A stretch of 64,000 bases of DNA from the human T2T-CHM13v2.0 reference genome, Homo sapiens (GCF_009914755.1 NC_060936.1), one strand, 5' to 3'. Positions 1 to 64,000 are shown, counted from the stretch's first letter. The notes: generated from the sequence alone by a model not told the origin. Program-made: numbers and translations.

Positions 1-87
1 GGATGGTCTCGATCTCCTGACCTCGTGATCTGCCCACTTGGCCTCCCAAAGTGCTGGGATTACAGATGTTAGCCACCGTGCCCAGCC
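1..87 (-). mobile_element. Alu SINE, 5' part of the left monomer (rest lies outside the window), AluSc/Y-like
   Basis: GGATGGTCTCGATCTCCTGACCTCGTGATC...CCTCCCAAAGTGCTGGGATTACAG...GCCACCGTGCCCAGCC is the reverse complement of the Alu 5' end. Confidence 0.95.
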
Positions 88-89
88 AG

Positions 90-1500
90 TATTTTTCTTC
101 TGCTTGGAAACCTTCCTTTCGATATTTTCTTATAGTTCAGGTCTCCTAGTGTTAAATTATTTCAGCCTTTGCATGTCTAAAACTGTCTTTGTTTTACTTT
201 TTTGTCTGTAAGTTGTTTTTTTCTGAGTTAAAAATTCTAGTTTGACAGTTTTAACCTTTCAGTACATTAAAGATATTGCTCCACTGCCTTCTGGCTTACA
301 TTATTTCCAAAAACAAAACAAAACAAAACGAAACAAAAAAACCTCTGTTATCATTACCTTTGTCCTCTTCATAATGTCTTTTTTTCCCTGTCTTCCAAGA
401 TTTCCTCTTTATTATTGTTATAAGCAATTTGATTATTGCATGCTTTCATGTTTTCTTCATGTTTCTTGTGCTTCTAGTAACTATACCTTTATAGCTTTCA
501 TCAGCTTTGGGAAATCCTTAGCCATTATCTTTTCACACATTTTTTTCTCAACCCTCCCTCTTGATTCAAAACTCCAATTGGATTCAGTACTCCTAGTGTA
601 TTGACTATTGTTTACAATAATCTCTTGTATATTTCAAAATAGCTCGAAGAGAATAATTTCAATATTTCTAGCATAAAGACAAATATTTAAGTTCATGGAT
701 ATATATCCCAATTACATTGATTTGATGTTTTACAAAGTATATGAATATATTAAATTATCACATGTTCCCTGAAAAGATGTACACCTGTTATGTACAAATT
801 AAAAAAAAAAAAGCTTAAAAGAATTTTTTTTAAAAAAGCTTAAATCTTCTTGGGCTTTGTACTGGATGCAGTTGTTACTTGCAAATTATTTAATCCTTTC
901 AAGTCTTTATATTTTAAGCTTCATTAAATGGACCATATTACTGTTTATTCTTGGGTTAATTTCCCCCACTACTGAGCCAAGACCTTTGTTAGTGCTCTAA
1001 TTGATGCCTCATGAATTGTGGTTTTCTACTTTGGGTGTTAGGAACAGACACTATTGTCAACCTTTTGGAACTTAGGACACTCTTCTTTCTAATTCCTTTG
1101 GATAGTTATTTTTTTTCTGTATTAGCTAGCTTTTTCACATGAGTGTGCAAATCAGTACTTAATTGAAACCTTCATGGGTACCTTCTTCAGGTCCTTAGAG
1201 TTCTTTTTCTGTGCATCTCTCTTTTCTCTAGCACTCTGCCCTGAGGGCTCTAGACAACTTTGCTTCCTCAGACTTCCAGCTCCATCTCAACTCAGGGAAA
1301 GCATCAGATTCAGCCTGGATTCCCTTTCTCTACACTGTGGCCCAGAATATTTCTCCATCTAGTAATCTGGATCAATAATAATGAATTCTTTATTTCTTTT
1401 CTTCTATAAAACATCACTACTCTTTATAGAATGATGTCCAATGTCTTGAGCATCATTGTTCTATGTATGCTCTTACTATTATTATTTTTTAGTTATTTCC
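90..1500 (-). mobile_element. Old L1M (L1MC/L1ME-like) 5'/ORF1-region relics, interrupted by an L1MA 3' end
   Basis: T-rich antisense L1 motifs such as CCACTGCCTTCTGGCTT (280-297) and GATGTCCAATGTCTTGAG...CATTGTT (1433-1460); boundaries approximate. Confidence 0.55.
597..812 (+). mobile_element. L1MA-type LINE-1 3' end with poly(A)
   Basis: GACTATTGTTTACAATAAT...TATATTTCAAAATAGCT...AATTATCACATGTTCCCTGAAAAGATGTACA...A12, typical of an L1MA 3' UTR. Confidence 0.75.
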
Positions 1501-1689
1501 ATTACTGTATCTGAAACAGATGCATCCTGAACTGGAATTCTTAACTACTTCACCATACAACTTTTTTCTTCATTTACTATTTGCTAGTTTAGTAAGATAA
1601 CACTCCCCTCTTTAAAGCACCCACTACTTTGATAGAAGACAGATAAATAATTTTTTCTCAGTTGGCATTGTAACAAGTCTAACTAGACT

Positions 1690-2215
1690 ATTCCACATTT
1701 CTATAAAACCACAGATAAGTGATAAGCCCCATGAGTCTCATGGACATCAGACTACTTTGTTTTGCGGTAAATGAAGTTCCTTGGTTGAAATGGACAAGGA
1801 CTGCCATATGCAGATTTATTAAATGGAAGTACCGGTGGGAAACAAGATCAACAAGGAAAGTAACTATAAATTTGAAATAAATGTCTATTTTAATGAAAAA
1901 ACAATAAGTAGTTTTTCCCAAGCTTAATGGTGTTTCAGAAAATATGTTTTACACTAAGAATACTCTCTTTAATGAGACCACAATAGTGGCTTTGTATTGA
2001 CGTAAATGGAGCATTACCTGTGGCATGCCACATTTGGCCTTGTTGAAGGGATATCTCTCTGCCAACATAGCCATATTGTTCTTGAGTTCTTTGAGCATAT
2101 CATATGACAGTTGCAGAGGAAAGTGGCTGATAATTGCAAAACAACTAAATTATCAATATAGTTATTTAAATCCTCCTCTACAAGATCAACTTTTTGTTGC
2201 ATATTTATGTGGTAA
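1690..2215 (-). mobile_element. Decayed ERVL-class (HERV-L/HERV16-like) pol fragment: RNase H end and integrase core
   Basis: Minus-strand ORF-track peptides HINMQQKVDLVEEDLNNYIDNL (cf. ERV-L HVxAHQRVTSAEEDFNNQVDRM) and NQGTSFTAK (cf. integrase DQGTHFTAK). Confidence 0.7.
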
Positions 2216-2786
2216 TCTAATACTCTTATACTAGAAGCACATTTTGAATGGCCTAGACATGTGCAACCTTCTCTCATTATGACCTTCGAGCTATAACATA
2301 ACACCACAGAATTTTAATTCCAAATGTGATCACTATATCATGAAGAATCACCTATAACTTAGGTTTCATTTTTTTTTCTCCTTAGCCAACTTCTCAAAAA
2401 AAAAAAACCAAACAAAAAAACTTACCGCAAAGCCACAAGTATGGGTTAAAGAAGAGCCATCATTATGCCTAGCATAGGCACACAATGTGTGTGGTGTGTG
2501 AACCACCCACTCATTCAACTCAAAGGTGTCTTCAGGAGCTCTTGATTTAGTTTTCATAAACTAGATTATTTATATTTGATGGTAGATTGCTGCTGGGCAT
2601 GTGCCAAAGTAATTAACAACACATATTTTATTATTAAAACTTGGATTGCATAATCATTTGGTGAACCTATGATCAAATACCCATCAATGCCTCTTAAATA
2701 GTTGACCATATAATTTATTAACAAAATTAGGATGCAAGGGTAAAGCAGGACTGTGCCAGAAAGCAGAATGTATAACCACTTTATAA

Positions 2787-3454
<668 letters not shown>

Positions 3455-3899
3455 TCCTCTATGTGCTCTTCTGTGGCCCTACTACTATTCCCTCTCTAGA
3501 GTAAACTGGGCAGCTGGAAGCCCTAAATCCTGCATGTCTCCCTGGAACAAAAGCTGGTGTTCTATGTCTTGGACCCTTATCATGGTGTTCCTCAGTCTTG
3601 AGCCTCCTGTCTGCCAGGTTCCCATTGTTCTCAACCTGAAAGGGTCTTGAGACATTCATTGTGATTGCCATCCTCTGTCTTTCCTGTCAGACTCCCTTCC
3701 CCCGCCACCAAAAGAGGCAGAGATGTATGATCATTTTTCAATTTAAATAAAATACAATTTTAACATCAAAATGAAGAATGAAGGGAATATAATTCTTCCC
3801 TTCTCATTTCTTTCTTAGAAGCTGGACAACATCCAGTTCTTTTTCCACTCCCATTCCTCTACTCAGATGAGAGGATCCAGACATTACCTGGTTTAGTAA

Positions 3900-4025
3900 C
3901 CAGGCATGCATTTGGAAGATCTGTGTTTTTATCCCAGCTTTGCACTAAAGGAAGTCATTTAATTTCCTTGAGCTTCATTTTTTACCTCTAAAACAGGAAG
4001 TCGAGCAACTTGATGCTTACTATCT
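3900..4025 (+). mobile_element. MIR fragment
   Basis: AAGTCATTTAATTTCCTTGAGCTTCATTTTTTACCTCTAAAACAGG resembles the MIR core. Confidence 0.5.
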
Positions 4026-4134
4026 CGCTGGCCCATAAGTAGAGTCATATCCTAAGGTCAATTAATCTAAGCTAGAAACAACAATCATTTTTAAAAATCA
4101 TTAATTAACACTCGTAAGAATCTCCTCTGACCAG

Positions 4135-5030
4135 TGGCTCCAGGTGTTTATACAGATCTCTAGTTATTGTTTGAGTCGAAGCCAATGTCTAATAATCCCC
4201 TAGATGTCTGTCTAGATCCTTTTACCTAGTATTCACTTGCTGTCACAGGTGTTTCTACATTTCCTCAGGGAAGGCCACCTCCGCAGACATATTTACAGTG
4301 TTATTTTAAGGTTCTTCATAAAGGATGTCCACTAATACTTTGAGAGTCAGCTCTCAGATATGGGGAAAGGTCATAATTTTTTAAAGTGATGGGTGAAGTC
4401 AAGTCTCTCTTCAAGTCAGGGTGGCCGTCCATTTCACATGCTAAATAGGACCTTAGCAGGATGCCTATGTATGTAGCTCCCATACATGGGATTATGTTCT
4501 GATTAATGTCATAACCATTAATCACCAACAAATCTCTCTAATTACCATGTAGGCTCTGCTGGCTATTTTAGAAAACATGACTAATTTGCCTTAGCCAGTT
4601 AAATGCTACTTCACGGTCTTAGCTACCTCACAATCCTCTTTTCTTCAACAGTACTTGGGACCCTATTCTAATTACAGGATATTTCAACTCCCATCCGCAT
4701 TGTGATGCTTCCTTTATTGATGTAGGTCTCTAGGTCATGGTGAAATGAGTGACCTGGATTCCTGAACAGAACATAAGTGGTGGGAACACGATGATTCAAG
4801 CATTAAAATTATACCCCAGCCTCTATCACTCAAAGCCCTTTTATTTCATCTAATATATTATAGCAGAGAAATTTCTGTAATTTCATCATCATTTAGGGTG
4901 GACCACCATTGAATCCCAGGTTTTGTTAGCCAAAGCACACAATTCAATTAAGAATCTTTGATAAATTCATCAGCTACCAATACTTTCATCCAGATTCTTT
5001 ATCAAGGACCCTAGAAATTCATTCCCGCAT
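4135..5030 (-). mobile_element. Decayed ERVL-class gag-pro fragment
   Basis: Reverse complement of 4165-4212 reads CAGACATCTAGGGGATTATTAGACATTGGC (GLLDIG, cf. protease GLLDTGS); 4830-5030 resembles ERV-L gag by eye. Confidence 0.6.
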
Positions 5031-6691
5031 CCTATACTGAAATTTTAACTAATAAAAATTAACACGTATATATCTTTCCTTCCTGGATTCAAATTCATAA
5101 TGTCTCTCAGGTTGTGCTTGCATTTTTCTCCAACTAAAATATAAGCCACAGAAAAACAAGATTTGTTTAGTTTATTGCTATATAAAGTTGGCATCTAAGG
5201 AATATTTAATTAATAAAATAGTGAATTAGTTTTTTGAGTTTTAGATCTGGAAATAATACAAGCTGGTTATATAAGAGAAAAACTGACTCCTTCTCCAGGT
5301 GTGACTCCTTCAGTGAAGAGTAATCGCAATGTATTCGCACTTTGTACGAGTTATATACTGAATTGTCTCTGTGATGAATCCTAGTATGATACCCAGAACA
5401 TGTACAACATGTTTTTTTCTTATTACTGTAGATTAGTCAGTCATTATATTTGGTAGTTTTGATCCCAGTGGCTTTTGCTCTCTGTGAGAAATAGATTAAG
5501 TGATAATTTTCTTAATAAAATGTAGCCTTATAAGTTTCCAAGTAAATGCAATATTAGTATTCAGAGCAATAGATCTAAAAATTAGAATGACTCTTTCTCA
5601 AAAAATAGCCTTTGTATTGAGACTCTCCTTAAACAAGCTTTGACGCACACTCCAAGATGATTAGTGGAGTACATTGAACTACTCCTTCATGTTATATATT
5701 AGGAGCACACTTTTGACTCTCCGCTGCCTTGCAAGATTCTGCAATGTTTTCCAGGGCTAAGATCTGCAGAAAGTAAATTTTTGACTTCATTAGTCAATTG
5801 CTATATTTAACAGAAGTTCTTAGATGAAAGAAGCGGCAAAATGTCTATTTTTCCTCATAGCTCTTTTACTAAATTAAATTAAAACTGAGCTGTAAAAACT
5901 AATGCTTTTACTGCTTCTTTTTCTACAAAATGGAAGCATACACTGGGAGAAAATTAACTAACAAATCAGAAGTAGGTCTTATCTCCTATACTATTGCTTG
6001 CCAAGTTGCCTAGGCTTGTCCCAGCTATTTAGTGGTAAAAGGGAATTACTCTTTAATTTCACCTCATCTAAAACCAAAAAAGCACTCTGGTTTCTTGGAA
6101 TACCATTCCTTCTTACATCAAATAAATATGAACACCTTTATTATAAATTAACCAATGCTTCCCCTGAAGCCTCTCTCTGGAAACTCCCCTGTTTAGAAGA
6201 TAATAGATAGTATCTTCAAAAGCATCATCTTCCGTGAAATTTCTTTTCCAATCCAGGCAATCTTTCTTGTGATTTCTTCTTGACTAAATTGGTTTTAATT
6301 ACATTCCTGTTTGCTTTTAGTCTCATTGTCTAAATTAAATTTAGCATTAATATGATGTGTCCAAGACAGCCATGTAGTTTTATTACTTTTCCAATCTGGA
6401 TTTTTTAACAGAGGTGAATTGTAATGGCTCATATCTCTTCTTACCTTTATCTCTATCAATGAACACTTCAAACCCTTTTTGAATATACAAAATAAAATAG
6501 TATATGAAGATTCAGAGATGTTTCCACCATTAGCTAAAAATTAAAACATTTAACACTGGTATTAAAACAAAAAAAAGTACTCCTTAAAATTAACAATAAC
6601 TGAGAAAAAGATAATTTTTAAAATCCAAAATAAGAAGTTCATTTGGAATATTTAGTACAGATTAGTTTAAGCTTTCTTAGGGGAAAAGAGG

Positions 6692-7334
6692 AGCATTAGT
6701 TTCTATTGCTATGTACCAAAGCATCACACATTGAGCAGCTTCAAACACCACCTGTTTATTAGCTCACAGCTCATTGGGTAAAAAGCATGGCATACCATTG
6801 CTGGTTCTCTTTTCAGGCTATTGTAAAGCTAAGTAATGATGTAACACGGCTAATATCTTTTCTAGAGGCTCTGAGGGAAATTCTGCCGTCAAGTTCATTC
6901 TTGTCATTAGAAGAATTCAATTCCTTCCTTTTGCAAGACTGTCTGTCTTTTCCTGCTGGTCAGCCAAAGACCACTTTCAGCAACTAGAGGATCCCACCTT
7001 CATTATTTGGCATCTGGCCCCCTTCATCTTCAGGCCAGCAACAGCACCTTGAATCCTGTGCTCTTCTGACTTTCTCCATCTCTGTCCCTCTAGAATCAGA
7101 TTTGGAAGGCCAGCATGATGAGGTCAGATCCACTTGCATGATCTCCCTATTTTAAGGTCAACTGATTTGGGAACTTAATTAAATCTACTTACATATGCAA
7201 AATGCCTTTGCCATAGAATGAAAAATAATCATGACAGTAATATCTCTCAATAATCACAGATTCCACCCATACTTGAAGAGAGATTATGCAAGAGCAAGGG
7301 TCTTTATAACTCATTTCAGAATTCTGCATCCCAC
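6692..7334. mobile_element. MaLR/ERVL-type solo LTR (MLT1-like)
   Basis: Starts ATTAGTTTCTATTGCTATGTACCAAAGCATCACA...; internal AAGGTCAACTGATTTGGGAACTTAATTA; ends AGAATTCTGCATCCCACA. Confidence 0.75.
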
Positions 7335-8555
7335 AGGGAACAACGCATAATTTGGACAAAAACTACTGAGAATTTCCCCTATGAGAAAAAGAAAAAACTA
7401 TTTTGTTTCTTTGTTAAGGCAATACTAAATTTACCATTTACTATAAACCATTACTGAATAATATCGATATTTACATGGCTATTAAATACTAAAGTAAAAT
7501 TTTAGTTTTGGTTTTTATTGTGAAAGGAGTAAAAATCGAAATCATAAAAATATTCATAGATATGTAGCCACAAGGCCCTTCAGGAATCAATTTTTTTTAA
7601 TTGTTTTCTTATAAAGTGTGTGAATCATACTGGCTTCAGTCAGCCTTGCAGAGAAATAAAGACCTTGACAGCCAAGTAGCTAATGAAGGCAGTAGAATTT
7701 TCAGCATCTTGTCATTTGCTGCCATCTCTGCCACCACCTCTGTGCCCCAGGGAATTAGCTATTTGAAGAAGGGTCAAAGGGCCTCAAATGGTGTTGGAGC
7801 TTGCATGTAAAATGACACCATCTTGACTCAATGCTAAATGTGCTTGAAGAGAGTAAATAGCCAGATATAATCAGCAGTTCAAAATAATAAATTTGAAAAA
7901 TAAGGCAATATAAGTGCTGTTGTGTTAATAAAGATGAAAAAGCCCATCATTCCCAGCACCATAAGATTCATTTTAAAAAATAAAACAATTTACAGACAAG
8001 TAAGAAATGCCACTACGTAAATTTCAAATTTTATTTAATAAAAATTATTCTGCCATCTATATTTTTAATTTTTTTTTAAATTTTGACAATTAGTGAGGTA
8101 TTTTAGTCCTTTCAGCACATCAGGTATTTTCTACGTGAATATTTTGAATCCATCCACCTATTTCCAAATTCATTTTAGTTACTGTATTATAAGAATCTGA
8201 TATCAAAATGAAAATCCTCATTTGCCTAAAATGTTGCTTCAGAAATGAAACTAAAATAAATAATATTCATTACTTATCCTCTTACATTTTGTAGGGTGTG
8301 TCTGTAGAGAGATGTTAATGCAAAGATTTTCACTTTGCAAATTGTTAAGCATTTACAAAGCATTTACAAAGCAGCAGACAAATGTTTACAAATACTTTCT
8401 TGGATTTAAAAACATTTTCTCCTTTGCATCAGAAATTGAGTTCTTTCCAACCTCTTTCCAACCTCCTTGGACTCCTAGAAAACTGCTCAATAGCTTGAGA
8501 TTGCAGGTACCTCGTTCTTAGTCCAGGCATTATAATATCTACTACTGACTGAATA

Positions 8556-8681
8556 TAGATGGTCATCAATTTACCATGGTTCAACTTACAAGTTTTTTAC
8601 TTTACATTGCTGCAAAAGCAATATGCATTCAGTAGAAACTGTATTTCGAGTACCCATACAACCATTGTTTTTCACTTTCAG
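8556..8681 (-). mobile_element. MER47A (Tigger-derived MITE), piece 1 of 3
   Basis: TA|TAGATGGTCATCAATTTACCATGGTTCAACTTAC...CATTCAGTAGAAACTGTATTTCGAGTACCCATACAACCATTGTTTTTCACTTTCAG; terminal inverted repeat with TA target site at 8554-8555. Confidence 0.85.
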
Positions 8682-16690
<8,009 letters not shown>

Positions 16691-16859
16691 TAAATTACAT
16701 GAGATATTCAGCACTTTATTTTAAAATAGTCTTTGTGCTAGATGATTTTGCCCAACTGTAGGCTAAGATAAGTGTTCTGAGCATGTTTAAAGTAGGCTGG
16801 GTGATGTTCAGTAGATTAGGGATATTAAATGCATTTTTGACTTAACGGTATTTTCAACT
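16691..16859 (-). mobile_element. MER47A, piece 2 of 3
   Basis: TAAATTACATGAGATATTCAGCACTTTATT...GATGATTTTGCCCAACTGTAGGCTAA...ATTAAATGCATTTTTGACTTAACGGTATTTTCAACT; stops ~50 bp short of the element end. Confidence 0.85.
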
Positions 16860-18080
16860 AGATATTAAAGGAGGATTATTGCATCACTGTTTGAAACTTA
16901 TGAAGAGATACAAGGTAATAATTTATCAAAAGAACAAATATTTTTAAAGTTATCTTGTGCCTGTACAATTACATACTTTACAATAATAAACAAATAATTT
17001 GCAGTCATTTAAGAGAAAAGGTCTACCTATTGTTATTGACATGGGAAGTTTTTCAAGAATGTGTTGAGGAGTAAAAGTAAGATACAGAAAATAATGCATG
17101 GCATGATCTTATTTGCTTAAAAAATTGCAACTCCACTTATTTGCAATAGTAGAATATAAAAAACCAGCAATAATCACACTAACCACGTAACTGTAGTCAA
17201 CTCTGGGTGGAATTTGGAAAGGAGAGAAAAGAAGATGAGAATTTCACTTTTTATCCTACACCATTTACTTCATTTACTATTCTACTGTTTGACTTCTTAC
17301 AACTGGAAGTGTTAGCGATGGGAGTTATTTGAGTCACACGGCACCAAAATATGTTAGTGGTGGTGAATCCATACAAGTCTGCAACAACCTCAATTTGTGT
17401 CTCCTTAGAAGAAATAATTTGACTGAGGGGCGTAAGGCAGAAGGAGAGACCAAGGGAAGGATTAGAGAAGTGAAACTTTATTAAAAAAACTTTAGAGCAG
17501 GAACAAAAGGAAGCAAAGCACACTTGGAAGAGGGCCAAGTGGTCGACTTGAAAGACAAGTGCGCGGTTTGACTTTTTGACTTGGGGTTTTATATGTTGGC
17601 GTACTTCTGGGATCTTGTGTTCCCTCTTCCTGGCTTCTTTCTTGGGCTGGGCTGCATGAACAGTAGCGGGCTAGGCCTTGTGAGGGGAGCATGCGCAGTG
17701 TTTACTGGCATTGTACGCATGCTCCCCTGAGGTGTTCTTCCCTTACCAGCTGAGTGTCCCTGGGAGGTCATTTAGCAGTTAAACTCCACCATTTTGCCTC
17801 TTAGTGCGCATGTGTGAGACCACTTGCTCAACTCCTAAGATCTTATTGGGAAGTTGCCGATCACCAGTTTCAGGTTTTTTTTTTATCTATAGGGAGACTG
17901 ACTATCCCTGGTGCTGGCTGTGAACAGTTATTATTTCAGAAAGACAGTGTAACAATTGCCTGACCATCACCTGATGGTCGTCTGACATTTCTGGTGGTGG
18001 CAGACACTCTTCTGTCCCTGCTCATGCCTGACTAGCTACCTACTGTAATAGAAGGTATGATTTTTGTAATTTAAAAAATA
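16860..18080 (+). mobile_element. L1ME 3' region (continuation of the L1ME at 27395-27625), interrupted by MER50
   Basis: AGATATTAAAGGAGGATTATTGCATCACTGTTTG...TTGCAGTCATTTAAGAGAAAAGG...TTGACATGGGAAG...GCATGATCTTATTT follows the L1ME 3' consensus order. Confidence 0.7.
17310..18050 (-). mobile_element. MER50-family ERV1 solo LTR
   Basis: LTR-type ends (TGTTAG...TGTAATA); 4-bp TSD GAAG at 17306-17309 and 18051-18054; reverse-complement similarity to 18406-19107. Confidence 0.88.
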
Positions 18081-18093
18081 TGTACTGTAAGTA

Positions 18094-18138
18094 TTATATA
18101 TATATATACACACACACATATATATAGAGAGAGAGAGA
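18094..18138. repeat. Compound (TA)n(CA)n(TA)n(GA)n microsatellite
   Basis: Seen directly. Confidence 0.9.
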
Positions 18139-18405
18139 TTCTATATGTAGTTTCTAATTGTAAAAGGTAAAGTTCATAGATTTAGTAGGGCCATGTAGTT
18201 GACTTCATCTGGCTTTGCAATTAAGTACTGATGTTTCAACATTGGCAATGTTGCCAAGATGTTTTATTCTCCACCCTCAGCCACAACTTGTTTATATAAA
18301 AAACTAATAATTAGATTAATCAATCATGTGATTTTTTTAAATGAAATGATAGTTGTACTAATGGATATTCCTGAAAACTCTTGTTAGAAGTCAAATAAGT
18401 AATAT

Positions 18406-19107
18406 TGTTAGAGGAGGTAGCTAAGCAGACATGAGCAGGGCAAGAGGGGTTCCTCTCCTCCAGGATTATCAGGCTACCATCAAGTGATAGTCAGGTGGTT
18501 GTTAAACTGTCTCTCTAAAATAATAACTGGTGGTAGCAAGTGTCAGGGAAAGGCAGTCTCCCAATAAATAGAAAACACCTCAGGCTGGTGATCAGAAGCT
18601 TTCTGAAAAGATCTCAGGAGTTGGGCGAGTGGGCTCAAATATTGCATTAAGTGGCAAAATGGCAAAGTTTAACTGGCATATGACCTTCCTCTAGGAACAC
18701 TGGACTGGTAAGGGAAAAATGCCTCAAATAAACATGCACACAACTTCAGTAAACACACTGTGCATGTGGCCCCTCCTAAGTGCTGGCAGACCACTGCACA
18801 TGCAGGCAGCTCACCCCAAGAGAAAAATCAAGGAAGGAGAAATGGAAACCCTGGAACCATGTCAATAGATAAAACCCAAGTCAAAGTGGGACGGAACACT
18901 TGGATCTCTCAAGTCACCCACTTGGCCCTCTTCCAAGTTTACTTTACTTCCTTTCGTTCCTGCTCTAAAACTTAATAAGCTTTTACTCCTGCTGTAAAAT
19001 TTGCCTTGGTCTCTCACTCTTCCTTATGCCCCTCAGCCGAATTCTTTCCTCCGAATAGGCAAGAATGGAATTTACTGAAGACTGGTATGGATTCGCCACT
19101 GGTAACA
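18406..19107 (+). mobile_element. MER50-family ERV1 solo LTR
   Basis: TGTTAGAGGAGGTAGCTAAGCAGACATGAGCAGGGC...GGATTCGCCACTGGTAACA; 4-bp TSD ATAT at 18402-18405 and 19108-19111. Confidence 0.88.
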
Positions 19108-19650
19108 ATATGCATAATTTGTGTGTTTTCAGGTTGCTATAGTCATTTCAAAATGAAAAATTTTAAGTACAAACTTAATACCTTTTGAACACATATCAAA
19201 CTTACAATGTCTTCAGTAGGCTTAAAAATAAAATATGAAATTGCTCTTCACTAAAAGCAAGCAACTATTTAGTAAAATAAACCCCATGGGTTCAGGTTTT
19301 AGTTTTATCTTATGTAATGTTTGCATTGAGTTTTTAGTAACAGTTATTTCATGATATATTCACTGACATTAACCAGAAGAAAGCACAGTACCAGTCACAT
19401 TATAAACTCTAATATTGCTTGATTTATCCACTTTTATTGGCCATCCATAGGGAACTGCCTTTAATATCCTTGGTATTAATGGAAAGTATACTTCATTAGA
19501 GAAGGAAAAATCATTATAAACAAAATAATAGAAGTAAAATGTTTGTCTAGAGTAAGATATAGGATCATGAAAATAATAACTTAGAGGATCTATTCTGCCT
19601 TCACCTAACCATAGCTCTCATACCCATGACTTAGAATTTAATAAGAATTA

Positions 19651-19941
<291 letters not shown>

Positions 19942-20419
19942 ACAATTTTTTTAATTAAATAAGTAGTATGCCAGGACTTTATAGCAGTGTATCATGTCCC
20001 TTTTCTGTTTAAAATTTTTAAATTTTCCTTGACTTCCTACTGTCATCAATAAAGGTAAAACTTCTTGGCATATCAACCAGGGCAGATTCATGAACCTGCC
20101 AAACTCTTTAGCCTCACTTTACATCCAATCCACACCATGATAGCTGCCTTCTACCCTTGTGCATATTGCTGCCGTAGTTCCCTAGGTAAACTGAATGCCA
20201 AATGTAGGCATCTGGGAATAAAAGGAAACACACATCTATCTCATCTCACTTCCCCAAATGATAAAGATTAGTTTAGATGAATATATCTAGAATGTTGCCA
20301 ATAGAAAATCTAGGAAAATAAAAGTATTTTAATTTCAGCATCTACAATATCTTGTGTCATTTCAAAAAATAGTGTTTCATTTTGAGTTTCCACCTAAAGG
20401 TCTTTCTCTAGCCCTACCT

Positions 20420-20757
20420 CACTGATTTCACACATGCTTTTCCTTCTTGAGATGTCCTTCACTCATCTCATCTCACTTCATTTCACCCAGGCTATCCTTC
20501 ATCTTATCCTCCACCTGATTGACTTTAATTCATTTACCAGAAATAGCTGCTGACATCATCTCTGCCAGGAAGGTTTTCCCAATATCTTTCCCTTGGGTTA
20601 GGTATTCTTTCTTTGTGGTTCCCAATATGTACCATGAAAACACATCTACTGCAATATGGACTCATTTTATTATAATCATTTATTTATATGTCTCTTTCCT
20701 CTCTACATATAAGCTGGTTTATTGAATGAATGAATAAATAAATAAATGAGTGAATAA
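20420..20757 (+). mobile_element. L2 3' relic
   Basis: Ends TTTATTGAATGAATGAATAAATAAATAAATGAGTGAAT, the L2 tail motif. Confidence 0.5.
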
Positions 20758-21925
20758 GTTTGTGGAAGAATATTTCTTTTTTTATATTTTACATTTTTAA
20801 AAAGAATTGTTTCTCAAATCCTCACATATATATGTTCATATAATTTATACTGTTCATAGAATATAGTGCTATCCAATGAACTGAAGAACAAAATAGAATA
20901 AATTATGATCACCCTTCTAGTAGAAAGCCATTAATTTATCTTTTAGAAAATGCCACTGACAAGGTCAAAATTGCCAAAAGAAAGAATGGCATTGAGCAAT
21001 GTTCACCACTAAGCAGTCTTTATTTAATTGGCATTTAAGGGATTTTCAAAAGGTGCCTGGTCAAAGAGATGTATAGTAGCCTTATGCTGAGCACTATTTA
21101 ATTATTTCAGTCCTCATCTGTCACATTCGCACTCTCCTGTCTCATTTTCAGTGTCCTCAAAGCAATGCAGTTGATAGATTATGGAAAATAAATCTAGTGT
21201 GGAAATACTCATAATTTCCTCTAGGTCAAAAGAAAAAAAAATCACCACATTGGCAAGAGTAATTTGCAACTACTAAATTGCTAGATATAAAGCTCTGGCT
21301 TGCTGCTCTGCAAAAGGTGGGAGGGGGCTTGACGAGAGTCAAGACTCTTTAGAGAAGTATGCAAATCAAAAATTTACCTCCTCTTTAAACCTTTTTAATT
21401 CTTCAATTAATCTCAACAATGACCCAGTTTTTAGAACACTGAATATGCGTGGCCACCTAATCACATTATCTCACTTCTCTTCAGCAAACTTTGAAGTGGG
21501 AAAGATACATGTATAAATGAAAACATTGATAAAGCACAGCTGCCTGTCACATTTCCAGTCTTCTCGGGAAAACAAGTGATTTACAGCATGATGAGATCAA
21601 ATCTTCCTCTACGGCATGCCATTGCCTATATTTTAAAACTCAGTTAGGGGAACTCATGCAATAGCCCAGGCTGATGACATTAACGTCAGATCTTTGAGCA
21701 AATCTAGTTAACGTAAAAGCAAGAGAGAAAGATGATCTCATTTTGGAAACAACAATAAAAATGATGCTGTTCAGTAAGAATTGAGACCATGAGGGTTTAA
21801 TGCTGTATCTTTGAGCTTGTCTTTTATTAGCCAACTTTCCACTATAAAATACATTAAAAATTCATTTATGGAGAATATAGCTCAGAACTGTTATAAAGTG
21901 GATGTTTTGTTAAAGAAAAAAGATC

Positions 21926-24900
21926 TGGGTGGGGTGGCTGGCAAGATGGCCAAATAGGAACAACTCCCGTCTGCAGCTCCCAGCAAGATCAACACAGAAG
22001 GTGGGTGATTTCTGCATTTCCAACTTAGGTACATGGCTCATCTCATTGGGACTGGTTAGATAGTGGATGCAGCCCACGGAGGGCGAGCCAAAGCACAGTG
22101 GGGCATCACCTCACCTAGGAAGCACAAGGGGTCAGAGAACTGCCTCCCCTAACCAAGGAAAGTTGTGAGGGACTGTGCCATGAGGAACGGTGTGTTCCAT
22201 CCCCAGAAACTAGGTTTTTCCATGGTCTTTGCAACCCACAGACCAGGAGATTCCCTCGGTGCCTGTATCACTAGGGCCCTGGGTTTCAAGCACAAAATTG
22301 GGTGGCAGTTTGGGCAGACACGAAGCTGCTCCAGGAGTTTTTTTTGTACCCCAGTGGCGCCTGGAATGCCAGTGAGACAGAACCGTTCTCTCCCATGGAA
22401 AGGGGAGTGAAGCCAGAGAACCAAGTGGTTTAGCTCAGTGGATCACACCCCCATAGAGCCCAGCAAGCTAAGATCCAGTGGCTTGAAATGCTCGCTGCCA
22501 GCACAGCAGTCTGAAGTTGATCTGGGACTGTCCAGCTTGCTGGGAGGAGGGGCATCCGCCATTACTGAAGCTTGAGTAGGCAATATTCCCCTCACAGTGT
22601 AAACAAAGCTCCTGGGAAGTTTGAACTGGGCAGAGCCTGCTACAGCTTGGCAAAGCCGCTGTAGCCAGACTGCCTCTCTGGATTCTTCCTCTCTGGACAG
22701 GGCATTTCTGAAAGAAAGGCAGAAGCCCCAGTCAGGGGCTTATAGATAATACTCCCATCTCCCTGGGACAGAGCACCTGGGGGAAGGGGCGGTTGTGGGC
22801 ACAGCTTCAGCAGACTTAAACGTTCCTGCCTGCCACCCCTGAAGAGAGCAGTGGATCTCCCAGCACAGCATTCAAGCTCTGCTAAGGGACAGATGGCCTC
22901 CTCAAGTAGGTCCCTGACCCCCATGCCTCCTGACTGGGAGACACCTCCCAACAGGTGTGAACAGACACCTTACACAAGAGAGCTCTGGCTGGCATCTGGC
23001 AGGTGCCCCTCTGGGACAAAGCTTCCAGTGGAAGGAACACACAGCAATCTTTGCTGTTCTGCAGCCTCCGCTGGTGATACCCAGGCAAACAGGGCCTGGA
23101 GTGGACCTCTAACAGACTCCAGCAGACCTGCAGCAGAGGGGCCTGACTCTTAGAAGGAAAACTAACAAACAGAAAGGAACAGCAACAACATCAACAAAAA
23201 GGATGTCCACACAAAAACCCCATACTAAGGTCACCAGCTTCAAAGACCAAAGGTAGATAAATCCACAAAGATAAGGAAAAACCAGCGCAAAAAGGCTGAA
23301 AATTCCAAAAACTAGAACATCTCTTCTCCTCCAAAAGATCACAACTTCTTGCCACCTAGGGAACAAAACTGGACAGAGAATGAGTTCGATGAATTGACAG
23401 AAGTAGGCTTCAAAAGGTGGGTAATAACAAACTCCTCCGAGCTAAAGGAGCATGTTCTAACCCAATGCAAGGAAGCTAAGAATCTTGAAAAAAGGTTAGA
23501 GGAATTGTTAACTAGAATAACCTGTTTAGAGAAGAACATAAATGACCTGATGGAGCTGAATAACACAACACAAGAACTTCATGAAGCATACGCAAGTATC
23601 GATAGCCAAATTGATCAAGCACAAGAAAGGATATCAGAGATTGAAGATCAACTTAATGAAATAAAGCATGAAGACAAGATTAGAGAAAAAAGAATGAAAA
23701 GGAATGAAAAAAGCCTCCAAGAAATATTGGACTATGTGAAAAGACCAAACCTACATTTGATTAGTGTACCTGAAAGTGACAGGGAGAATAGAACCAAGTT
23801 GGAAAACACTCTTCAGGATATTATACAGGAGAACTTCCCCCAACCTAGCAAGACAGGCCAACATTCAAATTCAGGAAATACAGAGATGACCACAAAGATA
23901 CTTCTCAAGGAGAGCAACCCCAAGACACATAATTGTCAGGTTCACCAAGGTTGAAATGAAGGAAAAAATGTTAAGGGCAGCCAGAGAAAAAGGTGGAGTT
24001 ACCCACAAAGGGAAGCCCATCAGACTAACAGTAGATCTCTCTGGAGAAACCCTACAAGCCAGAAGAGAGTGGGGGCCAATATTCAACATTCTTAAAGAAA
24101 AGAGTTTTTAACCCAGAGTTTCCTATCAGCCACACTAAGCTTCATAAGCTAAGGAGGAATAAAATTCTTTATAGAAAAGCGAATGCTGGGAGATTTGTCA
24201 CCACCAGACCTGCCTTACAAGAGCTCCTGAAGGATGCTCTAAATATGGAAAGGAAAAACCAGTACCAGCCACTGCAAAAACATAACAAATTGTAAAGACA
24301 ATCAACACTATGAAGAAACTGCATCAACTAACAGGCAAAATAACCAGCTAGCATTATAATGACCTGATCAAATTCACAGATAACAATATTAACCTTGAAT
24401 GTAAATGGGCTAAATGCCCCAATTAAAAGACACAGACTAGCAAATTGGATAAAGAGTCAAGACCCATCAGTGTGCTGTATTCAGGAGACCCATCTCACGT
24501 GCAAAGACACATATAGGCTCAAAAATAAAGGGATGGAGGAATATTCACCGAGAAAATGGAAAGCAAAAAAAAGCAGGCGTTGCAATCTTAGTCTCTGATA
24601 AAACAGACTTTAAACCAACAAGGATAAAAAAAGACAAAGAAGAACATTACATAATGGTAAAGGGATCAATGCAACAAGTGGTAACTATCCTAAATATATA
24701 TGCACCCAATAGAGGAGCATCCAGATTCATAAAGCAAGTTCTTAGAGATATACAAAGAGATTTAGACTCCCCTACAATAATAGTGGGAGTCTTTAACACT
24801 CCACTGTCATTAGACAGATCAACAAGACAGAAAATTAACAAGGATATCCAGGGCTTGAACTCAGCTTTGGACCAAGCAGACCTAATAGACATCTACAGAA

Positions 24901-26302
24901 CTCTCCACCCCAAATCAACAGAATATACATTTTTCTCAGCAGCACATCTCACTTATTCTAAAATTGACCACATAATTGGAAGTAAAACACTCCTTAGCAA
25001 ATGCAAAAGAATGGAAATCATAACAAACAGTCTCTCAGACAACAGTGCAATCAAATTAGAACTCAAGATTAAGAAACCCACTCAAAACCATGCAACTATG
25101 TGGATACTGAACTACCTGCTTCTGAATGACTACTGAGTAAATAAAGAAATTAAGGCAGAAATAAATAAGCTCTTTGAAACCAGTGAGAACAAAGACACAA
25201 ATACCAGAATCTCTGGGAAACAGCAAAAGCAGCATTTAGAGGGAAATTTATAGCACTAAAATGCCCACAGGAGAAAGCAGGAAAGATCTAAAATTGACAA
25301 CCTAACATCACAATTAAAAGAACTAGAGAAGCAAGAGCAAACAAATTCAAGAGCTGGCAGAAGAGAAGAAATAATTAAGATCAGAGCAGAACTGAAGGAG
25401 ACAGAGACATGAAAAACCTTTCAAAAAATCAATGAATCCAGGAGCTGGTTTTTTTAAAAGATTAACAAAATAGACCACTAGCCAAACTAATAAAGAAGAA
25501 AAGTGAGACGAATCAAATAGGCACAATAAAAAATGATAAATGGACTATCACCACTGATCCCACAGAAATACTAATTACCATCAGAGAATACTATAAACAC
25601 CTCTATGGAAATAAAATCTAGAAAATCTAGAAGAAATGGAGAAATTCCTGGACACATGCACCCTCCCAAGACTAAACCAGGAAAACAGTCAAATCCCTGA
25701 ATAGAACAATAACAAGTTCTGAAATTGAGGCAGTAGTAGCCTACCAACCAGAAAAACAAAACAAAACAAAAAAAAACAAAAAACCCAAGACCAGACAGAT
25801 TCACAGCTGAATTCTACCAGAGGTATAAAGAGAAGCTGGTAACGTGCCTTCTGAAACTATTCCAAACAATAGAAAAAGAGGGACTCCTCCCTAACTCATT
25901 TAATGAGGCCAGCATCATCCTGATAGCAAAACCTGGCAGAGACACAACAAAAAAAGAAAATTGCAGGCCAATATCCCTGATGAACATTGATGCGAAAATC
26001 CTCAATAAAAGAATGGCAAACCAAATCCAGCAGCACATCAAAAAGCTTATCCACCATGATCAAGTTGGCTTCATCTCTGGAATGCAAGACTGGTTCGACA
26101 TACAGAAAGAAATAAATGTAATCCATCAAATAAACAGAAGCAATGACAAGAACCACATGATTATCTCAATAGATGCAGAAAAGGCCTTTGATAAAATTCA
26201 ACAACCCTTCATGCTAAAACCGCTTAATAAACTACGTATTGATGGAACGTATCTCAAAATAATAAGAGCTATTTATGACAAACCCATAGTCAATATCATA
26301 CT
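21926..26302 (+). mobile_element. LINE-1 (L1PA7/8-like): intact 5' end, ORF1 and first half of ORF2; truncated at the 3' side within RT
   Basis: GGGGTGGCTGGCAAGATGGCCAAATAGGAAC 5' UTR after a TT/AAAG target site; ORF1 peptide (ORF 23349-23954); EN peptides NVNGLNAPIKRHRL and YSKIDHIIGSK; RT peptide [13 protein letters not shown]; ends abruptly at AATATCATACT. Confidence 0.95.
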
Positions 26303-26351
26303 CACAAGGGGTTTATTGGGAGGTCACCCATCATAAGTTGTGGAGCATCTG
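26303..26351 (-). mobile_element. MER47A, piece 3 of 3 (terminal 49 bp)
   Basis: CACAAGGGGTTTATTGGGAGGTCACCCATCATAAGTTGTGGAGCATCTG|TA is the missing end of the element, with the TA target-site copy at 26352-26353. Confidence 0.8.
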
Positions 26352-26353
26352 TA

Positions 26354-26520
26354 TTGTTCAGTGCCAGAGACTGCTCCAAGCTTTCCTCCCTTAAACTATA
26401 AAATTATTATAATTCTATGTAAAAGGTGAAAAACTAAAAATCAAAAACATTTGGCAATTTGCCTAGAGTAGTAAGTGGCAGAATGGAAATTAACTGAATT
26501 TGGGACTCCCTAAATCCTTA
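26354..26520 (-). mobile_element. MIR (host of MER47A; its other tip lies at ~8530-8555)
   Basis: GTGCCAGAGACTGCTCCAAGC...GGTGAAAAACTAA...AATTTGCCTAGAGTAGTAAGTGGCAGAA matches antisense MIR. Confidence 0.6.
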
Positions 26521-27394
26521 AGTAACCATTCATATAGAAAGCATGAAGGTCTAAAACAGAAGAATAAAAAGTAAAAATCAATTCATCTCTCTCAGTATGA
26601 CAATCATCATTTTTAGTAAACATTTTAAGCATCAGAATCACCACTCATTGTCCATCTGTACATTTTTTTCTTCTTCAAAAATATTTTTGGTTTGTGTTGT
26701 AGCTGCTGCCTCACTAAGTACAGTATATTTATTTCAGATCTTAGAAAACTCTTTTTTTTTCTGGAATAATCAACAACGTGAAAATTCTTATTTAAAATAG
26801 AATTAAAGCACTCTAGAAGCAAGGGACACAACAATTAGTCTCTATAGCAACTGGATATTATACAAGGAAAACGGTGAGCATGAAGGAGAATTTGGGAAGA
26901 GGTAAGAACAATTCATGTGAATTGTGAAGAGTCCTACAAGAAAGCCAGATTGTTCCCTGGGGTCTCTTTGAGGGCAGGGAGAGAGAATGAAAATACAGAT
27001 AATGAGGATGACTCTTGGCAGGTAAATGTTTGTAAAAGTAATGTCATTGTTTATAAAAGTAATGTCATAATGGAAAGGCTGCAGAGGTGAGGGGTTAAAT
27101 CCAGGAAGGGAGGTGAATGGAAACTTGAAATTTGGAAATTTTGAATAGTTTGATCTTAGCACAAACCATTTACAATAACTTTCAATATAAAAATTGAAAC
27201 ATGATATATAAGTATATGACTATTTTTCAGCATATGCTATGCATTATAATTTGGAAGAAGGCCTAGATCTCTATGTAATAGTAGAATCTCGCCTATAACT
27301 ATGTCTAACATGAGAGGCAGAAGGTTTAATAAAATATTTTTAAATTGCCATTAGTCCTGCCTTCACTCATTTAGTTTCAATGAATGACATTTCT

Positions 27395-27625
27395 AGTTTA
27401 AAAAAATAGCATATGAAAATTTCCTCCAATGAAATACCATATTTAGTCCATAATATAAGATAAAATTTAAAAGATTTATGAAACCCAATTTTGGCAATGA
27501 TGCAGGGAAATGAGTACTCACATACATCATAAATTGTCGGTAGGAGTATCTTTCAGCTTAGCAACACTTAAATGGTGTATGGTTTTTAACTCAGCACTTT
27601 CATACCAGAGAAATATTTGCACTTA
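27395..27625 (+). mobile_element. L1ME fragment (ORF2 end), broken at ~27625-27636
   Basis: CATATGAAAA...CAATGAAATACCAT...ACCCAATTTTGGCAATGATGCAGGGAAATGAGTACTCACATACA...AGAAATATTTGCAC. Confidence 0.7.
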
Positions 27626-27943
27626 TGTAGTACAAGGATCCTTAAAAGAGGAAAGAGAGAGGCAGAAGAGTGAGAGTCTGAGAAGAATATGTGACTGTGC
27701 AAGTAGATGATGGGATCACCGTTCACTTTGAAGTATGGGGCAAGGAATGCAGGCATTCTCTAGAAGCTGGAAAAGACAAGGAAAGGAAAACTCCCCTAGA
27801 GCCTCCAGAGGGCACAGCTCATTCTTTATTATTTCAGCCCAGTGAGATCTATGTTCAATTTCTGACCTCAATATTCTAAGAAAATAAATTTGTGCTGTTT
27901 TAAGCCTTACATTTGTGGTAATTTGTTATAGCAGAAATAGGAA
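27625..27943 (+). mobile_element. MLT1D-like MaLR LTR lacking its 5' end
   Basis: CAAGGATCCTTAAAAGAGG...CAAGGAATGCAGGCATTCTCTAGAAGCTGGAAAAGACAAGGAAA...CTCCCCTAGAGCCTCCAGA...AATAAATTTGTGCTGTTTTAAGCC...TTTGTGGTAATTTGTTATAGCAG. Confidence 0.85.
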
Positions 27944-27969
27944 TGTTGTGATTTTTAGTGTGCAAGAGA

Positions 27970-29225
27970 TGTGATGTAATCTAATTGCCAATATATGGTT
28001 GGCTGCTTTCCTCAAAGCATGTTACCCCATTTGGGGTTCAGTTTCACTTTCTGTTCCTGGAAGATCAGACCTGCACTGGAAGCAATAGTTAGGCCAGTGC
28101 TGGTGAGAGGGAGCCCAAGCTGTTGAGTCAACGAATAGCCTCTGTCTCTACCATAATGAGAACAATATTCATGAACCTATTTTGCTAGCATTAAGATGGC
28201 TGAGGACAGAATCCAGCTGACATCAGCTAGTGAAGTCATTCTCTCCACTTGGTTGCTTAGTGCCTCTTCTACAATGGCATTAAGAAGTAGTATAGTGATG
28301 CTAATACTTTCTGTTCATTTCCATAAGTCCATACACATTTTTCCCCTCCTTGAACTTCTGATTTCACTCATTATAGGCTCTTCAACAGGGAGCTAAGTTA
28401 TTTATTGCTCATGAGTTTATGTATACCCTTACTTAAGGCTGCTTCTCTCTCCACATTAAGTGAATGACCAGATGTACTTTCCAATACTCTCCCAGTTGAT
28501 AGGATTTTCCTCCATCACTATCTTCCAGGACCATCCTTGCCTGGAACTTTGTTGCAGAAAAACAAAATTCCATCTTACAAACATATTTTAAGTTGGCCCT
28601 TTCATGAGCTCAGTTTGGGCCTTTTCTTCCTCTCGCAGCTGATAGCTCATGAAGCCACAGGAATGAGTCGAAAGAGTGGTGTCATACAGTTGGCATAAAT
28701 ACGTGGGTCATCTTTTTGTGAAGATTACTGTAATCTCTAGCATGTTCAATTCCAATCCTTCATGTATAATAGCCATCTTATGATAAATTGCTGATTAGCC
28801 TACCTCACCTTGTATCTTGGTTGGTCTTATAGTAGTCAGTACATGAAGGTTACTTGAGTTTCCATAGTCAGACATTTTTTTTTTTATCATGGCATTGTAG
28901 CATGTCATGAGCTGCTTTTCAAATGATACATAAGTTCTTTTCTGCAGATGGCAAGGCCTAGTTCCATAATCTCAGAGGTCTGTGCTGTGATTCTCCTACT
29001 AGGCTTGCCAGGGGCTCCATTTGGTATTTTTGTTTCCCACAGATGCCGCTAACCATGGCACTGCCAGGTTATATGCCTTATGTGGCATAGCTCCTCATAT
29101 CTGTTAAAGTGGTCTTTCTTCCCTGGCCTCACTCAAAGTGAGCAGTTCCACATCTTTCCCAATACATGTGTCAATGCAATATTTACAAGTTCAAAATATG
29201 CTATCCACCAATGGATGTCAATATC
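27970..29225 (-). mobile_element. Decayed ERVL-class (HERV16/ERV3-16-like) pol: RT connection, RNase H and integrase start
   Basis: Minus-strand translation gives DLWK*TESISI...EEALSNQVERMT (~28235-28330) and YWQLDYI (27973-27993, first catalytic Asp of integrase). Confidence 0.75.
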
Positions 29226-29229
29226 AAAG

Positions 29230-29880
29230 GGCAAAATTTTGAAGAGAAACAGTATGTTGGCATAACCTCGAAGTAGCTTTCCAAAGATATTTATCAATTA
29301 TAAAGAGAATGTAGTAACTTTATAGTGGTGAAACTCAGCAGATACCACCTATACCAGATAATCAAGGTTAACACACTAGCAATGCGGCACATCAAAATAT
29401 TGTGCTCCCTGGTATAGCGTACTGACAAAAAGACAACACTTCTGTGGTATCCTTGCCAAAAAATGCATAATCTCCGTATGATCATGACAAAACATCAGAC
29501 AAATCCAAATATTCAACAAAATGACTTATTAGAGCTCATCAAAAGTGTCAAGGCCATGAAAGATAACAAAACATTTACAAACTATTAGTGATTGAAGGAG
29601 ACAAAGGAGTCACAATAATTAAATGCATTATGAGCTCTTAAATTTGATTCTAAAAGGGTAAAAGAAACGTTAGGCAGAAAACTGATGAAATTCAAGTAAG
29701 GCTTATGGTTTACTAAATTTATTTAGCATTCTACCAATTTTCTGGTTTTGATAATTATACAATGGTTGTGTAAGTTAACATAAGGGTGTCAGGGTATAGG
29801 TTATATGTGAACTCTCTGTATGAGTGTTAACTTTTATGTAGATCTAAAAATATTTCAAAATACAATAGTGAAAATAAATT
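29230..29880 (+). mobile_element. L1MC4/5-like 3' end
   Basis: AGTAACTTTATAGTGGTGAAACTCAGCAGATACCACCT...CATCAGACAAATCCAAAT...AAAAGTGTCAAGGCCATGAAAGA. Confidence 0.8.
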
Positions 29881-29887
29881 AAACATT

Positions 29888-30367
29888 AAAAATGTAATTG
29901 GATTAAATATTCTATTTTTTATTCCAAAATGGATGAAAGAATCAGACCCAATTTATGTCGCTTTCCAGAAACACATTTTAAATGTAAGCTAAAAATAGGT
30001 TGAAGTTAAAATGATGTAATACTAAGCACAAGAAAGCTGATATAGCTAAATTAACATCACACAAAGTAGACTTTATGACCAAAAAATATTATTACTAGAG
30101 ACAAAAAGAGATATTTCATAATAATAAAAGTGTAAATTTTTCAAGAAGCTACAAAAACCTTAACTATGCAAGCACCTAATAAAAAAGCTTTAAAATAGGT
30201 AGAAAATCAAACAGAAAAAAGTCATAGTTGAAGATTTTAATAACCCTTTGTCAGTAATTTGTAGAAGAAATGGGTCAAAATACCAGTAAAGATACAACCC
30301 TATTAAACAATCGACCTAATTGACATTTTTAGAATACAATACCCAACAACTGAAGAATACATGCTTT
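29888..30367 (+). mobile_element. Old L1M ORF2 endonuclease-region relic
   Basis: AATGTAATTGGATTAAAT...AAAGTAGACTTT...GCACCTAAT...GACCTAATTGACATTTTTAGAA...AACTGAAGAATACA. Confidence 0.7.
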
Positions 30368-32249
30368 GTTAAAATTAGGAAGAAAATCCTAAGATGGAGA
30401 AAATTTTAAGAGGCTGACAATGTAGAGCTTTCATATTAAGGTAACAAATTAATATTTAACGTGAAGGGCAATGAAAAGACAAAGAAGAATTTTAGCAGGG
30501 AAGTGGATGATATAAAACTGACAATAAATTTTATATTGTTGATTTGCCAAAATTTATACCAAATGTCATCAGGAGAGTGCTAAGCAAAACATTTAAATAG
30601 GTTTAGGCCATGAAGAAGAAATTTCTAAAAATAAAATGAAACATAAAGATTATCAGAGCAAATAATTTTTAACATATAAAAATAAAATTTACAGAATGAA
30701 GAAAGGGGATGTTTTATAATACTTAGATATGCATTAGGCCTAACTAAGAATAAGCAACAACAGAAAAAGGAATTCTATCATAATGCCATTCCCAAAGCAT
30801 CCAAACACTCACACACACACAGTCACACCCACACACACCCCCACACACAGAGCTGAGTCAGCAGGAAGAATTTGTTCTGGTTCAGAATCTTTCAAGATAT
30901 TCGTGTAGGATTAAAGCGATTTTCTAGTTTCCTTGGTCTCTCTTGACCACAAAGTCCACGATTCAGTCACTCTATGATTTCTATCAAACGTTAGTCTTTG
31001 ATACAGGAAAGGAATGTAAAGATAGCATATTTTATTTTCAGCATTGTTATGTGCTTTGAGATTTCTCTTTTTAAGTACTAGATATTTCTACACCATCAGT
31101 CACAGGGAAAACCCTACAGGCTACTATGTAACCTAGAGGCACAGGTTTGGGCCAAGAACAGTTCAAAAATAAGAGCCGTTTGAACACAGAGATCTAACAA
31201 TGACAAGTTAAAGTTAGTTTTTTCACCCTTTTGGTCTCATAAATTTAAGGAAAGACCTAGATCACAGGAAACATTACTTCTTTCCTATAATTTTTCTTGC
31301 CTCTATTTTAGTCTCACAGTTTCTTGGGGCTACCCAAAGAAATCCATTTTCTGTCTTGCTTATCATGTGTCTGAAATCATCTTTTAACCTTTAGATTTCC
31401 AGGCTAAGAAAACTGACAAAGCAAAATCTAACCTGACTTGAAATGTAAATGTTGACCCAGTTTTCTCTTTTATCTTGTTCCCTTAGTACTGATTTGTGTG
31501 AAATGGGAACAGATGGTAATGTGTTACTTTTGGGAAAAAAAACACAACAAAAAAACCTTACCTCTAAAATGCCCCCCTTCACTCAATAACATATTGCCAT
31601 CAATAACTGTCTCATTTGCTTCATTTAATTACTTTGGTCCAGAATCCTTCGGCTATGCAAGTCAAATAAAAACTCAGAATAGATGGTATTATTCTGGAAG
31701 GAAAGTGAAGAAAGTTATGATAATATAAATTATTTTGATAGAAAAATTTAGAGACTGAAAGCTCTGTATCTCAGGCTGAAGGGCCGCTGAAGAGATGGTC
31801 TCAGGGGCAAGTTTCAAAATAAGCCATGAAATTAGTAACATATAACTTTGTATATTCAGCAGCCAACACAAAGCAGGCTTGAAGCAAATCGAGGACTGAA
31901 GAACAGATGAGAGCCTCAGTAGACTGAAGGTGTGCAAATGTTGGCTGACCAGCACAGACACCAGAGTGTGTTATTATGTGTATAAAACAGTTTACTGGAA
32001 AACAATCCTAACACTTCAAATTTGCAAATAGAACTGAAAAAAAAATAATTTTGAGCTGCAAAATAAAAGAGTTCTTTTGGAGTAAGAGATGAGTTCCCAC
32101 AGGGACTGACTAAAGACAACAATCAGCTGCTTCTATTTAAAGTCTCCCTGTGTGTATGATTTTCCCTCTAGAGAAAGGGCATGAAGAAATGCTTTAAAAC
32201 CTCCAGTTTCACAGTGATCACGCTGGGGTAGGAAATTGGGTTCTTTCCT

Positions 32250-32446
32250 TTATTTCCACTCTTCTTTCCTCCACCTTCTTTCCCTTCCTTTTTCCTTTCC
32301 TCCCTCTTTTTCTCCCTCCTCCCCTCCTTCACTTCTCTACTTTCTTTCTTCCTCCTTCCGTTCTTCCTTCCTTATCATCCCTCTTCCCCACCTTCTTCGT
32401 TCCCACCTCCCTTCCCTCCTTCCCTCCCACCTTCCTTCCTTCCCAC
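32250..32446. repeat. CT-rich polypyrimidine low-complexity tract
   Basis: ~200 bp almost entirely C/T. Confidence 0.9.
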
Positions 32447-32856
32447 CTTGAAGCTTATAAATAATCCCCTTGACAAAATATTAAACAGCAGTATCTCCCC
32501 CTGACCATTGGACATAATGGTCGTAAATTTTAGGTGATTTATGTCAATATGGATCATGGTGGAAACTGACTTCTCCCCAGCTGGTTCAGATGAAGTAGGT
32601 TTAAAGAAAGTACTACTCTCAAGAGTTCCTGAGGTTGGATCGCATGACAATGGTCCCAAGATTGAATTTTCAAAACTGTTTTTTTGCTGTAGAATGAACT
32701 GGCATTGTAGCAATGCAGTTGTATCAATCAGATCATCATTGACTCATCATTCTTCTGGCATAGTTTCAAAAACACCTTCTAACATAATGTGCTAATTTTA
32801 TTTAAGCTACTGAGAAAACTCTTAATGAATTATTACAAAAGACACTGGTTACACAG

Positions 32857-33095
32857 AGCATAGCATGATGTTTTAGCTATCAGGAGACCTGGGCTTGATC
32901 GCTCTAACCCTTCACAAGATATTGAACCTCAGGAAGGTCATCTAAACTTCTATGAGCCACAGTTTCCTTATTTATAAAATAGTAATAGCATTAGTTTTTC
33001 CCCCAAAGGGTATGAGTATAAAATTAGACAAAATATGTGAAAGTGCTATGAAAGCCACAAGACACTTTGCCTATACTAAGTATTGTTACTGTTTG
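32857..33095 (+). mobile_element. MIR
   Basis: GGAGACCTGGGCTTG...AAGGTCATCTAAACTTCTATGAGCCACAGTTTCCTTATTTATAAAAT...ATATGTGAAAGTGCT. Confidence 0.7.
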
Positions 33096-33129
33096 CCTAA
33101 TGGAGACAGAATTAGAATATTGATCTTAA

Positions 33130-33650
<521 letters not shown>

Positions 33651-34279
33651 TCTTCTATATACATGTCATATCTAGAAATCTATACCTAAAACAAATGACT
33701 CTTCTGCAAATATACGACAATACATTTTATATATGTTTTAAGTTCCCATTTTAGACTCTACCATAACTTACATTTTGTACTGCAAAATAAATATTTTCCA
33801 ACAAATTCTTTTGCGAAACTACTCAGGGGATCTCAAAAATTTAGACCAGAGAATTGAAATTACACTGGGATGGAGCTAAGCATTGGTTATATAAATTCAG
33901 TTCAGCTGGTCAGGAGATGAAGGCCATGTATTTTTCTGCTGTGTCTGCATTCTCCATTCTCCAGCCATCATAGCTAAAAAATTCTCTCCTATGTTTTCAC
34001 CTTTAAAAAAAATTATAGAAAGCTTTTCCTCTTAAGTTTTGTGTCTCTGATACATCACTTATTTGATATTTTTGAGAATCTGATTCTACTGTTTACGTTT
34101 CTAATGTTGATTTTAATCCTGCTGCTTTTAAAGGTTCTTATAACGTTTCTCTACCTCAAAAAATGTCAAGTTTTCTATCAGCATCTGCCAATTTTTCAGC
34201 TCCCTGTTCAGCTGACCCTTTTTATATTATCTCATTTTTATCTTTTGTAATCTACTATTTTAGAATGTTATTGAGAGCA

Positions 34280-34512
34280 TATGGCCATTGTTTTAAATTC
34301 TGCTGAGAGGTCAGACTCAGACTACCTGGGCTTACACTCCATCTTTGTCATTTACAAAGTCATACAACTGTGAGCATGTTACTAACTTTTTGTTTCAGTT
34401 TCCTCATCTGTAAAATGGGAATAATCTCATAATTTATGTGAATTATAAGATACACTGTATATTAAATGTTTAGAACTCTGTTAAGCAATAGCTCTCAATA
34501 AGTAACTATTAT
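34280..34512 (+). mobile_element. MIR
   Basis: TCAGACTACCTGGG...TTTCAGTTTCCTCATCTGTAAAATGGGAATAAT...CTCAATAAGT. Confidence 0.8.
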
Positions 34513-34601
34513 TTTCTTAAACTATCATTTTTCTAAAAAATTATTTTCCCTATAGTAATTACCTATAGCTCTAGATCTAAATATAGATTTAGAGATCTAG
34601 A

Positions 34602-35058
34602 TGTGATGATTAATACTGAGTGTCAACTTGATTGGATTGAAGGATACAAAACAGTGATCCTGGGTACGTCTGTGAGGGTGTTCCCATAGAAATTAACATT
34701 TGAGTCAATGGGCTGGGAAAGGCAGACCCACCCTTTATGTGGGTGGGCAACATCTAATCAGCCACCAGCACAGCTAGAATATAAAGCAGGCAGAAAAACA
34801 TGAAAAGACTAGACTGGCCTAGCCTCCTACCCCCTACATCTTTCTCCCATGCTGGATGTCTTCTGCCTTCAAATATCAGACTCCAAGTTCTTCAGTTTTG
34901 GAACTCGGACTGGCTCTCCTTGCTCCTCAGCCTGCAGACGGCCTATTGTGGGACCTTGGGATCGTGTGAGTTAATACTTAATAAACTCTCCTTTATATGT
35001 GTGTGTGTGTATGTGTATTCCATTAGTTCTGTCCCTCTAGAGAACCCTGACTAATACA
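34602..35058 (+). mobile_element. MLT2A (HERV-L) solo LTR, complete
   Basis: TGTGATGATTAATACTGAGTGTCAACTTGATTGGATTGAAGG...GTTCTGTCCCTCTAGAGAACCCTGACTAATACA; 5-bp TSD CTAGA at 34597-34601 and 35059-35063. Confidence 0.93.
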
Positions 35059-35062
35059 CTAG

Positions 35063-35575
<513 letters not shown>

Positions 35576-36064
35576 TAATTCAACTTAAATTTCTAACTCT
35601 AGATCTAGAAAAGATTTAGATACCCAGATCTACAGATACAGATATAGACATATATACAAAAACAAAAAAAATATACATACACATATATTTCCTCTTCTGC
35701 ATTGAGTATGTTATTTGTAGGCTTCTTCATATTGCAGATTAAATATGTAATTAAAAACTTTTCCACAGACATTATAAAAAAACTACAGATATTCCTCATG
35801 AAAATATATGCTGCATTTTAATAAAATATGCCAATAAAAACTCTATAAATGCTTGAATAGCTTTGTGTTAGAGATAGAGAAAAGAGTGGAACTATCATGT
35901 TAACATTGGTTTCTTCAGAGAGATTAAAGGTGGTAAGGAAATCTAGTTCTTCACCTGTGTATTGCTTGAAAACAAATACACATACATTCATTTTAAAAAT
36001 TTAAATATTTTTAAATTAAATTTTTAAGTGATTCTACTTTATCATTTATGACAATAGGAAATTT

Positions 36065-36680
36065 TGAATTCAGCATACTTATTTAACACCTACTAAGTCT
36101 TAGGCCTTATATATGGTGCTTGGGACACAACAATGAATAAGATACAGTATCAGTCTTCAATGATCCTCAATGTAACTGAGTGAGAACACATACCTAAACT
36201 ACAGCTGCAACTAGTATGCATGGCTGTGAAGAGCATAAACCTCCTTCCTCAGTATGACAGCACCTCACATAGCATCTGGCACACAGCAAATATTACTTAA
36301 TAAGTGTTTGATGAATGAATAAATGAATAATGTGTATGGTGCGGTGGGACACAAAGGGAAAGTGGACCATTCTACCTGGCAGGTTGTGGGGAGTACAGTT
36401 TAAGGGATGCATAGAGGAGATGCTTTAATTCGCCTTTCTGAGTTGTCGGTGTTCATCAGAGCTGCTATGGAGTAGATGTAAAGAACTGCAGGTAAAGTGA
36501 GCTGCATATAAAAAGGTGAAATCACACAGCATGATTAGGGAATGGAAGTTCCTCACCACAATTGCAGCACACAGTAAAAAGAGATGGCTGGGTCTGAAAA
36601 TCTGTCAGGAAAGGAGATAAGGGATGGCTTCATTTGCTATGATAAAGCATGTGTGTTAGAGTGAAGATCAGAGAAAGCAC
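36065..36680. mobile_element. L2 relics (antisense copy with a short sense 3' tip inside it)
   Basis: TTCAGCATACTTATTTAACACCTACT...GGGACACAACAATGAATAAGATACAG; GCATCTGGCACACAGCAAAT...TGAATGAATAAATGAAT. Confidence 0.6.
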
Positions 36681-37316
36681 AGGAGGAGGATTGTTACAGG
36701 CAAAGGAGTATTCCTTCCTCTGATTACATATATATGGATATAAATTCATATGTCTATATTATATCTAATATTGTGTATATATGCATATTTGCGTATGTTA
36801 GGATCATGATTGTTCATCATACTCTTTCTCTATTAAATAAGAGACAGGAGGAGAGTAAATGTGAGGTTAGCTTCAGCTAAGGTGCTTGAAGACAACGTAG
36901 AGGATTTGTAATTTCTGTATTCATTGTATAAGTCTCTTGGGTCTTTAGGAAAAGGTACCAAAAAAGAAAATCAAAGCCAAATGGTGGTGCTTGTATTCTT
37001 ATCCTGGTGTCTAGTTATGGAAGGAATGACAGAGCAGTTGCCTGAGAAAACAATGTCATGGCTGCCCCTTTGAACTTCAGGCTTTTATGATAATGGCCTC
37101 AACACTTGCATTGAAGTAGAAACTGTCTCCTACAAAATACCAACTCTCATAAGTAAATATGAATGTGCAAACTGGAGTATCCAGAATTCATTTTTATTTA
37201 TCTTACACAATTTTACCTCATTCCAAATGGCACATATTTTGACACTGATAACGTAAATTCTATTGACTTGAGAGTTTCAGGAGGGGAAATGAGAACATGA
37301 GGTATTTTGCCAAATG

Positions 37317-37508
37317 ATTTCTCTTTTTATTTCACAGTAAGCTGTTGGCCCAACTACCTCTGCCCCTCTTCTATTTTAGAGGTGTTGAGATTAAAGAGTG
37401 GGAGCTTATTTCCCCCTGAACTCTGAAATAAGTATGAATTTCAGTTCACAAATATAATTGTTGAAGTTATAAAATTTGGTTTATTTTCTGTAATTCAACT
37501 TAATTTCT
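37317..37508 (+). repeat. Second (probable donor) copy of the ~200-bp duplication
   Basis: See 35063-35263. Confidence 0.92.
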
Positions 37509-39029
37509 TACACAGAGCCCTTACACCACCACTGATGGGAACCTTGATCACATAAGCTTTGAGGACTTCTTTCCTGTGGTTCAACTCCAGCTTCCCTTCC
37601 AGAATCTTACACAAGGCATGGTGGTTGGGGAATTCAAGTGGAGGAAGGGGAAGCAATCTGCTCTCTAGTCACTTGGATATGATGAACTTCTCTGGAACAT
37701 CCATTATCTCCATCTGCCTGAAACCAGATTCAGATTCAGAGAATCTCCAGATTCAGAGATTCTCTGCTATTCTGAGCCACTATTCAGGCATAAAAATCCT
37801 TTCCCATACTGCATACAGGGGCCATTTTTTCCCTGGACCTTGTTGTTTTGTAATGTACAGTTTTTCCTCTGCATTTGGGACACAGACCGCTCTATTTCAT
37901 TTCTCATTTCTCCCCCACCCCAACCCAGAGTTCTCTTTATAAGGATATTTGGTGTATGTGTGTTGGGGGGTGTTGTTTTGTGTACTAGTTTATTGCAAAA
38001 AAACCCATCTATGCTTTCAAATTCCTTCTTCCAAGTGTTGAGATATTTTTTTTTTAAACCAAAACTCAGAAAGACTCATGGTGAGTTAGGGGATAAGAAA
38101 AAGAGAGTACCTCAAAATGTTTACTCACCATGTTTTTGTCTATCATAGCCTTCCGTTTTGCTGGACTATAATAAAATTGGTAAAGAACTTTGGCATCCAT
38201 AAATGTCCTTTTGTTGGGAGAAGGACTCCTATCATACACCTACTGGCTAAAGCTCAGTTTGATTTAACCAATGCTTACTGAACTTTTCCTGTTTGTAATA
38301 TACTTTGCATAACACAAAGTTGAAGAAAAATAAGATGCTTGTCCTAGAGGAATTTGCAGTCTAGTGAAGAAGAAAGACGAGAACATAAATAACAGTAACG
38401 CAAAACCTGAAATGATTAATTGGCTCACAAGAGTCATAAACAAAGAGTTCTGACTGTACTGAGAAGGCAATTAATTTAAATCAGGTAATTGAAGAATACT
38501 TCAGACCAGCATTGAGTCATAGTCTACCAGAAAGAGAATATTAACAACTCTCTGGACATTTCTTCTGCTCTATGGGTAATTTGGAGCTGGGGTACAGAGG
38601 ATTATTCTGGTTCTTCGACCCCTGCATAACAGCATTTGTGTGCTTTGGAGAGTCCAGAGCTTAAAGGTAGTTTTATGCTCAAGGATTCTTCTCATACATC
38701 TTCACTCACTGTTAGAGGTCCCTCTCGCTCCCACCTCACCCCATCCATCAGTCATTATCTGCTATTCTAAAGCTTATGCATTTCAGAATCTAGGTCAGTC
38801 CTTCTCTTGCCATCTTGTCTTTTGGTGGTGGTGGTAGTATGTGTTTGTTTCTCTCTGTATTTTTTGTGTGTGTGTTTCCATTAGCTCTTTTTTTCCCCAC
38901 CTGAAAAATTGATTTCAAATTTTGAAGAAGTTGGTGCTTGGCATTTTCTGCTAACAACACTTTGGTCAGAAGCCTTTGGAAAATGAAATGTTCACATGAC
39001 AGAAAAGGAACATGAGATTTCCTTTAAAA

Positions 39030-39512
39030 ATATGAAAACCTTAAATGTATATTACAAAGTGAAAGAAGCCAATCTGAAAAGTCTACATACTGTATGATCC
39101 CAGCTCTGTGACATTCTGGAAAGACAAAACTATGGAGACAATAAAAAAAAAAAAAAAGAAAAAAAAATCAGTGCTTGCAGAGGTTAGGGTGGGAGGATGC
39201 AATGAATACACAGAGTATAGACAATGTTTAGGGCTGTGAGACTATTCTATATAACACTACAAAGATAGAAACGTCATTATACATTTGTCCAAACCCATAA
39301 AATATGCACCAAGCTTGAACCCTAATGTAAACTATGGACTTTGGGTGATCATGATGTATTAATGCAGGCTTACTAATTGTAGCAAATGTAATAATACTCT
39401 GGTGGGGGATGCTGATGGTTCGGGAGGCTGTAGCGGAAAGGGGTACAAGGGAACTCTGTACTTTCTACTTAATTTTGCTATGAAACTAAAACTTCTCTAA
39501 AAAATAAAGTCT
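39030..39512 (+). mobile_element. L1MC1/2-like 3' end
   Basis: AGTGAAAGAAGCCAATCTGAAAAG...ACCCTAATGTAAACTATGGACTTTGGGTGAT...AAAAAATAAAGTCT. Confidence 0.85.
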
Positions 39513-41289
39513 GTTCAAGAAGCTAAAAAATTAGTATGCACTGTTCTCTCTGCCCCACTTCTCACAAATTAGTGATTGCTCTCACACTCACCTAGTCACA
39601 GTACTATCTTCTGATTGTGTATGAGTCTCTGTTGTCTGTCAACCTGGGTAAGTGAAATTGTCTTTCACTTGGCAGAACATAAGTGGTAAGGAAAATCTTT
39701 GACTATCTTGGTCCACATGAAAAAAAAAAAAGATTCACTTGATTTTGCTTCCTACAATAAGTATTGTGCCTTGATGTATACTTCAAAGAGACATGGCACA
39801 GATAGAGAAAGGGCAAAAAGAAAGAAAAAAAAATCAATATGGGAAAATATCATTTCTGATTGCTGTGAACCATTTCAATGTTCCCTATTTGTTTTATCAA
39901 TCAAAGAAAGACTCTGATGGTATACAGGCTTATTCAGCACCATAGAAAATGTGTGTTTATGATGTCCAGAGAAGACAGTGTGTCCTGGCCAGTCACCATG
40001 GTAACCTCTAAAAGCAAAGATTATGTCTGATTAGGTTGCCCTTCTCAGGAGGAACTGACCAGAAAAAATCTTTTGAAAAGTTTAAAATGAAAGGTAGGAA
40101 GATACTGGTACTAATTTTGCACAGCTGTTCTCCTCCCTGACTCCCTTAATAAGAGTGACTCACGCTATTTTCTAGAACCTTTTTTCAATCCCATAGAGAG
40201 CTTCCAAAGACATCCTCCCCTTGTTGAAAATGTACCTCAGCTCAGTCCTTTGTGGTTATTGTCACCACAGCCCATAATCAGAATTCCTGATACCTTTGTG
40301 ATTGCCTGTAAAGAGATTAATGAATGTTCCGAAAGAAACAATTAAGGAAATAAAAGAAGTGAAACATAATCTGCTCTGAAAAAGTTGTGAAAGGAAGCAA
40401 AAGCTCAATCATGCCTCTCCTTCAGTGATTTGGAAGGCGAGCAAACGCCAGCAAGGTGGAAATATTGAAGAAGCCGGAAGACTACTTAATGTCATAGTTA
40501 ATTTGTGGAAGTTATTAGTGCTCTTTGTATTAAAAATAATCCTTTTTGAGCAAGATTTGTGTTTTTCTCAAGCTTCTACAGCTAATACTAGTGCCTTTAA
40601 AGCAGAGGGTATATCAGCTATTCTGCTTTCGATTTCATTTTTTACACAATGTAATAAGTGAAATTATTGGGGAGTTACTAACATAAAGAGAAGTATCAAG
40701 TAGAGGAAATGATAGGTGTACTCCTACTTAACTGAGATGGTATATTCTTACTGGACTGATAGAATATTCTAGACTGGCAATATAATTTATGTAAAGTCTG
40801 CAAAATATTTGCAAACTTTTTGGTGTTTAATAGACCTAAAAAATGGGTGGCATTAAATGTCACTGTAATCATTTACATGGTAAATGTGATTATTTATTCA
40901 ATTTATTGCATTAAAAAATCTGCATTTGAGCAAAAGATAAAAGCTAAGAGTCATTCTTTTCTCTCTTTTTATTGAAAGTAAATAGCTTTTTAAATTATAC
41001 ATGATTATTATAATAAATCTGTGGGAAATGTGGTAATATATATACAATTAAAACTGCACAACCCCTTTGCCTACAGGTTGATTTCCACGTGTACATGAAA
41101 ATGTGTTAGATGATTCTCATTGAAGCAAAAGATACAAAGCTATATAAATGCCCTCTGTGGGCACCAGGTTTAAAAATTATGATGTATCCATATGATGTAA
41201 CACAATGTTGTTTTCAAAAAGAGTGAGAACCTGCTATATAGGTCAATAAGGAATATTATCCAAATATCTTAAATGATGATGCAGCAAAT

Positions 41290-41510
41290 ACATAATGTCT
41301 ATGATGTGTCAGATATATTCTAAATGCTTTTTGTGTATCAAATAATTTGATCCTCACGACAACTCCATTAAGTAAATACCCTTATAAGTCCCATATTATA
41401 GAAGAGTAAAGAGAAGCACAGAAAAGTTAGGTAACCTGCCCAAGGTAACACAGCTAGCAAAGGGTAATGACAGGTTTTGATCCCACAGTCTGACTTCAGA
41501 GTCTGCTGAG
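41290..41510 (-). mobile_element. MIR (flanked by L1ME-like relics)
   Basis: ATCCTCACGACAACTCC...GCACAGAAAAGTTAGGTAACCTGCCCAAGGTAACACAGCTAG...CAGTCTGACTTCAGAGTC. Confidence 0.8.
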
Positions 41511-41620
41511 TAATACTGTAAAGCAACTGTCAGAACAGTGCGTGTAATATATTGCTAGTGTATGATTAAAAGAATATACATATACATACACACATACATA
41601 TAAATACATACATATATATA

Positions 41621-42165
41621 CAGTTGATCCTCATTATTCATGGGTTCTTCTACTTGCTAAGATATATTTGTATTAATAACTCCAAAATCAATACTTGCAG
41701 AACTTTCTAGGTTAAAGAAGGCAATGCTCTGCCCTCTTATTTCAGCTTCCATACTATAAACAAGTGTCCTTTTCATGGTCTATTTAGTGCCAAATGTTTC
41801 TCATTTTTGTGCTTTTTTGCTGGTGATTTTACTGTTTAAAATTTCCCCCAAGCATAGTGTTGAAGTGCTGTCTACTGTTCCTAAGCACAAGAAGACTGTA
41901 ATGTGCCTTATGGTGAAAATATATGTGATAAACTTTGTTTGGGTATGAGCTATAGTGGCTGTGAGTTTAATGTTAATGAATCATAAATAAGATGCCTTCA
42001 TACACAAAAACACACAAAACAAAGTTACGTATAGATCAGATGATGACACTGTTGTGACCAAAGGCTTTCAGAAACCTAACTCTGTATTTCCCATAGGAGC
42101 AATGGTACAGTAGTGACTAATTCAGTGTTCACAAAGACTATAGAACACACCTACTGAAAACAAAC
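41621..42165. mobile_element. MER82 (Tigger-derived DNA transposon) with internal deletions
   Basis: TA|CAGTTGATCCTCATTATTC...AAACAAGTGTCCTTTTCATGGTCTATTTAGTGCC...GTATTTCCCATAGGAGCAATGG. Confidence 0.8.
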
Positions 42166-43520
42166 ATTTTATATTTTTATATATATATATATATGTATGT
42201 ATATATTGCCTAGCAAAATCTTACAAAAATGATGAACTATAAACTGTGGGTGTCTTTGAGAGGGAAATTAAGGTACTGGAGTTCAGAAATGGAAGATTTA
42301 CCTTTCACCTTAAGAAATTTTATCATGTATATTCTTCATGAAAATATTTTTATGTAAACCGTACAGAGAAAGAAAAAGTTTTCCAAACTTCTGCCTAATC
42401 CCAACTTCCTGCAAATAGTTTCATAAATAATTTTTAGGCTTTTAAAATACAAATAGAAATATATTATTATATTCTATAGCATCTTTCTTTTTGAAACTTT
42501 ATATGCTGAACTTCTAAATCAAAACATAAATGACTACCTATTTCTCCCTTTCTATGTCCCACCAAAAAGAAATAAAGCCCCACAGTCTCACACTAAGAAA
42601 CAGAATCATGGATTTCTTTTTCCAGACTGTCCACCTACGACTGGCATTTCTGCAAGAGTCCTGTAACAACATTTTGAAGATAAAATCATGCCATGACTCT
42701 GAAATTGGAAGTACAGAACATATAAGAAAATAAATCAAGAAATGAGGGGAATCTCCCGAAAGGTTTTGCTAATTTTTATATTTTCACTTCTTAGCTCCAA
42801 CCAGAGAATTTTTATTACAATAGAAGAGAAAATAATTTACTCCAAGTCAGTCACATATTAAGCATTTTCTAGATTTTACTTGGTCTTCATACTACTAAAA
42901 GGTGATATAATTATTCCTATTTACTGATAGAGAAAATAGGCTCTGAATGATTAGGCAGCTTTCGCAAATCAAATCATTCATGTCTCTTGAAAGCAAGATA
43001 AGGAGCCCTTTCCTATGCTCATCTTCAGGTGAATGTCCATAAATATTTTTGTACCAATTCTAATATTTGACTGTCATATCTGCAGGTTACTGGACCACTT
43101 TTTATTGTGATACTTAATTTATACAACATTAAATGGCCTCCAGTGTCCTCAAAGACTGCCTAGCAGATGTAATGTGGATATCCCAGAACACAATAATTAG
43201 ACTTTTAGAGTCACAAACACACACCGCTCATTATATTAGAAACTGAAACTCTAACCATTTCAGTACTGCTCTTCACGAGGGTTAAGATATTGATTTTGTT
43301 GTTTAAAAAAACAAAAACAAAACAAAGCAAAACAAAACAAAAATGACCTCCTTAAGATACTGACACCTAGGTTTAAAGGAAAAAAGTGCTGCAAACTTAG
43401 AGCTACTTAAGATAATGGCTTCTAGAACTGAGTTAAGTTGAATACAAATGAAGTCAAGGAACAGTTCTCAGGATCGTGCTGTATTTAAATTAGACCTACT
43501 GGCATATTTAATGTTTGAAT

Positions 43521-43552
43521 TGTAATACGCACTGATATCCTCTAGAGGGAGA
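43521..43552 (+). promoter_or_regulatory. Candidate CTCF site (core plus upstream motif)
   Basis: TGTAATACG-N6-TAT-CCTCTAGAGGGAGA vs TGCAGTACC-N5/6-TGG-CCASYAGRKGGCR; motif match only. Confidence 0.35.
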
Positions 43553-44602
43553 ATGAAACAAGAATAGGCAAATTATTTATTTTAAAAAGTGGGTGAATTT
43601 GAATAATCCTGAAAATTGTCCCGTAACAGAAAGAAGTCATTTAACCAAATCTGTCATAAACAAACCACAGACTGGTTAATTTTATTGTGGTATATTTTCT
43701 AAGTAGCTGAATTAGCTTCTATAATAAAGACCCTATTTTTAGTTTTCTATTAATTTTGAATTAGAAAAAAAAGCTACATGCACACACCCACAAAATTTCA
43801 CCCACTTTACTACTTATAAATTGCAAAAACGTCTATATTATAGCGTAGATAATGACCTGCTTAAAACACTTTCTAAAAACTGTGCATTTCATTCTTAGTA
43901 TTCATAAAATAAACACAATGCCCATCTACCCAAATATAATGTGACACAGCCTAAGAAAAGGAGGCATTCTGCAAAGCAAATTACCAAAGGCTACATAAAA
44001 TACTTCATAAGGTTAAATATCAGAATAATTATTCCTCTTCCCGTCACAATTTTCTTAGGATGGTCAATGTTCTGCTAAAATCATCCAATCTTTTAACGTT
44101 TGGAGACCCAGAGAAAAAGCACCAAAATAAGTGTTTATGTGCATTGTACAAGAACTGAAATCCAGGTAGCTTCACTGTTATTACAGAATCTGAAGAAATA
44201 AACATCCCACAGAGATGAGATCACTATCTCCAGAAATAAAGGTTTCCAAAAGAAAAACAATTGTGAAAGGAAATTATCCTCTTTACTAACAATATGGTGA
44301 TCAGCCATTCCCGCTTTCTCCTGATGATGAGGTGATGTCACCGGTCAGAAGCACTGGCCTATTTTCTGTACTGCCTATGGTGGGTTGGATTGGATGAAAA
44401 TAAACATCTTACATAACAGGCCGGCTGTGCTCTCTGTCTTTTTTTTTTTTTTTTTCCAAAGAGATTTTCCCAGCATGAATTCAGTGTGTACAATTAACAT
44501 TGGCCAAATTTCAGCTGAAAAATCTGTTAGGTTTATAAGCAGATTCACAAATACAGCTTATGTATGCTGCCTCCCATTCCTCTACTAGCCTAGCTCCTTT
44601 TT

Positions 44603-44605
<3 letters not shown>

Positions 44606-44641
<36 letters not shown>

Positions 44642-44650
44642 CACACACAC
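44606..44650. repeat. (CA)17 microsatellite followed by a CAC-rich tract
   Basis: Seen directly. Confidence 0.95.
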
Positions 44651-45844
44651 AACACCACCACCATCACCACTGACATCACCTCACCCCCACCACCTCCACC
44701 CCTCCTGTAATCAAAACAGCTTTCTACCAACAGAAAAGGGACAACAGGCAAGTTAAAATTGAAATTGGTCTTTGAACAGCAGAAACAAAATAGAAGATTG
44801 CAGATTAGAGCCATTGTCTTGTCCCAGTAATATAAACCAGACCCCCCTCAGTGCTTATTTTCTCAGAATTGAAGAAGATAAATCAAAGATTATGAGCCTA
44901 ACCAAAAAGAGGCATCCTTATGCTAGTGGCTTTTACAGTCATAAAAAGAGCAAAGCCAGAAGTGAGTATTTTCAATTGTCATTTGTAATAATTAGTAAAA
45001 ATACTGCAGTTTTCTGTCATAAATCCTGTTGTACGTGGAGGGATTTATTAATCTTTAAGCTTTGGTATTTATTGTAGACGCTACTTATACAGAGGAAACA
45101 TAAAACTAAAGGACTCAGCTTGATTTTCCTAATTCCTGAAGGTAGAATAAAATCAGAGATGCCAAAGATCTGAAAGAAACATGTGCTTGAACAGCCTGGA
45201 TAGAAGCTCATTTAAAATCAGCAATATAATTCACAGTGGGGTTTGGATGGAATACTTTAACTGACCTAGTGGTCTTAGTTTCAGAGAAAATCCGTCATAC
45301 AGTCTAAACTTAGTAAATATCTGAATATCTATCATATGCCTAACAAATGGCAAATATTGATTAACTTAAATATTATAGAGTTGAACTTAGATGATGAGAT
45401 AATTCTTTGCATTGTTAAGCAATAAAAAACATTACTAATTTGTAGGCCAAGACAGAAAAATGATTCAGAGTGAATGCAAAGGAGATGATGAATTAAGATG
45501 ATCTGATCCTTCCTGTCATAAAAAATAATCACCATTTTTCTAACCCAAATAAGAGCCACACTGAAAAGGGCTGAAATGCAGCTCTCTTTTACTTGGTGCA
45601 TATACTTAATGTCAAGTCAAGAAAGCCAGTCCTGTACCTGTATATGCCTTACTGTGTATCCATTTACAGTTGCTGATCTATGTTTACAGGCTACTCTATC
45701 TCTTAGAATGTGCTTCAGTATGTTATATATGTACTTAATATATACCAGTAATACCCATTTGTTTGAAGATAGAATATGCATGTGAAGAATTAGCTGTAAT
45801 ATTTTGGAAATATAATTAAATTTGCATTCTAAATACTTGCATTT

Positions 45845-46020
45845 AAATCTCAGCTTTGATTGTTACTGACAGTAAAACCTTAGACAATTAATTGTGCTTC
45901 TCTAATCTTCAGCTCCCTCATCTGTAATGTGAAGACAATTATGTTTTTAAGAGATGTTGGGAGGAAAGAAAGAAAACACGTACAATGGATCCAACACAGT
46001 GCACAGCAAATAGTTGAATA
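45845..46020 (+). mobile_element. MIR
   Basis: AAATCTCAGCTTTG...CTTCAGCTCCCTCATCTGTAATGTGAAGACAAT. Confidence 0.65.
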
Positions 46021-47461
46021 TCCATGTATGTGTGTATATGTATGTGTATATATACATAACTTTGAATGATCAAAGCAATATATATTCATTGAGTAATTTT
46101 GCAAGGAAGCAATATTGAATTATTTAACATTTAACAATAAAGGAAAAATATAGCTTTTTAATTTCTTAGAACAATTACTTATTTACTTGACTTAAAGGAT
46201 GATAATGACCCATAATTTTTGTATATGTATAGTTATTTGCATTGAATGGGTAGTATTCAAATTAATTTTCAATTGTTGAATCAAACAAATATGTTTGAAT
46301 GCTTATTTTATGTTTAATAACAGAAGAGGGGAAAGAATTATTTCAGCAGTTTATTGTCTTCCAGGAGATTTCAAAGTTTTGGGAGAGATGATACATTAAA
46401 GAAACACTTATAAGACACTTAGTAATTATCTTATTATATCAGATGTAAGTGTTCTAGGAGGCAAAAAGAAATGTTGGTAAATTAAGAACAGTTACTGCTT
46501 TTATGTGCATTTATAAAATGGCAAAAATCTGTTTATTTTATGAAAGAAAATTCTTTATGAATATCTAATATGAAATTATGATCTCTTGAAATATCTTCTA
46601 TACATTTAGGAGAATAATGTTTCTTGAAGTAAGTATTTTTTGACAGTGCTAAAAAACTCAAATCTCAGTAGGTTTACAGTTGAAAATAATTTAAAAGAAA
46701 CAGCAAAAAAGATGAACATCTTCAGAGAAATATACTTGTAACAAGTTAATATCTTTAAAAACTACATATACAAAATAGTAATGTATAGAACATATTTTCA
46801 AGTTATAGTTCTGTGAGAAAATTAAAAATGTGGAATCACGGTCCTTTTTTTACAAGCTTTGAATTACCATTTTTAAAACTGGTGGTGAAAGCTGATTGAT
46901 TTTACTAGAGTTTTAGTTTGCTATTTTTGAGAAAATTCTGACTGAAGGAAATATAGGTTTTATATACTCTGGACAAGAAGGAAGAAACCCAGCTTTTTCT
47001 TTGTGTAGAATCTCAAGTCCAGATGCTGTTTTTTTTCTTCATGAAAATTCATAGTGTATCTATTATAGCTTCCTAATTAAAGTCACACATGTATGAATAA
47101 TGTTTTGAAAATCAGTCACTATCCACTTTACATATGTTAACATATATTATGTTTTAGAGTCATTTTTTGCCAAAGAGCTCAGGGTGCTACATAACTTACA
47201 TGAAGTAGCAGTACTACTAATGTTTTGCTCATTGATTAGCTTCAGGAATTTTATAATGATGAAAAGTGAAAAAGCTAGAGTTTAATATTTTCTAAAACCC
47301 AATTAAATTCTGTGACTATAAAAGTGTTGTTTCATTTTCTTATGCTTCCAAAAAGCTGTACCTTTTAATTAATTCAACAAATATAATTTTTAAATATCTA
47401 GTTAATGCCAGTCACTCTTGAAAACATCTGGACTATATCTGTGAAGAAAGCTGACAAAAAC

Positions 47462-47785
47462 GGCCGAGCGCAGTGGCTCACTCCTATAATACAGGCACTT
47501 TGGGAGGCCGAGGCAGACAGATCACCTGAGGTCAAGAGTTCAAGACCCGTCTGGCCAACATGGCGAAACCCCGTCTCTACTAAAAATACAAAAATTAACT
47601 GGGGGTGGTGGTGAGTGCCTGTAATCCCAGTTACTCAGGAGGCTGAGGCTGAGGCAGGAGAATCGCTTGAACTCGGGAGGTGGAGGTTGCAGTGAGCCGA
47701 GACTGGCCACTGCACTCCAGCCTGGGTGACAGAGCTAGACTCTGTCTCAAAAAAAAAAAAAAAAGAAAAAAGAAAAAAGAAAAGA
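47462..47785 (+). mobile_element. AluSx/Sz-like, full length, inserted in an antisense L2
   Basis: GGCCGAGCGCAGTGGCTCA...; 17-bp TSD AAGAAAGCTGACAAAAA (47444-47460, 47786-47802); internal GGCTGA duplication. Confidence 0.95.
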
Positions 47786-47862
47786 AAGAAAGCTGACAAA
47801 AATATTTCTACTCTAGCTTCCATCCTGGATCAATGGTAAGTTAGAAATACAACAAATAAGTT

Positions 47863-47998
47863 AATTGTATAACATATTCGAAATTGTATAACATATTCGA
47901 AATTGTATAACATATGTAACAAAACTGCACATTCTACACATGTATCCCAGAACTTAAAGTATAATAAAAAAAAAAAGAAAAGAAAAGAAAAGAAAGAA
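47863..47998 (+). mobile_element. Very short L1PA 3' tip with A/GAAAA tail, preceded by a 19-bp tandem repeat
   Basis: (AATTGTATAACATATTCGA)x2.7 runs into TATGTAACAAAACTGCACATTCTACACATGTATCCCAGAACTTAAAGTATAATAAAAA. Confidence 0.85.
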
Positions 47999-49504
47999 TT
48001 GTGGTGAAGAGCCGTAGAATAGGGTGAATGGTTGGAGAAGGAAGTGTTATTTTAAATGAAATCTTCAGGGTTCGCCTGATTGAGAAATTAACATTTGAAC
48101 AAAGATGTAAAGGAAGTGAGAGAGGTGAGATTTGAATGTTTTACTGCTATTAAACAGCGCGGTATCAATTATCAGGAGTCTGGCTCAGTCACTAACTGAA
48201 ATTGGTGATTCTGGCCAAGTATTTTACTTCTTTACCTGTAAAACAAACACAATAAAAATATCTACTCAAGATTGAGGAGAGGGAATATAAGACCATTTAT
48301 TGCACAAATACATTGCTCATTGCCAATGGGGGCTAGGCACGCAAAATGAACAGTACACAATCTCGTCCCTTCAGGAACTCATGTTCATTTCAATAATGAT
48401 TACACGCCAGCAATGAACAATGACAGTGTATTGCAAGGCTTTTTGGAGACTGTCATGTATTTTGCAATTGAATGGATATTGGAATGCAAAATTGCCTTTC
48501 TGATTTGTCCTTCTCTTAGAGCTGTGTATCACTGAATCTGACTGACTGGATCTTCTTAAAGCTTCTCATTGGCTGTCTCTCTCTTTCTGTAGCTTCTCCT
48601 ACCTCTCAGTCACTCATTCTCTATTTAATTCACTGACTCTTCTTATTCTTTCAGATCCTTTATAAATAATATACCTTAAGAATTCTTTCTCAGTCCTCTT
48701 TGTATTTATTTGTGCATGCTCTCTGTGGATAATTGAAATGTTATTGATTTTAAATATCAGCTCTAAAGACACAGCTACCTCTCCATCTTACCCAAATTCT
48801 TAATTGAGATGTAAGACAAGTCTGCAGATAGAGAATAAAATAACTTTTATATTGCTACAGTTAAGAAGGAGGACTCAGCTTTATATGGGGAGCAAATGAG
48901 TCAGCTAAATGGCCCTCGCAATTCCCTGCCCACTTACCACAGTTGGGGACCATGTCAAGTCTCTCCATTTTGAGTATCCTCCTGGGACCCCAGCAGGTAG
49001 TGTCAATTTGATCTGTAGCCTCTGTACCAACAGCAAAAATTTTGCTCTGTATTCCTTTGTCCATCCCAAATTATGTTCAGCCATGTTGTGCAACCTAGCA
49101 TGTTGGGGATTCTCCAGTAAAATTAAAGAACCACGTTAGGATACCCATATGATAAAAAAAAAATAAAGATTATCTAGTAAAAAATTTAACCCCAATAGAT
49201 AATCAAAATGTGAATATAAGCTCCCTGACATTATAAAATTACCAGAGAGAGGCTGAAGATTCAATAAAATTTCAATTTCAATAGAATTAAAATCAAAATC
49301 AAATTCCACATGAATTAAAAGTTCACAGAAAAGAGTCAAAAATTCATCTCTGTATGACCTACTATTCATGGTTGTGGTTGGAGATGTTCTCGATGCCTGG
49401 GTAGATTTCAGGCTCCTTTAGAAGTTCAAGCCTAGGGTGGCATGGATATGGTTCTTTCATATATCAGAATTTTATGCCTCATTTTTTAATGTAGAGATTA
49501 TTTA

Positions 49505-50006
49505 TTATTTATGTTTCCACTGAGGAGTGATTTACAAATAGTGTCATGTGCAGATGTTAAGTGTACAATTCAAGCAGTTTTGACAAATATATACACCCAC
49601 ACTTGCATTAAGTAGTAGAATGTTTCTGTCACTCCAGAAAATTCCCTTGAGCCACTTGCCAAGAAATTCCTGTCCATCAAGAAGGGGCCATTGTTCTGAT
49701 TTCTCTTACCAAAGATCAATTTTGCCTGATCCAGAAATATGTATACACAGAATCATAAAGTGTGTACTCTGAGGTGTCTTCTTTCACTCAGCATATTTTT
49801 TGAAATTCATTTATGTTGTTATATGTATTGATAGTTCATTCCTTTTTATTACAGAGTGATATTCTACTGCATAAATATACCACAGTGTAATGGTTTTTTT
49901 AAATTAATTCTCCTGTTGATGGATGTCTGAGCTGATTCCAGCTTCTTGGAGTTTATGATATGTACATAATGTACTTTTGATCTAAATACTTTCTGTTGGT
50001 ATAGAG

Positions 50007-50057
<51 letters not shown>

Positions 50058-50320
50058 CCACACTTGCATACATATATATATGGCAGTGTTGTACAAGGAT
50101 TCTAGTGAGTAAATTTTCATTTTTCTTGGATGAATACTTAGGAGTAGAATTCCTGAGTAATATGGTAGAAACATATTTAATTTTACAATAAACTATCAAA
50201 TAGATGTATAATTTTATACTCCTATGGTAATACTGAGAGTTTTGGTTATTAATTGTCTTTTTAATTTTATCCACTTGTAGGTGTGTAGCAGTATCTTATT
50301 GTGAGTTTAATATTTTTACC
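49505..50320 (-). mobile_element. L1ME/L1MD 3' region with an internal (TA)n at ~50009-50050
   Basis: AAGTGTACAATTCAAGCAGTTTTGACAAAT...TCACTCCAGAAAATTCCCT...CTTTCACTCAGCATA...TCTCCTGTTGATGGA. Confidence 0.8.
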
Positions 50321-50537
50321 TCACAGTAATGGCGTCCAAACTTCCAAGATTATTACAGCACTGGCCTCAAGTCAGTTAGTTTTTTTCAGACAGTACAGTC
50401 CCCAGCTCCTAGAATAGCTTTTCTCTTATGTAAAATTAGAAATTCAGTACTCAATGATATATTAAAGAAATAGCAAATCTCTTTCACATTATTTGAGTGA
50501 AGGAAAGCGTGGAAGGGGACATTCTGCTTGTTTCTAG

Positions 50538-50963
50538 TGTCATTAGGATGTCAGTCTAATCGATCCATTATCTATAACCAATGGACTTAATCTCAACTGA
50601 TAGAAACCTACCAGCAAGATGATAAATTAAATCCTAAGCATTTACTCTTCAGGGGGAAGCAAGATCTACTATGTTTGATACTTCTGAATTTTCTCCTTAG
50701 TTCCACCATCTTCCCCAGGTGGCTTTCAAGGTCACCTTGTTCAGCTGACTAAGCTGATGGAGAGGACTAAAGCAGAGAGGAAGGTACCAGGAAGGTTTAT
50801 ATGAGGCAGGGCTGAAAATGGTACACCACCATTACCACTCAAATTCCATCAGCGAAAACTCAATCATATGGACCCAGCTAACTGCAAGAGAGACTGGAAA
50901 TGGGATCTAGATGCAACCTGTAAGAAGAGAAAACAGGTCAAAACTAGCTAGTAGTCTCTGCAC
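50538..50963 (-). mobile_element. Old MLT1 (J/K-like) LTR
   Basis: ACTCAAATTCCATCAGCGAAAACTCAATCATATGGACCCAGCTAACTGCAAGAGAGACTGGAAATG...AGTCTCTGCACA. Confidence 0.65.
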
Positions 50964-51879
50964 ACCTCATTCTAGCCTGCAGTGCCAAGCCTTATGGTGA
51001 CTGTAATAGTGCTCTACACCAGCCCACACATTGAAATTGCCTGTTAATTGCTAAAACCATCATCGGTTTGCCAAAATCTGCTTGGCTGAAGTCCTTTGAC
51101 ACAATCTAAAAAGTGTTCAGACCTTTACTGAACCTCCTTTATGCACCTTCACCACCTGAGCACTTTTGGCAAGCCCAAGTATCTTTGCTGTGGTCTGAAA
51201 GCCTTTCTTGAGGTCTGTGTGTACTCAGGTTGCTGCCTCTATAGAAAGACCCCACTTGGGTGTGACAAACCTATTATAGTCTGAGGTCACTCACCTAAGT
51301 AAAAAACCTTTGACCCAAAGTTTTAAGCCTTCATTCAGGCTGCAGCAGTTTAAAGTGGATCCATATAACATTTCAAAAGCCACCAACATCAAAACATCCT
51401 GCCCGCATATAAAATTTAAAGCCCTAAGCCATATACTCTGGCAACACCAGATGCTTCATCACTCGCTATGTATATTTTGCCCCCCCAAATTATTCATTTC
51501 GTTTTTCAATGTTCCCAGCCAACATATATATATTTTTAAAAATGCTGGATCTTGATATCGCTTTTTCCAAAAGCCACAATTCTCAAATCCTCACCCTCAG
51601 CAGCAGAGGCTGTCTCAGCACAAGGATTAGTAGAGGGGAAAGTGACTGAAAGCACATACTGACTTCCAAGGATGGAAAAGGGCCAAGCATGCCGAGTTTC
51701 TTCTCACATTTAACAACCATGCCTCCATTCCCTGGTGCTGAGTACATGGAGAGATAGGAGACCTTACGAGTTCTTGTAGTTGAGCTTCCGTAAAATGGGA
51801 GTTAACACCAATGAAGAAGTGGTTCCCTGGCCCTTACAAACAAGAGCAGTGTCTATTTATCTGGCCCTTATCTCTTTCC

Positions 51880-52905
51880 TAAACTGGTCTAGAACCCTTT
51901 TTAGAAATCACTCAGTGACTTCCCATTGCTTTTAAAGGTCAAAATGCTTTAACTAGGCCGCAGGCCCTGCATAAACTTTCCCCAATCTGGCTCAACTTCA
52001 TTCCTTCCTCATCTTCCCTGTCGCTACCACACACCAGCCAAATTGACTTTCTTTCATATCCTTGAGCTAAGCAAGCTTATTTCTGCTTATTTCAGGACTT
52101 TTGAATGTGCCTAGAACAATCCCTGTGTCCCACTTCCCTTCACCCATTGTCCAAACTTTTTATCTAATTAATGTCCACATATCTTTCAAGTCTCAGCTTG
52201 AATGTCACTTATTCAGATGAGTCTTTATTGACTCCTTAGAGAGTATCAGGCTTCCCTTCATATTTAAATATCATCGTTAATTTCCTGAAAGAACTTAACA
52301 CAGTTGAAACTACTTAATTCTTTAATGATTTGTGTTTACTGTGTCTTTCTCCCATAAAATCTAAGCTTCACAGTGGAAAACATGTCTGTCTTAGTCATTC
52401 CTGTTTAAGACAATACTTGGCATTTAGTGGATGTTCAATAATTATTTGTTGAATTAATATATCTAAACTTAACGGGACTCTCATGATACGACCCTCAACA
52501 TAGATCATCAGTTAAAACTTACAAAAAAGACTAAGTTTTCCCAAACACACTACGCTGTCCCACAGTGATAACGTTACTTACAATTAATCTAGTACTGGAA
52601 TATTCTTGTTGTCTTACCTATGTCTGAAAGTGCCTTAACAAGCCTTCTATGCCAGCCTGTAGGATTATTATTTTCTCCATAAATCCATTCTGACATCTTT
52701 CATAGGTTGTCATCTCTTTCTTGCTTCTTTAGGCTAAAACAAAACAATGTACTTTGATACATTTTTCATTACAGTACAATTATGCGTGTCCCCTTTTTTA
52801 AGCCCCGATAAGACTATAGACTTCCTTAGAGGGGAGACTTATTCTCTCTAGCTACATCAGTGCCTGCTACAGTGCCTCATAAAGATGTTGTTCAATAAAC
52901 AGTAC
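51880..52905 (+). mobile_element. Two L2 3' relics
   Basis: TTCAAGTCTCAGCTTGAATGTCACTT...TGGCATTTAGTGGATGTTCAATAATTATTTGTTGAAT; second tail ACAGTGCCTCATAAAGATGTTGTTCAATAAA. Confidence 0.7.
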
Positions 52906-53549
52906 TGAATTTAATACCACAGGATATAAGTCTAAATCTCACTGCCATAGATCTAAAAAAGAACGGATGAAGATCATGATATAAAAGCCACAGTCTCAAA
53001 AATTTATTTATATCAGTCCATTGATATAAGCTTGCTATGAGCTGAGCCTCTCTCCCTTGTAAGGCTGTCTTTTCTTTTTTTTTTTCTTTATTTTTTTCAT
53101 GTTCTTTTAGAGCATAGATAACAATGGTGCACTTAAGCAATCTCCCTGAAGTAAGGAAAATCTGTACTGAAATGTTAGTTCTGCCCCTTACAAGCTTTAA
53201 CCATGAATTGTCTCCTAGACAGTGTCAAACCGATACTTTAAATTCCATATCTCTTGCATTTGTAAAGCACTCTAAAGTGGATACACTGCTTTTATTGACA
53301 TTTAATGGATTCTCCCCTAGATGCTATGCAAATGCTTTAAAAAGATCAAATTGTCTTTACCTAAAAACCAGCTGGCTATACTTACTAATCTATTTTTTTC
53401 AATTATTTTATTGTCCCTCAGGTACTAAAGAAAGAAAACTAGTGTCTTACATCTAGTAAGTACTCAAGCTCGATAAACTGTTTTTAAGACCTCCATGTCG
53501 TTATTTGATCAGTTGTGTGATATCACAGAAAAAGCATAGAATTTTCATT

Positions 53550-53772
53550 CAGAAGATAAACTTTTATGTATCTTAGCTCTACCACTTTCTAAAAACCACG
53601 TAGTTTTGAGCAAATCACTCTAGTTTTTGCTTTTGTAAAATGGAATTAAAAATAACACCCACCCTATTTCTTTCACTGAAAACTTTTTCCTAAAGTTTAA
53701 TTGCATGTATCTACGAATACTGTAAAACCCAATTCAAATAATCATGATAGAAGTCGTAAGTATTGCTGTTGT
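53550..53772 (+). mobile_element. MIR
   Basis: TATCTTAGCTCTACCACTT...TTGAGCAAATCACT...TGTAAAATGGAATTAAAAATAAC. Confidence 0.6.
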
Positions 53773-55324
53773 TCTCAGTATATAACTTGCTTATCATTTT
53801 TGATAATAAATTTATGTCAGATTGTACATTCTACCACCAACAGTGCTATACAGAAAGCAAATTCTCAATATTATAAATACTGTTTGAATTTAAACATAAA
53901 TGTATTTCTGATGGAAAAATATTAAATACATATATTTGTATTTATAAATGTAATAGTAGGTATTATGTGTATATTTATCCCTTTTTCTCAACTAAAATTA
54001 AGAATGTAAATATTTCAAGTATAAATTTTTGAGAAGCAAATGTCTATATTTAGAGTAGTGGATTTTAAACAAAACATGAGTTTTTGTCTTTTAGTGATTA
54101 GAAAAAGTAAACATAACTTATCCAGATAATTCTATCAATTCTCTCCACTCTGTCCTTATTCCAAAATTTCTAAACTAACTAGATGTGAGGAAAAATTGCA
54201 TCCAAAATAGTTTTAGGTGGAGATAACCAAATATTCAATTCCAGGTGTTTTTATGTTCATTGACAGTCATTCTATTCACTAATCTGAAATGGTAATGATT
54301 ATTACAGATTTTTTTCTTTCCTGAATTTTGAAATATTAGATTTAAAGTTGATGGTTTAAAAATCCTCATAGGTCCTTTTCCAGCAGTTCATTCTCAGTTG
54401 TAGGGAATTTGCAGAATCTGCACTAGTAAAAGTGCTGAAATTGACTCTCTCAGGGTCACAGGAGAAGGCTGCATGTGTGCATTCAGGTGCTCAAGGAAGT
54501 ATGCATTCTACTCCAGCAAGATGACTTGGCTTAATGCAACTTGCCTCGTTAATAACAGAGCCCACAAACACACAAGTCAGGGCTGAAGGCTTGCAATTGG
54601 GAGCAATATTCAGATTAAGTAAACACCGTCTCCTGGAAAAGATAGGAGTTGAAATCAACTCTGAGAGAACTCTCAGAGGATTCCAAAAAAATTCACCTCA
54701 CTTCCTCTTTTGGCTCAGAGGGTTCAGAAAAGCAAAGGAAGTAAGATATGACTCTATGTTCCAGAGCAGAGAAAAAAATATGCACTTGGCACCTTTTACC
54801 TTCAAAGTGCTGCACATGGCTTAGAATCAGGAATTGGGCCATTGTTTTATCTTTTTTCTACCTTAGCACAAAACAAAAGATTTGAGAATAACAGTAAATC
54901 AAGATCCTAAGGGTAGTTCAGTAGGCTGGAGAAGATTTTATGAGATGAGAGAAGAGGTAAGTAAAATTATTCCCAGAAGTAGAGCGAAGAAATGAAATCA
55001 TCTCTCCTTGTCTCTTGTGGGAAATGTGCCTTTTAATTCCTGAGAATAAGTGCACACAAAAGCTAAAATAGAGTTTGGTTTCTCTGAAATAGCAATCTTC
55101 AAAATATGTTCAGACTGCTTGACATACTAGTAAATGAATAACTGTGAAGAAAATTAACTAGAACATGTAGATATGTCTAGTAGATTCTTAACAATCTGCT
55201 TAGCTCCAGGTAAACATTTTGTTCAGAGTGGCATTGAGAGGGTGAGTTAGTCAAGCAATGGTTTGCAAATGCTTCCCATGTGGAAAAGAAACAACAGACA
55301 TTTGCCCCTGGTATAATATGGCTC

Positions 55325-55745
55325 CACACACACGCACACACACACACACACGCATGCATATATGCATAAAGATACACACAAACATATACATGCAGTTGTG
55401 TTTGAATATAGCACATATTTAGGTGTATACCATGTACATTATTTGTAAGCACAGATTACATAAATGATAAAAACGCTTCTGTAGCTGGTGATTACTTCTC
55501 AGACTGAGTGAAAAAATATTTCATGTGACACCTGAGTTATATCAATACATTAAAATTTGAAAAATATACAAGTCCTACAATAGAGGAATGAGGTTCAAGA
55601 AGAGTTAATTAAATAAGCCATACATATCATATGTGTGTCTATGTGCACATATAACCTACATGTACATATAATATTTGTATGTATGTATGTGTTTATGTAC
55701 GTTGGTTTTATATATATACTTACTTACATGCATATACATACAGAT
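55325..55745. repeat. (CA)n and TATG/TA-rich simple repeats
   Basis: Seen at 55325-55390 and 55620-55745. Confidence 0.7.
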
Positions 55746-56923
55746 ATATTATCAGTAAAGACAACTTTAACCATTAAGATAAACAATGTTTCTGAGGATA
55801 AACATCCTCAGATTTTCAAATTTGAGGCATTAAAAACATATTTTCCACTAAAACAAAGAATTAGCCCCAATTCTCCCCCAAAACACAGACATTTATATAC
55901 AACTGAATTTTGTTGTTGTTATTGTTTGCCTAGTCTCTATTTCCCATATTCCCACTCAATTTATGTGATTTGAATTGAGCTGGCCCTAATCCCAACCCCT
56001 TAGGAAGATAAAGTGATACAGAGCTGAACCATAATCTTTGTCATTGACAACAGTGATTGGTTCAGAAATGGTCCATGACCCTATATGGGAAAATTAGTTT
56101 CAAGCCCAAGGCTGGAGTCAAACTGTTACTATCAGAGAAACTGCCTGGAAATGGCATCAGCACAGAGGAAAGTAGAGCGGAGACCTAGAGAGAGCAAGGG
56201 AGTCAGTGTGTAGGTTTTAGAGTGGGTACCACAAATAAGGGAGAAGCTGCCATCTGAAATGGATACTTAGCAAACCAATATAATGTGAATAATCTAGGCC
56301 ATGTCAATGCTATAGACTGAGAGGAGGCTTAGAATTGTGTTATTGACTGGGCTGGGATCGATATATATCTTAACGACTCAGTGCTATTGCATGTCAGACA
56401 TACTATAATGATAAGGTGACTGATTTTTTTTCAAGGGATTGGGGAATAATTGAATAATATTGTCCATACTCTTTTATCCTTAAACCTTCCTCCAAAAGAA
56501 GGGCCCCATTTAATGTCATATAATGAAGCTGTCAAGGAAATGGAAAGACTTGGAAGGGATAATAAAGTTTCACCATCTGTTTTCCTCTCTAAGCTGTAGC
56601 AGAGCCTGAGGGAGCTGAGCCTCCTATGAATGAGCAGGGAAGGATTATAAAAGCCTCTTCTTGCCCTAGGTCCTTTCCAGTTGTGGGCAATATTAAAGAG
56701 GTAGCACCATCCTTATTGGGGTTTGGAGTGTTGTCCTTGGGAAGGGCACTTGGTATTTAAGTCACAACAAGGCATGGAACTAGAGGCTTAGGACTAATTC
56801 TGGACTCTGGGTTTTAAGGGGTGGATGAGTAAAAGGATAGGGGCTTTCCTCTCTGTTGTTTGGCTTCATTTAGCAGCCTAGGAAATCATATCAAGAATTT
56901 GTGGCTGTATTATTTTATATGTA

Positions 56924-57735
56924 CAATTATGCATTGCTAAGTCATGGGGATAAATTCTGAGAAATGCATCATTAGATGATTTCATCATTGTGCAAACATC
57001 GAAGAATGAACTTAAACCAATATGGTCTAGCCTACTACACACCTAGGCTACAGCCATGTACAGCATGTTACTGTACATGAATACTGTAGGCAATTGTTAA
57101 CACAATGGTATCTGTGTATCTAAACATATCTAGACACAGAAAAGCTATAGTAAAATACAGCATAAAAGAATTTAGAAAGGTACAACTGCATAGGGTACTT
57201 AGCAGGAGTGCAGCTTGCAAGACTGAAGGTTGCTCTGGGTGAGTCAATGAGTGAGTGGTGAGTAAATGTGAAAACCTAGGACATTACTATTCAGTACTTC
57301 AGATGTTATAAACTGTGTATCTAGGCTACACTAAATTTATATTGAATATATTTATATTTCTTCGATAATACATTCATCTTAGCTTACTGTAACTTTTTTA
57401 CTTTATAAACTCTTAAATTTTTCAGACTTGACTCTGACAATAACACTTGGCTTTAAACACAAACCCATTTTACAGCTGTACAAAAGTATTTTCTTTATAT
57501 CTTTTTTCTATAAGCTTTTTTTCTCAATTTTATTAAAAAATTTTTTTTTTTACTTAGAAAAAAATTGTTGACAACTAACACACAAACATCCATATTAGCA
57601 TAGGTCTACACAAGGTCAGGATCATCAAGACATCACGAGAAGATAGGAATTTTCCAGCACCATTTTAATTTTATGGGACTATCATTACATACGCAGTTCA
57701 TTGTTGACTTCATGTTGTTATGCAGCACATGACTG
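56924..57735. mobile_element. Tigger3 (Golem/MER7)-derived non-autonomous DNA transposon, both ends present
   Basis: TA|CAATTATGCATTG...TTCTGAGAAATGCATCATTAG...GTTGCTCTGGGTGAGTCAATGAGTGAGTGGTGAG...TTATGCAGCACATGACTG|TA. Confidence 0.88.
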
Positions 57736-60700
57736 TATTTGGCTGCATGTCATACAAATAGATAATGGCCAACTTAAACCGCAAGGGGATATATTACAAG
57801 TATGCTTGGATAACTCATAGAATTCAACCAAATACAATGCTAAATCTCTGGAAGAGTATAAACTAGTTTAGGTCAGGGAGTCTCAGCAATAGAAATTTGT
57901 AAAACTTTTCTTTAGACAGCTGGCATTAAGGTGAATTAGTGTTGCATTTTCATTCAAGATTCTCAATTTGAGGGAGAAAGTTTTTTATTAAATCTTAAAG
58001 CTATAGAAGGAGGTCAAAGTCACCTTCGGCCCACCTTTGGGTATCAGAAATGGTTGCATAGGTGAGAAATTATAAATAGGGCAAAAATGGCTTAGATTAT
58101 AAAAGAGAATATTTGACCAAGAAGAAAAAAAAGTGTACATTTGGCCAGAAAAATCCAACATTATATTTGGGAAACCCAACTGAAGTGATAGATAACTGGA
58201 TGGGTTGCAAAACTAATAGATAAGAAGGGAACAACCCACCCTTTCCCACTGAAAATAAAAATTTAAATTCTCATGTGCTGATCTTCAGGGATACACATGA
58301 ATGGGAAGATCTTTGAGTTGAATTTAACTCACTTCATAAGTGTTCTTGAGTGGAGGGAGCCTACAAAAGATAGAAAAGTGTTTAAAGAGAAAGCAACCTT
58401 AGCCCTTGAGTGTAGCAGAAATGAAGACAGAAAGGTACAAAATATGTCAGGAGCTTGGTATTAACTTGGGATTTAATAGATTAAGGGCTCCTGATTCAAT
58501 TATGATTATGTTGATTGAAACAGCTTAGGATATAGTGCAAACCACTGGGATTTTTCAGACCCTGTTTGAATCATCCTTCAAGATTATCTGAATCCCTTTG
58601 CTCAATCTGTATATTTACCCCAAACCTTCAGATGGCTATTTTTCTCCTGAGATAATAGTAGAATAGAAGCAATACAGGCCTTTTAACATACACTAACTGA
58701 ATTCTGCTCTGAACTGTATTAATTGCTTGAGGATTTAATGAGATAACACACGTAAAATTCTGGAAATACACTAGGTTCTCAGCAAATATAATTTTCTTTT
58801 CCTTGACTTTCCCCTTGATACTGTGAAAGAGATACTCAGGATGTTAGATATTTGCATTCTAATCTCTGCAAAGGTACATTCTTATTGTATATAGAAAATT
58901 TGGGGATAAATTTGTTGAGAAATCCCTCCTGAATTTGCTTACCATTCATCAATCTTGCAGAATATCTGAGTATCTAACGGAACTGGGAGCATCTAGTTTC
59001 TGTATGCAAACCAAGATCATTCCTTATCCTTTGTGGCTGCAAAAAGGCTTTGCTCATAAAGCAAGCAGCAAAGCAATATTCTTCTTTAAACATCTTTTAA
59101 TACAACACTGTCCAAGAGGCATGTATACTCCTGGATTGTTCATTCATTTCAATCACTGATGTGATCATTTGAAACTGGAGGAAGGTAGCTCTTTAGCATA
59201 TGGTCTCATTTTTCTTCTTAGCTTAAGTCAGAAACAACTTGGCTTCTCCTAGCAAATGGTTACTTGTGAATGATACTGGAGCATTTCCTAGGTTCTAGAA
59301 GTAGTTAAATATACCTATGTGTGTACCATATAGTATACAGTTGATGTATACCTAAATTTTCGCTAAGAAAAATTTTGGGGGGGAGATAAATCAACTCATT
59401 TGAAATGCATGGGCAAGTTTGTTCTTTGAAGACACCCACAAATAAATCCCTTTCCTAAATGATAATTTTAAATACAGATTTTTCATATATTGGATTTTCT
59501 AAAATATATAATTCATTCTTTATGTGAATCTATAAAATGTAACTTCAAAGGCAGAGTGACTCCGTAGTGACCATCAGCACACACATGCACACACACTCTC
59601 AGAGACATACACACACTCATTCACTCTCTAAAAATATCCATATGTAATTGACTAACAAATAAGTTGAAAGCTTTGGTAGTTTGTATGGCCACTGGTGAAG
59701 AAGCTTTGTTCTGCTACTTCAAATAAATATAACTAAACTCCTGCCGGGGATTGTATCAGACAAACAATAGTAACACTGTCTCTTTACTATAAACTCTGCC
59801 AGGGTAGACACAGGTCTTTGAGCTTTTAGGAGCTGAGCAGAAGGAACTCTTCACCATGTCTGCCCCCAGAAAGCATCTTTTTTATGACAAATGGCAACTT
59901 GTATTTATCGTTCCCCACTATTGGTGGTAAGGGAAACAGTTCAGCCTCCATTATCAAAAGAAAAATTAAAATTTAAACTGGAAAGAAATCCATGGTTTAT
60001 CTCACACAGTGCTTTTCAGACTGTCGAATTTCATGGACTAGCAGCATTTGAAAATATAACCCAAAATTCTAAAAAGTAAAATAACCAGAAGGAGGAAAGA
60101 TACTGATATAGAACTTTTATACAGTGAAAAAAGTATTAAAAAATACCACTGCCAGTTTGAAAATGGCAGCTTAGATTCAACATCTTTTTCTCTTTTTTTC
60201 TTAGAAAGCATTCAAAGCAGAAAGAAGACCATGAAAAAAACGTACAAAATACACTTTCAGTAAAATTGGGTGGTATCTGTATCCTCAAATTGTAGAATAG
60301 GAAGGCATTTTCAAGGGCAGTGGCAATAGAAGAGGAGTGTCACAAAGAACAGGAAAGCCACAAATGTCAGAATAGCAGAGTACTTTTCTAGAGCTACTTT
60401 CTGAAAAGTAAAACCTTAACCACCTGTTAGCAGCATCAAAAATGGGTGTACACATTAAGAACACACACTTCAAATTCATATATCTATATATATGAATGCC
60501 ACAGCTACTATTGCCATTGGTTCAAGAAAAGTATAAACTTTTCACCCCAAATATTGAGTCTAAGGAAAGTTTAGAAAAACTCTAGTTTCTCCTACTCATG
60601 AGCCCCTACAAATAAATGATAAAGTACACACTAACTTCAAAAATAAGTATTCTACATATAACCCAAAAATGATGGACACAAATATTCTACAATAATCAAA

Positions 60701-60944
60701 ATAAAGTAACAGAAATGCAGACATTAAACCTTTATAAGAAAATTATGTTCACGGAGTATCTTCAAATTGAGACCATATATTTTGTCATCATTAAAAATAT
60801 ATTAAAATTTTTCTTTATGAAATATAAATACAAAGAAGAGATGTAGTAGTTCAAGGAGGATATAACAATAAAACAGGAGGATATAAAACAGGAATTAATA
60901 TAGCTTGGGAACAAAGTGGAATAAAAAAATGGAAACAAAAAAAA

Positions 60945-61247
<303 letters not shown>

Positions 61248-61983
61248 AGTGAATAAAAATGAATTTCGAAGGTCTTATATATATTATATAAATATATAAT
61301 TTATATTTAATAAATTTAATATATATTATATAAATATACAAATATAAATATATGAATTTATATTATATGTATATGATTAAAGCACCAAAGAAAAATGTAG
61401 TTGCACACTGACTAAATATGTAAAAAAACTTTAATCTAGCACATGAATAGGTGCTCAGACTTATTAATTATTAAGAAAATATAAATTAAGACTTCAATCA
61501 AATACCACTACACAGATACTAGAATGGTTAAAATTAAAAGACTGACAGCCCCAAATATTGGGAGGACATGGGGTACCCACACTTACTGGTTACTGGTTGG
61601 ATCTAAGGTGATCCAACCACTTTTGGAAAAGGTTTAGTAGTCCTTTACAAAGATAAACATATATGTGCCTTAGACACAGAAATTCTAATTCTTGGTATTT
61701 ATTCAGTAAAAATAAAAAACATTCACTATAATAACCATGTATAGAAGAATATTTATACTAGTTTCATTAATAATTCACAGAGGAAAAGATATACAAAGAA
61801 TATAGTGTGGAATGATACTAAGCTATCAAAAGGAACAAATTACTAACATACCCAATATCTAAATGAATATCAGAGACAATATGCTGGGTGAAAGAAGCTG
61901 GATTCAAAATATCATATACTGTTTGATTCCATTTATGTGAAGTTCTAGAACAGGCAAACATAACTATATTTTTAAAAAATTTG

Positions 61984-62290
<307 letters not shown>

Positions 62291-62554
62291 TTGAAATAGC
62301 TGTTGTCTTTTGTAGGGAGACTAATTGAAAGGGGGCATAAGATAACTTTCTGGAGTGATAGAAACATATTTTATCTTGATGGGATTTGGGTTAAGAAGTG
62401 TATACATTTGTCAAAATTATGCAGTTAAGATAAGTAAATTTAAATGTCTGTACATTTAACTAAAAAAAAAAAAGACAGCCAATACTAATGAATAATCAAA
62501 TGAGAGTTACAGAGTAGGTGGAAGCACAGATAGAGCAAAAATGGCAAAATTTTG

Positions 62555-62950
62555 TTTCTGTTTTTGTGGCTTTTTTTCTTTTTTAATTAGTCATTTTTAA
62601 TTTTAATAGGTTTTTGGGGAACAGGTGGTGTTTGGTTACATGGATAAGTTCTTTAGTGGTAATTTCTGAGATATTGGTGCACCCACCACCTGAGCAGTAT
62701 ACCTTGTACCCAGTGTGTAGTCTCTTATTCCTCACTCCCCTCCCACCCTTTCACCCAAGTCCCCAAAGTCCATTGTATCATTCTTATGCTTTTGCGTTCT
62801 CATAGCTTAGCTCCCACTTATGAGCGACAACATACAGTGTTTGGTTTTCCATTCCTGAGTTATTTCACTTAGAATAATGGTCTCCAATTCCATCCAGGTT
62901 GCTGAAAATGCCATTATTTTGTTCTTTTTTATGGCTGAGTAGTATCCCAT

Positions 62951-62997
<47 letters not shown>

Positions 62998-63949
62998 TAT
63001 ATATATATAACATACATATATATATAACATATATATATATGTATGTTATATATATATAACATACATATATATATATAACATACATATATATATCTCACAT
63101 TTTTGTTATCCACTCATTGATTGAGCTGGTCCATATTTTTGCAATTGTGAATCATGCTGCTATAAACATGTGTGTGCTGGTATCTTTCTCATATAATGAC
63201 TTCTTCTCCTCTGGGTAGCCACCCAGTAGTGGGATTGTTGGATCAAATGGTAGATCTACTTTTATTTCTTTAAGGAATCTCCACACTGTTTTCCATAGTG
63301 GTTGTACTAGTTTACATCCCCACCAATAGCGTAAAAGTGTTCCATTTTCACCATATTCAAGCCAATGTCTATTACTTTTTGATTTTTTGATTATGGCCAT
63401 TCTTGCAGGAGTGAGGAGGTATCGCATTGTGGTTTTGATTTGCATTTCCCTGATAATTAGTGATATTGATCATTTTTTCATGTTTGTTGGCCATTTGTAT
63501 AACTTCTTTTAAGAATTGTCTATTCATGTTCTTAGCCCAGTTTTGGATAGGATTGTTTGTTTTGTTCTTGCTGATTTGTTTGAGTTCCTTGTAGATTTTG
63601 GATATTAGTCCTTTGTCAGATATATAGATTGCAAAGATTTTCTCCCACTCTGGGTTATCTGTTAACTCTGCTGATAATTTACTTTTGCTGTGCAGAGGCT
63701 TTTTAATCTAATTGAGTCCCATCTATTTATCTTTGTTTTTGTTGCATTTACTTTTGGGTTCTTGATCATGAAGTCTTTGCCTAAGCCAATATCTAGAAGG
63801 AGTTTTTTAATGTTATCTTCTAGAATTTTTATGGTTTCAGGTCTTAGATATAAGTCTTTGATTCATCTCAAGTTGATTTTTGTATAAGATGAGAGATGAG
63901 GATCCAGTTTCACTCTTCCACATGTGGCTTGTCAATTATCCCAGCACCA
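62555..63949 (-). mobile_element. 5'-truncated L1PB1-like insertion with TSD; expanded TA/TATG repeat at 62953-63093
   Basis: TTTTTGGGGAACAGGTGGTGTTTGGTTACATGGATAAG 3' UTR; ORF2 C-terminus [16 protein letters not shown]; ~18-bp TSD AAAAATGGCAAAATTTTG (62537-62554) / AAACATGGCAGAATTTTG (63949-63966). Confidence 0.9.
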
Positions 63950-64000
63950 AACATGGCAGAATTTTGATCACTGTTAAAGCTGAGAGATGGCTTGATGGGG

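What the first reader, a model, noticed from the sequence alone, without database searches (positions are those of the whole stretch)
16859..27636. Fossil complex rearrangement: a ~1.3-kb block has swapped places with a ~9.4-kb block (ancestral A-C-B-[lost]-D, now A-B-C-D)
Seen: four repeats are broken at three junctions, and the pieces fit together only in a different order. (1) MER47A stops at ...TTTTCAACT (16859), and its last 49 bp resume with no gap at 26303. (2) An L1ME stops at ...GAAATATTTGCAC(TTATGTAGTACAA) (~27623-27635), and its next consensus words (AGATAT...ATTGCATCACTGTTT) start at 16860. (3) The L1PA7/8 is cut mid-RT at 26302. (4) The MLT1D at ~27625 lacks its 5' end. Inference: block C (26303-~27630) originally lay between 16859 and 16860. 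It was excised almost bluntly and captured in a deletion further downstream. Reciprocal reuse of the breakpoints suggests local fragment shuffling (multiple breaks repaired by end joining) or serial template switching rather than retrotransposition. It must postdate the L1PA7/8 insertion, so it is primate-lineage-specific and could still be polymorphic.
Basis: partly seen in the sequence, partly recalled or inferred. Interest (0 to 1): 0.85.

Follow-up and report, generated by a model that had tools for sequence, protein, structure and literature searches.

The report
Two neighbouring DNA blocks swapped places
In a gene-poor stretch of human chromosome 12, broken pieces of old mobile elements show that a 1.3-kb block and a 9.4-kb block most likely exchanged places and some DNA was lost, an uncommon but known kind of break-and-rejoin scar with no sign of functional consequence.

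Summary
The fourth is supported only moderately.

- **Split DNA transposon.** A MER47-type element stops at 16859. Its last 49 nt resume seamlessly at 26303-26351.
- **Cut L1.** A full-5'-end L1PA-type element (21924-26302, not ~22700) is cut in the middle of its reverse-transcriptase domain.
- **Truncated LTR.** An MLT1-type LTR starts at 27632 and lacks its first ~163 nt. The third junction therefore lies at 27630/27632, not 27635.
- **Ancient L1, left piece.** An ancient L1 piece on the + strand is clearly present at 27422-27547 (E 1e-6) and plausibly runs to 27630.
- **Ancient L1, proposed continuation.** Its continuation at 16860 is too decayed for HMMER. Directed alignment tests give values from 0 of 1,998 to 98 of 388 controls. 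Consecutiveness can be stated only to about ±40 nt.

Neither block has another copy in the genome. The junctions are blunt or share 3 nt. No poly(A) or target duplication is present.

Best reading, at about 0.62: the ancestral order was A-C-B-[lost]-D, rearranged by breakage and end joining after the L1PA insertion.

No outgroup genomes, pangenome haplotypes or reads were available, so timing, fixation and single-event origin are untested. This is a new example of a known class, complex structural variation.

The parts
8556..8682 (+). MER47-type DNA transposon, 5' part (piece 1), preceded by TA at 8554-8555
   Evidence: 7 of 7 full copies from elsewhere in the genome match 8552-8681. Sequence read.
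8683..16685 (+). Older L1 nested in the MER47-type element, ending in poly(A). An ordinary nested insertion, not part of the rearrangement.
16689..16859 (+). MER47-type element, middle part (piece 2). This is the end of block A. Junction J1 lies between 16859 and 16860.
   Evidence: 39 other genomic copies at 81-85% identity. Alignments.
16860..17306 (+). Start of block B. Putative 3' part of an ancient L1 (end of ORF2 and 3' UTR), very decayed.
   Evidence: HMMER finds only a weak hit at 17057-17115 (E 4.1). Directed tests are mixed. It is the best-scoring place in the window outside recognised L1s (0 of 1,998 placements reach it).
17307..18055 (+). LTR-like repeat of about 750 nt inside block B, interrupting the putative L1
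18394..19110 (-). Second copy of the same LTR-like repeat, inverted
21924..26302 (+). L1PA-type element with complete 5' end, cut in the middle of the reverse-transcriptase domain. This is the end of block B. Junction J2 lies between 26302 and 26303.
26303..26351 (+). Last 49 nt of the MER47-type element (piece 3), followed by TA at 26352-26353. This is the start of block C.
27422..27630 (+). Ancient L1 ORF2-3' piece at the end of block C. It is significant at 27422-27547; the rest is inferred.
   Evidence: 15.7 bits, E 1.4e-6 with a profile of 28 old L1 pieces. Global alignment places its end at profile positions 192-231.
27632..27943 (+). MLT1-type LTR lacking its first ~163 nt. This is the start of block D. 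Junction J3 lies at 27630-27632.

Best explanation
The ancestral order was A (to 16859), C (26303-27630), B (16860-26302), a lost stretch X, then D (from 27632). X held at least the 3' ~2.1 kb of the L1PA element and the first ~163 nt of the LTR.

After the L1PA element had inserted, the DNA was broken at four places within roughly 13 kb or more: A|C, C|B, inside the L1, and inside the LTR. The ends were rejoined by non-homologous end joining in the order A-B-C-D. Both blocks kept their orientation and X was lost.

The event was conservative, moving sequence without copying it. It left three junctions that are blunt or have 3 nt of microhomology.

Shown:
- A-end to C-start contiguity.
- Truncation of repeats at all three junctions.
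- Absence of duplicates.
- Absence of retrotransposition marks.

Inferred:
- C-end to B-start contiguity.
- That all breaks belong to one event.
- The repair pathway.
For: - **A to C link.** The MER47-type element continues seamlessly from 16859 to 26303. This holds in 7 of 9 copies by BLAST and 8 of 9 in MAFFT. The element's own 3' end and a TA follow 49 nt later.
- **Breakpoints.** L1PA is cut at RVT_1 profile position ~106 of 205. The LTR is cut at profile position 457, against a start at ~294. The ancient L1 is cut at ~27630.
- **Conservative.** Neither 16860-17350 nor 27100-27635 has any other match in the genome; each search returned 1 candidate, itself. No duplicates were found in the window.
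- **Not retrotransposition.** There is no poly(A) at 26302 and no poly(T) at 16860.
- **Junction signatures.** ACT is shared by 16857-16859 and 26300-26302. Nothing is shared at J1. At most 1 nt is ambiguous at J3.
- **C to B link, position and strand.** Both L1-like pieces lie on the + strand. C maps to old-L1 profile positions 9 to ~192-231. B maps from ~213-273 onward.
- **C to B link, scores.** The join scores 141, against 73 for the present C+D order. 0 of 390 decoys reach it, the highest being 139. B-start is the best of 1,999 placements in the window outside recognised L1s.
- **Scan position.** In a scan of 21,248 placements, the B peak falls at the first scanned position of B, 16861. 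It ranks 6th, behind four clear L1s and position 38869.
- **After the LTR.** Nothing L1-like follows directly after the LTR; the best score there is 8.
Against: - **HMMER.** It never aligns an L1 profile across the join or to B-start at a significant level.
- **Real-sequence controls.** In a banded profile test, 74 of 388 and 98 of 388 controls did as well as B.
- **Free-placement tests at pre-set lengths.** These gave 95/396 and 26/396 (200 nt), 2/388 and 2/388 (300 nt), and 28/376 and 9/376 (440 nt).
- **Post hoc boundaries.** The segment boundaries of the best-looking tests were chosen after seeing a weak hit.
- **Resolution.** C-end and B-start can be placed on the L1 only to about ±40 nt. 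'No gap' is therefore not shown for this link.
- **Rival partner.** Another weak L1-like stretch at 29370-29890 on the + strand starts at about the same L1 coordinate (score 48 against 59 for B; colinear series).
- **Reference.** The reference was a home-made profile of 28 old L1 pieces from other subfamilies, not the true subfamily consensus.
- **Missing data.** No outgroup, population or read data were available.
Confidence: 0.62

Rival explanations
1. The ancestral order is the same (A-C-B-X-D), but the route went through an excised circle. The segment C-B was cut out and closed on itself: the L1 end joined to the MER47 tail, which is junction J2 with its ACT microhomology. The circle was then reopened between C and B and put back into the gap. 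The result is a circular permutation of the segment.
For: - The present order B-C is exactly a circular permutation of C-B with both orientations kept.
- The only junction with microhomology is the one that would have closed the circle.
- Nothing is duplicated.
Against: - It needs as many breaks as direct shuffling and leaves the same three junctions, so the sequence cannot tell the two routes apart.
- Three shared bases occur by chance once in 64.
- Reintegration into the very gap the circle came from is an extra assumption.
- It depends on the same uncertain C-to-B link.
Confidence: 0.1
2. The ancestral order is the same, but it was produced by serial template switching during replication (FoSTeS/MMBIR). 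The polymerase jumped from A-end to B-start, from the L1 back to C-start, and from C-end forward to D.
For: There are three clustered junctions, all pieces in the same orientation, and 3 nt of microhomology at one junction.
Against: - There is no copy gain or templated insertion; each block is unique in the genome.
- Two of three junctions lack microhomology.
- Under this model, nothing explains why the second jump would land on the base right after the one where the first jump left, and likewise for C-end and B-start.
Confidence: 0.07
3. Block B did not come from next to C. It is a 9.4-kb piece from elsewhere that was captured in a break inside the MER47-type element. The C|D junction is an unrelated deletion, and the L1-like look of B-start is chance or an unrelated L1 fragment. 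The true continuation of the L1 piece in C may be the weak L1-like stretch at 29370-29890, or it may be lost.
For: - B-start is not significantly L1 by HMMER.
- One control test shows nothing special.
- A rival L1-like stretch with a fitting start coordinate exists in D.
Against: - It requires two independent rare events 1.3 kb apart.
- It requires a donor site that left no copy anywhere in the genome.
- B-start outscores the rival stretch (59 against 48) and every other place tested.
- If 29370 were the partner, the LTR's 5' truncation would have to start exactly at the L1/LTR boundary.
Confidence: 0.18
4. Assembly artefact: the order of blocks in this assembly is wrong.
For: None from these tools. 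Reads were not available.
Against: - The junctions lie in unique, non-duplicated sequence.
- A misassembly would not create a truncated L1 abutting the exact missing tail of a transposon.
- From knowledge, not a call: the assembly is a telomere-to-telomere one.
Confidence: 0.02

Closest known systems
Germline complex structural variants with three or more linked breakpoints (cxSV; Collins et al. 2017, PMC5338099: abstract and passages read)
   Same: It has clustered, linked breakpoints on one chromosome. The paper discusses repair by synchronous joining of several double-strand breaks or by replicative switching. Loss of some sequence at a junction is also a shared feature.
   Different: In that catalogue, 84% of large cxSVs involve an inversion and resolution was about 5 kb. 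Here there is no inversion, the blocks are 1.3 and 9.4 kb, and the event is read from fossil repeat fragments in a reference genome rather than from carriers.
Chromothripsis-like shattering and rejoining (table in PMC5338099: clustered breakpoints, blunt ends, end joining)
   Same: Breakpoints are clustered. Junctions are blunt or nearly blunt. Fragment order is changed, one fragment is lost and there is no copy gain.
   Different: The paper's table asks for many breakpoints (5 or more). This case has only four breaks and three junctions on a ~13-kb scale. Single-event origin is not shown.
Transposition / block interchange as a formal rearrangement operation in comparative genomics (search listing only)
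   Same: Two adjacent blocks exchange places without inversion.
   Different: The literature found deals with synteny blocks of genes at large scale. It does not deal with kilobase blocks with base-pair junctions and an accompanying deletion.
Ordinary nested transposable-element insertion
   Same: A repeat is split into two pieces that fit together. The older L1 at 8683-16685 in the same MER47-type element is such a case.
   Different: Block B is not one element. It is a mosaic of at least five repeats and unique DNA, both of its ends are truncated repeats, and it has no poly(A) or target-site duplication.

Membership tests
Multi-break cut-and-paste rearrangement (complex SV by end joining) | Three or more linked novel junctions clustered in a small region | tested here: met
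   Junctions lie at 16859/16860, 26302/26303 and 27630/27632. Each has truncated repeats on both sides.
Multi-break cut-and-paste rearrangement (complex SV by end joining) | Both ends of each break are reused, so pieces fit together in another order | tested here: inconclusive
   The A-end/C-start link is exact. The C-end/B-start link fits only within about ±40 nt and with mixed significance.
Multi-break cut-and-paste rearrangement (complex SV by end joining) | No copy gain of the moved pieces | tested here: met
   Only self-matches were found in the genome for 16860-17350 and 27100-27635. No duplicates were found in the window.
Multi-break cut-and-paste rearrangement (complex SV by end joining) | Blunt or short-microhomology junctions without long homology | tested here: met
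   The junctions share 0 nt, 3 nt (ACT) and at most 1 nt.
Multi-break cut-and-paste rearrangement (complex SV by end joining) | All junctions arose in one event | not testable with these tools
   This needs outgroup genomes or population haplotypes.
Replicative template switching (FoSTeS/MMBIR) | Copy gain or templated insertions | tested here: not met
   No duplicated segment was found.
Replicative template switching (FoSTeS/MMBIR) | Microhomology at the junctions | tested here: inconclusive
   Only 1 of 3 junctions has 3 nt of microhomology.
L1-mediated insertion or transduction | Poly(A) at the 3' junction and a target-site duplication | tested here: not met
   The L1 ends mid-ORF2 at 26302 with no A-run. 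There is no T-run at 16860, and the flanks are not duplicated.
MER47-type (Tigger-like) non-autonomous DNA transposon, for the split element | Terminal inverted repeats, flanking TA, a discrete ~380-nt unit and many copies | tested here: met
   The ends of the copies are reverse complements of each other. TA flanks lie at 8554-8555 and 26352-26353. The search gave 2,608 first-look candidates, of which 40 were scored. The subfamily name MER47A was not tested.
L1 (for the cut element 21924-26302) | ORF1, endonuclease and reverse-transcriptase domains in order on one strand | tested here: met
   Tnp_22_trimer and Transposase_22, Exo_endo_phos, and RVT_1 positions 4-106 of 205 were found. The subfamily PA7/8 was not tested. 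Pairwise identity to 39 other copies is 87-88%.

The most novel reading that the evidence does not exclude
The segment C-B was excised as an extrachromosomal circle in the germline, closed at the L1/MER47 junction. It was reopened at another point and reinserted into its own gap, leaving a circularly permuted segment. This would be a base-pair-resolved fossil of circle excision and reintegration in the primate germline.
Probability: 0.1. Interest if true: 0.6.

Novelty: new member of a known kind. Interest (0 to 1): 0.35.

Why it matters
If the order A-C-B is confirmed in outgroups, this locus is a clean, base-pair-resolved example of a small, inversion-free, conservative block exchange with an accompanying deletion. 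It would be fixed, or at least present, in the human lineage after an L1PA insertion.

Whole-genome alignments tend to hide such events as gaps, so their rate in primate evolution is poorly known.

The locus lies in an intron of an uncharacterised lncRNA in a gene desert. No exon or annotated functional element is touched, so no phenotypic effect is expected.

Tried and rejected
**L1 references that did not reach the old L1 pieces**
- The window's own older L1 as reference gave no significant match to either piece (BLAST, nhmmer, translated search).
- A window-wide low-stringency BLAST found no homologues of B-start, C or D-start.
- Genome searches with B-start and C-end found only themselves.
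- Profiles from 30 younger L1 copies and iterated profiles found only 27424-27547 weakly. B was never found.
- A profile of one old L1 family (24 copies) scored the C piece lower than the mixed profile, 7.3 against 15.7 bits. The closest single copies are only 52-58% identical.
- Moving the assumed C end between 27620 and 27635 did not let local alignments cross the join.
- An over-permissive alignment scheme scored the reverse strand almost as high (226 against 202) and was dropped.

**Other ideas tested and rejected**
- The L1PA element might have inserted into the LTR, so that only L1 sequence was lost. No LTR 5' part lies before 21924.
- The ~750-nt repeat at 17307 might be the 3' end of the same L1. 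The upstream flanks of 29 other copies show no consistent L1.

**Calls that failed**
Full report
**Setting.** The window is human chr12:91512001-91576000 of the T2T assembly. The whole assembly could be searched as G000. No repeat library, outgroup genome, pangenome or read set was available. I therefore used other genomic copies of each repeat as rulers. I could test the kind of element, not the subfamily.

**Junction 1 and 2, the DNA transposon.**
- The stretch 16690-16859 has 39 other scored matches in the genome at 81-85% identity, out of 2,608 first-look candidates.
- I joined 16859 to 26303 inside a script and compared the join with nine of these copies. Seven alignments ran straight through the join for another 36-53 nt. 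Two stopped at it.
- In a MAFFT alignment, eight of nine copies continue through the join column without a gap on either side. One (L008) breaks off there itself.
- The copies end 49 nt after the join and are flanked by TA, as is the window at 26352-26353. Their two ends are inverted repeats.
- Seven full copies used as queries against the window hit three places: 8552-8681 (7 of 7), 16689-16859 (7 of 7) and 26300-26355 (6 of 7).
- The first gap, 8683-16685, is an ordinary nested older L1 with a poly(A) tail.
- A chance meeting of two independent fragments with complementary truncation points, same strand, within 10 kb is very unlikely. This is my estimate, not a computed value.

**Block B's right end.**
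- Self-comparison aligns 23684-26302 with 11960-14546 of the older L1 at 76% identity. The alignment stops exactly at 26302, while the older L1 runs on for 2.1 kb to its tail.
- Open frames give ORF1 domains at 23316-23951 and endonuclease at 24453-25133. RVT_1 profile positions 4-106 of 205 end near 26276. The element is cut in mid reverse transcriptase, as claimed.
- Its 5' end is not at ~22700. Homology to 39 other copies covers all of 22400-23300 at 87-88%.
- Three fetched full-length copies place the start at 21924-21933, where their mutual homology also starts.
- That level of pairwise divergence fits an L1 of a few tens of millions of years. This is my estimate from general substitution rates, not from a call.
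- There is no A-run at 26302 and no T-run at 16860.

**Junction 3.**
- The stretch 27620-27960 matches 39 other copies. None reaches further left than query position 13, which is window 27632.
- A profile from eight fetched copies matches 27632-27943 at profile positions 457-784 (E 1.2e-68). The copies themselves begin near position 294.
- About 163 nt of the LTR's 5' end are therefore missing. They are not found anywhere else in the window.
- The junction is at 27630/27632, not 27635.

**The critical link, C-end to B-start: what failed.**
- Neither piece has any other match in the genome.
- The window's own L1 does not detect them.
- Profiles built from 30 younger L1 copies and iterated over about 300 kb detect only 27424-27547, and only weakly.

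**The critical link: the old-L1 profile.**
- A profile of 28 older L1 pieces detects 27422-27547 on the + strand at 15.7 bits, E 1.4e-6. This region is the cysteine-rich end of ORF2.
- For block B, the same profile gives only a -6.3-bit hit (E 4.1) at 17057-17115 against profile positions 442-500. That hit lies on the expected diagonal.
- Local alignments never cross the join, whatever C end is assumed.
- A profile of a single old family did worse. The closest individual copies are 52-58% identical to the C piece.

**The critical link: directed tests, for and against.**

| Test | Result for B-start |
|---|---|
| Smith-Waterman against the profile consensus, dinucleotide shuffles | 44 of 500 and 12 of 500 shuffles reach it |
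| Profile-based local alignment over the whole profile | 215, 16 and 165 of 1,000 shuffles |
| Same, restricted to the predicted diagonal band | 23 and 2 of 1,000 shuffles |
| Same band test, real 301-nt stretches of the window as controls | 74 of 388 and 98 of 388 do as well (no signal) |
| Global alignment of 16860-17117 to consensus 271-502 (61% identity) | beats 390 of 390 real controls under three scoring schemes; boundaries chosen after seeing the weak hit |
| Free placement on the consensus, 200 nt | 95/396 and 26/396 |
| Free placement on the consensus, 300 nt | 2/388 and 2/388 |
| Free placement on the consensus, 440 nt | 28/376 and 9/376 |

- In the free-placement test, B's best placement starts at consensus 218-271.
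- In a scan of 21,248 placements against consensus 271-502, the peak for B sits at 16861, the first scanned position of the block. It ranks sixth, after four clear L1s and position 38869. With segments 231-502 and 200-502 it ranks below 14th and 13th respectively.
- With the L1 start coordinate left free between 190 and 280, B-start scores 59. None of 1,998 placements outside recognised L1s reaches that; the highest is 54.

**The critical link: coordinates.**
- Global alignments put the end of the C piece at consensus 192-231 and the start of B at 213-273.
- The two pieces are thus colinear, on the same strand, and abut within about ±40 nt. Seamlessness cannot be claimed.
- The join scores 141 against 73 for the present C+D order, but one decoy reaches 139.

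**A rival partner.**
- Sliding windows show a colinear L1-like series at 29369-29893 on the + strand, starting near consensus 195. Its score is 48 against 59 for B. HMMER sees only its A-rich tail at E 9.
- Directly after the LTR there is nothing L1-like; the best score is 8.
- If 29370 were the partner, the LTR's 5' truncation would have to begin exactly at the L1/LTR boundary, which is an awkward coincidence.

**What it most likely is.**
- All three junctions are breakpoints. One old adjacency is certain and the second is probable. Nothing is duplicated.
- The junctions share 0, 3 (ACT at 16857-16859 and 26300-26302) and at most 1 nt. Both blocks keep their orientation. There are no retrotransposition marks.
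- The most economical account has four breaks: A|C, C|B, inside the L1, and inside the LTR. The fragments were rejoined as A-B-C-D by end joining. A stretch was lost that held at least the L1's 3' 2.1 kb and 163 nt of LTR.
- A foreign origin of B would need two independent rare events 1.3 kb apart and a donor site that left no copy.
- Replicative template switching explains neither the lack of copy gain nor the exact reuse of breakpoints.
- Excision of C-B as a circle with reinsertion gives the same three junctions and cannot be separated from direct shuffling.

**Comparison with what is known.**
- Complex germline variants with three or more linked breakpoints are a standing class. Each genome carries about 14 large ones, most with inversions. 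Both multi-break repair and replicative mechanisms are discussed (PMC5338099; abstract and passages read).
- The table in that paper lists blunt ends and clustered breakpoints for chromothripsis, and microhomology with copy gain for chromoanasynthesis.
- This locus fits the first pattern at miniature scale, with four breaks and no inversion.
- Searches for block interchange in primates and for circle reintegration in the germline were read as listings only. They turned up nothing on this locus or on kilobase-scale fossils of this kind. That is not proof that none is in print.

**Verdict.** It is a new example of a known kind of event, in a gene desert, with no sign of function.

Noticed in passing
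17307-18055 (+) and 18394-19110 (-): Two copies of one ~750-nt LTR-like repeat (starts TG, ends CA) lie head to head, 338 nt apart, and are 72.5% alike. Each is 74-80% like 29 other genomic copies, and those loci carry only one copy each. This inverted pair is therefore special to this locus.
   Followed up: partly
about 18095-18140: A compound microsatellite, (TA)n(CA)n(TA)n(GA)n, sits in the spacer between the two inverted LTR-like copies.
   Followed up: no
8683-16685: An older L1 of 8.0 kb is nested in the same MER47-type element that the rearrangement later split. It is longer than a usual full-length L1, so it probably carries further insertions.
   Followed up: partly
29370-29890, 38840-39135, 41040-41240, 45270-46550 (+ strand): These weak ancient-L1-like stretches were seen only with directed alignments or at nhmmer E 0.1-9. 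The first is a possible alternative partner for the L1 piece that ends at 27630.
   Followed up: partly
6687-7232 (-): A second MLT1-type LTR matches profile positions 349-798 (E 1.2e-19). It is unrelated to the junction.
   Followed up: no
18078-18100 versus 27397-27424: There are A-rich stretches of similar wording after the first LTR-like copy and just before the L1 piece in block C. They could be remnants of a target-site duplication of the ancient L1, which would tie B to C. They are too simple in composition to count as evidence.
   Followed up: no
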